A DNA stretch of 64,000 nt from positions 5,952,001 to 6,016,000 of the forward strand of contig CAVUSO010000001.1 in NCBI GenBank assembly GCA_963744145.1. The letters run 5' to 3'. A program made the position numbers and the translations under genes. The DNA comes from an uncultured cyanobacterium. Lineage in GTDB: Bacteria > Cyanobacteriota > Cyanobacteriia > Cyanobacteriales > CAWUOF01. This document shows, piece after piece, positions 1-64,000 of the stretch (positions within the stretch are counted from its first letter, which is position 1; each line of letters begins with the position of its first letter). Under the pieces are notes generated by a model that did not search any database, had not been told where the DNA came from, and saw only the letters and a list, made by a program, of their open reading frames with translations.

Positions 1-28
1 AAAAAAGTTAGATAATTTTAGAAATCAC

Positions 29-613
29 TTGGCAGAGGACCTAGCTATGCTGAGTTGGTTTGCCATAACAGTAATGAGTTTAGGAGATAAAGTCAGATTT
101 TTATGTCAAGATGAAACGCGGATCGGCATGAAAACGATTAGTGGGAGAAAAATTACCATTCGTGGGGTAAAACCAATTGGTAAAGTGCAGTGGAAATTTC
201 AAGCGACTTATATTTATGGCGTAGTAGAGCCAAAGACAGGGGAACATTTCTTTTACGAGTTTACTCATCTCAATAGTCAATGCTTTCAGATATTTTTAGA
301 CTTAGTAGCCGCGCATTTTTCGGATAGTATTTTGATCATTCAGTTAGACAATGGTGGTTTTCATAAAGCTAAAAAGTTGGTAATTCCTAAAAACGTTATT
401 TTAATGTTTCAACCATCCCATTGTCCTGAATCAAATCCAATCGAACAGGTATGGCAGTATCTCAAAAAGGGATTGAGATGGGAATTACCAAGAAACTTAG
501 ATGAATTAAGACTTTTAATTAGTAAAGAACTAGAAAAGATGAATTCAAAAGTCATTGCCTCAATTACGGGACGAGCCTATATATTAGAGGCACTATCTGT
601 AGTCGGTATTTAG
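29..613 (+). mobile_element. IS630-family transposase, C-terminal DDE part (element continues left of window)
   Basis: Motifs QDETR, QLDNGGFH, PESNPIEQVW; followed by GAATTGGTAT-TA end-like sequence. Confidence 0.85.
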
Positions 614-869
614 AGAATTGGTATTACAGCCTATTCCAGGTTTATGAAGTTCATCAAGGTGATCTGTGGTTTCCTGGCGGGTTCATTAATACCTCGACTA
701 CGCTCGGCACAAGGGTTATTTGTGTGTGGCAAATTCAACGGTGAACCCGCCCCTTGTATCTTTAAAGGATACAGATAATTGGACTAACCAGATACAGGTA
801 CATCAAGGATCAGGGAGAAATCTAAAGAAACTAGAAAAGTTTCCGACCTCCGCCCAAGAGAGATGAGAA

Positions 870-1040
870 AGTGTGCTGAAGAACATCAGCAAGTGGTGAA
901 GTTGGCCTGCCCCTTAGACCTCATAAGTCTGTTTTGTAGATAAGCTCCCAGTCGCTGATGACAGACGCACAGAAAGCTCGACAGTATCTAAGGCACTCGT
1001 GGTCACGAGATAGCCTGTATTAACAAGGTTAGTTTAATGT
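870..1040 (+). ncRNA. IS110 bridge RNA (target-binding and donor-binding loops); ends approximate
   Basis: Guides CCTGCCCCT (906-914) and TGTAG (935-939) match the insertion site; ACAGTATCT (981-989) and ACAAG (1023-1027) match the element ends; each pair separated by a hairpin. Confidence 0.8.
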
Positions 1041-1090
1041 CTGTCAAGTTCTCACATATGAAAGAGATCAAGAGACATCAGGAGAAACTT

Positions 1091-2077
1091 ATGACATCTA
1101 CAGTCTTAGGAATTGATATTAGTAAAAAAGACTTTTATGTCGTTTTACTCAAACCGGACTGTGGGAAAAAGCCAAAACCCAAAAAATTTACCAACGATCT
1201 CTCAGGGTTTGGAAGTTTAGCACAATGGCTAAAACAACAAGGTGTGGTAGAACTTCATGCTTGCCTAGAAGCGACCAGTATTTATGGGGAAGCATTAGCT
1301 GAATTTCTCTACCAGAGTGGTTATCAGGTAAGTATCGTTAATCCAGCGCGAATCAAAGGATTTGCCAAAAGTGAACTCCTGCGAACAAAAACCGACGCGG
1401 TAGATGCAGGCTTAATTGCCCGTTTTTGTGCGGCGATGAAGCCGTCACTGTGGACACCAACAGCACCGGAAGTTAAGGAATTACAAGCCCTGCTCAGACG
1501 ACTAGAATCCTTCATCGAAATCGCGCAACAGGAACAGAATCGGCTCGAAACCGAGAGTGAACCTGTCGCACAAATAACGAGAAAGCATCTAGAATATCTC
1601 GCCCAACAACAAGCAGAGATCAAACAATTAATTCGCGACCATTTTGACCAACATCCCCATTTAAAACAACAGCGTGAGCTGTTGACTTCAATTCCGGGAA
1701 TTGGCGAACAAACTGCGGCTGTATTGTTAGCTGAAATTGGTCGGATTACGGATTATAAAAATGCCCGCCAATTAGTCGCTCATGCTGGGTTAAACCCGTG
1801 CGAACGGACTTCAGGAACTTCGGTTCATGGCAAAACTCGTTTGTCTTGTACAGGCAATACTCGACTCCGAAAAGCGTTGTATCTGCCTGCGGTAGTAGCG
1901 ATGCGTCATAACCCGTTACTCAAAGCCATGAGTGAGCGATTATTAGGTCGTGGCAAGGTCAAAATGCAGGTAATTGGTGCCCTGATGCGGAAACTCTTAC
2001 ATTTAGCTTTTGGCATTTTAAAATCCCAACAGCCTTTCGATCCCAATTATGCGATCGCTACCCCTTTACCCGTCTAG
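1091..2077 (+). CDS. IS110-family DEDD recombinase/transposase (ORF track start 1037; likely start 1091)
   Basis: GIDISK, CLEAT, KTDAVDA (DEDD), SIPGIG, ERTSGTS serine loop, ALMRKL. Confidence 0.95.
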   Translation: MTSTVLGIDISKKDFYVVLLKPDCGKKPKPKKFTNDLSGFGSLAQWLKQQGVVELHACLEATSIYGEALAEFLYQSGYQVSIVNPARIKGFAKSELLRTKTDAVDAGLIARFCAAMKPSLWTPTAPEVKELQALLRRLESFIEIAQQEQNRLETESEPVAQITRKHLEYLAQQQAEIKQLIRDHFDQHPHLKQQRELLTSIPGIGEQTAAVLLAEIGRITDYKNARQLVAHAGLNPCERTSGTSVHGKTRLSCTGNTRLRKALYLPAVVAMRHNPLLKAMSERLLGRGKVKMQVIGALMRKLLHLAFGILKSQQPFDPNYAIATPLPV

Positions 2078-2169
2078 ACGGGATCTGGCGGGCGAAATCT
2101 TGCCACCAGAACCTGTTCATCCCTCAACCGAGATGAACAGACAAAACTGACGACTGTGCATCGGGAGGA

Positions 2170-2478
2170 TCTCGCTTAAACAACTACGGAACTGGTTGAC
2201 TTCTATTCCCAGTATTGGTGAACAAACGGTGGCTCTATAGTTAGGGTCAACCCGTCGGGTTTCCAGTGCCAAAAATGCTCGCCTTTCTGCCCACAGTCAC
2301 GATGCTTCACCACCCATTACTCCCATTAATGAGTGAGAGATGATGGCTGCGTGGGTCAGGTAAAAATCCAGGAGATTAGTGCTTTAATGGTAAAATTTCT
2401 ACCCATATTTTGGCGATTTTCCCATCCGCTAAACTCTTTGACCCTAATTAGGCAATTTGGCGATCGCCACCCCTTGAC
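2170..2478 (+). pseudogene. Degenerate, internally deleted copy of the 3' half of the IS110 transposase
   Basis: 2195-2244 resembles 1681-1730 (LTSIPSIGEQTVAL vs LTSIPGIGEQTAAV); 2313-2475 resembles 1912-2066; both end in GCGATCGC(T/C)ACCCCTT. Confidence 0.75.
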
Positions 2479-2872
2479 AAATCAAGACAGTATCTACAGA
2501 GATTCACCAAAAAATCGATCAGGATTAGAGGATGACAAGATTAACAGGATTCGTAGGGGCTGGTGAATGAATTTATGATCACAATCAACCGGGATTTGTA
2601 GGGGCAGGTTCACCAATCAATTCTGCTCCAAACCGATAACTATCATAAACCTGCCCAACCAACACAGATCACTCACAATCTCGGACAGGCAAGATGCCTG
2701 TCCCACCATTCATGCCAAATCTTACTGTACTTCATCAACAGGTCATCCGCTGTATGTAATCGCAGGTAAGCTCCTCTCGGTGACAGCCTGGAAAAAACTT
2801 TAAATAAAATTTTAGTGAATGGCTAATCGGGGAAATTAATATAAATTATGACTTTCCCCGATCTAAATTAAC

Positions 2873-4156
2873 CTACTTATTAGGACGTTGTCTTTGGAGA
2901 AAATCAGGAATGTCCAACCCTGGTTTTGATTCAGATTTGTGCTGAGGTTCAAAAATTGGTGATGGGTGTGGTGTGACAGGTGCAGTCGTTGACCGTTTAC
3001 CAGTCGGTGTTCTGGTAGAAGTTGTCGCAGGTGGTGGTGGGGGAGCTTCACCAGTAAAACCTGTAGCAATCACTGTAATTCTGATTTCACCTTGCAGTCG
3101 TTCATCAATTACTGCCCCAAAAATAATATTAGCATCGGGATCGACAGCTTCATAAATCGTTTCTGCGGCTGCATTTACTTCGTGCAAAGTTAAATCATTG
3201 CCACCAGTAATATTAAAGACAACTCCTTTTGCTCCTTCAATGGAAGAATCAAGTAAGGGAGAAGAAATCGCTGCGATCGCTGCTTCCCTAGCTCGCGATT
3301 TACCAGAACCTACTCCAATTCCCATCATCGCCGAACCAGCATCAGCCATGATCGCTCGCACATCAGCAAAATCAACATTAACTAAGCCTGGGATGGTAAT
3401 GATATCTGATATACCTTGCACCCCTTGACGGAGAATTTCATCAGCATAGCGAAATGCTTCTTGAACTGGAGTATGTTCGGGAATTACTTGTAGTAATTTA
3501 TCGTTAGGAATCACAATCAGGGTATCTACCCGACTTTGTAAAGCTTCTATTCCTTGTTTGGCTTGAGCAGCGCGGCGTTTTCCTTCAAAAATAAAAGGAC
3601 GAGTAACCACACCGACAGTGAGAGCGCCCACTTCTTTGGCCACTTCCGCGACGATCGGCGCAGCTCCAGTGCCCGTACCGCCCCCCATCCCAGCGGTAAT
3701 AAAAACTAAATCAGCATGATCTAGAGCATTAGCAATCTCATCGCGAGATTCCTCGGCTGCTTTTTGACCAATAGCAGGATTACCTCCTGCCCCCAGACCG
3801 CGAGTTAATTTTTGACCAATTTGGAGACGTTTAGAGGCTGCTGAACCGACTAGCGATTGGGCATCAGTATTGATAGTCCAGAAGTCAACTCCCGAAAGAT
3901 CACCTGCAATCATGCGGTTAACCGCATTGCCCCCACCCCCACCGACGCCAATCACTTTGATTCTGGCTATACTACTCGGCACGATGTCATTACTCCTCGA
4001 TTCTTCGCCCGGTATGCCTGTGATATCACGATTTTGGTTTAAATATAACCCAGAATTGCCAAAAGGATTGGCGGGTTCCACTGCCACTGGAAAATTAGGT
4101 TGTTCTTCAGGATGAGGGCTTTTATGGGTGAGCCCCCAGTTATGATTAAGCGTCAT
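2873..4156 (-). CDS. ftsZ: Cell division protein FtsZ
   Basis: [17 protein letters not shown] tubulin signature, C-terminal LDIPDFL. Confidence 0.99.
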
Positions 4157-4418
4157 AGTTATTAGATGGGGGAATTTCAGAGTAATTCGGAGTAAAAAGT
4201 AGTTTTTCAGAATCCATAGCTATAGCCATTAGAATTGGGATTGGTAGATCAACAACTTTTCAACTCCAGGCAGATCAAAGTCCAATATAGGCTAATTGTC
4301 CAAAAAAACCAACTATAGAGAGATGGTTTTTTTAACTATACTTACTTGGCTGTCAACAACCTAGCACGAGGGGGGTTTTAGTACCTTAATATAGCTTCTC
4401 TCACTATTAAAGATAAAT

Positions 4419-5255
4419 TTAGGTATTGGATTTTACTGCTTCATGTGCTGGTCTGATCTGAATTTTGGGTGGAAGATCGGGATTTTTCAAGTCTATATAG
4501 GCAATTTGGTCGGGATTGATATTTTGGGGCAATTGTCGCATTCGGTCAAGCACTTTGATTTGCAAAGCAAATTTGGTACTGTATGGTCCTAAATGTACCA
4601 GACCAATTTCTGTTTTTAAGATCATATTGGCTGGATCTTGCCAATTAATCTCAGAAATTTTTACTGGACTGCTACTAATTACTTGATAAAGCCCGGGCCA
4701 ATAGGGCCGATAATTTTCTCGCATCCCAATTATTTTGAGGTTGGGCAAACCTCGTTTTCCTTCGAGGGATGTATATGCTTCTAAGGATATCCATATTCCC
4801 TGAGCATCTAATAATTTTACCTCGGGAGAATTAGTCGCGCTTTGGTCTGAGGTGATTAGTTGAGCGATCGCGACGGGATGTCGCTCTTGGACCTTGACGG
4901 TTAAACCTGGAGGAAATAGTTGTCTGGTGACTGTAGCTGAAGCGATCGGTCCTTGTGATGCTAGTTGATTGGCGATCGCGACTGGTTGGAGCCGCAGGAG
5001 AGATTGAGGGTAAGATAGTGGTAGGATTGAGCGAATTGCCTGTTCTGACAAAAATTGATTACCAACAATCACGACCTGTTCTGGTTTACGGATTAACCAA
5101 CCTGGTAAGGTAATTGCCCAGATTGAGCCACTTGTCAATCCTCCTAGCACTAAAATTCGCCACATTGTTGTCACGAATTTTCGCCGTCTTTCTTGTCTTA
5201 ATTTTTTGCGCCGACCCACTAATTCTGCTGGGGAAACTGATGCAATACTATTCAT
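4419..5255 (-). CDS. ftsQ: Cell division protein FtsQ/DivIB (POTRA)
   Basis: Basic N-terminus, single TM, POTRA-like region, YIDL motif, upstream of ftsZ. Confidence 0.93.
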   Translation of the reverse strand: MNSIASVSPAELVGRRKKLRQERRRKFVTTMWRILVLGGLTSGSIWAITLPGWLIRKPEQVVIVGNQFLSEQAIRSILPLSYPQSLLRLQPVAIANQLASQGPIASATVTRQLFPPGLTVKVQERHPVAIAQLITSDQSATNSPEVKLLDAQGIWISLEAYTSLEGKRGLPNLKIIGMRENYRPYWPGLYQVISSSPVKISEINWQDPANMILKTEIGLVHLGPYSTKFALQIKVLDRMRQLPQNINPDQIAYIDLKNPDLPPKIQIRPAHEAVKSNT

Positions 5256-5429
5256 CGATTACCTCTGGGTTTTCACACATAATATTGATGGTTACTTTTT
5301 CAGGCTCCTGGTTTGGGATTAATCAAAATTTTGTTGCTATCGAAAAATTTCAGATTTTCGCATCCATTGGTATGATACACTAAAAGGAACTTTTTAGTTA
5401 GCAATGTTACCACAGAAGTTTCTGGCAAG

Positions 5430-7019
5430 TTGACTGAATTTATGCGTTTTCAAACCGCCTTGATTTTGATTTGGATGGTTCTTGGAATTGGGGAAACTCA
5501 CCGAGCGATCGCGGATGATTCCTCTCTAGTTCAGCTACCTGCTCATAGTTTACGAACCGATAATTTACCTTTAAATTTGCCCGAAACTTCGGCGAATAAA
5601 GCAGCAGTTATTGGTCTGCCGATCGAAGCAAATTTTTTTTCAGTTTCCCCGCAGTTAGCTGATACTACTAATATTTCCCCAGCTCAATCTGCTCCGGATG
5701 GAGGGAGATTTGTCAGACATATAGAAATTCGTTTTATTAAGAAAGCAGGTGAATCAATTGATCAAAAAGATGAATTTATTCAAGGGAGAACCAAGAAATC
5801 TTTTCTACTAGATCAATTAAATCTCAAACCAGGACAGTTGTTTCAGGAAAGTCTGCTTCAGCAAGATTTGCGGCGATTATTGCGATTAGAATTGTTTAAA
5901 GATGTCAAAGTTTCAGTCAAGCAAGTTGGTAATCATGATGTTGATCTTATTTATACAGTAAGTGAACGTAAATTTCCTTCGCTTAGTTTTGGAGTTGGTA
6001 ATGATTCAGATGTCGGTATATTTACAACTTTTGGTTATGCTGATGAAAATATTGGTGGGATGAATCAGCAATTAAAATTTGATAGTAATTTGAGTACCAA
6101 AGATGTCAATTTTCAAGCGCGGTTTGTTAATCCTGCTTCTGCTACAAAACCAGAGCGATTAGGTTATAGTTTGGCGATTTTTCGTGAGCGCAATTTATCT
6201 GATATTTTTAACAAAGGTATTAATTTAGATAATGGTAATAGAGTCAGGGAAGGTAGAATTGGTGCGGGCGCAAGTTTATTGCGTGCTTTTAGTGATGAAT
6301 GGCACGGAGAATTGGGATTAAATTATACCAGATTAAGTATTCGCGATGGCAGTTTTAATGTCAGAAGAAGAGATTTTTTAGGTAATCCTTTATCTTTGAG
6401 TGGTAAAGGAATTGATGATCTATTTCTTGTGTCTTTGCGTTTGATCAGAGATACACGCGATCGACGTTTAACTCCGACCAAAGGTGCAATTATTACCCTC
6501 AGCACTGAACAAGCTCTACCAATTGGTTTCGGGGAAATTTCTTTAAATCGACTCCTAGCTAATTATATCCAATATGTACCTGTGAAGTTTGTTGGTATTA
6601 TTGATCCTGCCAAAAATCCAGAATTAGCAGAAATGATCGCGTTTAATTTGCAGAGTGGTACAATTCTGGGTGATTTTCCTCCAGCCGAAGCATTTACTTT
6701 AGGTGGTTTTAATTCAGTCCGAGGTTATAATACAGGAGATATTGGTAGTAGTCGTAGTTATATTTTAGGTTCTGTCGAATATCGTTTTCCGGTTCGATCG
6801 TGGTTAGGAGGAGTAGTGTTTACTGACTTTGCTTCAGATTTGGGATCAGGAGATAGTGTGTTGGGAAAACCCGCGATTATACGAGGAAAACCTGGAAGTG
6901 GTTTTGGTTATGGGATTGGAGTTCGGGTAAAATCTCCCGTTGGACTACTTCGTGGTGATATTGGTATTAGTGATGGAGGAGATATTAGAATAGATGTTCG
7001 TACTGGTCAAAGATTTTAA
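5430..7019 (+). CDS. Omp85/BamA/TamA-family outer membrane protein (single POTRA)
   Basis: Signal peptide, POTRA-like segment, LGGFNSVRGY, SPVGLLRGD, C-terminal Phe. Confidence 0.9.
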   Translation: MTEFMRFQTALILIWMVLGIGETHRAIADDSSLVQLPAHSLRTDNLPLNLPETSANKAAVIGLPIEANFFSVSPQLADTTNISPAQSAPDGGRFVRHIEIRFIKKAGESIDQKDEFIQGRTKKSFLLDQLNLKPGQLFQESLLQQDLRRLLRLELFKDVKVSVKQVGNHDVDLIYTVSERKFPSLSFGVGNDSDVGIFTTFGYADENIGGMNQQLKFDSNLSTKDVNFQARFVNPASATKPERLGYSLAIFRERNLSDIFNKGINLDNGNRVREGRIGAGASLLRAFSDEWHGELGLNYTRLSIRDGSFNVRRRDFLGNPLSLSGKGIDDLFLVSLRLIRDTRDRRLTPTKGAIITLSTEQALPIGFGEISLNRLLANYIQYVPVKFVGIIDPAKNPELAEMIAFNLQSGTILGDFPPAEAFTLGGFNSVRGYNTGDIGSSRSYILGSVEYRFPVRSWLGGVVFTDFASDLGSGDSVLGKPAIIRGKPGSGFGYGIGVRVKSPVGLLRGDIGISDGGDIRIDVRTGQRF

Positions 7020-7102
7020 TATGACTTGCGCTAAATTCATGGGATAATGCGGGCAGCATTAGTCAAACTAGCGACAACTAGAAGATAACGTGAGGTTTTT
7101 TT

Positions 7103-8041
7103 ATGTCAACCAGCCAAAAGTATAGATTAGTTACCAGAAGTGATTTTGACGGACTGGTATGTGCTGTTCTTTTGAAAGAATTAGACCTGTTAAATGAGAT
7201 TATTTTTGTCCATCCTAAAGATATGCAAGATGGCAAAATTGCTGTAACCAATCAAGATATTACGACTAATCTACCCTATGTAGAAGGAGTATACTTAGCT
7301 TTCGATCATCATGCTAGTGAAACTACACGCAATGTGGAAATCAAGTCTAACCATATTATTGATCCTAACGCACCTTCAGCGGCTAGAGTAGTTTATCAGT
7401 ATTATGGTGGTAAAGATAAATTTGCCCAAATTTCGGAAGAAATGATAGTCGCTGTTGATAAAGCGGATTCAGCCCAATTTTCTGAGTCGGAAATTTTAGA
7501 TCCTACTGATTGGGTACTTTTAAACTTTCTGATGGATGCAAGAACTGGATTAGGAAGGTTTAAGGATTTTAGAATCTCTAATTATCAACTAATGATGGAT
7601 TTGATTGATCACTGCAAAAATCATAATACAATTACAGAGATTTTAGAATTTCCCGATGTCAAAGAAAGAGCAGATTTGTATTTTTTCTATCAAAAGCAGT
7701 TTAAAGAACAAATCCAGAAATGTTCAACTGTTTACCAAAATTTAGTAGTTTTAGACTTGCGTAATGAAGAAGTTATCTATCCTGGTAACAGATTTATGAT
7801 CTATGCGTTGTTTCCCCAGTGCAATATATCAATCCATGTGATTTGGGGTTTGAAAAAACAGAATACAGTTTTTGCTGTTGGTAAATCAATCTTTAACCGG
7901 ACTTCTCAAACTAATATCGGTGCATTAATGTTGAAATATGGTGGTGGTGGTCATGTCAATGCTGGGACTTGTCAAGTTGAAAATAGTCAGTCTGAAGCTT
8001 TGTTAAAAGATTTGATTGCTCAAATCAATTTAGATGGTTAA
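7103..8041 (+). CDS. DHH-family phosphoesterase (exopolyphosphatase-like)
   Basis: TRSDFDG, FDHH, GGGGH motifs. Confidence 0.88.
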   Translation: MSTSQKYRLVTRSDFDGLVCAVLLKELDLLNEIIFVHPKDMQDGKIAVTNQDITTNLPYVEGVYLAFDHHASETTRNVEIKSNHIIDPNAPSAARVVYQYYGGKDKFAQISEEMIVAVDKADSAQFSESEILDPTDWVLLNFLMDARTGLGRFKDFRISNYQLMMDLIDHCKNHNTITEILEFPDVKERADLYFFYQKQFKEQIQKCSTVYQNLVVLDLRNEEVIYPGNRFMIYALFPQCNISIHVIWGLKKQNTVFAVGKSIFNRTSQTNIGALMLKYGGGGHVNAGTCQVENSQSEALLKDLIAQINLDG

Positions 8042-8134
8042 GATCAGATTAGTTTATTGATCGAACAGTTGCAGTTTTTTTGACATTTTCACTGCTACCA
8101 CATCTGATCTTTCCCATACTTCCACAGAAAACAC

Positions 8135-11100
8135 TTAATTTGGAATATTTACAGCTTTTTCATAAGTAGTATTATTTGGGTATTGCACTTTGACGACATG
8201 ATTTCCTGGTGGTAAAGACAGGACTCCTGTTGCGATCACAGTATTAGATTTCCAAGTATAGTTGCTCTCTGTTCCATCGATAAATACTTTCATTTTCTGT
8301 GTTTGCTGCTGATCAAAAATAACTTGAGGTTGAGTTGGAGTAAACTGTCTGATCCAAATAGCATCAACTGTAACTTTCACATTTACATTTTCTTGATTAG
8401 GTGCAAATCCCCAGACTCCTCGATACTGATCTGTGGTAGAATATCCAGTCCTCACTGCTTTTTGGATATTATGCTCAAGCCAAAATACTTGATTATCTGT
8501 ATATCCGACTGAAAAATGTTCTTGGCTAAATGTTGGTGAGGATACATTGCTAGAACCTACAATGTTGATTCCATCTACATAATATCCGATTTTGGGTAGT
8601 TGATCATCTCCAGGAAATAAGTAAATAGTTTCTTGAAAACCACCGACAGAAAATCCCCAAATTGGTGAAGAATTTTGTTCGATCGAAGCGATCGAATCAA
8701 TTGCATAAGGTTTTCCAGTTGGCCATTTGAATTTCCAGTTTAAGGAGAATCCTTGTTGATTATATAAATTATCAGGATCAAAAGTTCCGGAAATTACCAT
8801 TTGCTGACCAATTTTTTCAACTTTTACTTGTCCAGATTGACAAATATCGTAATAATCAGCTAGTTCTGGAGCGGTGAAATCATCAAAAAATAAGAAGGTT
8901 TTACTACCATTGCTTTGACTAACTAAGCTAGAGTCACCCCAGGATACATAGATCCGAGAAGTACCGATCGGGATTTTGCCAATATTTACCCAAATTTTTG
9001 TTGATGTTGTATTTAAACCTTGCTGTATCCAATAATTTAATTCTGATGAATTATCATTGCATCTAATATCACCACCATCCGATCGCATCTGATTTGCGCT
9101 GATTGGTGTTTTAGTATCTAAACTCAATAAGATGGGATAGTTATAAAGAGCTTGATTGTTAGGATTGGTGATTTTATATATAGCTTGATAATTAGGAGCA
9201 GGAAATGCTTGTCCTTGAATGAGTAAGGATTTATCGCTGTTCACTTGCACTCCGGAAATCATATTTAATGCTATATCAAAGTTAATTGTCCCTTTTGCTA
9301 CTACTGTTCCTTTACCAATTTGAACAGATATCGGTTTAATTCCTGTAATTCCGCTGGTCTTAATTTTGATGATCTTTGCTGTAACAACTTTGGTCTGATA
9401 ATTAATGAAATTAACTACTTTTCCAGCTACATTGACATTATCGATCAGGAGATGAAAATTCGCTGGTAACTTTCTCGATTCCGGTAATCCGGTAATAATG
9501 ACTTCAAATTCACCTAATTTATTTAACTGACTAGATATTTGCAGATTAGCTAAGTCGTAATCGGTAATAGTAGCACCAGCTATCCAGTCTAAGCTTCCTT
9601 GAATTGCACCAGCATCTACGGGTTGACTTTGGGATATTCCTTCAAGATAAACCCCATAACCTACAGCTTCAGCGGTAGCTAATAAAGTATAATCACCTGG
9701 GTATTTATTTTGGAAAAAGTTGGGTTCTTGGTGATCTCCATATTCATAATTATTTTGGCAAACCCAAAAATTTTGTTTATCGTTACTAGGTTTATCGATC
9801 GACAAACAAATATTATTTTTAAATTCATTACCGGGAGTAATAGTGTTGTCATCGTAACCAATTATACCCAGGGTTGTATTGTGGTAGATTTTGCGATTAC
9901 AATTAGCGATCGCGTTATCTGGATTACTAGCATCATAAGGCATCAGACCAATACAAGCGGATGTACAATTCCAAACTATATTATGATGAACAAGAAAATT
10001 TTTAGTTAAGTGATCTAAATAAATCCCATGTCCACCATAGAATCTGAGATCGACATTAAAGTCTCCCTGAGCATCATGAACTAAATTATAGGATATTTCC
10101 GCACCTTTGCCATCGATTTTCCATCCGGTGATTGCACCAGTATCTGTATTTTGGAGATGTGTATCATACACATCATTATACATAATATCTAATCCAGGAG
10201 CGATCGATATAGCTTGATAACCACAGGAATGAATCGTATTTTGAATAACTTGATTTTTGGCTGTACCACCTGGATTTTCTCCCCCATTGCTTAATTGACC
10301 ACCATCAATTGCACTACCACGACCTGAGTATCCTACACAACAAATATAGTTATTGATCGCTTTATTGTTGGTGCCATTGAGAATAATTGTGTCGGTAGCT
10401 ACATGACGAATTTCTGAGTTTTTAATGGTACAATTATTCCCTTGAAAATAAATTCCGCGATTATCGGGGGCAGTATAGTAAATAACTGATATATTATCTA
10501 GATGTACCGGATATAAAAACTTTAAATTATCATAGATCAGGTTGTTGCTATTCTCATTAGTTTTAATTGTACAAGCGTGCAATGTTAGATTTTGAATATT
10601 TAGATTAGAAATTCCATCTAAATAAAAGCTATAAAATCTTTGTTTGATTTGAAAATCATTGGGAGTAGCATTGTCAGGAAACCATAAAAATAGCTCTTTA
10701 GTAGATTGATTGAGGAACCATTCACCTGGATGATCAAGTAAATTCAAGCTATCCCAGCAATAAAAAACGTTAGCTGTTTGGGGATAATAATTGCCATCAA
10801 AAGAATAATAATCATAAGGAATTTTGATGTTAATGCGATTATTAACATGACTAACAACCATTCCACACCAAGTATCCCACATTGGACCAGGACTAAAGGT
10901 AATTTTTGCTCCGGTCAAATCAGGTGCATTAATTAGGTCTGGAGATTCATACCATCCATCCTTAGATGATACATAGCCACTCCCGTCCGTAGCGCGACAT
11001 TTTAAATCATTGGTCAGTCGAGTTACTTGCTCAAAGGGAACATTTGGCCAACGAGCGATCGGGAGCATTTGCTGGTGATAAAAAACTTGGTCAAATCCAT

Positions 11101-11416
11101 CTTTTAAAATATTTCCTAAAGTTGCACGATATATATTCTTACCATTGGTCAAATCTGAAGCAGTCCAATTAGTAATTAAATCTGTACCAGTAATAATTAC
11201 TTCTTCTTGGTTGTAGCGATCGTAAATAATTGGTTTTTGAGCGGTTCCAGAATTAGCAGGATAAATAGTTTCACGGTATATCCCACCAAAAATCTTACAA
11301 ATATCCCCAGGTTTTAAAATTTGAGCGGCTTTTTGAATAGTTTTAAAAGGAGTGTTAGGGGTTGTTCCGGAATTTTTGTCGGCACCAGTTTGGTTGGAAA
11401 CGTAGTAGATAGTCAT
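8135..11416 (-). CDS. Large right-handed beta-helix protein with DUF2341-like domain
   Basis: N-terminal YYVS..G.D.NSGT..PFKTIQKAA, GIYRE, DTGAI, GIYLD repeats; later DGGDIRC..LNYWI..IWVNI..NGSKTFLFFDDF. Confidence 0.75.
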   Translation of the reverse strand: MTIYYVSNQTGADKNSGTTPNTPFKTIQKAAQILKPGDICKIFGGIYRETIYPANSGTAQKPIIYDRYNQEEVIITGTDLITNWTASDLTNGKNIYRATLGNILKDGFDQVFYHQQMLPIARWPNVPFEQVTRLTNDLKCRATDGSGYVSSKDGWYESPDLINAPDLTGAKITFSPGPMWDTWCGMVVSHVNNRINIKIPYDYYSFDGNYYPQTANVFYCWDSLNLLDHPGEWFLNQSTKELFLWFPDNATPNDFQIKQRFYSFYLDGISNLNIQNLTLHACTIKTNENSNNLIYDNLKFLYPVHLDNISVIYYTAPDNRGIYFQGNNCTIKNSEIRHVATDTIILNGTNNKAINNYICCVGYSGRGSAIDGGQLSNGGENPGGTAKNQVIQNTIHSCGYQAISIAPGLDIMYNDVYDTHLQNTDTGAITGWKIDGKGAEISYNLVHDAQGDFNVDLRFYGGHGIYLDHLTKNFLVHHNIVWNCTSACIGLMPYDASNPDNAIANCNRKIYHNTTLGIIGYDDNTITPGNEFKNNICLSIDKPSNDKQNFWVCQNNYEYGDHQEPNFFQNKYPGDYTLLATAEAVGYGVYLEGISQSQPVDAGAIQGSLDWIAGATITDYDLANLQISSQLNKLGEFEVIITGLPESRKLPANFHLLIDNVNVAGKVVNFINYQTKVVTAKIIKIKTSGITGIKPISVQIGKGTVVAKGTINFDIALNMISGVQVNSDKSLLIQGQAFPAPNYQAIYKITNPNNQALYNYPILLSLDTKTPISANQMRSDGGDIRCNDNSSELNYWIQQGLNTTSTKIWVNIGKIPIGTSRIYVSWGDSSLVSQSNGSKTFLFFDDFTAPELADYYDICQSGQVKVEKIGQQMVISGTFDPDNLYNQQGFSLNWKFKWPTGKPYAIDSIASIEQNSSPIWGFSVGGFQETIYLFPGDDQLPKIGYYVDGINIVGSSNVSSPTFSQEHFSVGYTDNQVFWLEHNIQKAVRTGYSTTDQYRGVWGFAPNQENVNVKVTVDAIWIRQFTPTQPQVIFDQQQTQKMKVFIDGTESNYTWKSNTVIATGVLSLPPGNHVVKVQYPNNTTYEKAVNIPN

Positions 11417-11519
11417 ATTACTTTTATTATGTCTAGTGGAAGCAGCATGAATTATTTCTTGCCGAGATTATTATACTGTAAATCCAGATCATTAAACATC
11501 ACTAAAATTCTTCCCAAAA

Positions 11520-11549
11520 AAAATCCCCTGTTATTAAACAGGGGATTTT
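11520..11549. terminator. Rho-independent terminator after psaB
   Basis: AAAATCCCCTGTT-ATTA-AACAGGGGATTTT hairpin with A tract (U tract on minus strand). Confidence 0.8.
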
Positions 11550-11579
11550 CATTAATTACCTAAACAACTAGCAATTGGA

Positions 11580-13808
11580 TCAACCGAACTTACCAGAAGT
11601 TGAAGCAATGAGGAATGCGGCGTAGGTGAGGATATAGCCAACACTAAAGTGGACTAAACCAACCAAACGAGCTTGAACGATGGAGAGAGCAACGGGCTTA
11701 TCTTTCCAACGAACTAGGTTCGCTAGAGGAGTGCGCTCATGTGCCCAGACCAGGGTTTCAATTAACTCTTGCCAGTAACCGCGCCAAGAGATCAGGAACA
11801 TGAAACCAGTCGCCCAAACTAGGTGTCCAAAGAGGAACATCCAAGCCCAGACGGACAGATTGCTAGTACCAAATGGGTTGTAACCATTAATCAATTGGGA
11901 GGAATACAGCCAGAGATAATCCCTGAGCCAACCCATAATGTAGGTAGAAGATTCATTGAACTGAGCTACATTACCTTCCCAAACTCCCAGATGCTTCCAG
12001 TGCCAGTAGAAAGTTACCCAAGCAATGGTATTGAGCATCCAGAAAGTAGAAAGATAGAAAGAGTCCCAACCCGAGATATCGCAGGTGCCACCCCGGCCAG
12101 GGCCATCACAAGGGAAAGCATAGCCGAAGTCCTTTTTATCGGGCATCAGCTTCGATCCACGAGCATCCAACGCACCTTTGACCAAAATCAAAGTGGTGGT
12201 ATGCAAACCAAGAGCGATCGCATGGTGAATCAGGAAATCACCAGGACCGATGGTCAAGAACAGAGAATTAGTGCCAGAGTTAATGGCAGCTAACCAATTA
12301 GGTAACCAAACGTCACCGTGGTTTGGCCAAGCGGTGCTAGCAATACTATCTGGATTAGACAGTAGTACATCCATCGCATAGACCGCTTTACCATGGGCAG
12401 CTTGAATGAACTGAGCAAATACTGGTTCAATCAAGATTTGCTTTTCTGGAGTACCAAAAGCGACTACTACATCGTTATGGACATACAAGCCCAGGGTATG
12501 GAAGCCCAGGAACAAGGAGACCCAAGACAAATGGGAAATGATCGCTTCTTTGTGATCCAGCATCCGGGCCAATACATTACCTTTGTTGGTTTCAGGATCA
12601 TAATCCCGTACAAAGAAGATGGCACCGTGAGCAAAAGCACCAATCATCAAGAATCCAGCAATGTACTGGTGATGGGTGTACAAAGCGGCTTGAGTGGTGA
12701 AATCCTTCGCAATAAATGCGTAGGATGGCAAAGAATAGGAGTGCTGAGCTACTAGAGAGGTAATTACCCCTAAAGCTGCCAGGGCTAGACCTAACTGAAA
12801 GTGCAGCGAGTTGTTAACAGTTTCGTACAGACCTTGGTGAGGCAGATTAAACGGCCCTTCAGTCTTCGCCCCAAACAGACGATCTTTAGAGTCCATCATT
12901 TGCTTGATGCTATGGCCAATTCCCCAGTTCGTCCGGTACATATGGCCAGCAATGATGAACAGCACAGCAATGGCTAAATGGTGATGAGCCATGTCTGTGA
13001 GCCACAAAGACTCAGTTTGAGGGTGGAAGCCACCTAAAAAGGTAAGGATTGCAGTTCCTGCCCCTTGAGAAGTCCCAAAAACGTGACTGGCTGTATCAGG
13101 GCTTTGGGCATAAACACCCCAGTTTCCGGTAAAGAAGGGAGCCAATCCCGCTGGGTGAGGCAGAGTAGACAGGAAGTTATCCCAACCCACATGCTGTCCG
13201 CGAGATTCGGGGATAGCAACGTGGATCAAATGACCAGCCCAAGCCAAGGAAGATACCCCGAACAGAGCAGCGAGGTGGTGGTTCAGGCGAGACTCGGCAT
13301 TTTTGAACCAAGCCAAACTGGGCCGATATTTAGGTTGTAGGTGCAACCAGCCAGCGAACAGAGCAACAGCAGCCAGGATCAATAGGAACACAGCCCCTTG
13401 ATACAGGTCATTATTGGTCCGCATCCCGATCGTGTACCACCAGTGGTAGACACCGGAATAGGAGATGTCAACTGGGTAAGAGGCACCAGCTTGTGTAAAA
13501 GCATCAATGGCTGGTTGGCCAAATTGAGGGTCCCAAATCGCGTGGGCGATCGGACGGATATTCAGGGGATCTTTAATCCACTGCTCAAAGTTTCCTTGCC
13601 AGGCTACATGGAACAGGTTGCCGGATGTCCACAAGAAGATAATTGCTAAATGGCCGAAATGCGAGGCAAAAATCTTTTGGTAAAGATTTTCCTCGGTCAT
13701 GCCATCGTGGCTTTCAAAATCATGGGCCGTGGCAATCCCGTACCAGATCCGACGGGTTGTCGGGTCTTGAGCCAAGTCCTGGCTAAACTTGGGGAATTTA
13801 GTTGCCAT
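11580..13808 (-). CDS. psaB: Photosystem I P700 apoprotein A2
   Basis: [32 protein letters not shown]. Confidence 0.99.
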
Positions 13809-14167
13809 AAATCCTAACTAGATCCTCCACTTGCTGTGCAAGGGCTATTTCCGATGACGCGATCGCGCCACACTTAGCTACCGGAAAAGCTCCACCAACG
13901 CCTTAATTTTATTACCTGCGCTGAGAAACCCCTCGCTGAGGCAGGAGGGTGTCCCCTCCACCAAAGTTTGGTTAATGCCGATTTTTTCTTGCTGATTTAG
14001 CCAGGAAATCGACAAAACCTGTGAAGATCTCTCCGGTTCCTCCCTGCCAACATGTCCCTTCTTCAGGCACCCACCGATCATGGGTTTGTAGATTTTCCGG
14101 GCTGGAGAAACACCCTTAACTACGTAGCAGACAGGGAAATTGTGACTGAGCGATCGCTTAGTTTAGC

Positions 14168-16474
14168 TTAACCTACTGAAATGATTCTGGCTAAGAAGAA
14201 CGCCCATGTGGTGACGATTCCACCTAACAGATAGTGTGCTACACCAACTGCCCGACCTTGAACAATACTCAAAGCACGAGGCTGAATTGCTGGAGCAACT
14301 TTCAATTTGTTGTGAGCCCAAACGATCGACTCAATTAGTTCTTGCCAGTAGCCACGACCACTGAACAGGAACATCAAGCTAAATGCCCAAATAAAGTGAG
14401 CGCCCAAGAACAATAACCCATAAGCAGACAGAGCTGACCCATAGGATTGAATTACTTGGGATGCTTGCGCCCAGAGGAAGTCCCGCAACCAGCCGTTGAT
14501 GGTGAGGGCACTGGTCGCAAAGTTACCTCCAGCGATGTGAGATACTACTCCATCGGCATCTACTGTGCCCCATACATCTGACTGCATTTTCCAACTAAAG
14601 TGGAAAATTACGACAGATATAGAGTTATACATCCAGAATAAGCCCAAGAATACATGGTCCCATCCAGAAACTTGACAGGTGCCACCCCGACCGGGGCCAT
14701 CACAGGGGAAGCGGAAGCCTAAATTCGCCTTATCGGGAATTAGACGAGAACTGCGGGCGAAGAGAACGCCTTTGAGCAGAATTAGAACAGTGACATGAAT
14801 CGTGAACGCATGGATATGGTGGACCATAAAGTCCGCTGTTCCCAAGGCGATCGGCATCATGGCCACTTTGCCACCTACTGCTACCAACCCACCACCAAAA
14901 GCATAGCTAGCGGGTTCGAGCGCATGGGGGGCAGTGCTGCCAGGGGCTAAAGCATGAAGGTGTTGGACCCACTGAGCAAAAACTGGCTGAAGCTGGATGC
15001 CTGTATCGGAGAACAAGTCTTGAGGACGACCAAAAGCCCGCATGGTGTCGTTATGAACGTACAAACCAAAGCTATGGAAGCCTAAGAACATGCACACCCA
15101 GTTAAGGTGAGAGATGATTGCATCTCGGTGACGCAGCACCCGATCCAACAGGTTATTTTGATTTACGACTGGATCGTAGTCGCGCACCATAAAGATTGCG
15201 CCGTGAGCTGCACCGCCCACGATACAGAAGCCACCAATCCACATATGATGGGTGAAGATGGACAACTGGGTCGGATAATCTGTGGCGATGTAAGGATACG
15301 GAGGCATCGAATACATGTGGTGCGCCACGATGATGCTCAAAGATCCCAGCATCGCTAAGTTAATGGCGAGTTGGGCGTGCCAAGAAGTGGTCAGGACTTC
15401 GTAGAGACCTTTATGACCTTCACCGGTTAATGGTCCACTGTGAGCATCGAGGAGTTCCTTCATGCTGTGACCGATGCCCCAGTTAGTCCGGTACATATGT
15501 CCAGCAATGATGAACAATACAGCCAAGGCCAAGTGGTGATGAGCTGTATCCGATAGCCACAATCCCCCAGTTACTGGATTTAAACCACCTTTAAAGGTCA
15601 GGAAGTCTGAATAAACTCCCCAGTTACCTGTAAAAAATGGAATTACCCCAGAAAAATAACCCCAGTCTACCTTGGGATACAAGTCAGACATCAGGCTTGG
15701 GTTGAGAATAAACTCATGGGGTAATGGAATATCAGCAATGGTGTTGATTACTTTTCCGCCGATGGTTAAAGGCTTACCAGCATCAATCGCATCTAAAGCT
15801 GCGTTGATTGGTAGGGAAACGTGAATCTGTTGTCCTGCATAACCTAAGCAGCCCAGACCCAGCAATCCTGCTAGGTGGTGGTTCATCATTGACTCCACAT
15901 TCTGGAACCATTCCAGTTTGGGAGCCTGTTTATGATAATGGAACCAGCCAGCGAATAGCATTAAAGCTGCCATCACTAGAGCGCCGATCGCGGTGCAATA
16001 CAACTGAAACTCATTGGTGATGCCATTAGCCCGCCAAATCTGGAATAGTCCAGAAGTGATCTGAATCCCGTGGAAGCCACCGCCCACATCGGCATTCAGA
16101 ATTTCTTGCCCCACAACTGGCCAAACGACTTGAGCGCTAGGCTTAATATGGGTGGGATCGCTCAACCAAGAAGCATAGTTTGAGAACTTAGCACCGTGGA
16201 AATATGCGCCACTCAACCAGACAAAAATGACTGCCAAATGACCGAAGTGAGCGCTGAAAATCTTGCGCGATACATCTTCTAGGTCGCTGGTATGACTATC
16301 GAAATCATGAGCGTCCGCGTGGAGGCTCCAAATCCAAGTGGTGGTTTTGGGTCCTTTGGCTAGGGTGCGGTCAAAGTGCCCGGGTTTTGACCACTTCTCA
16401 AAGGAAGTGGGAACTGGGTCTTTATCGACTACAACCCTAACCTTTGCCTCTCGCTCTGGAGGACTAATGGTCAT
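14168..16474 (-). CDS. psaA: Photosystem I P700 apoprotein A1
   Basis: [24 protein letters not shown]. Confidence 0.99.
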
Positions 16475-16513
16475 GAAGACTCTCCCCTCTCCTTAAGACA
16501 AGAAACCAAACAT

Positions 16514-16613
16514 GCCTCATCCGAGATTTATTTTCGTGAGGCGGAAAGTGGTACTGGATTGCCCTCTTTCCATCAGGCCCGTTTTTTAGTGCCGATAATG
16601 CCGAAACGGAGCC
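16514..16613 (-). promoter_or_regulatory. Structured psaA 5' UTR (three hairpins, consistent with the psaA RNA motif)
   Basis: Stems GCCTCA/TGAGGC (16514-16542), GGAAAG/CTTTCC (16543-16571), GGCCCGTTT/AAACGGAGCC (16576-16613). Confidence 0.6.
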
Positions 16614-16849
16614 ATAAACACTCGATCAACTCTCTCTTGATCTAGATCAGGTAAAAAGATTTCCTGATCTAAAATCTAGACCCTCAGCTTAGAAAAACTG
16701 TGTCTTGAGAGTTCTCTTTGGAGAATTATAAACTTGCTGATCGATTATGGGAATTTAGTTAACAAAACTTCAAGGTGATTCAATTACTATTAAAACCTAG
16801 CTTGGAGGTTCATAATTTCTGATAAAAGTCAAGAGTTATGGCAATTAAC

Positions 16850-16867
16850 TTTACAATACTAAACAAT
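16850..16867. promoter_or_regulatory. HLR1-like (RpaB) direct repeat upstream of psaA
   Basis: TTTACAAT-ac-TAAACAAT resembles (G/T)TTACA(T/A)(T/A)-N2 repeat; PSI promoters are known RpaB targets. Confidence 0.5.
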
Positions 16868-16982
16868 AAACCAGGGTGAGAGAATTTGAGGAAAAGTAAT
16901 TAAGACTTTTGGGCGATCGTGTCATAGTAGCGAGATTGTCCCTAAAAATAAATATCAGTAGTTAACTTAGGAGTGTTGCTGA

Positions 16983-18986
16983 GTGTTTACTAAAAATTAT
17001 CTTCAGTCTGCGACTCGATTGCTAATTAGTGCCCTAGTGACAATCGGTTTAATGATTAGCTTGGCCAGTTGCAGCGATCGCCTTGTGGTCAACTCCGATT
17101 CCCCGATCTCCAATGTTGCACCATCTCAACCAATTGAAAAAATTTCGGAAGTATCCCCTCCGGAGGTAATTCAAGAGTTGAGTTCAGTTTTAGAATCCTA
17201 TCAACCGCAAGTAAAAATCATTAATCCGCAGCCAGACCAAATTATCGAAGACACTAATATTGTGGTGCGCTTAGATGTAAAGGATCTACCACTGTTTAAA
17301 GATCCCAACTTAGGCTTAGGCCCCCATTTGCACGTTATCCTTGATCAAGAACCAGAACAAAAGGTTTACGATCTCAACGAACCCTTAACCTTTAATGATT
17401 TATCTCCAGGAACCCACACCTTGCGAGTTTTTGCAGTTCGTCCTTGGGATGAAAGCTTTAAAAACGAGGGTGCTTATGCCCAAACAACTTTTCATATTTT
17501 TACGAAAACTAGCGACCACAATCCCGATCCTGCCTTACCACTTTTGACATATAACCAGCCAGCAGGTAAGTATGGAGCCGAACCCATTCTACTCGATTTT
17601 TATCTGACCAATGCCCCACTTCATTTAGTAGCCCAACAGAATTCCGATGATCAGATTGCTGATTGGCGCATTCGTGTAACGATTAATGACAAAACTTTTT
17701 TTCTCGATCGTTGGGAGCCTATATATCTAAAAGGCTTTAAACCTGGAAGCAATTGGATACATTTAGAATTTCTCGACGAAAAGGGAACTTCGATCAAAAA
17801 CATTTTTAACGATACCGTCAAACTGATTACTTACGAACCCGATGAAAAAGGACCTTTGTCTCGAATATTTCAAGGTGAGATTTCTGCGGCTGATGCTCGT
17901 GGTATCGTAGATCCTAATTATACTTCCAAAATACCCGCTTCTAGTCCAACTATTACACCAACCCCTGCGGAATTGACTCCAACGGTAGAAGAACCAACCC
18001 CGGTTGAGTCAACTCCAACGGTAGAAGAATCAACCCCGACTTCAACAGGAGAAGAACCAACCCCAGTTGAGTCAACCCCGACTTCAACAGGAGAAGAACC
18101 AACCCCAGTTGAGTCAACTCCAACCTCAACAGGAGAAGAACTAACTCCAACTCCAACAGGAGAAGAACCAACCCCGGTTGAGTCAACTCCAACTTCAACA
18201 GGAGAAGAACTAACTCCAACTCCAACGGTAGAAGAACCAACGACCGTTGAATCAACTCCAACGGTAGAAGAACCAACCCCAGTTGAATCAACTCCAACGG
18301 TAGAAGAATCAACCCCAGTTGAATCAACTCCAACGATAGAAGTAGAAGAACCAACGACCGTTGAGTCAACTCCAACAGGAGAAGAACCAACCCCGGTTGA
18401 ATTAACTCCAACAGTGGAAGAACCAACCCCAGTTGAATTAACTCCAACAGTGGAAGAACCAACCCCAGTTGAATCAACCTCGACTCCAACAGTGGAAGAA
18501 CCAACCCCAGTTGAATCAACCTCGACTCCAACAGTGGAAGAACCAACCCCAGTTGAATCAACCTCGACTCCAACAGTGGAAGAACCAACCCCAGTTGAAT
18601 CAACCTCGACTCCAACAGTGGAAGAACCAACCCCGGTTGAATTAACCTCGACTCCAACGGTAGAAGAAATAACCTCGACTCCAACAGTGGAAGAACCAAC
18701 TCCGGTTGAATCAACCTCGACTCCAACGGTAGAAGAACCAACGACCGTCGAATCCTTATCTCAACCACAAGCTCAGAAAGCTGAAAAAAACAAGTTTGGT
18801 CAATTATTTAGTTGGTTTCAAGATAGATTTAGTGGTCAATTGAAACCTTTCTCTACATCATCACCAAAATTACAGGAAGTCACAAAAGAAACTGTACCTT
18901 CCTCAGTAGTTCCAGCATTAGATTCTTCTCAGAATAATGAAGAAGCAACACCTACAATCTCCAAGGAAGTAGAAAGCGCTCCTTAA
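16983..18986 (+). CDS. Putative lipoprotein: conserved cyanobacterial N-terminal domain plus long Pro/Thr/Glu repeat tract
   Basis: Lipobox LASC; LGLGPHLHVILD, PWDESFKNEGAYA; about 260 aa of TPTVEEPTPVES repeats. Confidence 0.8.
   Translation: MFTKNYLQSATRLLISALVTIGLMISLASCSDRLVVNSDSPISNVAPSQPIEKISEVSPPEVIQELSSVLESYQPQVKIINPQPDQIIEDTNIVVRLDVKDLPLFKDPNLGLGPHLHVILDQEPEQKVYDLNEPLTFNDLSPGTHTLRVFAVRPWDESFKNEGAYAQTTFHIFTKTSDHNPDPALPLLTYNQPAGKYGAEPILLDFYLTNAPLHLVAQQNSDDQIADWRIRVTINDKTFFLDRWEPIYLKGFKPGSNWIHLEFLDEKGTSIKNIFNDTVKLITYEPDEKGPLSRIFQGEISAADARGIVDPNYTSKIPASSPTITPTPAELTPTVEEPTPVESTPTVEESTPTSTGEEPTPVESTPTSTGEEPTPVESTPTSTGEELTPTPTGEEPTPVESTPTSTGEELTPTPTVEEPTTVESTPTVEEPTPVESTPTVEESTPVESTPTIEVEEPTTVESTPTGEEPTPVELTPTVEEPTPVELTPTVEEPTPVESTSTPTVEEPTPVESTSTPTVEEPTPVESTSTPTVEEPTPVESTSTPTVEEPTPVELTSTPTVEEITSTPTVEEPTPVESTSTPTVEEPTTVESLSQPQAQKAEKNKFGQLFSWFQDRFSGQLKPFSTSSPKLQEVTKETVPSSVVPALDSSQNNEEATPTISKEVESAP
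17955..18752 (+). repeat. Coding tandem repeat, 33-39 nt degenerate units
   Basis: ACTCCAAC(A/G)GT(A/G)GAAGAACCAACCCC(A/G)GTTGAATCA repeated about 20 times. Confidence 0.95.
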
Positions 18987-18999
18987 TTTTCACCATGTT

Positions 19000-19031
19000 A
19001 TTAACCCATCCCTTTAAAGGGATGGGTTAAA
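19000..19031. terminator. Palindromic hairpin, probable terminator
   Basis: TTAACCCATCCCTTTAAAGGGATGGGTTAA just after stop at 18986. Confidence 0.65.
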
Positions 19032-19205
19032 GCCACTAAAGATTATTTTAACTATGCTTTTAGTTCCCAAAAAACTAAGATTGGTAATTGAAACTCTGTA
19101 ATATAGTGCAGGTACAAAAAATCAATATTCCATCTGGGTCAGAAAACATTTGTTAAATTTTGCGATCGCCAGAGATTAAGTGAGTCAGTCATAAATAAAA
19201 TAATC

Positions 19206-20666
19206 ATGTTAACTGAACGAGAGTTGTTTATGCAGATAGATATTAATCAAGTTGTGGAAATTGATCCTCTTAATGACAAGACGTATGAGCCGCTACTGAA
19301 CAATTTACAAGGAAATATCCTCAAAGGTCATGGTCGAGACCACAGTATTCAATTGTTTCTGAGATTTACTAATATCCCCAATGCTAAAAAATGGTTGGGT
19401 GAATTTAGCAAAAAATACGTTACCTCAGCTCTACAACAAGCTCAAGAATCCCAGGATTATCGAGATTCTCAAAAACAGCACCAGGGCACAATTTTTGCCA
19501 ATGTCTTTTTAACCATATCTGGTTATAAGTACCTAGAGTTTGTCAAACAAGGGGAAGAAGAGTTCTCCTTTAAGGATAAATTTTTTGCTCACGGAATGAA
19601 AGATCCCCAAAATCTACAGGAGTTGGCTGATCCACCGATTCAGCAATGGGAACATGGCTTCCAAGACACTATTCACGCTATGATTCTGCTGGCTGATGAC
19701 AACTTGGGAAAATTGCTTCAGATTATGATCAAGGAATTCCATCAATTCATAACTCTTGCTCAGGTTGTCCATGTTGACTATGGCTTTGTCCTTCGCAATA
19801 GTGACAAGAAGGTAATTGAACATTTTGGTTTTCGGGATGGGGTTAGTCAGCCATTGTTCTACAAAAGAGATATTGAAAAAGAGAGAAAATATAATCCCAT
19901 CAATTTTACCAATTGGAACCCTCGTGCGCCCTTAAGTCTGGTGCTACTGAAAGACCCCTTTGGTACAACACCTGAAAGTTATGGCAGCTACCTGGTTTAT
20001 CGCAAACTTGAGCAAAATGTAAAAGGTTGGAATAAAGACGTAGAAGAGTTAGCCAAGACATTGAATATTAAACCCGATCTCGCAGGTGCTTATGTAATGG
20101 GACGCTTTCAAGATGGCACACCGGTTGTGTTAAGCAACGAGCAACTACAAAGTCCAGAAGCCGCTATTGATAACTTTAATTTTCAAGAGGATACGCAGGG
20201 AGCGAAATGTCCATTTCATGCCCACATTCGCAAAACAAATCCTCGGGGAGATACTGGTAACCTATTATCAGAGAAAGTACCTCTAGAACAAGAGAAAATG
20301 AAGCGAATAGTCCGTCGTGGTGTTAGCTATGGCGAACATGATTTGACAAAACCCCTAGAAACTGATTCTGGATTGTTATTTATGTGCTTTCAAGCTGACA
20401 TTAACAATCAATTTGCCTTAATGCAGAGAGACTGGTCTAATTCCCGTGACTTTATTAAACAGGGCACAGGGAGTGATCCAGTCATTGGTCAGATTCCACT
20501 CCAAAAAACAAATACTCCGCCCAAAGAACCCTATGAGTGGCCAGCTACCTGGGGAAAAACTGAAGAACGCATTAAAGCAGATTTTTCTCATTGGGTAAAC
20601 TTCAAAGGTGGCGAGTATTTCTTTGCGCCTAGTATGAGTTTCCTGATATCTCTCATATCCAACTAG
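19206..20666 (+). CDS. Dye-decolorizing (DyP-type) heme peroxidase
   Basis: LQGNILKGHGR, EHFGFRDGVSQP (GxxDG), CPFHAHIRKTNPRG, IVRRG, GGEYFFAPS. Confidence 0.93.
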   Translation: MLTERELFMQIDINQVVEIDPLNDKTYEPLLNNLQGNILKGHGRDHSIQLFLRFTNIPNAKKWLGEFSKKYVTSALQQAQESQDYRDSQKQHQGTIFANVFLTISGYKYLEFVKQGEEEFSFKDKFFAHGMKDPQNLQELADPPIQQWEHGFQDTIHAMILLADDNLGKLLQIMIKEFHQFITLAQVVHVDYGFVLRNSDKKVIEHFGFRDGVSQPLFYKRDIEKERKYNPINFTNWNPRAPLSLVLLKDPFGTTPESYGSYLVYRKLEQNVKGWNKDVEELAKTLNIKPDLAGAYVMGRFQDGTPVVLSNEQLQSPEAAIDNFNFQEDTQGAKCPFHAHIRKTNPRGDTGNLLSEKVPLEQEKMKRIVRRGVSYGEHDLTKPLETDSGLLFMCFQADINNQFALMQRDWSNSRDFIKQGTGSDPVIGQIPLQKTNTPPKEPYEWPATWGKTEERIKADFSHWVNFKGGEYFFAPSMSFLISLISN

Positions 20667-20822
20667 ATTTGCTTTGAAGTTTTCTACCTCTTCGCCCTGA
20701 CTAAGAGAAGAGGTAGTCCCTCATTGATACAGGTGATGATAAAAATAAACTGGCCAGATGCTCTAAAAAACCTAATGTTGCAGAAAGTAAAAGTTAAAAA
20801 ATCTTTGCTGCTAGCTGTTTTT

Positions 20823-21968
20823 TTAAAACCCAGAAGACATATTAGGTTCGCTAGCAAAAGCTAGCCAAAGAGGAAACTGCAACAGGGAAAGATTAATTTG
20901 ATTTTCAGTTTCATCAATCACAATCAATGGTAATTGTCCATCTTTAATCAAACGATCGGCTTTTTGGGCTAGAGCTTCCGGTGCTTCAAAGAGAACAACA
21001 CCTCCTTCCGGACCAAAATCAGCGCGAGCAATTCCCAAACAATCTTGCAATCCTCGACGCCATTCCCCTAGACGTTCAGGACTATTTGCTAAAACTAAAG
21101 TACGCTGGCGATCGCCATAGAGATTTCTTAATACAGAAATAACCGCAGAAGTAATCAGAATATTTTGCAAACGACTACCCATAGTTCGTAATGCTCCTCG
21201 ACCACCTTGGGTAAAGAACCAGTTAGAAACTTTTTCAGCATGACTGGGCTCAAAGGTGCGACGTAGTTGCCAAGGGGGACCGTAATAATCAGGCAAAGTT
21301 CGATATTGATCTAAAATTTTGCGAATTTGTTTGACTTGTTCGTGAAACCCCTGTTCTGCAAACTTCGGAGTTGGTAAGGGAGATGATGGGGAACGACTAG
21401 TTTTTTCTTCATTTTGAGGAATCTGTTTCTCAGTTTCGGGTTTAGCCGGAATTAATTCAAGTTGCTCTGCTGCATTAGCTAAATCCTGTAAACTCCCGAC
21501 CAGATAATCTTTAAATCCTTGGACTCGAATTGCTAAATCTTGAGAAACTCCAGCAAAAGAGGTCCGCATTTCTTTACGGATGCGTTCTTGACGACGTTCA
21601 AGTTGTTCGACCGAAATTAGTAGTGTTTGTCTACGTTGCTCTAACTCACTCAATCCTTCTTGAATCAATCGTCCCATTGCCGTTTGAGTTCTGGCCATCT
21701 GTTCTTGCAAAATAGTAGCAGTAGTTTGGAGCCTAGCTATTTCTTCTTTGAGAGTTTGTTCTTGTTGCTGTAATTTGACAACCCGTGATTCTAGCTCAGT
21801 CGTTTGGTGGTCAATCACTGCGGGAGCTGATTTTACTTCGGTTGGGGGTGATTCTAACTCAATGGGAGTCTGAGCAATTACTGATTCTGATGTCTCTTCG
21901 CTTTTTTCCGAAGAATCTGAGACTGTTGCAGAATCTGGGGTGGGAGATTCATCTGAGTTCATAGTCAA
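20823..21968 (-). CDS. DUF3086-family coiled-coil protein
   Basis: QDLAIRVQGFKDYL, PDYYGPPWQLRRTFE, RLGEWRRGLQDCLG. Confidence 0.85.
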   Translation of the reverse strand: MTMNSDESPTPDSATVSDSSEKSEETSESVIAQTPIELESPPTEVKSAPAVIDHQTTELESRVVKLQQQEQTLKEEIARLQTTATILQEQMARTQTAMGRLIQEGLSELEQRRQTLLISVEQLERRQERIRKEMRTSFAGVSQDLAIRVQGFKDYLVGSLQDLANAAEQLELIPAKPETEKQIPQNEEKTSRSPSSPLPTPKFAEQGFHEQVKQIRKILDQYRTLPDYYGPPWQLRRTFEPSHAEKVSNWFFTQGGRGALRTMGSRLQNILITSAVISVLRNLYGDRQRTLVLANSPERLGEWRRGLQDCLGIARADFGPEGGVVLFEAPEALAQKADRLIKDGQLPLIVIDETENQINLSLLQFPLWLAFASEPNMSSGF

Positions 21969-22005
21969 ATTGTGGAAATCCTGAGATGGGGAGAGAAGGG
22001 ATTGG

Positions 22006-22398
22006 TTAATTAATCCTGGGACAGCGTTGTTCTAGACAGCTTTGTAGTGTTTTCGGATCGAATAGCATGGGCACAAAATGAATGCTCTTTACTTCTTTAA
22101 AGTAGAACAAGATGGGCACAGGATGCCAGAAAATTCGCCAATTTTGCCATTCTTGATAGGGAAAGCGCCGAATTAAGTTGTCAGAACGATAGATATCTAA
22201 GTCCGTTGGTGTGAATTTTAAGCGAATGGTGATGGTTTGGAAGAGTAGGAATAAGCCAAATATCGCGATCGCAAAACTTAACCAGGGTTGCCAAAATAAT
22301 AGTGGAATTGCCGCTCCTACCAAGGCAATGGGTAGGATATAGCTAGGAGAGAGTTCAATTGTCTGTGTTGATGAAAAAGAAGATGTAGTAGTGGTCAC
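22006..22398 (-). CDS. DUF3119-family membrane protein
   Basis: RRFPY.EW.NW..FW, ILFYFKEVKSIHF; usual position between mlaE and DUF3086. Confidence 0.85.
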   Translation of the reverse strand: MTTTTSSFSSTQTIELSPSYILPIALVGAAIPLLFWQPWLSFAIAIFGLFLLFQTITIRLKFTPTDLDIYRSDNLIRRFPYQEWQNWRIFWHPVPILFYFKEVKSIHFVPMLFDPKTLQSCLEQRCPRIN

Positions 22399-22464
22399 AA
22401 ATTTTGATCTCCTTGAGGCCCGAAAGTTAAGTTAATATCTTCTATATTTTAAAGGCTCAAGCCA

Positions 22465-23262
22465 TCAGAGACTTTTTAGCACAGCACTACCATTTCCAGG
22501 AAACATCACCCAAGAAAGGAAAAAGTTGGCAACAAAAATAGACAACAGAGCAGTTACTACTGCTGCGGTGGTGGATTGTCCTACTCCTTTGGCTCCACCT
22601 GTCGTGGTCAAACCCCAACTACACCCAATCACTGCAATCAATGCGCCAAAGCAACAGGCTTTAATTAGACAACTACTAATATCCCATACATCTAAGAATT
22701 TCCGAACTGAGTCAATAAAGATGGCCGAGGAGATATGATAAATATTCGCAGAAATTAGCAATCCTCCTGCTATCCCGGTCATGAGGGAGAAGATGGTTAA
22801 AATTGGTAGCAGTACACAACAGGCAATTACACGGGGAATTACTAGGTAATCGATCGGGTCAGTTTTGAGCATATATAGAGCGTCAATTTGCTCTGTAACT
22901 TGCATGGTGCCAATTTCAGCAGCAAAAGCTGATCCTACTCTTCCTGCTAAGATGACTGCGGTTAAAACTGGTCCTAATTCCCGCGCTAAGGATAAGGCTA
23001 ATACACCCCCCACCGCAGTACCTGCACCTAAGCTAATAAATTCTCTTGCTACTTGGATCGTAAAGACCATCCCCACGAAACTAGCAGTTAATAGGGCAAT
23101 AAACAGAGATTCTGGGCCAACAATGATCATCTGCTCAATGGTGTTCCGTCGATGGATCTTACCTGCTAGTAAATGGACTAAAACTTGACCACCTAAAAGA
23201 ATAGCGGCGAGAAGACGTTGACTCCATACTTCCAGACTAGGACGATTAGTGGGTTGGTTCAA
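22465..23262 (-). CDS. mlaE: MlaE/TGD1 (Ycf63-like) lipid ABC transporter permease
   Basis: RELGPVLTA, GSAFAAEIGTM.VTEQIDAL, GGAKGVG. Confidence 0.92.
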   Translation of the reverse strand: MNQPTNRPSLEVWSQRLLAAILLGGQVLVHLLAGKIHRRNTIEQMIIVGPESLFIALLTASFVGMVFTIQVAREFISLGAGTAVGGVLALSLARELGPVLTAVILAGRVGSAFAAEIGTMQVTEQIDALYMLKTDPIDYLVIPRVIACCVLLPILTIFSLMTGIAGGLLISANIYHISSAIFIDSVRKFLDVWDISSCLIKACCFGALIAVIGCSWGLTTTGGAKGVGQSTTAAVVTALLSIFVANFFLSWVMFPGNGSAVLKSL

Positions 23263-23549
23263 TGTGAAGTTATGTTATGGCTTTTTGAACTCATTTGTAT
23301 TTCTAATAATGATTTTAATCTACGATTTACTCTGCGAATCCCTGATCTTGGGAAAAAAACCTGATTAACTCGGAGTGGGATTGCGGCTAGATGAATTATG
23401 GTTACAGATCTTCACCAAGATTTTTTAATGAATTTTTAAGATTTCTGACAACTTAGTTATAGTAATGCGATCGCTCGTATTGTAGATCAAGGTTACGTTG
23501 TCCATTATGTCTGCTTTCAGGCCATTTAGCTGGACTTAATCTAGATTTT

Positions 23550-23843
23550 ATGAGTATTTTACCCAATTTTCTTTGCTCCTTGTTATTGACTACTGTTTTC
23601 AGTTTTACGGTTCCCCTACTTTTCATTGGGGGCATTTTGGGCAGTTTATTTTTGCTCAGTTATATACCAAATCTGGAATTGTTGGGTCAATCTGGGGCTG
23701 AACAAATTTTGGAGTTTCTGTCCACTTTTGGCAGTGGACATCCAGGGGAAGGGTTGTTAATTATTGGGATAACTTGTAGTTTAGTGGGAGCAATGTTTGA
23801 TACCTACGCTTTTTACAGGTATCAGAATTTGCGGGGACAATAA
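23550..23843 (+). CDS. Small conserved membrane protein
   Basis: Two hydrophobic segments, FL.TFGSG, VGAMFDTY. Confidence 0.7.
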   Translation: MSILPNFLCSLLLTTVFSFTVPLLFIGGILGSLFLLSYIPNLELLGQSGAEQILEFLSTFGSGHPGEGLLIIGITCSLVGAMFDTYAFYRYQNLRGQ

Positions 23844-24036
23844 CCTGAGTTTAACTATTCAATGTTGGTGTTTGTGATATTAGCAATCGAATTGTTTTGA
23901 TCAAAAAAGTACGGCAATTACGATCGCTGTTGGGAAAACAACCGAATCTCTTAATTTTTGAGTCTCCAGTATATTAGAAGCAAGCTGAAAGAACAGCTTT
24001 GCATCTCTTAAATTCTAGTTAAAGGAGGCAACAATT

Positions 24037-24477
24037 ATGGCTCTGATTCGTTGGGAACCTTTCCGGGAAGTTGAAAGCTTACAACGGGAAATGAACCGTC
24101 TTTTTGATGCCATGAACCCGAGTAGCGATGGAGTTTCTAATAACCTTGTCTTTGCACCAGCAGCGGAACTTCAAGAAACTTCGGATGCAATTCATCTGAA
24201 AATTGAAATTCCTGGTTTAGAAGCAAAAGACTTAGATGTTCAAGTAACGGCTGAAGCCGTGTCTATTCGTGGTGAACGTCGTTCGGAAAGCAAGACAGAA
24301 GAAAAAGGTGTTTTTCGGACTGAATTTCGCTACGGGAAGTTTCAAAGAGTAATTCCTCTACCAGTCCGAATTCAGAATGACAAAGTAGAGGCGGAGTATA
24401 AAAATGGTGTTCTGACTCTCAACTTACCAAAAGCGGAAGAAGAGAAAAACAAAATTGTCAAAATTAACCTCGGCTAA
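24037..24477 (+). CDS. hspA: Small heat-shock protein Hsp20
   Basis: MALIRWEPFRE, EFRYGKFQR, NGVLTL; AGGAGG RBS. Confidence 0.93.
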   Translation: MALIRWEPFREVESLQREMNRLFDAMNPSSDGVSNNLVFAPAAELQETSDAIHLKIEIPGLEAKDLDVQVTAEAVSIRGERRSESKTEEKGVFRTEFRYGKFQRVIPLPVRIQNDKVEAEYKNGVLTLNLPKAEEEKNKIVKINLG

Positions 24478-24513
24478 TTTATCGCTAGGTTAAATCATCC
24501 TAGATTTTGATCG

Positions 24514-24547
24514 AAAAACAGTCCTAATCCTTAGGGCTGTTTTTTTG
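24514..24547 (+). terminator. Rho-independent terminator
   Basis: AAAAACAGTCCTAA-TCC-TTAGGGCTGTTTTTTT. Confidence 0.8.
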
Positions 24548-24770
24548 TTTAATCAATCTTTGGCATAAAAATGTTACTGCGATCGCCAATAAATTTTGTC
24601 CAGATTATTGTTAATTGGAATAGTCGCAAATATCAGTCCTAGTTATAGAGAATATTTCGCAAAACAAATTTTCTAGTTGAGCTAAAGTAGCTGTCTATAA
24701 AAAAAAGATATATAATTATTGACTGCTACAGTAGTTTAAAGGCAAAATCTAGTTCAATAAGAGTGTTGAG

Positions 24771-25235
24771 GTGGTAATGAATCGTCGTACTTTTCTTGGT
24801 TGGGTGGGTGTTGGTTGGTTAGCTAGTTCTTTACCCATTGCGATCGCTGCTTGTTCTAATCAGACCAAAACCGAAACTTCTGGGACCCCAACACCTCCTC
24901 ACCCCCCAAACAATGATGGATTTAAGGTGATTGGTACTGTTTCTCAGTTAGATCAGAAAGGAAAAATTCTCAATAAACAATTTTCTAGTCACGGAGTATT
25001 AGTAGTTCGTCACCCTGATGACCCTAATCGCTTATCTGCGGTCAATCCGATCTGTACTCATAAGGGTTGTACAGTAGACTGGAAAAAAGATAGTAAAGTA
25101 TTTGATTGTCCTTGTCATCATGCTAAATTTACCGCTGATGGCAAAATAGTTAAAGGACCGGCTAAAGAACCTTTGGCTACTTATGAAGTAAAAATTGCTG
25201 GTGATTCTATTTTAGTTAAAGAAAAACAATCCTAG
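24771..25235 (+). CDS. Tat-exported Rieske [2Fe-2S] lipoprotein (PetC3-like)
   Basis: NRRTFL Tat motif, IAAC lipobox, CTHKGC and CPCHH. Confidence 0.9.
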   Translation: MVMNRRTFLGWVGVGWLASSLPIAIAACSNQTKTETSGTPTPPHPPNNDGFKVIGTVSQLDQKGKILNKQFSSHGVLVVRHPDDPNRLSAVNPICTHKGCTVDWKKDSKVFDCPCHHAKFTADGKIVKGPAKEPLATYEVKIAGDSILVKEKQS

Positions 25236-25366
25236 TAATTTGTATGGGAGACTATTCCGAGGGTGCGATAGTCTCCCTGATGGAAAAATAATTGAGTGCT
25301 AAAATGAAATTTTCACAAAAGTTACTCACTAACCAAGTAAATAATTAGCGGAAATGGTCTAAACTG

Positions 25367-25966
25367 ATGACAAATCTAATTGCATTTCGGAAATTACACC
25401 GGAAAATTGCTCCCCTTATCTTCCTACCTTTAATTCTTGCTGCAATTACAGGAATTCTTTACAGTTTAGCCACTAATTGGCTGGGGATAGATGAAAGCGC
25501 CGCACATATCTTGATGAAAATTCATAAAGGTCAATATCTCGGCTATCAATTATCATCAGCTTATGTGATTTTACTTGGTTTAGGCTCAATCGGGATGATT
25601 GTGACTGGTTTAACTATGATTAAGTTATTTCCCAGTAAACGTCCCCAACGACCAGGTGCTAAACTCGATTTTCGTCGAATTCATCGTCTGGTTGCACCTG
25701 TGTTCTTTTTACCTTTAACCATTAGTACCATCACTGGTGTAGCCTATCAAGTGGGACACAGTTTGTTACGAATAGATGATGAAAAAGTAGAAATTTTTAT
25801 GATTATTCATCAGGGAGAATATCTGGGCGATTTCTTGAAGGTAGTTTATGTACTATTGGTGGGATTAGGGGCGATCGCCCTCTTAATAACGGGTTTAGAT
25901 ATGACCGGTATATTTCGCAAACCCCGTCAAACTAACCCACCCACTCATCACGACTCTGAGTCATAA
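25367..25966 (+). CDS. PepSY-associated TM-helix membrane protein (internally duplicated)
   Basis: RKLHR..ITG..IHKG.YLG and RRIHR..ITG..IHQGEYLG; four TM segments. Confidence 0.8.
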   Translation: MTNLIAFRKLHRKIAPLIFLPLILAAITGILYSLATNWLGIDESAAHILMKIHKGQYLGYQLSSAYVILLGLGSIGMIVTGLTMIKLFPSKRPQRPGAKLDFRRIHRLVAPVFFLPLTISTITGVAYQVGHSLLRIDDEKVEIFMIIHQGEYLGDFLKVVYVLLVGLGAIALLITGLDMTGIFRKPRQTNPPTHHDSES

Positions 25967-26267
25967 TACTCATATTTTCTCCGAAGATCAGCTCTTGACT
26001 TCTCAACCGTAGCACTAATATAATTGCCGAATCGGATTTTAACCACGATTATTTAAAAATAATACCTTTTTTTTCTAAACTTAATGATAAATTTTTTCGA
26101 TAAAGTAAGCAATAAACTCTATACTATAGAAGAGAATTAGCAATAAATGGCCAAAAAAAAGAGTAATATTTGGCTTGAAAAGCTTATTTTACAGGCTTTT
26201 TGGGTCAAAGTTACATATTTATTGAGTAATTCTTAATGACAAACTATATGGGTGTGAAGGAGAAAAT

Positions 26268-28142
26268 ATGTTACAGATTGGACGAACTGTTTTAGTAATG
26301 ACCCCAGCAATAGTAGGAGTAGTCCTCTTATCGAGTCTAAATGCAATGGGGGTAGAAAAACCCTTAGACTCCCCCTTCGACTTCGCCCTTCGACTTCGCC
26401 CCCTTCGACTACGCTCAGGGCAAGCTTCGACTACGCTCAGGGTAAACTCAGGGAACACTCAGGGCAAGGCTCAGGGTAAACCAAAATTGCCGAAACCCGA
26501 AATTGCTCAGATTGAAGCGATCGGGAATCAAGATCACGATGACATGCTAGGAAGCGAAACAGATTCAGCTAGTCTGTTAGAGGAACCGGATTTAATCGGG
26601 AGAAGTTCAGATGGTAAAGTTACCACAGTTTCTGAATTATCGGACGTTCAACCAACTGACTGGGCTTTTCAAGCAATCCAATCATTAGTAGAACGCTATG
26701 GTTGTATAGCAGGATATCCTGATGGTACGTTTAAGGGAAACCGCGCTTTAACTCGATACGAATTTGCCGCAGGTTTAAACGCTTGTATGGATAAAGTATC
26801 ACAATTAATCGCAGCTAACGGTGGTCAGGGAATCAGGAAAGAAGACTTAGGAATTTTGCAAAAACTCCAAGAACAATTTGCCACAGAATTAACCAATTTG
26901 CGGGGAAGAGTAGATTCTTTAGAAAAACGTACCGCTGAAATTGCCGCCCATCAATTTTCTCCCAGCACTAAATTAAATGCTGAATCAATTTTTGCCTTCA
27001 TAGATGTTGGTGGAAAAAATGCTAGTGGTCAAAATATCTATAGTTCTGGGGTGCTAGGAACAAGAACTCGTCTCAATTTTGATACTAGCTTTGTTGGTGA
27101 AGATAACCTCAGAGTTCGACTCCAAGTTGCTAACTTAGATGCTTTATCTAATAATACCACCCAGACGACAGAAGGAGATTTACGCTTTACCACTCCTACC
27201 CCTTATCAAAAAGGTAGTAATCAGATCCTTTTAGATGCTCTTTTGTATTCTTTTCCGATTGGGAAACAAACTACTGTAGTTCTTGAAGGTAACGCTGGAG
27301 CTGCTGATGACTTTACTAATACCATTAATCCTTATATTGATGGTGATGGAGGTAACGGTGCTTTATCGCAATTTGGCACCCGTAATCCCATTTATTATTT
27401 AGTTAATGGTACGGGACTGGGAATTAGGCATCAATTTAATGACAAACTAGAACTTAGTCTGGGATATTTAGCTAATAATGCTAATGATCCTAGTAACAAT
27501 GGAGGATTATTCAATGGAGCTTATGGTGCGATCGCGCAATTAACTGTTAAACCTAACGAAAAATTTACCTTTGGTTTAACCTACGTCAATTCGTATAATA
27601 ACGATTTCACTGCCAATGGTAGCAGTGGTAGCAATCGTGCTAATATCACTTCAGCCTTACTCAGCGATAATGGTGGTTTACCAAGCAGTTTAGCACCTTT
27701 GCGAGGTTCATTGTTATCAAATTCTCGCAATTCATACGGTGTAGAAGCATCCTGGCAAATTAGCCCTAAGTTTGTGATTAATAGTTGGGGTGGTTATACG
27801 GCTACACGCATTTTATCTACTTTGAGTGGAGCAACTAATCGAGGGGATTTGAGTATTTGGAATTGGGGAGTTACTTTAGGATTTCCAGATTTGTTGAAAG
27901 CCGGTAGTTTAGGGGGTATTGTAGTGGGGATGGAACCACAAGTAACCAGTGTTAGCAATTCTTTAAAAGGAACGATCGGCAAAGATCCAAATACTGCTTT
28001 TCATATTGAAGGTTTTTACCAGTATAAAGTCTCTGATTATATAGCGATTACTCCTGGACTTATCTGGATTACCTCTGCTGATGATAATAAGAGTGACGGT
28101 AGTATTGTGATTGGTGCTATCCGGACAACATTTACCTTCTAA
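26268..28142 (+). CDS. SLH-domain OprB-type ('iron uptake') porin with repeat-derived N-terminal insert
   Basis: DVQPTDWAFQA, GYPDGTF, TRYEFAAGL, C-terminal RTTFTF. Confidence 0.93.
   Translation: MLQIGRTVLVMTPAIVGVVLLSSLNAMGVEKPLDSPFDFALRLRPLRLRSGQASTTLRVNSGNTQGKAQGKPKLPKPEIAQIEAIGNQDHDDMLGSETDSASLLEEPDLIGRSSDGKVTTVSELSDVQPTDWAFQAIQSLVERYGCIAGYPDGTFKGNRALTRYEFAAGLNACMDKVSQLIAANGGQGIRKEDLGILQKLQEQFATELTNLRGRVDSLEKRTAEIAAHQFSPSTKLNAESIFAFIDVGGKNASGQNIYSSGVLGTRTRLNFDTSFVGEDNLRVRLQVANLDALSNNTTQTTEGDLRFTTPTPYQKGSNQILLDALLYSFPIGKQTTVVLEGNAGAADDFTNTINPYIDGDGGNGALSQFGTRNPIYYLVNGTGLGIRHQFNDKLELSLGYLANNANDPSNNGGLFNGAYGAIAQLTVKPNEKFTFGLTYVNSYNNDFTANGSSGSNRANITSALLSDNGGLPSSLAPLRGSLLSNSRNSYGVEASWQISPKFVINSWGGYTATRILSTLSGATNRGDLSIWNWGVTLGFPDLLKAGSLGGIVVGMEPQVTSVSNSLKGTIGKDPNTAFHIEGFYQYKVSDYIAITPGLIWITSADDNKSDGSIVIGAIRTTFTF
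26361..26480 (+). repeat. Self-nested array of ~24-nt small dispersed repeats inside the porin ORF
   Basis: Unit (CC)CTTCGACT(A/T)CGCTCAGGG(C/T)AA(G/A): 3 left halves, 2 full units, 3 right halves; 120 nt. Confidence 0.85.
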
Positions 28143-28449
28143 AATTTTCTCTAGCTAGAACTTCTGATCAGTTTCTACTGAAGAGGTTTAACAGCTTAGT
28201 TTCAGCCCAAAAATACCGCCATATCTATCTATAATTACCGGATTTTAGAATAAATGGCGGTATGCTAATGGAAAAATGATTAAACTTTTTCTAATGGGAT
28301 TTTCCGACCAGCGATCGCCCTATTTTATTTCTCGATATTCTCAGATTGATGAGTTAGCATAAAGTAATTGTAAATTTTTGACAAAAACCCTTTTTTAGGT
28401 TAGATTAATGGCTAATGAAACTTTGACTTGCCAATTGGTAAGATAAACT

Positions 28450-28752
28450 ATGACCAAAAATGTACTAACTTGGTTCAGCTATTCTAGTTCAATGGCTTTA
28501 GTCCTGCTAACCGTGACTATAGCCAATGCTAGTGAAGTAAAATCACCATCGGTGCCATTATCAGTACCAACGGTAACAGATACCCAAACAATCGGTGCAA
28601 AAGTCCAAGGATCTGGTCCCTATTCCGCACTGGATGTGAATAGTGATACAATTGGAGATATCGCGATCGCCAAATTTGGTTGCGATTGTCCAGCTTGTCG
28701 GAACCAAGCACTCCAAATGATTCAGTTAGGGAAAATAAGTCTTACTCGTTAG
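28450..28752 (+). CDS. Small secreted protein with AKFGCxCxxC motif
   Basis: Signal peptide ending ANA; IAIAKFGCDCPACRN. Confidence 0.8.
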   Translation: MTKNVLTWFSYSSSMALVLLTVTIANASEVKSPSVPLSVPTVTDTQTIGAKVQGSGPYSALDVNSDTIGDIAIAKFGCDCPACRNQALQMIQLGKISLTR

Positions 28753-28927
28753 TCTTTCTGATGAGAACGGTTAACTAGATGGGGTACATTTACCCCATGT
28801 TGGATTGAAAATTACCATCACATTGGGTCTTTTCTCACCTGAATAAAAAATTAAGTGGTTAGTCAATGCTTAAATCAGTTAAGTGTTGTAACTAAATTCG
28901 GCTCAAACCTACTTGTGGCAATAGATT

Positions 28928-29227
28928 ATGAATAAAAATGTCTTGACTTTATTGGGTTGCACTGGTTCTTTATCTTTGCTCCTGTTAACAGGTAATAGTG
29001 CTAGTGCTAGAATGGCTAACGCCCAAGATGCAGCTTTCCCTGAAGCAAACAAGATTGAAGCACCAAGCACTAATAATAGTATTTCTCAAGAAGAACCCCA
29101 ATCATCACAAGTCCTATTTAACCAAAAAGTTGAGTTGATTGCCTTAGCTAAGTTTGGTTGTGCTTGTGCTAACTGTCAAAATTTAGTCCGTCAAATGATC
29201 AGTTCTGGTCAAATTCAAGCAAACTAA
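28928..29227 (+). CDS. Small secreted protein with AKFGCxCxxC motif (paralog)
   Basis: Signal peptide ending ASA; IALAKFGCACANCQN. Confidence 0.8.
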   Translation: MNKNVLTLLGCTGSLSLLLLTGNSASARMANAQDAAFPEANKIEAPSTNNSISQEEPQSSQVLFNQKVELIALAKFGCACANCQNLVRQMISSGQIQAN

Positions 29228-29636
29228 ACCTATATTTATAAACAACGGGGATTGGATTAGGTTAAATCATCCCCGCTGCCTAAACTAGACCCATCATTTG
29301 TCCCATTTGAGAGAGGTGAGCTTTGGACAGATTGGATCATAGGGGATAGAAAAGTTATAGTAATTACGGATATTTCCCTGATCCCTATCTTGAGATTGCT
29401 GATCCCTAATGCCTTGAGATGATTACCATCAACAAAAATCTATTGAGTAAATCCATAAATCATTAATAAATTTAATCTAAATTTTATTGAATAGATTGCA
29501 TAAATCTAATATGATACATAGATATTACTGAATTAGTCAGCTTTTTTCTCATAAGAAAAAATAATCTCTAGAAAAAAGTATTGATCTAAATACCTAACTC
29601 TGCCATAGTTAATAAGGTACTCTTGAATATGGCAAT

Positions 29637-30614
29637 ATGTTAATCCAACCTTTAACGATTCTTAAGGAACGCGATCAAGCTGGCAATAATGATGCTGAAG
29701 ATGTGATTCAAGGTTTAAGGAAAAATCCAAAAACTTTACCAGCAAAATATCTTTATGATCATGATGGTTCTCAATTATTTGAAAAAATCTGTGAGTTACC
29801 AGAATATTATCCAACCAGAACCGAAGCATTTATTTTGAGCGAATCTGCTGATGAAATTGCTCAGATCACAGGTACTTGCGAATTATTAGAATTAGGAAGT
29901 GGGAGTTCTACTAAAACTCGGATTCTGTTAGATGCTTATCAAAGCCAAGGATATCACTGTAAATATGTACCGATCGACGTGAGTGAAAGTATTCTGAAAT
30001 ATAGCGTTAATCAATTACAACAGCAATATCCCAATTTACATATTAAAGCATTAGTTGGAACTTATGAACAGGCGCTAGCACAATTAACTCCTACAGCTTT
30101 ACCAGCAAGAATGATTTTTTTCTTGGGGAGTTCTATGGGAAACTTTACTATCCAAGAATACGATACTTTTTTAAACCAAATTAATGATGTCCTCAACCCA
30201 GGAGATTATTTTTTGCTAGGGATTGACCTGCAAAAACCAAAAGAAATTTTAGAAGCAGCTTATAACGACAGTCAAGGAGTAACATCAGCTTTTAACCTGA
30301 ATATACTCTCCCATTTAAACTGGCGTTTTCAGGGTAACTTTAACATTAATTCATTTACCCATCAAGCCACTTATAATCAACAGGAAAATCAAATTGAAAT
30401 GTATTTACATTGCCAAGAAAGCCAGGTAGTACATTTGCAAAACCTTGACTTGAAAGTAAATTTTCAAGCTGGGGAATACATTCGCACGGAAATTTCGCGT
30501 AAATTTCAATTAGAAGCGGTGCAAAAAGAACTAGAATTAAAAGGATTAAAACCCTTAAAAGTATTTACAGATCCACGAAATTGGTTTGGTTTAATTCTTT
30601 GTCAATCATTCTAA
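29637..30614 (+). CDS. egtD: L-histidine N-alpha-methyltransferase
   Basis: LPAKYLYD, LPEYYPTRTE, ELGSGSS.KT, AAYNDSQGVT, TEISRKF. Confidence 0.93.
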   Translation: MLIQPLTILKERDQAGNNDAEDVIQGLRKNPKTLPAKYLYDHDGSQLFEKICELPEYYPTRTEAFILSESADEIAQITGTCELLELGSGSSTKTRILLDAYQSQGYHCKYVPIDVSESILKYSVNQLQQQYPNLHIKALVGTYEQALAQLTPTALPARMIFFLGSSMGNFTIQEYDTFLNQINDVLNPGDYFLLGIDLQKPKEILEAAYNDSQGVTSAFNLNILSHLNWRFQGNFNINSFTHQATYNQQENQIEMYLHCQESQVVHLQNLDLKVNFQAGEYIRTEISRKFQLEAVQKELELKGLKPLKVFTDPRNWFGLILCQSF

Positions 30615-30652
30615 TGAGATTAAGTTCTTATTCCAAATTTACTTAAAAAACC

Positions 30653-31987
30653 ATGAATAATAGTAGCAAATGTGTATCACCGATTCAACTGAATAATTGC
30701 ACAACAGAAACCATTTTCAATTACTTTCAAAATGCTTGGGAGTGGGAAGATGTACTAATGAACAGCATCGTGGGAGAAGAAGCGTTTTATCTTAACCCAG
30801 ATTTATTAAGAAACCCCCTAATTTTTTATTTAGGTCATTCTGCTGCTTTTTACATTAACAAATTAATCCGAGTTAATTTGTTAGCAAAACATCTTAATCC
30901 AGATTATGAAAGATTGTTTGGAGTTGGCGTTGATCCACAAACTTATAAGGAACTAAATACAGTTATTTCTAAAATTAAATGGCCCAGTTTAGCTCAGACT
31001 TGGGAATATCGTCATCAAGTTTATGGAATAGTTTCTGAGCTAATTAAAAATCTCACCCTGGATCTACCAATTCATCAAAATCATCCTCTTTGGGCTCTAA
31101 TGATGGTGATCGAACATCAGCGAGTTCATATCGAAACTTCTTCGATGCTGATCCGACAACTTCCGATTGAGAAAGTTGCCCATCCCCAGAACTGGGAGTA
31201 TGCTCCTGGTAATGGTTACACTCGTGAAAATAAAATGATTGAAGTTGCTGGGGGAGTAGTAAAACTTGGCAAAAATAATGATGATTTAACATACGGATGG
31301 GATATTGATTATGGCGATCGCACGGTAGAGGTAAAATCTTTTTTAGCCAGCAAATATCTGATTACGAATGCAGATTTTTTTAACTTTGTCAAAGATCAGG
31401 GTTATGAAAACCCCAGCTATTGGGATGAGGAAGCTTGGAATTGGAAAACTGAATATGAGATTAAACATCCTAAATTCTGGATACCAGAAAATGATCATTA
31501 TAAATATCGTGCCATGTTTGACGAAATTGACTTACCATTTGATTGGCCCGTTGAAGTCAATCAGTATGAAGCGATCGCTTATTGTCGGTGGGTAGGTAAT
31601 CAGAGTCGATTAATGACTGAAGCTGAGTATCATCTAGCTACTTATCCTCATGGATTAGCAGCAGATCCAGATAATTACAATTTGAATTTAAAATTTGGTT
31701 CACCTCATCCAGTGGGTTTATTAGAAACAGCCAAAAGTGAGTGTGGATTGTATGATTTACGGGGGAATGTTTGGGAATGGCTAAGTGATAACTTAACTCC
31801 TTTTTCCGGATATCAACCTCATTTTCTGTATGAAGAGAATTCGGCGATTTATTTTGATACTAAGCACAATATGATGTTAGGTGGATCTTGGATTACTAAC
31901 GGCATCGAAGCATTAAAATATTACCGCAACTGGTTCCGTCCTCATTTTTATCAACACGCTGGGTTTAGAATTGTGCAAAATCAGTAA
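30653..31987 (+). CDS. OvoA-like sulfoxide synthase lacking the methyltransferase domain
   Basis: RNPLIFYLGH, EHQRVHIETSS (HxxxHxE), GNVWEW, FYQHAGFR; ends after the FGE-like domain. Confidence 0.88.
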   Translation: MNNSSKCVSPIQLNNCTTETIFNYFQNAWEWEDVLMNSIVGEEAFYLNPDLLRNPLIFYLGHSAAFYINKLIRVNLLAKHLNPDYERLFGVGVDPQTYKELNTVISKIKWPSLAQTWEYRHQVYGIVSELIKNLTLDLPIHQNHPLWALMMVIEHQRVHIETSSMLIRQLPIEKVAHPQNWEYAPGNGYTRENKMIEVAGGVVKLGKNNDDLTYGWDIDYGDRTVEVKSFLASKYLITNADFFNFVKDQGYENPSYWDEEAWNWKTEYEIKHPKFWIPENDHYKYRAMFDEIDLPFDWPVEVNQYEAIAYCRWVGNQSRLMTEAEYHLATYPHGLAADPDNYNLNLKFGSPHPVGLLETAKSECGLYDLRGNVWEWLSDNLTPFSGYQPHFLYEENSAIYFDTKHNMMLGGSWITNGIEALKYYRNWFRPHFYQHAGFRIVQNQ

Positions 31988-32360
31988 ATTGGAATCTACC
32001 GAATTCGGAATGTAATAAATTGCTGAAACCTTTATTCAAAATATCGCAAGTTCGGTAGAAAGGTAAATTGGGTTAGGGTGAATTTTTATGAACAGGACAA
32101 CTTATATACTGGAGTTTAGACTAAGCAAAATTAGCCCTGTTGAACCCCACCACCCCAGATCACACAGCAATTTGCTGGCTTGGCAAGGTAAAAATGATCA
32201 ACACCAACATTTAAGTGTACCTTAGCTATTTGGCATCTGAGGGCAATACTTATAATATATACTGAGTCGAACAAAAACATCTAAAAATTTCTTTGAGCAG
32301 ACAGAAGAGCGATCGCCCAGACATCAATAGTATTCTTATCCTTAGACCCTATCAATATAT

Positions 32361-34604
32361 CCCACATTCCGCACCCTCACTGGCACATCTTAATAAAAGG
32401 GTAAAAATTGGGGACGAAGAAAGTTGGCTCAAAAAGATCATAAATGAGATTAATGAGAATAAATTTTATTAAACTAGATTTATGAGCAGAAAGAGATCAT
32501 GGGTTATTGAGAGATTAACCGTAGCAGAAGTCCGGAAAATGAAAGAGTAAAAAAATTAATTGCAATCGAGCCTAAAAATGCGATAATTGAACCAAAAATT
32601 GGCTCGTTAAATTGGGTAACTATGGTAGACATAAACGATATTAAAATTCAGAATATCGACCATCTGGGGTTAGTAGCAGGAATAGTAGATACGATTGGAA
32701 TAGTAGAAATAATTAATAATTTAATCGGGATAGAATCGGGAGAAAAAGTTACTGCTGGACAAGCAGTTAAAGCAATGATTATCAATGGGTTAGGATTTAT
32801 TTCTAAACCATTATATATGTTTCCGAAATTTTTTGAATCAATTCCCTGTGAACATTTAATAGGAGCCGGGGTAAAGCCCGAATATTTAAATGACGATAAA
32901 CTGGGAAGAGTGATGGATAAACTATATAGTAAAGGACTGGATACAATATTTTTAGCAATTACTTTAAATGCAGTTAAAAAGTTTGATATATCTTTAAATA
33001 CATCCCATCTAGACTCATCGTCAATTCACGTACATGGGGAATATCATCAAGAATTACCAGAGATAATATTTAGTCAGCCAGAATTGTCATACCAAGGAGA
33101 GCCCCAAATAAAATCGCGACAACCAATCAAAATAAATTACGGTTATTCCCGTGACCATAGACCTGATTTAAAACAATTTTTAATAGAATTAGTATGTACC
33201 GGGGATGGAGATATCCCAATATTTTTAAAAGCAGCGTCAGGAAATCAAGCCGACTCATCATGCTTTGCGAAGATAGCAATTGATTATAAAAATCAAATAA
33301 AAGTAGATAGTTTAATCGTAGCTGATTGTGCCTTATATACAGAAGATAATCTCAAATTAATGTCGGAAATTAAGTGGTTAAGCCGAGTACCGTTAAAGAT
33401 AAAATTAGCCCAAGAATTAGTAGCAAATTTGCCAGATTCAGAATTTACTAAAAGCAAATTAGTTGGATATTCATGGGCGGCAAAAGAGCAGACTTATGGT
33501 GGGATAAAGCAAAGATGGCTAGTTGTGGAAAGTCAAGAAAGAAGAGAATCAGATTTACGGAAATTATCACAGAAAATTAGTAAATCCGCCACCAAACTGA
33601 ACAGCGAATTAGGAAAATTATCCCAAGATAGATTTGCCTGTAAAGCTGATGCAGTCAAGGCATTAACTCACCTATCGAAATCCTTTAAATATCATCAAAT
33701 TGAACCAAAAGAAGTAAGGGAAATCAGACCAGATAAATTAGATAAAAGTCAAAAAAAGTGTTATCAAATTCTCGGCAGTTTTACCGAGGATAAAAGCCAA
33801 ATTGAACAAGAAACTAACAGTGCAGGTAGATTCATAATTGCGACGAACGTTTTAGCAGAAAGCGAAATTAGTAATGAGGCAATGCTGACTGAGTATAAGG
33901 CACAGCAATCCTGTGAAAGAGGATTTGGTTTTCTTAAAGATCCCACATTTTTTGCAGATAGTGTTTATCTGAAAAGTCCCGAACGCATCGAATCATTAGC
34001 AGCAATTATGGGGCTAGGTTTACTGGTTTATACCCTAGCACAAAGACAAATACGAGCCGCTTTATCAGCAGCAAAATCAACCATAAAAAATCAGTTAGGG
34101 AAAGCAACAGACCGTCCAACAGCTAAATGGATATTTCAATGCTTTCAAGCAATTCACCTGGTCACATTTCAACAACAACAACAAGTATCTAATTGGAGTA
34201 ATGAACGTGAATTTATCCTGACCCTGCTACCAGAAGATTGTCGGCGCTACTATAAATTTATCACTTAATCCTCTTGCTAATATAGCATAAATATATTTAG
34301 CTTGAATGAGTTCTTGAATTTAATTAAGAGCTAAGAATTAACCTATCTTAACTAGAGATTGTTCAGTTATTAACTAACAAAACTGAGTTAAGAGAGCTAG
34401 TCAACACCAAAATTTATTGAAAAAACGGGCCGAAATCCTCATTTTCTACTTATTGCTAATAATTATTAATAAACTAGAGATTGATGACCTGACCATCAAG
34501 GTTTAAAAACCTCTTTTTTGACGATAGTGGGCCAAAATTTCAGCTTTGATAGAGGTTTATTTCAGTAATTACGAATTGTGACAGTTCAGGGTGCGGAATG
34601 TGGG
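32361..34604 (+). mobile_element. IS1634-family insertion sequence
   Basis: 17-bp TIR CCCACATTCCGCACCCT / AGGGTGCGGAATGTGGG, 6-bp target duplication ATATAT. Confidence 0.92.
32622..34268 (+). CDS. IS1634-family transposase
   Basis: DHLGLVAG, LNDDKLGR, GYSRDHRPDLKQ, ERGFGFLK. Confidence 0.93.
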   Translation: MVDINDIKIQNIDHLGLVAGIVDTIGIVEIINNLIGIESGEKVTAGQAVKAMIINGLGFISKPLYMFPKFFESIPCEHLIGAGVKPEYLNDDKLGRVMDKLYSKGLDTIFLAITLNAVKKFDISLNTSHLDSSSIHVHGEYHQELPEIIFSQPELSYQGEPQIKSRQPIKINYGYSRDHRPDLKQFLIELVCTGDGDIPIFLKAASGNQADSSCFAKIAIDYKNQIKVDSLIVADCALYTEDNLKLMSEIKWLSRVPLKIKLAQELVANLPDSEFTKSKLVGYSWAAKEQTYGGIKQRWLVVESQERRESDLRKLSQKISKSATKLNSELGKLSQDRFACKADAVKALTHLSKSFKYHQIEPKEVREIRPDKLDKSQKKCYQILGSFTEDKSQIEQETNSAGRFIIATNVLAESEISNEAMLTEYKAQQSCERGFGFLKDPTFFADSVYLKSPERIESLAAIMGLGLLVYTLAQRQIRAALSAAKSTIKNQLGKATDRPTAKWIFQCFQAIHLVTFQQQQQVSNWSNEREFILTLLPEDCRRYYKFIT

Positions 34605-34809
34605 ATATATGTATGTCAGCATGAATCGCAACCGAGAGAATTGGAAATGGTTTAGTCGAGTGGGAGTGGTTGGGTTTTAGGGGGTGATCGCAACGAAACT
34701 CAAAATGCGGTGATCGCTATCCTTTCCTATGCTACAATCCAGAAGAGAATTTCAAACAAAAGCGGTTTATATTAATTGTTGGGTGAATTCTGCACTCACT
34801 GTTTTTAGT

Positions 34810-35226
34810 ATGTCTGCCAAAGATATCTACCACAATGCCGTTAAAAATGCCTTAATTAAAGATGGTTGGAAAATTACGGCTGACCCCTACTTGATCAAAT
34901 ATGAGGATGCTGGGTTGTATGCGGATTTAGCAGCCGAAAAGCCGATTGCAGCCGAACGTCAGGGACAAAAGATAGTTGTTGAAATTAAGAGCTTTGTTGG
35001 ACGTTCGCTCATGCATGATTTTCATGCTGCCCTCGGTCAATACATTGTATACCGAAATCTTATTCAACTCACCGCGACCGAATACACGCTATATTTGGCA
35101 ATTGATGATGTTGTATACAAAGAGTTCTTTCAACGTAAGTCTGTACAAATAGTTACTCATCAGAATCAGCTTCTTTTAATAGTAGTTGAGATGGAAAAAG
35201 AGGAAATTAGGCAATGGATAAACTAG
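34810..35226 (+). CDS. xisH: XisH-family protein (ORF track start 34729; likely start 34810)
   Basis: MSAKDIYHNAVKNALIKDGW.IT.DP, EIKSF, ALGQY. Confidence 0.92.
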   Translation: MSAKDIYHNAVKNALIKDGWKITADPYLIKYEDAGLYADLAAEKPIAAERQGQKIVVEIKSFVGRSLMHDFHAALGQYIVYRNLIQLTATEYTLYLAIDDVVYKEFFQRKSVQIVTHQNQLLLIVVEMEKEEIRQWIN

Positions 35227-35567
35227 AATATTATCGCAGTACAATTAAAAAAATATTAACTCGATATTATGAAATGACGATCAAGGGATCGCTTACGTTA
35301 GATGAATTAGAGTCAGATAATCGCCTTGCATTTGACGAAGAACGAGATCAATATCTATGGTTTCACTCTGGCTGGGAAGGCAAACAACGGATACGCTATA
35401 TTACTATGTATCTTCGCATTAAAGATGGCAAAATCTGGGTTGAAGAAGATTGGACTGATTTGGGTGTAGTTGACGATTTATTAGCAGCAGAAATTCCTAA
35501 GAGTGATATTGTTTTAGGATTTCATCATCCTAGTAAACGACCTTTCACAGAATTTGCTACAGCTTGA
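35214..35567 (+). CDS. xisI: XisI-family protein
   Basis: MDKLE.YR, IKDGKIWVEED.T, DIVLGF; overlaps xisH stop. Confidence 0.92.
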   Translation: MDKLEYYRSTIKKILTRYYEMTIKGSLTLDELESDNRLAFDEERDQYLWFHSGWEGKQRIRYITMYLRIKDGKIWVEEDWTDLGVVDDLLAAEIPKSDIVLGFHHPSKRPFTEFATA

Positions 35568-35756
35568 TGAGAAACAAATATTTCAAAGCCCGATCAGATT
35601 CAATTGATTTTGATGGGAGGTGTTAATATGGGTCTAATTTTACCAGATTTGACCCTAAATTTCCGGTAGTGCCTGCAAGATAGTGCAGGTACGAAAAATC
35701 AATAGTTTCGTACTCTTCAACACCCAAACAAGGCTAGCCAGATCGACGATTTTCCC

Positions 35757-35783
35757 TAGGGGCGTATTGCAATACGCCCCTAC
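35757..35783. repeat. REP-like palindrome GGGCGTATTGCAATACGCCC (also at 39088-39115, 39765-39792, 41061-41085, degenerate 53648-53675)
   Basis: Five copies read directly, usually framed by GTA(G/C)...(C/G)TAC. Confidence 0.9.
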
Positions 35784-35844
35784 CCTGGTTTTTCTCTCAG
35801 CACCTTGCTGGGCTAATTTTGCTTAGTCTAAACTCCAGTATATA

Positions 35845-36006
35845 CCAATCAGGTTCAGTTAAGAGAACTCTTGCAAAAATAACTAGGACAGTCAAGATGA
35901 CTGTCCCACAAGAGGTTTTTTCTAGTGGGACAGACATTTTGTCTGTCTCATAAATTGATTAAAATGGCGTCGAAGTAACATTTTTGTCTTAACTGAACCG
36001 AATTGA
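35845..36006. repeat. Short MITE-like element
   Basis: IR GGTTCAGTTAAGA (35852-35864)/TCTTAACTGAACC (35987-35999); internal hairpins GGACAGTCAAGATGACTGTCC and GGACAGACATTTTGTCTGTCT. Confidence 0.65.
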
Positions 36007-36789
36007 ATTATAAGTAGGTAGCTCTAGTAATAAGCGAGAATATTGATTATTTTTTACCTTGGTAAATCGGTCTATCGGCTACTTTAATCAAAAGTTTTTG
36101 CAATGGCTGGTTATTATTTAAGATGATAATAATAGTAGATTTTGGGCAATCTAATTCAGCAAATAAACGCTTAAGTAATTTGTTTTCTTGCTCTTTTTTA
36201 TCAGTCTCCCAAAAACTAATACGACGGATCACACCTAAAACATACAAAGGTTTTTCTGGGAAATATTTGACTTTTTTTTGGACTAAAAATACTTCTTGTA
36301 TTTCGGGATAATGAAGAAATTGTTCCTGTAAATAGGTTACTTCTTTTGCCGCAAGTTCATGATGTTTAAACTGATCATTTACACTAATAGTAGAACGTTC
36401 TTCCTGAGCTTTAGCCAAGCATTTGTAATGTTCTTCGGCCCGCTGAATATACCGATTAGCTTGGCTCTCATTGTGCTGTTGTTTAAAAAAATTGTAAATT
36501 AACTCACATCCACTTAAAAATACATCTGAATCTTTTTTCATCGCAACTTCTAAATATGGAATACCTGTAATATCTTTTTGTGCTATGAGAATTGATCCGA
36601 GTAGATAATTAGCGTATACATGATCTCCTTGTGTTTTTAAAACCGACTCTAACAAAGGAATAGCTTCGCGATCGCCGATCACTTCTGCGGTTAAACGAGC
36701 CTGATCCCAAGCTTCTTTAAGAGAAAGTGATTGATTTAAAGCTTTTTGCTCCAAAGCTTGCAACGATAATCGAGAATTCTGAATATAAT

Positions 36790-37940
36790 AGACATCTCCT
36801 AAAACTTATAAGCTAGTTATGGTAAGCATTTTAGCGTTTTTCCTGTTTAAATTTATCATCGCTGAAACGTATATTTTTCGTAGTTTTACTTCATTGATCC
36901 AATTTCAGGTTAAAACTATGACTCACTATGATCTCGATTTCTTTATCTATTTCTGACGGATTAACTACTTTAATAAGTAAAGCATTTATTCTTAATCTTA
37001 CTAACCCGCAAATCGTTAAAAATATTGATTTATATTTGATTTTACTTAATCTAAATCTCTCTTGCATTATCCTAAATATTTTGATAATTCTAATTAAATG
37101 TTCGACAAATATTCTCTCTGATGAGATCTCTTTATTTGTTTCTTTTTGTGATTGAGTTAATTCACCCCCTTTCGGTTTTTTGGCTGGTGTTTTAATTTGT
37201 TCTTCTCCTATGTAAGCTTTATCTCCACTAAATTTTTGGGTTTTTGAAAATTTACTTAAAGTTTCTCTACATATTTTTATGTCACTTGTAGGTCCTGGTT
37301 CTCCTGCTACTACATCGACAATATCTTTAGCTTTTGGTAGACTGATCACTTGGTTTTTAAAAGTATGATTTTTCTTTTTACCTGAGTAATATTTTTTCTG
37401 CTCCTCATAAGACAAAGCCCTTTCTATTGGCTGTTCTTCGCTGTCTACTATTAGTTCATAATCAGTAAGTTTTTCCAGGATTTCTGATGAATTTTCCTCA
37501 AACTTTTTTACTTGTTCTAATAGAGAACATGGCAAAGCTTCTCTTAATATTTGTTGCCAATAGTGAAAAATCTTATGAGCAGTTGATTCACTTACTTGAA
37601 ACATCAATCCTAATAATTGAAAATTTAGATGATGTCTAAGATAGACTAAGGTTAAAATGATTTGCTCTTTTTTTTCTAGTTTTGATTCTCTCCCTCCTCC
37701 TGATTTAATTATTCTTACTTTCTGTTCTTCTTGTTCTTGTTCTTTTTGGTCATGCAAAATTAAAGCATATTCTATCAACTGTTCTAATTGGTTATAATTA
37801 ATTCCCAATAATCGTTTAGTTTCCTTCTGGTTTTTTTGGATGTATTCCCAAGTATAATTACTCATTTTAGTAATTACTCCATTAATGTTCTAGATCATTA
37901 TACCATATTTTTGGTTTTTCATTATATTATGGAGATGTCT
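36790..37940 (-). mobile_element. IS5-family (ISL2-like) insertion sequence; transposase 36891-37865
   Basis: TIR AGACATCTCC/GGAGATGTCT, 3-bp duplication AAT; HTH plus IVDS.E, YYSGKKK.HT.K, GDKAY, ERIFVEH. Confidence 0.85.
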
Positions 37941-39078
37941 AATTATATCGTTCTTTCCACTGATAATTAACTGCGGTTTGCCAATCTTTACTTAATTGGG
38001 TAGTGATGTTTGCTAATTCTTTACCTAAAAACTTTTGAGCAGCAGTAATTTTTAGAGTTGTAGTATTAGCAGTAATGCGATCGCAACCCAAAGCCTTTAA
38101 TCGATCTGCTAAACAAGGGTGTGTATCAGCATTGCTAGTTTTTATAGCTAAGGCATCATCTAACCATTTTTGCATAATTTCTGGTTCTATCTCTGTTTTT
38201 AGTACCTGCTCTAATGTGCTGAAAATATTAGCTGGAGGATCGGGCAAATTATCTGCTTGTTTATAAATTTTATTCCAAAAATTTTGATCTAAAAACTGAG
38301 TTTTAACCCGGGAACTGACTAGGGCTCTTGCGGTTTCTTGATTTCCTACTAATTCAGCAGCACAACGATCGGCTTCATATTCATTAGCGCGGGCTAAAAC
38401 GAAAGTATAAGCATTAAAAAAAGGTGTATACCAATTAAAAAATCTATTAAATAAAATACCAGCTCCCGCATAATCGCTTTGATTAAGCCTGACTAAAATC
38501 TGCTCCCAAGTTTTTCGGACTCGATAAATCCAACCTGCAAAACGACCGTGATTTCCTGATAAATGTCCTAATTCATGGCAAAGAACAGCCTGAAATTCCA
38601 TGGGAGAAAGAGCTTGCAATAAAGGAAGTCCAAGCAGCAAATAGTTTTGTTGCCACCCTAACAAACCCAGACGGGGAACTTGCATAACTCCTGCATTAAA
38701 TTCAGTATTTAAAATAACCCGGTGAAATGGAGGAGATTGAAGGGTTTTTCGGATTTTATCTAAAAGAGAAAATAACTGAGGTGTTTGTTGTCGAGTTAAT
38801 TCTAATCCATGAGGAATCGGAATCCTGATCGAGAGCGCTTGCAAAATCACCAAAGCTGGTGCTAGTAATAAAATAGCTAACTTAATCATCCCAATATATA
38901 ACCGATGGTGATGAATAAGATCAAAAATAATAGCTAGAGACACCACTATTCCAAGTGCTAACAATAGGATTAATATTAAAAAAATATAACCATAGCCAAG
39001 AATTGCTAATAATCTCACCGAAAAACGTACAGGTCAGCCCCTGGCTTTAGACATGGGGAGGAAATGGACCAGGCGATT

Positions 39079-39516
39079 TTAATCGCCGTAGGGGCGTATT
39101 GCAATACGCCCGTACCCTGGTTTCCATTTCTGATTTTCAATATATTTCTTAACCACATCTAATGGCGCACCGCCAACGGTGACCACAAAATAAGAATTAG
39201 TCCATAAGGTAGGTAGTCTACTTTTGAGCCAAGGAAATTCTTGTCTCAAATAGCGAGATGATCGACCTTTCATGATTTTAACAACTTGCTGGACACCAAA
39301 TTGAGGATCAATGCTAATCAATAAATGAACATGATCTGGCATGACTTCAAGCTCAATGATTTCGCATTTCTTTTCTTGAGCTACTTCCTGAATAATTTCT
39401 TTCAGTCTAGTATCAACACCGTTGACTAACACTTTGCGTCGATATTTGGGACACCAAACAATGTGATATTGACAAACATATAAGATATTGTTATTTGATT
39501 TAAAGTGATTTGCCAT
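39079..39516 (-). CDS. tnpA: IS200-type Y1 HUH transposase TnpA (ORF track start 39642; likely start 39516)
   Basis: YHIVWCPKYRR, DHVHLL, LWTNSYF, YIENQ. Confidence 0.92.
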   Translation of the reverse strand: MANHFKSNNNILYVCQYHIVWCPKYRRKVLVNGVDTRLKEIIQEVAQEKKCEIIELEVMPDHVHLLISIDPQFGVQQVVKIMKGRSSRYLRQEFPWLKSRLPTLWTNSYFVVTVGGAPLDVVKKYIENQKWKPGYGRIAIRPYGD

Positions 39517-39571
39517 TGCTAGTATGTACTTGCCTACTGTATAATAGTGACATTGTTTAACTAATAAGTCA

Positions 39572-41024
39572 ATGCCTCGCCAATCTAGACCTACTAAGAC
39601 CCCATCATTTATTGTTGAGATACCTTTGGTAGTATCCGACAAAGATGCTGGGATTTTAAATTCTAGATTTGAAGCGGGTCGGCAACTTTATAACGCCTGC
39701 TTGGGGGAGGCAATGCGGCGACTAAAGCTGGTTAAACAATCTAAGAAATATCAAGAAGCCAGAAGTACGGGCGTATTGCAATACGCCCCTACCAAGGGCA
39801 AAGCCAGAACAGCAGCATTTAAAGAAGCAAATCAGACATATAAATATAGCGAATATGATTTGCATTCTTATTGTACGACTGTTCGTAATTCTTGGTTGAG
39901 CGAACATATTGACGCAAACACCGCGCAAAAATTAGCGACCCGTGCCTTCAATGCTTCTAGTCGTGTAGCTTTCGGTCCAAGCCAAGAAAGTTAGGTTTAA
40001 AGGTAAAAATCAACTTGATTCCTTAGAAGGCAAGACAAATAAGACGGGGATTAGATGGGTAAAAGAAACTTTGGTTTGGGGAAATATCCAACTCAAACCA
40101 TACTTAACCACTTACGACCCAGTAATAACTCATGGCTTAAACAGTCGAGTTAAATACGTTAGATTGGTGCGTCGTCGGGTTAATGGTAAAACCTTTTACT
40201 ACTCTCAATTAGTTTGTGAAGGTAAATCATTTCAAAAGCCTAAGAACAAAATTGGTAATGGTTCTGTTGGTTTAGATATAGGACCCTCTACCATTGCTAT
40301 TGTGGGAGATGATTCAGCCAAATTAACCTTGTTCGCATCAGAATTGCAGTCGAAGGATAAAGAAATTCGCCGATTACAAAGAAAGATGGAAAGGTCTAGA
40401 AGGGTGAATAATCCCCACAACTACAACCCGGATTTTTTTGATAAAAAAGGACAACAGAAAAAAGGAACTGTCAAAAAAGGATGTAGACGGTGGAATAATT
40501 CTAAAACCTATCTTCAAACCAGAACATCTAAGGGGAATCTAGAACGAGAATTAGCGGCTCATCGAAAGTCGTTACATGGAAAATTAGTTAATGAAATTCT
40601 CCGTCAAGGTAATACTGTTAAATTAGAAAAACTTTCCTACAAAGCTTTTCAGAAATTATTCGGCAAGTCGGTAGGAAAACGCGCACCAGGGGAATTTGTA
40701 TCGCATCTAAAGCGCAGGGCTGAAAGTGCTGGTGCTAAGGTGATTGAATTCTCAACTTTTTCAACTAAACTGTCGCAAACTTGTCCGTGCAACGTCAAGA
40801 AAAAAAAGCTTTCCGACAGAATCCATCAATGTGATTGTGGAATCCTTTGTCAGAGAGATTTATATTCAGCGTTTCTTGCCAAATTTGTTGATAATGAACT
40901 GCTCCAAGTAGACCTAGCTCAATTAGCTTGGTCAGGTTCGGAACCGATCCTGTTTGCGGCTTGGGAACAGGACACTAAAAAAGAAACTAACTTGCGAGTA
41001 GAAGGACGAGTTCCTTCTTCATGA
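39572..41024 (+). pseudogene. tnpB: TnpB RNA-guided nuclease, frameshifted near 39977
   Basis: GLDIG, LEKLS, LSQTCPC..CDC..QRDLYSAFLA; removing one C at GGTCCAAGCC gives continuous FGQAKKVRFKGK. Confidence 0.85.
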
Positions 41025-41178
41025 AAGGAAATTCCCAGAGTCAGAGCGAGTCGCAGCGAAGGGGCGTATTGCAATACGCCCGTACCAAAATTCTGATGCT
41101 AAGGTCTTGGATGTTGTACCAAATTGGGAGAGCCAAGAAGAGGCATTATTGCATTTTGAACCCCCGTCCCTTTAGGGC

Positions 41179-42668
41179 CTACGGTGTACACACAAGTTGA
41201 GATAGAGTAAGGAGAGAAGGGAAGTAAGGAGAAAAAAGTAGTGGAAAATCCAATTTTAATTCATGTGCAACAATGTGAGAGAACAGCATTCGGAGATCCA
41301 AGACTGGGAAAAAGAGGGGCTTCATTGTATGCAGCAATGGCACAACATCAATCAGTAAATATTCGGAAAATCAGTAAAAATCGAGCCGAGCAAGTTGGAT
41401 ATTACCGATTTTTAGGGAATGAGAATGTAAAAACTGGAGAATTAGTCGTAAGTTTAGGAGAGCATTGCGCCTTACAGGTAGATGGAAAACACCACGTCTT
41501 AGCGATAAGTGATAGTAGTGAAATTAACTTAGAGTCTCACAAAGGGAGATTGAAATCCGAGGGAATTGGAGTAGTAGGAAACAATCAAGATATCGGATTT
41601 TATATTCATCCCACACTGGTATTAGATGCAGAAAATGGATTCCCACTTGGATTAAGTACAGTGCAATTGTGGACAAGAGAACCTGACCATCAGGATCAGC
41701 ATGAAAGAAAATATAAAAACTTACCGATTGAAGAAAAAGAATCCTATAAATGGCTCAAGTCAGCCGCTCAAACCCGCACCTGTTTCAGCTGGTCTAATGT
41801 GAAAATGGTGACTCATATAGGCGATCGGGAAAGCGATATATTTGAAGAATTTGTCAGAGTACCTAATCAACAGCATCATCTCTTAATTAGAGTCGGACAG
41901 AACCGTCGGCTCAAAGAGCAGTCTGAGTCTCTGTATACCTATTTAAGTCAGCAACATTGTGAAGGAACTTATGCCATTGAAGTCCAGGCTGACTCACGGG
42001 TTGGACGAACAGCGAGAGAAGCATTCATGTTAGTACGTTGTGCCCTCGTTCAAATTCAGCGTCCTGAGCATTTATCTGCCGCAGATTATCCAGAAAGTGT
42101 CAATCTTTACGCAGTGGAAGCTGTAGAAGTCAATCCACCAAAAGGTCAACAACCGATTCACTGGCGATTACTCACTACACATAGAGTAGTTTGTATTGAA
42201 CAAGCATTACAAGTAATTGAATGGTACAAATGGCGCTGGCGGATTGAACAACTGTTTGCTACCCTCAAATCCGTTGGCTTAGATCTCGAAGCAACTCAAT
42301 TAGAGTCAATTAAATCTATTCAAAAATTGTGTGTTTTAGCTTTATCGGTAGCTGTCAGAATTTTGCAGTTAATTGTCGGGCGTGACCAGCCTGAATTACC
42401 TGCAACCTACGCATTCAATGATGAACAACAGCAATGTTTATCCCAGATTGCTCCCACTGTTTCCGGACCAACTTTAGCACAACAAAATCCTTATCCACCT
42501 CATTCTTTACCTTGGGCAACTTGGATTATTGCTCGACTGGGTGGTTGGTCTGGCTATCGGTCTCAAAAACCGCCAGGAATTACTACTTTAGTGCGCGGAC
42601 TAAGCCAATTTCAATCCTTTTTTGATGGCTGGAAACTCGCTCTAGGTATGGTTGTGTGTACACCGTAG
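41179..42668 (+). mobile_element. IS4-family (Tn5/IS50-like) insertion sequence; transposase 41241-42668
   Basis: 17-bp TIR CTACGGTGTACACACAA / TTGTGTGTACACCGTAG; 11-bp duplication CCCTTTAGGGC; FGDPRL, GDRESD, YKWRWRIE, IARLGGW. Confidence 0.93.
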
Positions 42669-42950
42669 CCCTTTAGGGCTGGGGTGGCTTCAGATACAAT
42701 TTATAACTAACCGGATTTTGTTGAGCATAATTTTCAACCTGCTTGACCAATAGATCAAATTTTTCTTTTGTCATGGCCATATACTTCTCTCGTTTTAATG
42801 AAAAAAATATTGATGGTATTGATGGGATTAAGCTTTGCGAAAACTTGATTTGCCTAAATTAGCTGATTGGGTTCAAACTATTTTTTTTAGCTCTAGTTAT
42901 TTTTCTGTTTTACTCAACTCTAAAAAATTTGTCAACTGATGATATAAAAA

Positions 42951-42976
42951 TAGGGGCAATTTTAAATTGCCCCTAC
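42951..42976. terminator. Hairpin downstream of rbcS (terminator/REP-like)
   Basis: TAGGGGCAATTTTAAATTGCCCCTA preceded by A tract. Confidence 0.65.
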
Positions 42977-43007
42977 TTAATGTTTAAACTGTCCTAGAAC
43001 CGACCGA

Positions 43008-43343
43008 CTAGAAGCGGCTAGTGCTTGGTTTGTGGACAACAAAACTGAGAATTTGGCACTGTTTTATATTGTCAAAACCGACCACACGAACGAAATGATT
43101 ATTGTATTCAGAACGACAAGCTTGAACTTCACTGAGAACTTCTTGAGTAGTTCTGGCATTGAACAAAGGTAATTTCCACATTGTCCAATACAATTCCTCG
43201 GGTTTAGAATATTCATTGAACTCGATCGCTGGAATATATCCCTTATCAATGATGTACTGAATTTGCTTGGCAATTTGAGCGTCAGTCAAAGGGGGTAAAT
43301 AGGAGAAGGTTTCGTAACGACGCTCTTTCGGTAGAGTTTTCAT
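43008..43343 (-). CDS. rbcS: RuBisCO small subunit
   Basis: [22 protein letters not shown]. Confidence 0.99.
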
Positions 43344-43380
43344 GTCTTGTCTCGTTCTAAATGGATCTAAATTAACTTAA

Positions 43381-43782
43381 TCAGTTATCCAAGTTCGGCT
43401 CAATGCTAATTTCGCGTTCCGGATGGTCGGTGGACTCAGCCCAATTTAGTTGAGTCATTCGTTCCAGATGATCCTTTCGATGACTAATATTTGCCTGACT
43501 AATATTAGCCCGAACCATTTCCGGTAAAAATTCTGCTACTTCCTGAGCTAAATGTTCTCGCACAATCATCAGTCGAAACGCTAAATCTGGCTGTTCTTGA
43601 AGTAACTCTTGGAGATAAACTTCTCCATCTTGGATTTTTTCCGGAGCGGAAAAGCGACTTAGCCATAAAGCTAAGGGAGGATTAGTTTCACTCAACTGGG
43701 CCATTACGGTGCGTAATGCTTGATAGGTCAGATAGCTAGTGAGTACCTTAGCTGTATCTTTGGCGATTTGTTTTAAATCCAT
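43381..43782 (-). CDS. rbcX: RuBisCO assembly chaperone RbcX
   Basis: IAKDTAK.L.SYLTYQA; between rbcL and rbcS. Confidence 0.98.
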   Translation of the reverse strand: MDLKQIAKDTAKVLTSYLTYQALRTVMAQLSETNPPLALWLSRFSAPEKIQDGEVYLQELLQEQPDLAFRLMIVREHLAQEVAEFLPEMVRANISQANISHRKDHLERMTQLNWAESTDHPEREISIEPNLDN

Positions 43783-44031
43783 TTTGTGAATCTTTGATAT
43801 TAACAGTTGTCTGCTACCAAAATTCTTTCTAGATCCTGGGTGTTCTAGCCGTTATTAGGTACAACACCATATCTTTGATCACCTCAAAAAACAGCTATTG
43901 GGGATACTAAGCTAGCCTAATGCACAGAATTTGGCTAAAAATAGTCAAGATTTGTGAATAGTTAGCCGATCCTCCTATCTGACCCCAGTTGAGTTTAAGT
44001 GCAGAGTGGGTTTAACACTCAAAAGCTTAAA

Positions 44032-45462
44032 TCAAACTGTATCCATTGCCTCAAACTCAAACTTGATTTCTTTCCAGAGTTCGCAAGCAACAGCCAATTC
44101 TGGAGACCAACGTGCCGCTTCACGGATCACGTCGTTACCTTCACGGGCTAAGTTCCGACCTTCATTACGTGCTTGGACACAAGCTTCCAAAGCGACGCGG
44201 TTAGCAGTTGCTCCAGGAGCATTACCCCAGGGGTGTCCCAAAGTACCACCACCGAATTGGAGTACGGAATCATCACCAAAGATTTCGACCAGCGCGGGCA
44301 TATGCCAGATATGGATACCACCAGAAGCTACAGCCATCACACCAGGCATAGAAGCCCAATCTTGAGTAAAGTAGATCCCGCGAGATTTGTCTTGTTCAAC
44401 ATAGTTTTCCCGCAACAGATCCACGAATCCCATGGTAATGCCGCGTTCACCTTCAAGTTTACCTACGACTGTACCAGTGTGGATGTGGTCACCACCGGAC
44501 ATCCGTAAGCATTTGGCTAATACCCGGAAGTGAATTCCGTGGTTTTTCTGACGATCGATTACAGCGTGCATCGCACGGTGAATGTGCAATAGTAAACCAT
44601 TGTCACGACACCAGCGAGCTAAGGTTGTGTTAGCGGTGAAACCAGCGGTCAGATAGTCGTGCATGATGATGGGCATTTTTAGTTCTTTAGCGAACTCAGC
44701 CCGTTTCAGCATTTCTTCGCAGGTAGGAGCGGTAACGTTGAGGTAGTGACCTTTGATTTCTCCAGTTTCTGCTTGCGATTTAGCGATCGCATCAGCTACG
44801 AATAAAAAGCGATCGCGCCACCGTTGGAATGGTGCCGAGTTAATATTTTCGTCATCTTTGGTGAAGTCTAAACCACCGCGCAGACATTCATATACAGCGC
44901 GACCATAGTTCTTTGCAGATAGACCCAATTTGGGTTTAATGGTGCAACCGAGGAGAGGGCGACCATATTTATTTAATTTGTCGCGTTCAACTTGGATACC
45001 GTGAGGAGGTCCTTGGAATGTCTTTAAATAAGCAATGGGAATCCGCAAGTCTTCTAGACGCAAAGCCCGTAGTGCTTTAAATCCAAACACGTTACCGACG
45101 ATCGAGGTCAACATGTTGGTAACAGAGCCTTCTTCAAATAGATCTAAAGGATAGGCAACATAGCAAATATACTGATTATCTTCACCAGCAACTGGCTCGA
45201 TATCATAGCAACGGCCTTTATAACGATCTAGATCAGTCAGGAGGTCAGTCCATACAGTTGTCCAAGTCCCGGTGGAAGATTCAGCAGCTACAGCAGCACC
45301 TGCTTCTTCTGGTGGAACTCCGGGCTGAGGGGTGACACGGAAAGCAGCCAGAATATCTGTATCTTTGGGTGTGTAATCTGGAGTGTAATAAGTTAGCCTA
45401 TAATCTTTTACCCCGGCTTGATACCCAGTTTTGCTCTGAGTTTTAGTTTGAGCGTATGACAT
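44032..45462 (-). CDS. rbcL: RuBisCO large subunit, form IB
   Basis: GLDFTKDDE, full-length conservation. Confidence 0.99.
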
Positions 45463-45856
45463 ATTTTCCTTCCTGAGGAGTTACTGCGATTGTCCCAGTT
45501 TTAGGGACAATTTCAAATATAACAGGAAAGCGATAATTTATATTTCAAATATACTATAGGTAAATATAACTAATTTTTATCAATCGGTATTTTGGTGATT
45601 TAGGTCACAGAAAGGGGCTAAAAACAACGAAAAACTGATATTCTCTAGCTAGGGATCAGAAAAGTAGACGTAAGAGCAACCGCAAATTATGGGAAAAAAG
45701 ATGTCACAAAAACAATATAATTGCAGGTTACGTTTTCGTAACAAACCATTATTTATTAATGAACAGCTTTTTTCTAACTACCAAAAAGTTCCAGTGTCAA
45801 GTTAAAATCTAAAAGCTATGGCCGTTTTACTCTAAACATATTAATTTGTAACGATT

Positions 45857-47635
45857 GTGCCTCAATCTACTGTGAGTGCCATTCACTGTATTAATCCAGA
45901 TTGTCCCTCTCCGATTTTGACAGATTGGGGCAATAATTTTTGTCAAAATTGTGGGGCACCCTTGCGGTTGAATAATCGCTATGTACCCTTACAACGTTTA
46001 GGTTCGGGAGGTTTTGCTGTCACCTATACGGTCTATGATATGCACAGCAAAATTGAGCGAGTGCTGAAGGTATTGGTCGAAAGTAGTCCCAAAGTCCTCG
46101 AACTCTTTGAGCAAGAAGCTCGGGTTTTAGCGAGTTTAAGACATCCAGGAATACCTAAAGTCGAAGCAGATAATTATTTTCAGATTTCCATTGGTTATCC
46201 ACCTCGACGAGTTCTCCCTTGTCTAGTGATGGAAAAAATTAATGGTCCCACTTTACAAGATATTCTTAGTCAATATCCCCAAGGATGTCCAGAATCTGAT
46301 GTGATTGACTGGTTAAAACAAGCTGTAGAGATATTACGTCAGTTACATACTTGTCACATTATTCATCGTGATCTTAAACCGGCAAATTTTATGCTGCGGA
46401 TGTCCCCTCGTTCTTATCAAGGTCCACAATGGGGTCAATTAGTCGCGATCGATTTTGGTGGAGTGAAACAGCTTGGTTCCCTGAAACCTCAAACAGATGT
46501 TAGTTCAACTCGGTTATTCTCTCCGGGTTATAGTCCACCGGAACAATTTGCGGGTGGTACAATTACTCCTGGAGCAGATTTTTATGCTTTGGGTCGGACA
46601 TTTATTCATTTGTTAACAGGTCGTTATCCGGTTGACTTAGAAAATCCACGCACAGGAGAGTTAGAATGGCGATCGCTAGTCAAAGTTACCCCAGCTTTGG
46701 CTGATTTACTCGATGAAATGGTCCAAGCTAATCTTAGCAAAAGACCGACTAATGCTGCTGAAGTTCAAAATCGTCTTGCCCGAATTTCTCGGAATTTAAT
46801 TAGAGCTAAAAAAAATCGTCTTTTCCCCAGCATTAAAATCCAGCAATCCTTGACAAATTGGTTGGGTTTATTGTTATATGCGATCGCAACTATCATCAAA
46901 TCAATCTTTTCTATAGTAATTTCTATTTATAAATTTATCTTCGGTATTATTTTTTCCTGTACTGATACTTTATGGGGGACAATTTTAGGTGGTATAGGTG
47001 CTGGTGGAGGAAGTTTAATTGGACTTGGTGTCTTTCAATTTTGCCGGGAATTTTTAAATAATTCTGAGTATGAATCAGATTTATTAAAATTAAATTCTTT
47101 GAGCTGTAAAATTAATTTTATATTTAATATTTGGCTTCCCCATCACCAAATCTCTTTTGGACCAGAAATATTTTTGTTTGGATTTGCTGGATTAGGGACA
47201 GCTTACGGTTTAACACTTTCTGGAAGTTTTCGTCAACAGCGAGAATTTTGGCTATCCGGATTTATGGGTAGCATTGGCTATTTATTTGGCATATTAATTT
47301 TATTTTTACAAATAGCTGATTTACCGACCAAATATTTAACATTTACATCCTTCGCGATCGGTTCTTTAACCCTAGGATTAGGTTTACCTAGTCATAATTT
47401 TATCCATGCTGTTTTTGCTACCATAATTACCACCATAATTTTATTAGGTTTAAGCCAAGGAATCGGGTTGAATCTCGATTGGTGGGTCATCTCCTGTCCA
47501 CTGGATGGACTTGATTCACCCCAAATTTTAACCGCTATGACTTTTTTGATTGTCTTAGGTAGCAGTATTGGTCTTAGTCTTGGGATTAGTTCTTATATTT
47601 TTATCCCTTTCCTGAGTTTTTTAGGTTTCCGTTAA
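45857..47635 (+). CDS. Ser/Thr protein kinase with 4-Cys prefix and multi-TM C-terminus
   Basis: CINPDC..CQNCG, GSGGFA, HRDLKPAN, DFG, YSPPE. Confidence 0.92.
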   Translation: MPQSTVSAIHCINPDCPSPILTDWGNNFCQNCGAPLRLNNRYVPLQRLGSGGFAVTYTVYDMHSKIERVLKVLVESSPKVLELFEQEARVLASLRHPGIPKVEADNYFQISIGYPPRRVLPCLVMEKINGPTLQDILSQYPQGCPESDVIDWLKQAVEILRQLHTCHIIHRDLKPANFMLRMSPRSYQGPQWGQLVAIDFGGVKQLGSLKPQTDVSSTRLFSPGYSPPEQFAGGTITPGADFYALGRTFIHLLTGRYPVDLENPRTGELEWRSLVKVTPALADLLDEMVQANLSKRPTNAAEVQNRLARISRNLIRAKKNRLFPSIKIQQSLTNWLGLLLYAIATIIKSIFSIVISIYKFIFGIIFSCTDTLWGTILGGIGAGGGSLIGLGVFQFCREFLNNSEYESDLLKLNSLSCKINFIFNIWLPHHQISFGPEIFLFGFAGLGTAYGLTLSGSFRQQREFWLSGFMGSIGYLFGILILFLQIADLPTKYLTFTSFAIGSLTLGLGLPSHNFIHAVFATIITTIILLGLSQGIGLNLDWWVISCPLDGLDSPQILTAMTFLIVLGSSIGLSLGISSYIFIPFLSFLGFR

Positions 47636-47717
47636 ATTTGGTCTACTGGAAAATTTAAGCGATCGCCAAAAAATAATAAGTTAAGCCATAATAAGAATAA
47701 ATTCTAAATCTGTCACA

Positions 47718-48737
47718 ATGCGAACCATACTATTATACTTAAGCTTATTTGGGATCATATTTTCCCCATCTTTGGGACTAGCTCAGTCACTTCCTACTTC
47801 CCAAACCCCCAAATATGGACATGATGCTCCACCTCAAAACAGTCCTCTACCCCAGGAAAGCGTCCCAGAAGTAAATGATTATCGGATTACAGCTTTACAG
47901 AAAGATTTTTTAGGAAATCTTTGGGTAGGTTCTTGGCAAGGATTAGCGCAAATTAACCCAAATACTGGTAACATCATCAAAAGAATTACCCTTCCTAATA
48001 CTACGATCGGAGCATTAACCCAAGATAAATCTGGGAGAATTTGGGTAGGAACTTTTGAGGGTTTATTACGAGTTGATCCCCGAGTTAATAAGGTGACAGC
48101 CCAAAATATTAACTTACCTTCAGAACGGATTTTGTCACTTTTAATTGATCAACGTGGTTATTTGTGGGTAGGGGGAGATCGGGGGTTAGCTTTAGTTAGT
48201 CCAGATCAAGGTTTAACGATGACTACGGTCAAAAAATTACCTGGTGTCAGTGCTAATGCTCTCACATTAGATCGTAATGGTTCTGTTTGGGTTGGTACTC
48301 TAACTGGATTAGTCAAGATTAATAGTAGTAATGCTCTAATTCTGGATCAGGTTACTAACTTATCTGGGGTGACAGTCCAAGCTTTAGTAACAAGTCCTAA
48401 AGGTACAATTTGGGTGGGAACAACTAACAGTTTGCTAGAAATTGATCCTAATTCCGGCAATGTTTTACAATCAGTAGATGAATTAGCAGGTAGTAATATT
48501 AAATCGCTCCGTTTTGATAGTGCTGATAGTCTTTGGGTAGGTACAGATAATGGTTTATTTCGGTTTTTCCCCAGTGTGAAAAAAGTAGTTGGTCAAATTC
48601 CTAATCTTCCTTCTAGTCGGGTTTTATCTTTATCTCCAGATACAGGTAATAAATTATGGGTAGGAACAACAGAAGGACTTGCTTGGGTAAGTATGACAAC
48701 TTGGAAAGCTAAGTCACTTGTACCTTTTGCTCGTTGA
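47718..48737 (+). CDS. Secreted beta-propeller protein (two-component regulator propeller repeats)
   Basis: Signal peptide; seven D..G.LWVGT..GL repeats. Confidence 0.85.
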   Translation: MRTILLYLSLFGIIFSPSLGLAQSLPTSQTPKYGHDAPPQNSPLPQESVPEVNDYRITALQKDFLGNLWVGSWQGLAQINPNTGNIIKRITLPNTTIGALTQDKSGRIWVGTFEGLLRVDPRVNKVTAQNINLPSERILSLLIDQRGYLWVGGDRGLALVSPDQGLTMTTVKKLPGVSANALTLDRNGSVWVGTLTGLVKINSSNALILDQVTNLSGVTVQALVTSPKGTIWVGTTNSLLEIDPNSGNVLQSVDELAGSNIKSLRFDSADSLWVGTDNGLFRFFPSVKKVVGQIPNLPSSRVLSLSPDTGNKLWVGTTEGLAWVSMTTWKAKSLVPFAR

Positions 48738-48796
48738 TCAGCATCGATCGGTTAAAATACAGCGTATTTGTGAATAACTAAGTTTTTGTTAAATTT

Positions 48797-49423
48797 ATGA
48801 AAATTGCAATCATTTCTGATATTCATGGAAATTGGTCTGGGTTGAGTACGGTGTTAGATGATATTAAATTACGTCAAATCGAGCAAATTATTTGTTTAGG
48901 TGATGTAGTTGATGGGGGAGATGAAAATGATACAGTTGTGGATTGGTTGAAAGCAAATAATATCTCTACTGTCCAAGGAAATCACGATCAGAGTTATGAT
49001 TGTCGTCTGTCACCAGAGAATAGAGATTGGTTAAGTCATCTTCCTCGAATAATTGTGAAAAATGATGTTTGCTTTACTCATATTTCTCCAAGAGTTAAGC
49101 AAACAAAAGTTACTAATAATATCGAAGCTTGGAATATATTTGATGAGACTGATTACCGATTATGTTTTATTGGACATATTCATTTTCCAGCTCTATTTGG
49201 AGCTGAAAATGAAGAATTTGGAGAATCCCGTTCCTACGAAGTTGATCAAGGTTATTACCATCTAAATTCAGCCGATCGCTATATCATTTCCTTTGGAGCG
49301 ATCGGCTATCCTCGTGGAGGTGGAAAATTTATTCGCTACGGGATTTTTGATTCTAATCAGAACAGTGTCGAATTTATTAAATTACAGGGAACACTTTTGC
49401 CTTATGGCTTATGTTCTTATTGA
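48797..49423 (+). CDS. Calcineurin-like metallophosphoesterase
   Basis: SDIHGN, LGDVV, GNHD, GHIH. Confidence 0.9.
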   Translation: MKIAIISDIHGNWSGLSTVLDDIKLRQIEQIICLGDVVDGGDENDTVVDWLKANNISTVQGNHDQSYDCRLSPENRDWLSHLPRIIVKNDVCFTHISPRVKQTKVTNNIEAWNIFDETDYRLCFIGHIHFPALFGAENEEFGESRSYEVDQGYYHLNSADRYIISFGAIGYPRGGGKFIRYGIFDSNQNSVEFIKLQGTLLPYGLCSY

Positions 49424-49442
49424 AAATATTAATTCTGGTAAA

Positions 49443-50603
49443 TTAGTATTCTTGCTCCCAATGATCAGAAAACCCATACTCTTCCAGCTTGCTATTGCGT
49501 CGAATATCACAAGTTGCACAGTGGAAAGAGCCACCAAAGCTATAAAAGTGTCGGAAATCAACCGGAATAACCTGAAATCCTAACTTTTGCAAAAGCTTCT
49601 GAGTTGCTTCTTCCTGTCTTTCGACAATAATCCGTTCTGGATCTAAACTGAGAATATTCATGCTCACCCACTTACTCGCGATCGGAAGGTGCCAATAGTC
49701 TGGAGTAGCTGGAGGTGCTGTCTCAATCAAATCCCAACCAGCTTTCTTAAACAGTTCACTATGTTCAGGAGGACGGATCGGATTAATCAAAGCTAATCCC
49801 GGTTTAAGTGGTACTAAGGAAGCGTCTATGTGCATCGGGTTGAAATCTTTGAACTTGATGATATGTACTCGGTACTGTTTACCTAAGTGCTGTCTCAACC
49901 AGGTGATCCCCATCATATTAGTGACATGACTACGCTGGACAAAAATATCACGCCCAAAACGGACCAGATCAGCCGCATCAAAACAGGGTTCAAACTCAGT
50001 AGTTACATACTTACCTTTGCTCACTAATAATTCTTGCTCTTCTGGAGACATGGCGGCAAACTCAAAATCGTAGAGTTCGTCAGACATCAAAGGTTTCGGT
50101 GCAGTTGTCCATCTAGCTCCTGTTAAAAGATACTCCTTCATTAAAGAACGGTAAGCTCGGTATTCAAAAAATCGCGATCGCCATGCCATTGGTGCTTCAA
50201 TAATTTCATTTCCAATCACAATTAACAGATCGCGGGGCATAGCTGCGTACATTCCTGTAGCAGCAAAATCTGGAGTTTGATAAGTTTGAGAAAAGTCGAT
50301 TAGAGCTGGTCGTCGAACCGTAACTCCTTCTTCTGCTAAGATATGGCAAAACTCATCTAATTCCCGTGACGCTGCTTTTACCAGTTCTTCAGGAAAAGGA
50401 CGCCCACCTTGCTTTTGAAAAAACTCCCAGTATTTAGAAGGGGCATCTACCTTAACATTGGCTTCAAAATGAGGTATAGTAGCGCCTTCAACGTGACCAA
50501 CAATTACTTCTTGGAGAGTATCCCATTCGTTATAACTGTTGACGATCGGCAGTTTCTGGGTGAAACCTGTTACTTTAATTTCGGCAGAATAATTTGTTGG
50601 CAA
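49443..50603 (-). CDS. Amidinotransferase, glycine amidinotransferase (AGAT)-like; start uncertain
   Basis: NSYNEWD.L, MPRD, APMAWRSRFFEY, FDAAD, NPMHID, GGSFHC (Asp-His-Cys triad). Confidence 0.92.
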   Translation of the reverse strand: MPTNYSAEIKVTGFTQKLPIVNSYNEWDTLQEVIVGHVEGATIPHFEANVKVDAPSKYWEFFQKQGGRPFPEELVKAASRELDEFCHILAEEGVTVRRPALIDFSQTYQTPDFAATGMYAAMPRDLLIVIGNEIIEAPMAWRSRFFEYRAYRSLMKEYLLTGARWTTAPKPLMSDELYDFEFAAMSPEEQELLVSKGKYVTTEFEPCFDAADLVRFGRDIFVQRSHVTNMMGITWLRQHLGKQYRVHIIKFKDFNPMHIDASLVPLKPGLALINPIRPPEHSELFKKAGWDLIETAPPATPDYWHLPIASKWVSMNILSLDPERIIVERQEEATQKLLQKLGFQVIPVDFRHFYSFGGSFHCATCDIRRNSKLEEYGFSDHWEQEY

Positions 50604-51019
50604 ATTAATATTCCCGACAAATCCATTATTAGTAGTTATACAATACTCCGGACACTTTGCTGAGAGAAAATGGTTTATAGGTATAATTGACCAACCAATG
50701 ATTTTTGGCTAATAGTCAAAAATCAGACTTGAGCCACTGAGATCACCAAAAAAATATCGATCGTGAGAGAATAAACCCATGTAAATTCGACCCGACCGAT
50801 AATCATGAATTTTCTAGAAAACATCTTAACTCGACTCGCCGGGATTAGTAAAGCCCAAACCAAATTTTTCTGTAGGGCAAACTTCGACTACGCGAGCAGG
50901 TAAACGAGCGGGTAAACTCAGGGTAATCGTTTCAGCAATTATTTACTTGCCGAAACGCTCCCATCTCCTACATTTAACTGAACTGTATTGATCTATATTA
51001 TCTATAAAACTATCTTTGT

Positions 51020-52390
51020 CTAATTAGGGTTTACTCCTGATGCGCTATCAACAGCCATTGTTCTCCGCTCAATCATTTCTAATAACAAGTATCTGCTTAG
51101 ATATGATTTAATCTTAGGTTGGATAACCAGCTCTAGAAAACTTGATAATGATATTGTGATCATAATCCAAATTAATAAACCTAGTAAAAAACTCAAACCT
51201 GTTCCCTGCCAAGGCAAGTATTTATTCATTAGGATCGCGATCGGCATATGTAATAGATAGAAAGCATAAGAGATCCGACCCATAAAAGTCATTTTTTTTA
51301 AGCTGTTAACTGATGTATCATATTTAACCAATATAATTGCAAGTATAGTGGCCAAAGATGCTACTACCAATTGTGGACTTTGAAAAACATATCCCTTCCA
51401 AATTATCCAAACCAGGTAAAAGATAGGCAGCAAGAAACAGAGTAAACGCCAATAAATAAAACCATAAAAATAGCGACCTGTGATTTCACAGATTATTAAT
51501 ATACAGATTGGTAGAATTGTGAGGTCAGCCAGACTGACCATACCAGAAAAAACTGGATAGTTTAAAATCAATTTACATGTGAAAAAATGATTGGTAGCAT
51601 GAAATAATAAAATATAGCTAATCAGAGGAAAAAAGGATTTTTTCTGACTAGAAGGTGGTACTTTCCATGATAATAATAATCCACTCAACCAAAAAATCCA
51701 TCCGGACGCATAACTAGAAATAAATTGTGGAAATGACGGCAGAAACCAGCCAATAACACTGATGAGAAGAGTACCTAAAAATAAATCTAAGATTTTAGGT
51801 CGCAACCACCAGACTAAAATAAAGACAAAGTAATATAGAATTTCGTAATTTAAACTCCATACAGCTACATTACTTGCTAAAGGAGGTAGGGAAAAAGAAA
51901 AGTATTTATCAAAATTTTGTAAGAAAAATAAATTTCCTAAAACTAGGTTTAATTTTTCATTCGGTTTAGCTAATACTGCCAAACAAATAGCAATGAAATA
52001 AATTGGTAAAATTCTCATGGCACGGCGTAATATATAATTATGAACCTGCTGAATTGAGAACTCTTTTGTGGTCGTTAAGCCAATGACATAGCCGGAGAGA
52101 ACAAAGAATAGTAAAACCGCACTATGTGCTGCTGGTAAGTAGCCAAAATAAATATTGGGATGGTAGGTAGGGTCTAAAAAATTTTTGAGAAATAAAACAT
52201 GAAATAATGCCACTGATAATGCAGCAAGTCCTCTAATACCCTCTAAGTTAAAGTCATAGCTTGAATTTTTTTCTAAGGAGCAATCACTTCTATTATTAGG
52301 TTCTATTTTTGCATTAATTTTCAGATTTTGCAACCAAGTTTTAAACGTTTTCATGAATTGAGCCAGGATTGAGAACAATGTATTTATCAA
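51020..52390 (-). CDS. Acyltransferase-3 family membrane protein
   Basis: LEGIRGLAA, FFVLSG, RRAMRI.P, WSL.YE..YY, SYAFYL.H. Confidence 0.9.
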   Translation of the reverse strand: MINTLFSILAQFMKTFKTWLQNLKINAKIEPNNRSDCSLEKNSSYDFNLEGIRGLAALSVALFHVLFLKNFLDPTYHPNIYFGYLPAAHSAVLLFFVLSGYVIGLTTTKEFSIQQVHNYILRRAMRILPIYFIAICLAVLAKPNEKLNLVLGNLFFLQNFDKYFSFSLPPLASNVAVWSLNYEILYYFVFILVWWLRPKILDLFLGTLLISVIGWFLPSFPQFISSYASGWIFWLSGLLLSWKVPPSSQKKSFFPLISYILLFHATNHFFTCKLILNYPVFSGMVSLADLTILPICILIICEITGRYFYGFIYWRLLCFLLPIFYLVWIIWKGYVFQSPQLVVASLATILAIILVKYDTSVNSLKKMTFMGRISYAFYLLHMPIAILMNKYLPWQGTGLSFLLGLLIWIMITISLSSFLELVIQPKIKSYLSRYLLLEMIERRTMAVDSASGVNPN

Positions 52391-52579
52391 TGGGGCGATC
52401 GCCTAAGATTCAGCAAAAACTATAACAGCATCAAGTACCAAGGCATAAACTGCAACATTGCGAGGATAATCAAGGTGTGATATGATGTCAAGGGCTGAGT
52501 CCTAATTCATCAAATCTAGTCTCAGCTTTTTTTTCGGCTTTGTCTAGTCTGTGAAACTAATTTTAAATAAGGAGGTAGG

Positions 52580-53497
52580 ATGAATAACCTAAATATAGAA
52601 AATATTTATGCCTCGCGCGTCAATTCAAAATTTACCATTATCGATCGCCAAGAGCCAATTATCTACAGCAATAATCTACCACCTGCATCGTTAAAGCCGG
52701 AACAAGTCCAGTTCTACTCTGACAACGGATTCCTTTTGATGGAAGGTTTTTTTAGTTCTCAAGAGGTAGAGATTTTCCGTCGAGAAGTGGAGCAACTAGC
52801 TACTTGTGAGGAAATCAAAAAGGCAGGAATAAGATTTACTGAAGGTGAAAGCGATATCCTGCGGTCTATCTATTGGATCCACGAACTTAGTCACCTATTC
52901 AAGCAGTTATCCCTAGATAAACGTATCCTTGATATTGTCTACTATTTTCTCAATGATCGGGTGTATATTCATCAGTCACGTATCAATTTCAAGCCAGCTT
53001 TTTCAGGTGGAAATTTCTACTGGCATTCGGATTTTGAAACCTGGCATGTCGAGGATGGAATGCCAAAAATGCGTGCAGTGAGTGCGATGATTACACTGAC
53101 CGAAAATACAGAACTTAATGCTCCATTAATGGTAATTCCCGGTTCTCACAAAAAGTACATCAGCTGTGTGGGAGCCACACCAGCAGAATACTATAAAGAG
53201 TCGTTGAAGTCGATGAAACGAGAAGATTATGGTGTTCCCGACCAAGCTAGTATCACACAACTGGCTGAAGAAAATGGTATTGTAGCCATAAAAGCAGCCG
53301 CAGGTTCCCTCATCTTTTTCGATTGCAACATTCTACATGGGTCAAATAACAACATCTCCCCCTATCCGCGTACTAATCTTTTCTTTATCTATAATAGTCT
53401 GGAGAACGCGTTGCAAAAACCATTTGGGGGACTCAAACCAAGACCTGAATTTCTCGCCACAAGAGAAAACATTAAACCTCTAAATAATTTAACTTGA
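52580..53497 (+). CDS. Fe(II)/2-oxoglutarate dioxygenase with full ectoine hydroxylase (EctD) signature
   Basis: FYWHSDFETWHVEDGMP, FDCN.LHGS..N.SP.PR; AGGAGG RBS; no ectABC in window. Confidence 0.88.
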   Translation: MNNLNIENIYASRVNSKFTIIDRQEPIIYSNNLPPASLKPEQVQFYSDNGFLLMEGFFSSQEVEIFRREVEQLATCEEIKKAGIRFTEGESDILRSIYWIHELSHLFKQLSLDKRILDIVYYFLNDRVYIHQSRINFKPAFSGGNFYWHSDFETWHVEDGMPKMRAVSAMITLTENTELNAPLMVIPGSHKKYISCVGATPAEYYKESLKSMKREDYGVPDQASITQLAEENGIVAIKAAAGSLIFFDCNILHGSNNNISPYPRTNLFFIYNSLENALQKPFGGLKPRPEFLATRENIKPLNNLT

Positions 53498-53800
53498 TGA
53501 TATCCTTGGAGCCATAACAATTTACTTGTCAAAATCTCGCATAATGGTTAAGCTTTGATCCATTGTATAAGCTAACCAAAACTTAACCATTAAGCTAGTA
53601 TTCAAAAAACTTCGGTGACGCGAATGTTCAATTTGACAGATATTTTTGTAGGGGCGTATTGCTATACGCTCATACTTGATCGTTTACTGATTCAATCAAT
53701 GCTCTTTTTCTGAGAGGTTTGAGGATAAATCTGTCAAAACCAACTTGATCAGCATGGAAAAAAGCCACAATTAATTTTTTATTAAAAAAGGAGGGTAATT

Positions 53801-54820
53801 GTGATCTTAGCTCAAGCAGAAACTGTGGGAATTTCCGCAATTGGTTACTATATTCCTGAAAAAAGAATGACTTGTGAAGATATTGCCAAGTTAGCCAATA
53901 TACCTGTTTCTATGATAATCGAAGAGGTGGGGGTAGAAAAAAAACCAATTGCTGCTGAAAATGAGCATCCCAGTGATATGGGGGTCAAAGCAGCACAGGA
54001 TGCGATCAAAAAAGCGGGAATTAAACCAGAAGAAATCGATCTAATTGCCTATTGTGGTGCAGGAGACTATGATTATAGACATTGGTCACCCTCTGCTAAA
54101 ATTCAGAATGAAATTGGTGCCAAAAATGCTGTCCATGCTTTTGAAATCAGAAATGGTTGCCAAAGTGGGATATTAGGTATTTATATTTGTCAGAATCTAT
54201 TACTAGCAGATCCTGAAATAAATTGCGCTCTAGTCATTTGTAGTGATAAATTTTCCCATAACATGATTGATTATTCTGATCTAGAATTTTTAGATCAGTT
54301 TCGCTGTGCTGATGGGGCTATAGCAGTTATCCTAAAAAAAGGAGAAGGAAATAATAGAATTCTTGGTTACTCTGCGATCGTTCAGGGAGAATATGCTGAT
54401 GGACAGTGTATCCAGTTAGGAGGAACTAAGTTTAATTGGAAAGATTACAACAACAAAAGTGGTTACCTAAAACAACTGGTCAAAACAGATGAAATAAAAA
54501 CTGGGATAATTTTTTTACTAAATTACATTAAGGTAATTCAAAAAGTTCTTGAGAAAAGTAAATATACAAAAGCAGATATTGATTGGTTATTTACTAATCA
54601 AATTTCTGTCAATTTATCTCAGCAAATAATAAGTGCGATGGGATTAAAGATTGAACAAACAATGTTGTCTATGAGAGAATACGGTCATTTAGGAGCAGGA
54701 GATCCCTTGTTTGGCTTGGTAAAAATGATCGAGGTTAATCAAATAAAACCAGGAAATTTGGTGGTATTAGCTAGTAGTGGTAATAGAGTATCCTGGGGAG
54801 CAATGACAATTAAATTTTAA
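53801..54820 (+). CDS. KAS III-fold enzyme, probable ACP-dependent acyltransferase
   Basis: Catalytic Cys NGCQSG; TNQIS replaces HQAN; YGHLGAGD replaces YGNTS. Confidence 0.8.
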   Translation: MILAQAETVGISAIGYYIPEKRMTCEDIAKLANIPVSMIIEEVGVEKKPIAAENEHPSDMGVKAAQDAIKKAGIKPEEIDLIAYCGAGDYDYRHWSPSAKIQNEIGAKNAVHAFEIRNGCQSGILGIYICQNLLLADPEINCALVICSDKFSHNMIDYSDLEFLDQFRCADGAIAVILKKGEGNNRILGYSAIVQGEYADGQCIQLGGTKFNWKDYNNKSGYLKQLVKTDEIKTGIIFLLNYIKVIQKVLEKSKYTKADIDWLFTNQISVNLSQQIISAMGLKIEQTMLSMREYGHLGAGDPLFGLVKMIEVNQIKPGNLVVLASSGNRVSWGAMTIKF

Positions 54821-54857
54821 TTTTTGACTTGTAATAGATTGATTCTAGAGGAACAAT

Positions 54858-55106
54858 ATGACAGAAATAAAAGCCCAAATTCGCCAAATAGTGATTGAAA
54901 TACTGCCCCAAGTTAAAGATGCAGAAAATCTAGATGAACTAGATATTTTTAGTCAAGGATTAACTTCGATCAATGCGATGAGCTTGGTGGTAAAATTGCA
55001 AAATTTATTTGGGATTCAATTTGATGCCAATGAAATTAATATAGAAGACTTTAAAACTATAGTCAATATGGTAAATTTGGTTGAGCAAAAACAAAAGATT
55101 AGGTAA
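54858..55106 (+). CDS. Acyl carrier protein
   Basis: 82 aa, acidic, DIFSQGLTSI phosphopantetheine Ser, FGIQF. Confidence 0.88.
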   Translation: MTEIKAQIRQIVIEILPQVKDAENLDELDIFSQGLTSINAMSLVVKLQNLFGIQFDANEINIEDFKTIVNMVNLVEQKQKIR

Positions 55107-55151
55107 TTACAAATAAATCGAGGAAAAAAATTAGATATTGGGGAAATTATT

Positions 55152-56678
55152 GTGCTGAATCAAATGTTAAAAAAGACCGTAGCTCGGTTTCCCGAAAAAA
55201 TTGCGTTGGTTTGTGGGGAGTTAAGGATAACTTATGGAGAGCTTGACAATCAAGTTGAAAGATTTAGTCAGGGTTTGACTGAAATAGGAGTTAAGCACTC
55301 TGATTGTGTGGCTTTAATTCTACCCAACTGCCCAGAGTTCGTGATTAGTTTCTATGGGATTGCCAGAATAGGTGCGATCGCCCTGTTCCTTAATCCCTCC
55401 TGCAAAGAAAATGAACTCGAAAATTACATCTGCGATAGTAACCCGATCGCGATCATTACTGATATTACTAGAGCTGCCATTTGCAGTCATTTAATTTCTC
55501 AACTCGATCGCCAAGTTCATTTAATTGTAGTAGGGGGAGAGCATCCATTAGGTCATACCTTTAATGATCTGCTTGTCCGGGAAGTAGAAATATTTGAGCA
55601 ACCGCAGTTCCATGAAGGTGATGTTCTCTACCAATACTCATCAGGATCGACTGGAAAACCCAAAAGAGTCTGTCGTACTCAAAAAAACATCTTCCATGAA
55701 GCAAATAACTGTTTCCTGACCCAAAAAATTACTGAATTTGACAATATTTTTTGCCTTGTACCCTTTTATCATGCTTACGGATTTGGACAATGCCTACTAG
55801 CAGCCACTTATTCAGGAGCAACTTTGGTAATTTTAGAACCATGTTGGCAAAATGGCAAGATCATAGAGCAACCATTTATTTTTAGACAAGCTCGGGTATT
55901 GGAGGTGATCGCGCAAGAGAAAATTACAATTTTGCCTGCTATTCCTTATATCTATAGTGTTTTAGCAGCAATCCCTGCAAGTACACCAACAGACTTATCG
56001 ACCTTAAGATTATGTATTTCAGCTGGTAATTTTCTGCCCAAAGATATTTTCGATCGATTCTATACCCGATTTGGAATTACGATCCGACAGCTTTATGGCT
56101 GTACCGAAGCTGGTGCTGTTGCCATTAATATGCAGAATGGAGCTAATATTAAATACGATTCCATTGGTTTGCCGATGAAAAACGTAGAAATCAAGATCAT
56201 GGATGAAGCCGAACAGGAGTTACCAACAGGAACAGTAGGAGAAATAGCGCTCAAAAGTCAAACCCTGACCCTTAGTTATGATCATCATCCCGATGCTAGC
56301 CAAGCAGCATTCAAAAATGGCTACTTTTTGACAGGCGATTTAGGTAAAAAAGATGAAGATGGTTATCTCTACATTACAGGTCGCAAAAAGTTTTTAATTG
56401 ATACAGGAGGATATAAAGTCAATCCCTTAGAAGTAGAAACTGTTTTAATAGAGCATCCCAAAATTAGTGAAGTGGTTGTGGTCGGAGTTGCTACTCCTCA
56501 TACAGGACAATTGGTAAAAGCGGTTATTGTTGCTAAAGGAGATTGCCGAGAACAAGATATTTTTGACTACTGTCAGGATAAGTTAGCAGAGTTCAAAGTT
56601 CCTAAGATAGTTGAATTTCGTCAGGAAATTCCTAAGAGCCCGATGGGAAAGATTTTGAGAGAAAAGCTGTCTAGTTAA
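55152..56678 (+). CDS. Adenylate-forming acyl-CoA/acyl-ACP ligase
   Basis: YSSGSTGKPK, YGCTEAG, TGD, GRKK, PKSPMGK. Confidence 0.92.
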   Translation: MLNQMLKKTVARFPEKIALVCGELRITYGELDNQVERFSQGLTEIGVKHSDCVALILPNCPEFVISFYGIARIGAIALFLNPSCKENELENYICDSNPIAIITDITRAAICSHLISQLDRQVHLIVVGGEHPLGHTFNDLLVREVEIFEQPQFHEGDVLYQYSSGSTGKPKRVCRTQKNIFHEANNCFLTQKITEFDNIFCLVPFYHAYGFGQCLLAATYSGATLVILEPCWQNGKIIEQPFIFRQARVLEVIAQEKITILPAIPYIYSVLAAIPASTPTDLSTLRLCISAGNFLPKDIFDRFYTRFGITIRQLYGCTEAGAVAINMQNGANIKYDSIGLPMKNVEIKIMDEAEQELPTGTVGEIALKSQTLTLSYDHHPDASQAAFKNGYFLTGDLGKKDEDGYLYITGRKKFLIDTGGYKVNPLEVETVLIEHPKISEVVVVGVATPHTGQLVKAVIVAKGDCREQDIFDYCQDKLAEFKVPKIVEFRQEIPKSPMGKILREKLSS

Positions 56679-56680
56679 AT

Positions 56681-58231
56681 CTAACGAACAAGTCCTTCCA
56701 GCAACTCAATCACCGCTGCAACTGCTGTATACATTGCACCCTGAATCGAAGCATGATTAATAGCCAAATGTTCTCCAGCAAAAAAAACACGAGGCTTTTC
56801 TAGAGGATAAGACTGACATAGCAGACTTTGATAGCGCTCTTGTTCTCCAGGTGCAAAAAAAGCATAAGCTCCTGAACCTACTTGAGTTTTTTCATCCCAA
56901 ATACAATGAATCACGTCATCAACATAACGATCAATTTGGGAATGTAGTTGTTTAACCTCAGCTAAAGTCAAGTCAGTTCGTTTACCCTCTTCAAGAGATA
57001 GAAAATGCCGTACATTACTATCCCAACGGTAAGCAGCAGTAAAAGCTGTTGGTTGATGGGAAATTTCCGGATCTTGCGCTACCCAGCACAACTTTTCTGT
57101 CTGGGAGTCTGCTAAAATAGCATTATCCGAAGGATACCAGCATTTTTCCATTGGCAAATCCGTAAAACTGCCCCCACCATAAATATGATCGTAAAGTTCC
57201 CAAGGACGAGCAGTACAGTGAAAGATTGTTTTAGCTGCATTGCTGTAACCCAGACCACAAATAGCCTGTATTTTATTTGCTGGGAGAGGAGGATAGAACT
57301 CTATTCTTGCTAGAGCAGTAGCGGGAACTGTACAAATCACATAGTCAAATTCTTGCTCTTTCTTGCTACCCAAATTATCCCAACCAACTCGAACTCCTTG
57401 GTCGGTCATCTGCAATAGATTTACCTTAGCATTACGCTCAATTTTTCCTGGTAAACGTTCTACAAAAGCTTTTACCAAGGTTTCCATACCACCAACAAGC
57501 TGATATTGTTCAGCCTGATACCAAGCAAAGAAATCAATTAATCCACTCCAGACAGAAATTTCGTCATAATAAATCATTCCCGTCGCACGACCTACCAGTT
57601 CAAAAGCATCAGGAGAAAGGCGATCGCGAAAATATTGGCTAAAAGTTAGCCTATTATATTCCTTTAATTTACCACTGGTAAAAGTTGGCGAAAATATTTC
57701 CCACTTTTCTCGATCAGAAAGACAATCTAATAATTCCTTTAAAATATTTTCATACAAAACTCGAGGATCAATAGATTCGGCTGGGTCGAGATGGTAAACT
57801 GAAAAAAGTTTTTGAAACTGATTAAGACGAGCTTTTTGACCGCGCAAATAATAAAAAGCATTGGGATTGTAATTGACAAAACTACCCTTGGATAAATTAA
57901 ATTTTTCCACATAATGTAGCACACAGCTATGATTGATCGGAATACGCATCGCTCCGAGTTCCCCATAGCTTCCATCAGAAAAATAATGGGTATAAATGCG
58001 CCCTCCCAAACGATGAGAAGCTTCTAAAATGGTTACCTCATAACTCAGTTGACTTAATTCATAAGCCGCAGTCAGCCCAGCAATACCACCCCCAATAATA
58101 CCAACTTGCAAGCGATCGCCACCAGGGTCTTTTGCCTTGAGAGAATTTGGGTGTTGATAGAGTTCAGCAAAGGAAAAAGGGTGATCGGGCTTTTGGGTAT
58201 GACGATAGATATGAAAATTTGATGAGGACAT
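56681..58231 (-). CDS. Flavin monoamine oxidase / L-amino acid oxidase family (ORF track start 58294; likely start 58231)
   Basis: GGGIAGL, EAS.RLGGR, ELGAMRIP, FAGEH, IQGA. Confidence 0.88.
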   Translation of the reverse strand: MSSSNFHIYRHTQKPDHPFSFAELYQHPNSLKAKDPGGDRLQVGIIGGGIAGLTAAYELSQLSYEVTILEASHRLGGRIYTHYFSDGSYGELGAMRIPINHSCVLHYVEKFNLSKGSFVNYNPNAFYYLRGQKARLNQFQKLFSVYHLDPAESIDPRVLYENILKELLDCLSDREKWEIFSPTFTSGKLKEYNRLTFSQYFRDRLSPDAFELVGRATGMIYYDEISVWSGLIDFFAWYQAEQYQLVGGMETLVKAFVERLPGKIERNAKVNLLQMTDQGVRVGWDNLGSKKEQEFDYVICTVPATALARIEFYPPLPANKIQAICGLGYSNAAKTIFHCTARPWELYDHIYGGGSFTDLPMEKCWYPSDNAILADSQTEKLCWVAQDPEISHQPTAFTAAYRWDSNVRHFLSLEEGKRTDLTLAEVKQLHSQIDRYVDDVIHCIWDEKTQVGSGAYAFFAPGEQERYQSLLCQSYPLEKPRVFFAGEHLAINHASIQGAMYTAVAAVIELLEGLVR

Positions 58232-58239
58232 TGAGAAAA

Positions 58240-59196
58240 ATGAAAATCCTTTTATGTACGAAGCGTGATTCTTTTCTAGTAGATTTACTAGCATCCCAAT
58301 TATCAGATTGTCAAATTATAGCTTGCTCTACTGACACCGCGATCGAGCATTTAGATGGTGTGGATGTAATCATTCCATACTTTGCTACTATTGATGCCTT
58401 AATGATTAATTCTGGAAAATTCGGGTTAATTCAGCAGTTTGGTGTAGGTTTAGATGCTGTAAATATTGAAGCTGCTACCCATGCAGGGGTATGGGTAGCA
58501 AGAGTACCGGGAAAGATTTCTGGCAATGCCGATTCCGTTGCTGAATACGCCATCATGCTAATGTTAATGCTATCACGACCAATAACCATAGTGAGGCCAA
58601 GATTAAACTCTAATAAATGGAGTCAACAAAAAAGCATTGCCTTATTTAAAAAAACAGCCTGCATTGTGGGACTCGGTGATATTGGTACAGCACTAGCAGT
58701 ACGTCTAAAAGCTTTTGGAATGCGTCTAGTTGCTGTTCGACAACACTCCGAACGCGGAGCATCTCCAGAAACAGGAATAGAACGAGTTTATGGAGCTGAT
58801 GCTCTGACCGAAGCTTTATCAGATGCTGACTATGTAATCTTGTGTGCTTACTATCAAAAAAATAATCATCATTTGATTAATAGTGTCACCCTGGCAGCCA
58901 TGAAACCAGGAGCATTTCTGATCAACGTGGCTCGTGGTGGTTTAGTAGATACAGATGCTTTGTCAGCGGCACTAGCAAGGGGTCATTTGGCAGGTGCAGG
59001 TCTTGATCTAGTTGACTCTCCCACAGATGCTCTTTTCCAACACAACGTCATTGTTACTCCTCATATTGCTGGTGTTACTGACTTGGCTGACCAAGGAATA
59101 ACGGCTGTGGTAGTTGATAACATTAAACGCTATATCCGAGGAGAACAGCCATTGTATGCAGTTAACGCACCTGATCATCTGCGACGCTTGTTATGA
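58240..59196 (+). CDS. D-isomer-specific 2-hydroxyacid dehydrogenase (ORF track start 58147; likely start 58240)
   Basis: SVAE, GLGDIG, INVARG, GLD, TPHIAG. Confidence 0.9.
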   Translation: MKILLCTKRDSFLVDLLASQLSDCQIIACSTDTAIEHLDGVDVIIPYFATIDALMINSGKFGLIQQFGVGLDAVNIEAATHAGVWVARVPGKISGNADSVAEYAIMLMLMLSRPITIVRPRLNSNKWSQQKSIALFKKTACIVGLGDIGTALAVRLKAFGMRLVAVRQHSERGASPETGIERVYGADALTEALSDADYVILCAYYQKNNHHLINSVTLAAMKPGAFLINVARGGLVDTDALSAALARGHLAGAGLDLVDSPTDALFQHNVIVTPHIAGVTDLADQGITAVVVDNIKRYIRGEQPLYAVNAPDHLRRLL

Positions 59197-59268
59197 TTAT
59201 TTAGCAAGGTTTTGGACTTGCTTGAGCTCGTCCCAGTTTCTTCCACCTTTTTTTTCAGAGCAATACCG

Positions 59269-60222
59269 ATGAACGATCTAGTAGACAAGTCTCAAAACTC
59301 CTGGCTTACCCTAACAACAATAAAAGCGATCGCTGCTTTAGCGATTACACAGCTAGCGATCGGTTCAGTGCCAGTTCTCATTAGATTATCAGAAGATGAA
59401 ATTAGCCCAAATGCGACTATTTTTAACCGACTACTGATTGGGACAGCCTTGTTAGCGCTGTGGAATGTTTTATTTAAGATCGGTCGTAAATTTTTAGGCA
59501 ATCAGCCCATAGAAGCAACCCAACAATCATACTCAAAGGAGGTAATATGGCTATTACTAGCACTAGGATTTTGTATTGCGGGCTATCAAATAGTTTGGGC
59601 TTGGTCTCTCACTCAGACCAGTATTGCTAATTCAGCATTGATGCACAGTTTACTTCCTTTGTTCACTGCTTCAATTGGTATCCTTTTCTTCAGTCAGCAA
59701 TTAGATCGCCCCTTAGCCCTGGGCACAACAATTGCGATCGCTGGAGCTTTCGGTGTCGCACTCAACGATCTGCAAATTGACCCTGACAAACTCCTAGGTG
59801 ATGCGATTGCGTTAATGTCAGCTTTACTAACTGCCTTATGTCTGTTAATTGCAGAACAACTGCAAAAAAAATTAAACACGACCACAATAGTGAGCTGGTC
59901 TTGTGCAATTGGAACTATATTAAATCTACCTCTTGTTATCCTAATTGGAGATGAAATCTTTCCTTCTTCTTGGAGTGGATGGAGCGAAGTAATTGGTTTA
60001 GCTTTAACCCTTGTAATCAGTCAAGGATTAGTCATCTATAGCTTAAAAAGATTATCGCCAAGTTTTGTTGCTGTAGCCTTTCTGTTCGATCCAGCTATTG
60101 CTGCTATCCTTGGCTGGACAATTTTTTCAGAAAGTTTAAATTCCTATAATCTCTTAGGTTTTATTATCGTGTTGTTAGGGATGTATATAACCACCTTAAG
60201 CAAATATGCACTTAAGGTTTAA
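59269..60222 (+). CDS. DMT/EamA family transporter (ORF track start 59212)
   Basis: About ten TM segments with EamA duplication, GD..AL, P...A..G...F.E. Confidence 0.88.
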   Translation: MNDLVDKSQNSWLTLTTIKAIAALAITQLAIGSVPVLIRLSEDEISPNATIFNRLLIGTALLALWNVLFKIGRKFLGNQPIEATQQSYSKEVIWLLLALGFCIAGYQIVWAWSLTQTSIANSALMHSLLPLFTASIGILFFSQQLDRPLALGTTIAIAGAFGVALNDLQIDPDKLLGDAIALMSALLTALCLLIAEQLQKKLNTTTIVSWSCAIGTILNLPLVILIGDEIFPSSWSGWSEVIGLALTLVISQGLVIYSLKRLSPSFVAVAFLFDPAIAAILGWTIFSESLNSYNLLGFIIVLLGMYITTLSKYALKV

Positions 60223-60268
60223 TCGCTTTCCCAATCCTCTTATTCAAGTAGAATTCCCTTGAGTATAC

Positions 60269-61333
60269 TCAAGGGTTGCCATCCATACAGCTAACATATT
60301 TCAAGACATATCCAATTACCAAATTTGTCGGATCGACTTGGAAATCAACAGATTCTTTTTTAATAATTTCAAATCCAGCGCTAGTAAAAATTTCAGTCCA
60401 TTTCTGATCAGTAGCTAGTTTTTGGTTGGTGAATGAATGGAGTAAGAAATAAGGGTTATAAAATCCTAGCCCTACTGGAGATTTCATCACTTCTTCATTA
60501 TCAATTGCATAATCAACCTCAATTACATGAAGATAGCTGTGGGGAAACTTTTTGCCAATATTGCGAATAAATTCAATCAAAATATCTTCTCCTGCTTGAC
60601 CATATATTTCTTGGAGAACAAACCAAAATAAAATAAAGTCAGGAATCTCATTCATTTCATAATCAAGAGCAGCACTATTCACTAAAATTATCCGATCTTG
60701 CATTTTCTTTTCGATCACCAAATTGAGTCCAGCTTGATATGCTCCCTCATCAGGCTCAATACCAATTGCTTTAATATTTGGATTTTGGTGACAAAATTCA
60801 CATAATCCCAAGGCACTACCACAACCATAATCAATGATCAAACTGGTGGTAGGTTTGATTTCCGCCATCATTTTTTTAGCCAAAGGAAAGACATCATTTT
60901 GAGAAATTTGGCAAGCACCAATTCCGACCCATTTACCATTTCTTGATACATAGTTTGTGCCATGTTTTAAAATATTAGAAATATTAGAAAATATCGGTGA
61001 ATAACCTCCGACCAACAGATGAAAAAATCCCTGATAGTAAATACTAATTTGGTCACCATAATGAGAAATACGAAAACTGATTTGGTCATTTTCTAAGGTA
61101 CTTTTCTCTAAAATTCCTTCTAGTGCTAGATATTCAAACAAGGCTCGCAATAGGTTAGGGTCAAATCCTTTTTCTTCTGCAATAGTCTTGATATCTAATC
61201 CATCTTTCAACATGGAAAAAATTCCTTCTTTGAGCAGATCGTAAATTACTTGACTAGCTACAAAACCTCTGAGATAGCCAAGAGATTTCTCTAAACCAGG
61301 AAGGAAATCATTACTAATTATCATCTTAGACAT
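60269..61333 (-). CDS. SAM-dependent methyltransferase, 2-ketoarginine methyltransferase (MrsA)-like
   Basis: LVGGY, VGIGACQIS, DYGCG, FVLQEI.GQAG, IEVD, YNPYFLLH.FTNQ, VD.T.L.IGY match my recollection of Pseudomonas syringae MrsA along its length. Confidence 0.75.
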   Translation of the reverse strand: MSKMIISNDFLPGLEKSLGYLRGFVASQVIYDLLKEGIFSMLKDGLDIKTIAEEKGFDPNLLRALFEYLALEGILEKSTLENDQISFRISHYGDQISIYYQGFFHLLVGGYSPIFSNISNILKHGTNYVSRNGKWVGIGACQISQNDVFPLAKKMMAEIKPTTSLIIDYGCGSALGLCEFCHQNPNIKAIGIEPDEGAYQAGLNLVIEKKMQDRIILVNSAALDYEMNEIPDFILFWFVLQEIYGQAGEDILIEFIRNIGKKFPHSYLHVIEVDYAIDNEEVMKSPVGLGFYNPYFLLHSFTNQKLATDQKWTEIFTSAGFEIIKKESVDFQVDPTNLVIGYVLKYVSCMDGNP

Positions 61334-61335
61334 TA

Positions 61336-62124
61336 TTATTTTTCCTTAGATTCAGGATATTGTCCGGTTCTAACTTCGAGCGCAAATTGGGCGATCGCTT
61401 GCTCAATTATTTCTCGTAAATTAGCATAAGCTTTAGCAAAGGGAGGTAGATGATCCGAAAACCCTAATAAATCGTGGGTAACTAGGATTTGACCATCGCA
61501 ATGGGGTCCAGCACCGATTCCGATCGTCGGGATCGTTAATTTTTGGGTAATTTCTAATCCTAATTCATCCGGAATATGTTCTAAAACGAGCGCAAAAGCA
61601 CCTGCTTGTTCTAAAGCGATCGCTTCGGTTAAAATTCGTTCTCCAGCTTCTTTAGTTTTTCCTTGTTGACGATAACCGAGTTTATGGACAGATTGGGGAG
61701 TTAATCCCAGATGTCCTAACACAGGTATCCCAACTTCTACTAGCTGATTGACCGTTTCGGCGATCGCGGGATATCCACCTTCTAATTTTACTGCTTGTGC
61801 GCCAGTTTCTTTTAATACTCGACCGGCGGAATGTTTAGCTTGTTCAATACTTTCTTGATAGGTTAAAAACGGTAAATCTACTACTAATAATGCCTGATTG
61901 ACTCCCCGTCGAACTGCTTTAGCATGGTGGAGCATCTCTTCGAGAGTTAAGGGTAAGGTAGTTTTCATCCCTAACGCTACCATCGCGAGAGAATCTCCAA
62001 CTAAAATCAAGTCAACACCTGCTCGATCTAATAATTGCGCGATCGCATAATCCCAAGCAGTTAGTGCTACAATCGAGCGTCCTTGCTGTTTCCATTGAAT
62101 AAGTTGCTGGGTGGTGATAGTCAT
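61336..62124 (-). CDS. panB: 3-methyl-2-oxobutanoate hydroxymethyltransferase
   Basis: [33 protein letters not shown]. Confidence 0.97.
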
Positions 62125-62784
62125 TAGCTATTGCACTATGTGATACTCTATTGGCCCTGGTCTGATTGGGAATTACTAAGGGCGAATCTAACCCCTGGCA
62201 AAATTATCTTAGAAAAATTTACTCATCAACGCTTCACCAATCAAGGGTCATAATATAATTATAGAAAATAAAAAGCTTACATAAAAAATCAGAGCTATGT
62301 AGCTCTGACTTTTCCAGAAATTTGGATTAATTGAATAATTGCTAAAAGTGGCCAACGAGCAGCCTGCCCGATTAGCTAAAAATAGCTTAACTACAGCTAA
62401 CTAAATTGGTTGAGTAGCCTAAAAACGTAGTAAAGCGGAGCTAAACAGCGTAATTAGTTCATTTTCCGAGACTCCTCTGTAGTCGCTTCCCTCAGCCAAT
62501 TGGATGCTAGATCCGACCAATGAGAGCGTAGTTCAGTAGGAATCTATTAGGCAGTCTACCCTAGCCTAGTACAATCAAAGTGGCGTGGTTAGCCGTTCTA
62601 GTTTGATTAGCACACCTTGAGTATTACTACTCTAGGCTTTGAAAAGCTTTTTCATTAGTCGGTCAACTTCCTACAAGCCAATAGAGAGCGAATCTTACTA
62701 TCTGCCGTCTGACCGAAAGGTAATTGCAGATCTCTATATTAGTAAGTTTTACTGCTTTTTGCTACCTTTTACTACGATTTTTCG

Positions 62785-62988
62785 CTATCTGTTGATATGA
62801 CGAGAAACAAGTTTTTCACAATGAGCTTGTGTTTGGTGTAACAATTGCTCACGACTATCTGCTGTCTTAGTCAGTGTAGGAACCAAGTTGCGAGCTTGTA
62901 GAGCCATGTGAAGCTGTAAATGGGCCACATACTCACTAATATCTTCACGCAATGGACAAGATGGATATTGATTTGAACGGGACTTCAA
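62785..62988 (-). CDS. Small hypothetical protein (cyanobacterial type)
   Basis: 67 aa, YVAHLQLHMALQARNLVP; AGGAG RBS ahead of TTG start. Confidence 0.65.
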   Translation of the reverse strand: MKSRSNQYPSCPLREDISEYVAHLQLHMALQARNLVPTLTKTADSREQLLHQTQAHCEKLVSRHINR

Positions 62989-63730
62989 AGCGTTCTCCTT
63001 CCTTAAATCGGCACACCAAAAGAGATTATCACCACTTTTCCTGATCTCTGCAATTTGTAATAAAGGTTAACTATTCAGAATTGGGATCTGAATGTCGTTC
63101 AGTAGGGACTTTGGTACTTGCAGATTGGAGATCAATCTTTGGATATTTTTTTGTCACTACAAACACTACTTATTGTACATATAGAAATTTGGTCTCATAA
63201 CTAAAGTATAACATTTTTCAGGTAGATTCTGATCAAATAGATTCATGACAATAGCTAGGAATTAACCAATGGTTCTGCAACTTACTCTCCCCCAAAAAAA
63301 AGAACCTGTTATTTTCCGATTACATAGAAGGAATTTTAGCTAAATTCTGGAGCTATTAAACATTAAATTCCCATTAAAACGATTGCCACTAATGTCTTTC
63401 GAGCCTAGTATCCTAACTTTCGATCAGATATCATGATGGCTGATCGATATAGATTAAAACTTAGCTAATGTTAGGTGTAAATATTGATTAGTGATATTTA
63501 AATAAATTTAATATAATATTATAGTGCCAAAAGTAATATGTATACTTATGGCAAATAGAGAAAATGACTTACTCGCTGAGTAGACCATTTTTTCGTGGAA
63601 TCTGAAAAACAGGAAGTTCTTGAAAAATATTCCATCCAAAACATTATGCTCACCTGTTTAAAATCTTTGCTAAAGAACCCGAAGTAGTAAACTGCAACTC
63701 TCAACTATATTTTATTTACAGGTTTGGCCT

Positions 63731-64000
63731 ATGGAATCTTCCAATATACCCAATAAAACCGAAAAAATTTCCCAGCAAGATGGACATAATACTAAGGCTA
63801 TTCTTGAACTTGAGAATCCTGCTGTTCCAGTAGTTTCTCCTAGGACCCAACCTGAACCGAGCCATTTCTCTCCCGGCAAATTCATCATTTTGAGTCTGTT
63901 AGGAGTTGGAGTTGTAATTGCAGTCATTTTCGGATTTCGCTGGTGGCATTATGCCCAAATTCATGAGGAAACAGACAATGCCTATACAACGGGACATATA
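63731..64000 (+). CDS. HlyD/EmrA-family efflux membrane-fusion protein, 5' part (runs off window)
   Basis: Manual translation MESSNIP...TM helix...RWWHYAQIHEETDNAYTTGHI (TDNAY motif). Confidence 0.8.
   Translation, partial: MESSNIPNKTEKISQQDGHNTKAILELENPAVPVVSPRTQPEPSHFSPGKFIILSLLGVGVVIAVIFGFRWWHYAQIHEETDNAYTTGHI

Follow-up and report, generated by a model that had tools for sequence, protein, structure and literature searches.

The window, the whole 64,000-nucleotide stretch analyzed, very probably carries at positions 755 to 2495 a cyanobacterial IS110 element of the IS621 type with bridge-RNA-guided insertion. This assignment is drawn from sequence comparisons: family membership, RNA architecture, complementarity of the guides to flanks and element ends, and a target common to relatives. 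The element is the only copy in the window and lies within the insertion site CCCGCCC-CT-ACAGA; the target repeat is intergenic here, with a transposase fragment and ftsZ on either side. The core dinucleotide CT is present at both junctions (753-754 and 2494-2495), and the element ends (TGTAT... and ...AGTAT) are not terminal inverted repeats. The predicted mobile unit measures 1,741 bp, versus 1,337 to 1,687 bp in relatives. The initial annotation of this DNA had proposed an IS110 bridge recombinase with four readable guides; the protein family, RNA architecture, guides, CT core, and handshake dinucleotides were each examined and found to agree with that proposal, and all of its motif strings lay where it had placed them. 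The features are listed in Table 1.

Table 1. Features of the element and its surroundings (positions in the window)
Feature	Position	Strand	Sequence or remark
Left half of insertion target	746..754	+	CCCGCCCCT, i.e., CCCGCCC plus core CT; same flank in main-clade relatives
Left noncoding end (LE)	755..1090	+	Starts TGTATCTT, with TGTAT at 755; holds -10-like TATCTT and bridge RNA
Bridge RNA core	887..1044	+	Target-binding arm ~884-960, donor-binding arm ~961-1044; from covariance model R1 and folds
Left target guide (LTG)	906..914	+	CCTGCCCCT = CCUGCCCCU; 8/9 to left flank, 9/9 to free site 2598-2608 (-)
Right target guide (RTG) and handshake AU	932..941	+	UUUUGUAG; TGTAG 935-939, extended TTTTGTAG 932-939; AU 940-941
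Left donor guide (LDG)	981..989	+	ACAGTATCT = ACAGUAUCU; 9/9 identical to right end 2487-2495
Right donor guide (RDG) and handshake GU	1023..1029	+	ACAAG, reverse complement of CT+TGT 753-757, 5/5; GU 1028-1029
Recombinase ORF, 328 aa	1091..2077	+	ATG at 1091 is the true start; AGGAG 8 nt upstream; start kept in relatives
Degenerate right end of intact copy (RE-A)	2060..2086	+	Colinear with true right end; TTTACC...ACGGGATCT
Decayed partial second copy	2087..2495	+	Colinear with recombinase gene positions ~1516-2086; well-kept right end
Functional-looking right end (RE-B)	2474..2495	+	-35-like TTGACA 2474-2479; left donor ACAGTAT + CT 2487-2495
Right half of insertion target	2496..2500	+	ACAGA, directly after right end
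Second unoccupied target-like copy	2553..2563	-	CCAGCCCCTAC; one mismatch, not wobble-compatible
Unoccupied target copy	2594..2608	-	CCTGCCCCTACAAAT; perfect match to LTG and extended RTG

The recombinase contains the Pfam domains PF01548 (3e-24) and PF02371 (1.7e-28), both above gathering scores, and scores 241 bits against the NCBIfam model NF033542, "IS110 family RNA-guided transposase" (cutoff, 140). Its best PDB sequence match is the ISCro4 structure 9t56 (E value, 3.4e-74; residues 6 to 319), and the IS621 structure 8wt6 is matched at 1.1e-73. The catalytic residues of IS621, taken from PMC11208158 (D11, E60, D102, D105, and S241), all have identical equivalents (5/5) in a HMMER alignment to 8wt6. 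None of 60 related loci encodes a protein more than 89% identical to the recombinase.

Bridge RNA, guides, and target repeat

Covariance model R1 draws on five distant lineages (46 to 57% protein identity) and leaves out the close clade. A search of the 64 kb with R1, the covariance check proposed in the initial annotation alongside folding, returned a single full-length match, the bridge RNA core of Table 1 (77.1 bits; E value, 2.7e-19). In the five lineages, 85.7% of helix cells pair, versus 27 to 51% when the partners are slid, a contrast that is inflated because the scored helices were hand-drawn from the same five sequences. Eleven of 20 helix pairs have changed on both sides, a number reached by none of 500 shuffles. 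Hand-drawn helices from distant lineages replaced an RNAalifold analysis of 37 close relatives, among which there is too little variation; that analysis gave only 32 pairs, of which 3 covary, and left some guide bases paired. When folds were constrained to keep the guides unpaired, a two-arm structure with guides in internal loops was obtained for 16 of 17 sequences; the unconstrained fold of the bridge RNA region modestly beats shuffles (z = -1.97; 3 of 200 shuffles were at least as stable). Rfam 15 (E-value mode, positions 600 to 2700) gave no match in the bridge RNA region, and its three matches elsewhere in that range (mir-449, sX5, and snoTBR17) are at chance level (E values, 2.5 to 4.3). 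From these comparisons, the left end encodes a predicted RNA with two arms, each with a guide pair in an internal loop.

The 8/9 match of the LTG to the left flank, reported in the initial annotation with a mismatch compatible with a G:U pair, held on rechecking, as did the donor junction guides (LDG, 9/9 to 2487-2495; RDG, 5/5 to the left end). Overall, two positions of the occupied site do not match the guides, both differences being G:U-compatible. Shuffling the left end 20,000 times produced an LTG with no more than one mismatch in 102 cases and an exact LDG in 30, and never both together; a random 9-mer reached at most one mismatch in 12 of 2,000 trials. The same relations extend to 45 related elements. 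Their LTGs match their own left flanks perfectly in 35 cases, with one mismatch in 7 (including the window element), with two in 2, and with four in 1, and six different LTG classes match their own flanks. The LDG matches the element's own right end perfectly in 27 cases, with one mismatch in 13, and with two in 5.

The core-proximal GUAG of the RTG pairs with CTAC at all four positions. The right flank starts with AC in 43 of the 45 related elements, and relative L055 has an RTG with GGAG where the right flank has CC instead of AC. Pairing beyond CTAC was considered and rejected on a reading of the table of relatives: the fifth RTG position does not track the right flank (T-type guides face A in 7 of 9 flanks, and C-type guides face G in 5 of ~20), so only 4 bp of RTG pairing are counted. 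By IS621 rules, natural RTG pairing likewise spans 4 bp (CT+AC), which makes the target proper the 11-mer CCTGCCCCTAC. The RTG TGTAG that had been annotated is thus correctly placed at 935-939, but its pairing is 4 bp long.

The target probably belongs to a repeat. The string CCNGCCCCTAC occurs twice in the window versus 0.03 expected occurrences, and the only three target copies in the 64 kb all lie within positions 746 to 2608. The perfect unused target previously noted about 100 nt downstream is present, the reverse complement of 2594-2608 being CCTGCCCCTACAAAT. This free copy is part of an inverted repeat (9-bp arms, 37-nt spacer), the fold of which is no better than those of shuffles (z = -0.99). 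For the relatives' loci (308,908 nt), the repeated nature of the target, as originally claimed, is evident from 27 free copies versus ~0.3 expected. The initial annotation had named insertion of other copies at unrelated sequences as an outcome that would count against it; related elements in fact occupy (A)ACCCGCCC-CT-AC. The clade, with its one common target, comprises dozens of elements from Microcoleus, Chamaesiphon, and Tychonema. By sequence, the target is common to the whole Microcoleus/Chamaesiphon clade and is not special to the window copy, a point that the initial annotation had missed. The general form of the site is CC(T/C)GCCCCTAC. When the target strings were sought in the literature, all the matches listed were unrelated primer or promoter strings.

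Relation to IS621 and predicted mechanism

Among the closest known systems is IS621 of Escherichia coli (Hiraizumi et al. 2024, PMC11208158; Durrant et al. 2024, PMC11208160). It shares with the window element the two Pfam domains, the five aligned catalytic residues, a left-end bridge RNA in which one loop serves the target and the other the donor, the CT core, and a short genomic repeat as the insertion site. The donor ACAGTAT-CT-TGTAT is identical in both; this identity, stated in the initial annotation, is borne out by the 44-bp IS621 donor oligonucleotide in the supplement of PMC11208158, which reads ...ACAGTATCTTGTAT.... Also shared are the handshake dinucleotides AU (A81/U82 in IS621) and GU (G166/U167) and the right target half CT-AC, whereas the left target half is CC(T/C)GCCC in the window element and ATCAGGC in IS621. 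Roughly half of the aligned recombinase residues are identical, as judged from the alignment midline. A blastn search ("distant") of positions 755 to 2100 against 5,426 E. coli genomes gave no DNA match; IS621 was therefore compared through the protein alignment and the oligonucleotides in the paper supplement. The IS621 RNA is 177 nt long and starts ~14 nt into the left end, whereas the left end in the window is 336 nt long, so that transcription from near 769 would put ~115 nt ahead of the target arm.

Joining of position 2495 to 755 would place TTGACA (2474-2479) 18 nt from TATCTT (757-762). The spacing given in the initial annotation is correct, and the boxes of this predicted promoter are kept in relatives: TTGAC[AT] stands 15 to 16 nt before the end in 55 of 57 right ends, and left-end positions 3 to 8 read TATC[TC]T in 42 of 46 (35 TATCTT and 7 TATCCT). 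A second TATCTT spans the joined 2495/755 junction itself, at 11-nt spacing from TTGACA. For IS621, a promoter at the circle junction has likewise been described, its -35 box contributed by the right end and its -10 box occupying positions 3 to 8 of the left end. In the linear locus, a promoter and terminator scan found no more signals than in shuffles, and none at the bridge RNA.

A mechanism can be proposed by analogy with that of IS621. The DEDD/serine recombinase would act with the bridge RNA of the left end, and the element would be excised from the chromosome in circular form. In the circle, the joined right and left ends would form a sigma-70-type promoter (TTGACA, 18 nt, TATCTT) from which the bridge RNA would be transcribed. 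Of the two internal loops of this RNA, one would pair with the circle junction ACAGTAT-CT-TGTAT and the other with the genomic 11-mer CC(T/C)GCCC-CT-AC, which belongs to a short repeat frequent in filamentous cyanobacteria; strand exchange by the recombinase would take place at the CT core. Knowledge of the mechanism is unchanged by the window element, which is a well-formed but ordinary addition to the IS110/IS621 family; its oddity is the decayed second copy fused at its tail.

The ISCro4/IS622-type orthologues, which include the best PDB match (9t56) and are reported to serve in genome engineering (bioRxiv 10.1101/2025.05.14.653916), differ from the window element in that the host of the latter is cyanobacterial. 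The window element may be a source of a recombinase working in cyanobacteria. As for its earlier nomination as a candidate genome-editing tool, the value is generic and the natural target is of little bearing, since the target loops of this family are described as reprogrammable anyway (PMC11208160). With this element, the IS621 group gains a cyanobacterial orthologue that is easy to read, with protein, RNA, both donor ends, occupied target, and free perfect target all inside 2 kb, and its clade lends itself to the study of how guides covary with targets and which mismatches are tolerated (e.g., G:U pairs). A search of one paper library on bridge RNA and IS110 in cyanobacteria gave only papers with unrelated titles and no description of the present clade. 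Also among the closest known systems are ISPpu9 and ISPpu10 of Pseudomonas putida (PMC12288879; see also bioRxiv 10.64898/2026.03.19.712850), IS110 members that are described as inserting in repetitive extragenic palindromes.

Composite right end and alternative readings

The right end belonging to the intact recombinase gene, RE-A, is degenerate, with 7 of 32 mismatches to the right-end consensus of relatives; the -35 box is affected, as are two of the LDG positions. RE-B lies 409 bp farther on, at the tip of a decayed partial copy. Because the matching right end (2487-2495) thus belongs to this second copy, the unit is taken to be the 1,741-bp composite. The remnant (2087-2495; 409 bp) has suffered deletions and is interrupted by stop codons in every frame, as seen from a global alignment and a three-frame translation; blastn gives 66 to 79% identity. 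The initial annotation had missed both the decay of RE-A and the second-copy origin of the right end; its description of the ortholog as intact holds for the full-length ORF and the catalytic residues but not for RE-A. The arrangement, which was not found in any of the 60 related loci and is unlike IS621, may have originated by nested insertion or by tandem insertion followed by deletion.

Extra modules are described for other IS110 elements. ISPpu9 is likewise modular, with an additional module downstream of the transposase and several circle types, but that module is the sRNA gene ssr9 rather than a rotted piece of a transposase copy, and its circles are described as yielding no hybrid promoter (PMC12288879), whereas one is predicted here. 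Expanded IS110 loci as presented in bioRxiv 10.64898/2026.08.14.744561 similarly have partial tandem modules downstream of a conserved transposase module and an internal boundary that resembles only the left donor, as RE-A does. This recently described expansion has a small natural example in the composite 3' end, which differs in its small size (409 bp), in its lack of cargo genes, and in an age sufficient for decay.

Chance similarity of the guides, with no guide RNA in the left end and target choice determined by the protein, would fit the lack of an Rfam match, but it can hardly be entertained given the joint LTG and LDG matches absent from all 20,000 shuffles, the covariation of six LTG classes with their own flanks, the covariance-model match, the compensatory changes in the helices, and the bridge RNA mechanism established for the homologue IS621. 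It is also very improbable that the mobile unit is a short form (755-2086) ending at RE-A, with 2087-2495 as neighboring debris of an older insertion. Such a unit would be ~1,332 bp, near the size of relatives; RE-A is colinear with their right ends and ends in ATCT, and several circle types are known for modular ISPpu9 (PMC12288879). Yet RE-A differs from the LDG at 2 of 7 noncore positions, neither of them wobble-compatible, its -35 box is lost (TTTACC), and the GGCGG that follows it does not match the RTG, whereas with the ACAGA after RE-B the repeat consensus, as it stands at 2594-2608 and among relatives, is complete.

A more serious contender, plausible without being the favored account, is that the element in the window is an immobile fossil: an intact-looking ORF would have ended up with a foreign right end after a second insertion, or a tandem duplication, and subsequent deletion. 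The decay of RE-A and of the remnant, with its several deletions, is in keeping with this, as are the still unused perfect target 100 nt away and the description of partial tandem modules in expanded IS110 loci as common (10.64898/2026.08.14.744561). The single copy in the window and the lack of a composite among the 60 loci point the same way; together with the lack there of a protein above 89% identity, they leave activity of the window copy unsupported. On the other side stand the full-length ORF with all catalytic residues, the LDG-RE-B (9/9) and RDG-left end (5/5) matches, and the intact -35 and -10 boxes. Moreover, RE-B departs from the consensus at only 4 of 32 positions, of which two vary among relatives, whereas the rest of the remnant is only 66 to 71% identical to relatives (binomial P, ~0.014); the good preservation of RE-B within an otherwise decayed remnant suggests that RE-B stayed under selection during the decay.

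Rather unlikely is the combination of two processes: replacement of the right end, in which the element, having lost its own, would go on moving with that of a dead neighbor and drag along 409 bp of wreckage, and drift of the target loop. Relative to the clade consensus, the LTG carries a C-to-U change at position 3 and the RTG extension one G-to-U change, and these changes produce the exact match to the variant CCTGCCCCTACAAA, which is free 100 nt away. If this combination were true, loop drift would amount to natural retargeting among members of the repeat family, and the old site would remain usable through G:U wobble.

Recombinase and bridge RNA

The window element is an IS621-type bridge-RNA element; the observation behind the initial annotation was confirmed, and its interpretation is supported. 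The mechanism that it would use is taken from its well-studied homologue, IS621, and the circle, the junction promoter, the RNA ends, and any mobility of the window copy are putative. Two things set it apart: its target is a cyanobacterial repeat that the whole clade uses, and its 3' end is a small composite.

ORF calling starts the recombinase at ATG 1037; relatives conserve ATG 1091, with AGGAG 8 nt upstream, and the product is therefore 328 aa (1091-2077). It contains domains PF01548 and PF02371, scores 241 bits (cut-off, 140) against NCBIfam NF033542 (“IS110 family RNA-guided transposase”), and would be correctly named by current annotation pipelines. Residues 6-319 align with the sequences of the solved IS621 (E 1.1e-73) and ISCro4 (E 3.4e-74) structures. 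Residues identical to the IS621 catalytic residues listed in PMC11208158 (D11, E60, D102, D105, and S241) are present at all five equivalent positions. As stated in the initial annotation, the donor ACAGTAT-CT-TGTAT is the same in the window and in the IS621 oligonucleotides (donor ...ACAGTATCTTGTATTATCCC..., target ...ATCAGGCCTACAGA...; PMC11208158 supplement). The wild-type IS621 handshake guides A81/U82 and G166/U167 also have counterparts in AU 940-941 after the right target guide (RTG) and GU 1028-1029 after the right donor guide (RDG). A blastn search with 755-2100 gave no DNA-level match in 5,426 E. coli genomes.

Rfam 15 gave no match in the bridge-RNA region. The unconstrained fold of 862-1058 was only modestly better than shuffles (z = -1.97), and RNAalifold on 37 close relatives was uninformative (3 of 32 pairs covary). 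With the guides held unpaired, the same two-arm form was obtained in 16 of 17 sequences, five distant lineages included, each arm comprising a basal stem, an internal loop with one guide per side, and a capping hairpin. Four helices (20 pairs), drawn by hand on the five distant lineages and scored on those same sequences, pair in 85.7% of cells, versus 27-51% for slid partners. Both sides change in 11 of the 20 pairs, a count reached in 0 of 500 shuffles, the helices having been drawn from the same five sequences. Scoring with a covariance model, as proposed in the initial annotation, used the five distant-lineage sequences only, with no close relative, and gave exactly one match in the 64-kb window (887-1044, + strand, full length, 77.1 bits, E 2.7e-19).

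In L002, L004, L013, L024, and other Microcoleus loci, the 5' part of the left end, ahead of the bridge RNA, is filled by tandem units of ~20 nt of type GGCGATCGTACCGACAATCA, which account for the sizes of complete related elements (1,337-1,687 bp); the window copy is without such arrays. Non-coding repeats accumulating beside IS110 transposases are mentioned in a 2026 preprint (10.64898/2026.08.14.744561).

Guides and the target repeat

Every string listed in the initial annotation is present where it had been placed (table). When the left end was shuffled 20,000 times, the left target guide (LTG) with ≤1 mismatch turned up 102 times and the exact left donor guide (LDG) 30 times, but never the two together.

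Boundaries, guides, target copies, and neighbors of the element (window positions)
Feature	Position	Strand	Remark
Left flank of target CCCGCCC-CT	746-754		then TGTATCTT from 755
Right end ACAGTAT-CT	2487-2495		then ACAGA
LTG CCTGCCCCT	906-914		inside left non-coding end
RTG TGTAG	935-939		left non-coding end; extendable to TTTTGTAG at 932-939
LDG ACAGTATCT	981-989		left non-coding end
RDG ACAAG	1023-1027		left non-coding end
Free target copy CCTGCCCCTACAAAT	2594-2608	-	reverse complement
DDE_3 (PF13358) transposase ORF, 3' part	2-613	+	E 1.7e-16; runs off window start
ftsZ (PF00091, PF12327) and ftsQ-type POTRA protein	2873-5255	-	immediately downstream of element

One scan of genome contigs supplied 60 related loci, most from Microcoleus, Chamaesiphon, Tychonema, and Kamptonema (66-89% protein identity). 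Distant loci (46-57%) came from a second Chamaesiphon type, an uncultured bacterium, and Chloroflexia, Rhizobiaceae, and Ardenticatenales MAGs. Guides were tabulated for 54 bridge-RNA-bearing elements including that of the window, which are not independent, several being copies within one genome. In the 45 elements with LTG and left flank both readable, 35 LTGs match their own flank at 9/9 positions, seven have one mismatch (the window included), two have two, and L025, with a visibly degenerate loop, has four. The LTG was chosen as the best match in a 58-nt segment, in which a random 9-mer reached ≤1 mismatch in 12 of 2,000 trials. Each of six LTG classes (CCCGCCCCT, ATTGCCCCT, ACCCAACCT, TGGTACACT, ATAGCCCCT, and TTTAACGCT) corresponds to its own flank. 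The other guides also vary with their partners: RTG CCCGTAG faces right flank CTACGGG in L047 (7/7), RTG GGAG accompanies CT-CC in place of CT-AC in L055, and LDG ACGGTATC accompanies right end ACGGTATCT in L045 and L048. LDG and right end agree perfectly in 27 of 45 elements, with one mismatch in 13 and two in 5. Outside CTAC, the main-clade RTG does not track the flank in a by-eye reading of the element table, consistent with the natural RTG pairing of 4 bp and the target of 11 bp (ATCAGGCCTAC) given for IS621.

All main-clade relatives carry LTG CCCGCCCCT (three with a final G) and RTG TTG[C/T]GTAG or a near variant. The window guides CCTGCCCCT and TTTTGTAG predict the target CCTGCCCCTACAAAA, from which the occupied site CCCGCCCCTACAGA departs at two positions, with a G:U pair possible at each. 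The free site at 2594-2608 (- strand) agrees with the prediction at 14/14 positions, and a third copy, CCAGCCCCTAC (2553-2563, - strand), departs from it at a single position, where a wobble pair could not form. The difference between the window loop and the clade may reflect drift after insertion or tracking of a host-specific repeat variant, the 64 kb being compatible with either.

Related elements of the main clade do not sit at unrelated sequences, the outcome that the initial annotation had named as contrary to its reading: (A)ACCCGCCC-CT precedes every main-clade element whose left boundary lies in its locus, and AC directly follows the right end where present. Free CC[CT]GCCCCTAC copies number 27, versus ~0.3 expected, in 308,908 nt of relatives' loci and have a common extended consensus around GGTGAACCCGCCCCTAC; the window holds three copies of the motif, all at the element's locus. 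Palindromy is weak (9-bp inverted repeat, z = -0.99), and the earlier description “REP-like” is therefore fair for repetition and unproven for palindromy.

The surroundings of the target copies recur in other genomes, with 85% identity of 715-754 to L022 and L044 and 76% identity of 2594-2656 to L031, and the repeat unit therefore extends beyond the 11-bp target. An Rfam mir-449 match at 2587-2670 is due to chance and reflects the hairpin located there. Other short palindromic repeats with a GCCCCTAC tail, as in the target, occur at 35776, 39785, and 42969 (+) and at 39088 and 53648 (-), four of them GCGTATTGCAATACGCCCCTAC and one GGCAATTTTAAATTGCCCCTAC. The distant Chamaesiphon element type has as target GAATTGCCCCTAC, another repeat of this kind. 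L014, L016, and L044 each contain two elements within ~7 kb, some close pairs being inverted, and in L035 a second element type adjoins the first ((-), near 4635). Such loci suggest that insertions gather where the target repeat forms arrays.

Variant bridge RNAs recur across different genomes. LDG GCGGTATCT, with two mismatches to its own right end ACAGTATCT, occurs in L011, L017, L019, L020, L023, L025, and L057; CTCT(C/T)G replaces the RDG in L014, L016, L017, L041, and L044; and GCTCCCA is changed to GCGGACA on the 3' side of the target loop in L003, L017, L023, L024, and L044. These may be inactive copies or have another meaning.

Composite 3' end and genomic neighborhood

The initial annotation overlooked that the 3' end is composite. 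In relatives, ~21 nt separate the last aligned codon from the right end. The colinear place in the window, 2060-2086 (RE-A, TTTACCCGTCTAGACGGGATCT), is occupied by a right end in which the -35 box and two LDG positions are no longer kept, with 7/32 mismatches to the relatives' consensus. The following segment, 2087-2495, corresponds to the part of the element between ~1516 in the recombinase gene and the right end (66-79% identity to the intact copy and 67-71% to relatives); it is broken by several deletions, and every reading frame contains stop codons. The right end at its tip (RE-B) retains every invariant feature, with 4/32 consensus mismatches, two at positions variable among relatives (binomial P ~0.014 at the remnant's background divergence). 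The flank after RE-B completes the repeat consensus, whereas GGCGG after RE-A does not. From these features and the completed flank, the mobile unit is predicted to be 755-2495 (1,741 bp). The arrangement could have arisen by tandem duplication, or when an element inserted next to or within an older copy and sequence was then deleted; the sequence accommodates both. A 2026 preprint (10.64898/2026.08.14.744561) describes expanded IS110 loci in which the tandem modules are partial and internal boundaries match the left donor only. Half-site recombination and the modular ISPpu9 (PMC12288879) are further related precedents.

A circle-type join of 2495 to 755 would place TTGACA (2474-2479) 18 nt from TATCTT (757-762), the promoter put forward in the initial annotation; a second TATCTT spans the 2495/755 junction with 11-nt spacing. 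TTGAC[AT] lies 15-16 nt before the end in 55 of 57 right ends of relatives and TATC[TC]T at positions 3-8 in 42 of 46 left ends, giving spacers of 17-18 nt. A junction promoter is described for IS621.

The element lies between the DDE_3 ORF, which is the 3' portion of a different insertion sequence directly upstream of the target repeat, and minus-strand ftsZ/ftsQ. The window's unique flanks occur in none of the 60 related loci; the source genome is thus not among the relatives. The motif GCGATCGC, the HIP1 signature of cyanobacteria, occurs 42 times in the window, versus 0.26 expected; each of the two right-end regions contains one of these copies (2051 and 2460).

Follow-up and report, generated by a model that had tools for sequence, protein, structure and literature searches.

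A possible lineage-specific gene island for making a small guanidino compound in a soil cyanobacterium

Among the described systems closest to this locus is the mrsABC pathway to 3-methylarginine in Pseudomonas syringae pv. syringae, reportedly described by Braun et al. 2010 (cited in PMC10502145), in which MrsA has the aminotransferase MrsB as its partner. ChlB3 and CerJ are KAS III-like acyltransferases of natural-product pathways. In the cylindrospermopsin (CyrA/CyrB) and saxitoxin (SxtG) pathways, as a review describes them, an AGAT-family amidinotransferase supplies the guanidino unit and, as in the island, an adenylating enzyme is accompanied by a carrier protein (PMC12371840). AmtA, an arginine:lysine amidinotransferase, makes homoarginine for phaseolotoxin, according to an excerpt of another (PMC4887976).

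We analysed a window of 64,000 nucleotides from the 7.7 Mb genome of a soil cyanobacterium. Pfam, NCBIfam and PDB searches, together with a whole-genome copy count, show that ten intact, single-copy open reading frames occupy window positions 49443-61333. Tentatively, and with somewhat less than even confidence, we read them as a mosaic biosynthetic island, specific to its lineage, whose product would be a small guanidino metabolite. The genes, their flanks and one repeat are:

48797-49423: metallophosphoesterase (flank)
49443..50603, minus strand: AGAT-type L-arginine amidinotransferase, AmT (PDB human AGAT 1jdx, E 1.3e-143; SxtG, 4e-101)
51020..52390, minus strand: acyltransferase-3, AT3, a polytopic membrane acyltransferase (PF01757, 56 bits, cut-off 31)
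52580..53497, plus strand: EctD-type Fe(II)/2-oxoglutarate hydroxylase (TIGR02408, 345.3 bits, cut-off 336.5)
53536..53598, no strand: inverted repeat just 3' of the hydroxylase stop (arms of 22 nt, 86% complementary, 19 nt apart)
53801..54820, plus strand: KAS III-like thiolase-fold enzyme with Cys120-Asn266-His296 (PF08541/PF08545)
54858..55106, plus strand: stand-alone acyl/aryl carrier protein, ACP, with Ser37 in GLTSI (PF00550)
55152..56678, plus strand: adenylate-forming acid ligase, AMP-binding (PF00501 and PF13193)
56681..58294, minus strand: FAD L-amino-acid oxidase, LAAO (PF01593, 189 bits)
58147..59196, plus strand: D-isomer-specific 2-hydroxyacid dehydrogenase (PF02826 and PF00389; top PDB matches glyoxylate reductases, 8.5e-36)
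59212..60222, plus strand: EamA/DMT transporter, a putative exporter (PF00892, two stretches)
60269..61333, minus strand: MrsA-clade SAM-dependent 2-oxo-acid C-methyltransferase, MT (PDB MrsA 8r4z, E 1.1e-65)
61336..62124, minus strand: panB, a housekeeping flank outside the island count (TIGR00222, 361.7 bits, cut-off 207.55)

The ten accessory genes that the initial annotation had placed between the phosphoesterase and panB are all there, and each of its gene identifications was upheld by the Pfam, NCBIfam and PDB searches. Reading frames are unbroken and catalytic motifs preserved across the island genes, and the Pfam search of 49443-61333 shows a block unbroken by genes with unrelated functions. 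The ten proteins contain no NRPS or PKS domain, as had been claimed, and no aminotransferase domain (Pfam). panB, after which MT starts at a distance of 2 bp, is single-copy in its own genome and belongs to the core, being present in 26 of 26 relatives, own genome included. Two divergent gene pairs and intergenic gaps of 2-46 bp fit co-regulation of the island. AT3 and AmT share a strand, with AT3 the upstream gene and 416 bp between the two. The base composition of the island is ordinary, and no island-marking flanking repeats or tRNA were found around the block.

MT belongs to the same clade as the mrsABC methyltransferase, matches MrsA over its full length and likewise has a guanidino 2-oxo acid as its likely substrate; an exporter is present in the island too. 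Among PDB entries MT is much nearer to MrsA (1.1e-65) than to MppJ (7.7e-5) or the SgvM-type 8ftr (1.8e-4), and it keeps all 45 invariant columns of a 21-sequence family alignment in which it is itself the reference row. The earlier label "MrsA-like" is sound at the level of the clade. The best NCBIfam model, that of the 2-ketoarginine methyltransferase equivalog (TIGR04543, ketoArg_3Met), gives 310.7 bits, below its cut-off of 425, which weakens the initial reading. In contrast to mrsABC, the island has no MrsB-type aminotransferase and carries LAAO and the D-2-hydroxyacid dehydrogenase in its stead; the amidinotransferase, hydroxylase, ligase, ACP, KAS-like enzyme and AT3 are further additions. 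The lack of an aminotransferase, already remarked in the initial annotation, extends from the island to the whole genome, with no remnant at the locus; the best match there to the aminotransferase of the Fischerella locus described below reaches 25-27% identity. At other MT loci a class I/II aminotransferase stands directly upstream of MT in 43 of 47 cases (within 600 bp, same strand) and within 852 bp in three more. The one other locus without it, archaeal L005, has a DAO-type oxidase nearby.

AmT and MT bracket the island, with all other genes between them. A single other locus was found to carry both: in a Fischerella MAG (L008, JANZYY010000011.1), copies 77.6% (AmT) and 77.1% (MT) identical to those of the window lie in a tight operon in the order SMR, AmT, aminotransferase, MT, PLP decarboxylase, second MT. 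This recurrence at about 77% identity within one operon ties the genes at the island's two ends together in function. The Fischerella operon differs in keeping the aminotransferase and in adding the decarboxylase, the second methyltransferase and the SMR pump; the window's other eight genes are absent from its 19 kb, and its genome has no EctD homologue.

AmT is nearer to vertebrate AGAT than to SxtG. All of D254, N300, M302, H303, D305 and C407 of 1jdw are kept in its alignment (N255, M257, H258, D260 and C362 in window numbering). It also retains the flap residues of glycine-type AGAT, so its product may be guanidinoacetate instead of homoarginine. For homoarginine, the product we favour, AmtA offers a functional precedent (PMC4887976). 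Close AmT homologues (65-77%) are also found elsewhere, in small clusters that bring together EamA exporters, hydroxylases of the PhyH or TauD type, oxidases and aminotransferases. The cylindrospermopsin and saxitoxin pathways, as given in PMC12371840, differ from the island, which is free of PKS and NRPS, and offer no equivalent of its MrsA-type methylation, its LAAO or its dehydrogenase.

Starting from the observed gene identities, intact motifs, AmT-MT linkage and missing aminotransferase, we propose the following pathway. AmT would transfer the amidino group of arginine to another amino acid, most simply to lysine, which would yield homoarginine; arginine itself is an alternative starting point. 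LAAO would turn the guanidino amino acid into its 2-oxo acid, replacing an MrsB-type aminotransferase, MT would methylate this at C3, and the dehydrogenase would reduce the methylated 2-oxo acid to a 3-methyl-2-hydroxy guanidino acid; we favour reduction to the hydroxy acid because a dedicated transaminase to regenerate the amino acid is absent. The ligase would put a carboxylic acid on the free-standing ACP, either an aryl acid, as its relatives suggest, or the hydroxy acid itself, and the KAS III-like enzyme would couple the acyl group, through an ester or amide bond, to the guanidino hydroxy acid. The EctD-type hydroxylase and AT3 would tailor the product and the EamA transporter would export it. 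Judged from sequence, the locus is plausibly an orphan, mosaic island for a beta-methylated guanidino 2-oxo or 2-hydroxy acid derivative, and a methylated arginine-like small molecule is probably built and exported by an unusual route.

The replacement of the aminotransferase by LAAO and a D-2-hydroxyacid dehydrogenase is compatible with the order oxidase, methylase, reductase. LAAO finds its top PDB matches exclusively among L-amino-acid oxidases (1.8e-45 at best), with monoamine oxidases following at about 1e-14, and the motifs GGGIAG and GAMRIP are seen. Two of its three cyanobacterial homologues adjoin Orn/Lys/Arg-type decarboxylases, and cyanobacterial LAAOs of the AoxA type yield 2-ketoarginine (PMC2242806); both points speak for the proposed pathway. 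The dehydrogenase retains Arg263 and His306, and a gap falls at the usual position of the catalytic Glu, in the stretch LDLVDSP. The route put forward initially has a coherent gene set (LAAO and dehydrogenase present, no aminotransferase, a parallel in L005); the unaligned catalytic Glu counts against the pathway. Since the longest LAAO and dehydrogenase frames overlap head-to-head by 148 nt, their true starts are probably internal: perhaps Met22 at 58231 for LAAO, and probably 58222 or 58240 for the dehydrogenase. The EamA transporter has a 45% paralogue in its own genome and a 45% homologue in another (G040), where it lies 1.4 kb from a 69% LAAO homologue.

An arginine oxidase could instead open a catabolic, nitrogen-scavenging route through 2-ketoarginine, with the amidinotransferase and a keto-acid reductase taking part and the neighbours incidental. 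Proposals for arginine breakdown in cyanobacteria include L-arginine oxidase/dehydrogenase and amidinotransferase routes, and AoxA yields 2-ketoarginine (PMC2242806). Such a route has no role for a C-methyltransferase, carrier protein, ligase, KAS-like enzyme or exporter, no guanidinobutyrase-type gene was found in the island by Pfam, and the clades of LAAO and AmT, seen in just 3 and 12 of 400 other genomes, sit in clusters of tailoring enzymes. We consider catabolism improbable.

The acyl-handling genes have relatives of several kinds. The ligase is most similar in the PDB to anthranilate-CoA ligase (4wv3, 4.6e-65) and to oxalate-, FadD13- and 4-coumarate-type ligases. It forms a conserved cassette with the ACP: in four of four ligase homologues (52-56%; G095, G110, G236 and G234) an ACP homologue (44-50%) lies directly 3', in identical order. 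These are aryl-acid loading cassettes, in cyanobacterial clusters with DAHP synthase, chorismate lyase or an FkbO fusion, NRPS C-PCP-TE and halogenase. Chorismate-using enzymes, NRPS and halogenase are all missing from the island, where the KAS III-like enzyme takes the place of the condensation domain; no aryl-acid-forming gene was found in the island or nearby. Because the nearest cassettes belong to chorismate-derived aryl-acid/NRPS clusters, the acyl unit may not be a guanidino acid.

The KAS III-like enzyme has the thiolase fold and active-site Cys of ChlB3 (7eqi) and CerJ (3s3l), with the FabH triad altered; it resembles acyltransferases of this type and adjoins the carrier protein and ligase, but the similarity is distant (1.3e-20 and 2.3e-10). 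It scores below cut-off for PRK06840 (254 bits, cut-off 315) and fabH TIGR00747 (139, cut-off 292). Its Cys-Asn-His subfamily is separate and mostly from Nostocales, and in three of three members the His/Asn order is reversed relative to two housekeeping FabH proteins. As the FabH His/Asn arrangement for decarboxylative condensation is absent, the enzyme is probably an acyltransferase. Its homologues (52-55%) stand isolated among unrelated genes.

D-alanylation likewise combines an adenylating enzyme with a small carrier protein and a polytopic acyltransferase of the membrane (DltA, DltC and DltB). By analogy, the ligase would load the guanidino hydroxy acid on the ACP, and AT3 would hand it on to a polymer of the cell envelope, which would gain positive charge. 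The carrier has weak matches to DltC (E 4e-7) and an ornithine-lipid ACP (1.3e-8), both far under NCBIfam cut-offs, and AT3 has no NCBIfam match. We regard surface decoration as highly improbable: the EamA exporter suggests a soluble product, glycosyltransferase or polymer genes are not adjacent, AT3 accompanies AmT, ligase or KAS homologues in none of the loci examined, and AT3 proteins are not known to use carrier-protein donors.

Judged by its matches to PDB EctD, the hydroxylase comes close to a canonical ectoine hydroxylase (4mhr, E 6.4e-89; 3emr, 9.8e-86). It keeps the FYWHSDFETWHVEDGMP stretch, the iron ligands and the equivalents of SaEctD Gln127, Trp150 and Arg280, which we take to be ligand-binding positions. 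Unlike EctD genes of ectABC, it has guanidino and acyl-carrier genes as neighbours. It passes the equivalog cut-off and a 57% cyanobacterial homologue adjoins ectC, so it may be unrelated to guanidino chemistry. EctC was not found in the genome with PF06339, a search that matched no control genome either. A near-canonical EctD with no ectC found, which has an amidinotransferase to one side and an oxidase/reductase pair to the other, could instead act on an ectoine-like cyclic guanidine: an omega-guanidino 2-oxo acid would cyclise, be reduced to a 2-amino-tetrahydropyrimidine or related ring carboxylate and then be hydroxylated. We give this solute only a very slight chance; it is purely chemical speculation, the ectC search found its target in no control, no diaminobutyrate-forming gene lies in the island, and KAS, ACP, ligase and AT3 are left unexplained.

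The island genes are accessory and rare in the phylum. In counts that include the window's own genome, MT was found in 3 of 61 relatives (one a 59-residue match at chance level), KAS in 3 of 401 genomes, EctD in 7 of 401 (just one other above 50% identity), LAAO in 4 of 401 (three of the 400 others, at 57-69%), AmT in 13 of 401 and the ligase in 5 of 271. The full set, whose co-occurrence elsewhere the initial annotation had named as a check, was found in no other genome searched, and more than AmT and MT occurred together in 0 of 46 MT loci (185,579 species, each represented by a single genome). Recurring combinations were pairs only: AmT with MT, ligase with ACP and, weakly, LAAO with EamA. 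The initial interpretation is sustained in the AmT-MT link, the gene identities and the absent aminotransferase, but not in a recurring ten-gene unit.

Recurrence limited to pairs would also be expected of independent modules brought side by side, an explanation we hold unlikely, if with an appreciable chance. AmT, LAAO, MT, the dehydrogenase and EamA would produce a beta-methyl guanidino acid and export it in free form, as the hydroxy acid or, after re-amination by a general transaminase, as the amino acid; an unrelated acyl or aryl transfer would be the task of KAS-ACP-ligase, perhaps together with AT3; and an orphan EctD would act on imported ectoine. The aryl-acid/NRPS relatives of the ligase-ACP pair, the usually stand-alone KAS subfamily, the canonical features of EctD and the spread of GC per gene from 0.305 to 0.425 agree with this, as does the hairpin between EctD and KAS, a possible terminator or attenuator dividing the hydroxylase from KAS-ACP-ligase. 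Against it stand the missing ectC, as far as that search goes, the lack of a nearby aryl-acid-forming gene and of unrelated genes within the block, and two features of layout that favour a single island: AT3-AmT and EctD-KAS-ACP-ligase diverge from a common 189 bp promoter region, and AmT and MT, operon partners in Fischerella, enclose all the other genes.

The ten gene families that the initial annotation had named between a phosphoesterase and panB were all recovered by the ORF list and three libraries, and each gene is present in a single copy in its own genome (7.7 Mb, four contigs) with its catalytic motifs intact. The rbcL, rbcX, and rbcS genes at 43008-45462 of the window mark the host as a cyanobacterium. 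The island falls into five transcription units, the last of which includes panB:

48797-49423, metallophosphoesterase, left flank
49443-61333, the ten-gene island; its transcription units from left to right, with the genes of each in order of transcription, are:
minus strand, acyltransferase-3 and AGAT-like amidinotransferase
plus strand, EctD-type hydroxylase, KAS III homologue (53801-54820), acyl carrier protein (ACP), and AMP-ligase
minus strand, L-amino-acid oxidase (LAAO)
plus strand, 2-hydroxyacid dehydrogenase and EamA transporter
minus strand, panB (right flank, outside the island) and MrsA-like methyltransferase
61336-62124, minus strand, panB, right flank

Gaps between convergent or co-directional island genes measure 2-46 bp. 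There are two divergent gene pairs: the acyltransferase-3 and EctD genes are separated by a 189-bp spacer, and the dehydrogenase adjoins the LAAO and is transcribed divergently from it. The longest ORFs of this second pair share 148 nt in a head-to-head overlap, and both genes therefore probably start further in. A hairpin lies directly 3′ of the EctD stop. No NRPS or PKS domain is found in the ten genes, as the initial annotation had it, or in the examined flanks. The composition of the island is ordinary (GC 0.380 vs 0.394; tetranucleotide distance at the 59th percentile), and the island is not marked by a tRNA, a tandem repeat, or direct repeats at its flanks. An Rfam scan of 45000-64000 returned neither a credible RNA nor a guanidine riboswitch, and neither promoters (46 vs 39.2 ± 6.5 in shuffles) nor terminators (11 vs 10.5 ± 3.2) are in excess. 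No RNA dataset was listed as containing the stretch; one DNA run contains it and may come from the source sample.

The island genes are accessory. In counts that take in the window's own genome, the KAS III homologue occurs in 3 of 401 genomes, LAAO in 4, EctD in 7 (only one other above 50% identity), and the amidinotransferase in 13, while the ligase occurs in 5 of 271. The methyltransferase was matched in 3 of 61 relatives, one match being a true 39% homologue and another a 59-residue stretch at chance level; scans of metagenomes for its relatives found none. In a search for a second carrier of the island, protein matches of about 79% identity were obtained for the methyltransferase (P0002) and EctD (P0031), and the best database match to the KAS III homologue reaches only 56%, in a family mostly from Nostocales. 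A protein atlas yielded KAS III clusters of a generic kind only. panB is core, being present in 26 of 26 relatives, and single copy, and is thereby ruled out as a pathway member. The phosphoesterase is rare (2 of 26); since it is itself accessory, synteny leaves the left border undefined. The sole other genome of the same family contains neither the methyltransferase nor the phosphoesterase.

The methyltransferase has one strong structural relative in the PDB, MrsA (8r4z, E = 1.1e-65 over residues 12-345), followed distantly by MppJ (7.7e-5) and 8ftr (1.8e-4). Its score against the 2-ketoarginine methyltransferase equivalog TIGR04543 is 310.7 bits, under the cut-off of 425, a point that weakens the reading of the initial annotation. 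Argininosuccinate synthase lies 3′ of an aminotransferase-methyltransferase pair in Nannocystis (L006:8442-14526, where the synthase is fused to the lyase) and in a Pseudomonadota MAG (L007:8916-13177), which ties the family to arginine chemistry. In a further locus (L055:104-10972, G010:C363), a 38% homologue, a SET-domain gene, and an aminotransferase adjoin a 2642-residue PKS/NRPS hybrid, where they probably supply a beta-methyl amino acid to a nonribosomal peptide. MrsA itself is counted among the keto-acid C-methyltransferases, with Braun 2010 cited, in the accessible text of PMC10502145; our literature search found no publication on the MrsA structure.

Outside the window, the methyltransferase gene keeps close company with an aminotransferase. 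A class I/II aminotransferase is encoded on the same strand within 600 bp upstream in 43 of 47 other loci, which are mostly from related Solirubrobacterales and so not independent, and within 852 bp in three more. In the remaining locus, from an archaeal MAG, a DAO-type oxidase is encoded nearby. The absence of an aminotransferase from the window, noted from the outset, holds up: there is neither a gene nor a remnant, and a domain search detected no aminotransferase domain in any of the ten island genes. An aminotransferase pseudogene within the island was ruled out, as matches were at chance level only. When the aminotransferase of a related Fischerella operon (L008) was used as a query, its best match in the window's own genome was only 25-27% identical.

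This operon (L008:5510-11151, JANZYY010000011.1, from a Fischerella MAG) also bears on whether the island genes belong together. We scanned one genome per species across 185,579 species and obtained 46 methyltransferase loci, among which L008 is the only one that shares a second island gene. It is tightly packed in the order SMR pump, amidinotransferase, class I/II aminotransferase, methyltransferase, PLP decarboxylase, and second methyltransferase (Methyltransf_25), and probably makes a methylated guanidino amine. Its amidinotransferase and methyltransferase are 77.6% and 77.1% identical to those of the window, where they are the two end genes of the island, and their shared presence in so tight an operon is good evidence that the two act in one pathway. 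The remaining eight island genes are absent from L008, and an EctD homologue is absent from its whole genome.

The amidinotransferase is very close to vertebrate AGAT in a PDB search (human 1jdx, E = 1.3e-143), with SxtG matched at 4e-101. Residues D254, N300, M302, H303, D305, and C407 of 1jdw, the catalytic Cys-His-Asp and 300-flap residues of AGAT, are all identical in the alignment. Guanidinoacetate is a possible product because the N300/M302 flap is kept, and an alpha-amino-acid product can be argued from the aminotransferase, methyltransferase, and decarboxylase downstream in L008. In the cylindrospermopsin and saxitoxin clusters a PKS or PKS-like assembly enzyme adjoins the amidinotransferase, whereas the island contains no PKS or NRPS. 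Homologues of the amidinotransferase (65-77%) are accompanied elsewhere by EamA exporters, TauD/PhyH hydroxylases, a DAO oxidase, an aminotransferase, and GNAT. One such cluster (L094:4480-14967, G419:C373; amidinotransferase 65% identical) encodes a DAO oxidase, two PhyH dioxygenases, a fatty-acid-desaturase-like protein, the amidinotransferase, an aminotransferase, a GNAT protein, and a luciferase-like monooxygenase, and adjoins a glycine-betaine-type ABC transporter.

The best PDB matches of the oxidase are all LAAOs (1.8e-45 to 3.5e-40), with monoamine oxidases at about 1e-14. It carries the motifs GGGIAG and GAMRIP, the arginine of the latter presumably binding the carboxylate. AoxA-type LAAOs produce 2-ketoarginine, according to the available portion of PMC2242806. 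The dehydrogenase matches PF02826 at 146 bits and keeps Arg263 and His306; the position of the catalytic Glu falls in an alignment gap, with Asp290 and Ser291 nearby. The LAAO could stand in for the first half-reaction of the aminotransferase MrsB, and with no dedicated transaminase the dehydrogenase would be the obvious fate of the methylated keto acid. The presence of an oxidase and a reductase in place of an aminotransferase would be the strongest support for the sequence of oxidation, methylation, and reduction suggested in the initial annotation.

The acylation module fits the proposal less simply. The KAS III homologue keeps Cys120 and has Asn266 at the His position and His296 at the Asn position, a swap common to this protein and two homologues and not seen in two housekeeping FabH sequences. 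Its scores lie under the cut-offs for both TIGR00747 (138.9 vs 292.1 bits) and PRK06840 (254.2 vs 315). Replacement of Cys-His-Asn by Cys120-Asn266-His296 speaks for acyl transfer rather than FabH-type decarboxylative condensation. The swapped-triad subfamily (also L053:3588-4670 and L054:10391-11476) is widespread in Nostocales, usually as a stand-alone gene, and occurs in Moorena/Okeania, methylotroph-like gammaproteobacteria, and Methanothrix records. The ligase precedes the ACP in four of four ligase homologues (ligase 52-56%, ACP 44-50% identical). Neighbours of these relatives include DAHP synthase, a chorismate lyase or fused FkbO-type chorismatase, an NRPS C-PCP-TE, and a halogenase, and the PDB neighbours of the ligase are anthranilate-, coumarate-, and benzoate-type ligases; from these sequences, the relatives of the cassette look like aryl-acid loaders. 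A conserved cyanobacterial cluster (L100:7850-19232, L102:2221-12662, and L103:3516-12029) combines DAHP synthase, a chorismate pyruvate-lyase-like protein or a ligase fused to an FkbO-type chorismatase, ligase, ACP, NRPS C-PCP-TE, a halogenase-like protein, and FAD monooxygenases, and looks like a halogenated hydroxybenzoate-peptide pathway.

Co-occurrence in other genomes, the check proposed in the initial annotation, gives a mixed result: it extends to pairs and themes and not to the full ten-gene set. KAS III homologues (52-55%) stand alone among unrelated neighbours. LAAO homologues (57-69%) are located in other small tailoring clusters, one with an EamA gene (45%) 1.4 kb away and two adjoining Orn/Lys/Arg-type decarboxylases and methyltransferases. 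That pairs recur and the complete set never does favours the main rival explanation, in which independent modules merely lie side by side; we regard it as rather unlikely. Tentatively, the most likely reading is a single mosaic island for an exported beta-methylated guanidino 2-oxo or 2-hydroxy acid derivative acylated through a carrier-protein module. The overall interpretation stands in part, supported by the amidinotransferase-methyltransferase link and by the oxidase and reductase found where an aminotransferase is missing, and set back by the lack of full-set recurrence and the aryl-acid kin of the ligase-ACP pair.

The hydroxylase is a nearly canonical EctD by its sequence, which also weakens the proposed reading. 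It scores 345.3 bits against TIGR02408 (cut-off 336.5) and matches PDB 4mhr at 6.4e-89, with the signature stretch FYWHSDFETWHVEDGMP and the iron ligands His149, Asp151, and His253 present. Further cyanobacterial homologues, 60-66% identical, occur in Okeania, Moorena, and Kamptonema. A search for ectC (PF06339) gave no match in its own genome (96.3% complete), and likewise in 0 of 14 control genomes; the same profile does detect ectC beside a 57% identical cyanobacterial EctD homologue (G201). That ectoine locus (L070:9596-16248, G201:C5) comprises EctD adjoining EctC, ABC transporter components, a DoeB-like AstE/AspA-family protein, a glutamine-synthetase-like protein, and a DoeA-like M24/creatinase protein.

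MrsA-type pathway chemistry is known; what is new here is the oxidase/reductase substitution and its partners, and the island is no new kind of system. The literature search found no publication linking a 2-ketoarginine methyltransferase with cyanobacteria, none combining at least three of amidinotransferase, L-amino acid oxidase, acyl carrier protein, and 2-hydroxyacid dehydrogenase, and none combining ectoine hydroxylase with amidinotransferase. The accessible text of a review from 2025 on guanidine natural products in cyanobacteria (PMC12371840) mentions no amidinotransferases besides SxtG and CyrA, and the terms "methylarginine" and "hydroxy acid" do not occur in it. Amidinotransferases are present in 0.42% of cyanobacterial BGCs, as stated in the available part of a 2026 preprint (10.64898/2026.09.06.749771).

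If the island is one pathway, it would provide a transaminase-free way to beta-branched guanidino hydroxy acids and their NRPS/PKS-independent acylation, as well as a handle on the AGAT-like amidinotransferase clade scattered over small cyanobacterial clusters and on the Cys-Asn-His KAS III-like subfamily. Rule-based genome mining may miss NRPS/PKS-independent clusters of this type. If the genes are merely neighbours, the island is one more orphan accessory region. A bolder and distinctly doubtful version is that here, for the first time, an MrsA-type beta-methylation pathway would lead to a hydroxy acid instead of an amino acid, with LAAO and dehydrogenase in place of the transaminase, and that the resulting 3-methyl-2-hydroxy guanidino acid would then be esterified without NRPS/PKS by the ligase, ACP, and Cys-Asn-His KAS. 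Such a pathway would yield guanidino depsi-metabolites of a class not yet described from cyanobacteria, and it would give a first function to the widespread, mostly Nostocales KAS III-like subfamily. 3-Methylarginine is an arginine antimetabolite. Braun et al. 2010 call it a toxin in their title, as given in the reference list of PMC10502145, which makes allelopathic activity conceivable for a related compound that is exported.

Several other features lie around the island. Past panB, about 1.6 kb (62125-63700) contains no ORF longer than 70 aa and no Rfam match or tandem repeat. Directly to the left of the island, 45857-48737 encodes a Ser/Thr kinase with a 4-Cys prefix domain and then a Reg_prop beta-propeller protein, and a regulatory tie between this pair and the island is possible. 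Just upstream of rbcLXS lies a mobile-element patch (34729-42668) with XisH, a DDE_Tnp_4 transposase, an IS200-type Y1 transposase, a TnpB/Cas12f-like protein, and a further DDE transposase. At 29637-31987, an EgtD-like histidine methyltransferase (PF10017) is followed by an FGE-sulfatase-domain protein, a pair that looks like ergothioneine egtD-egtB.
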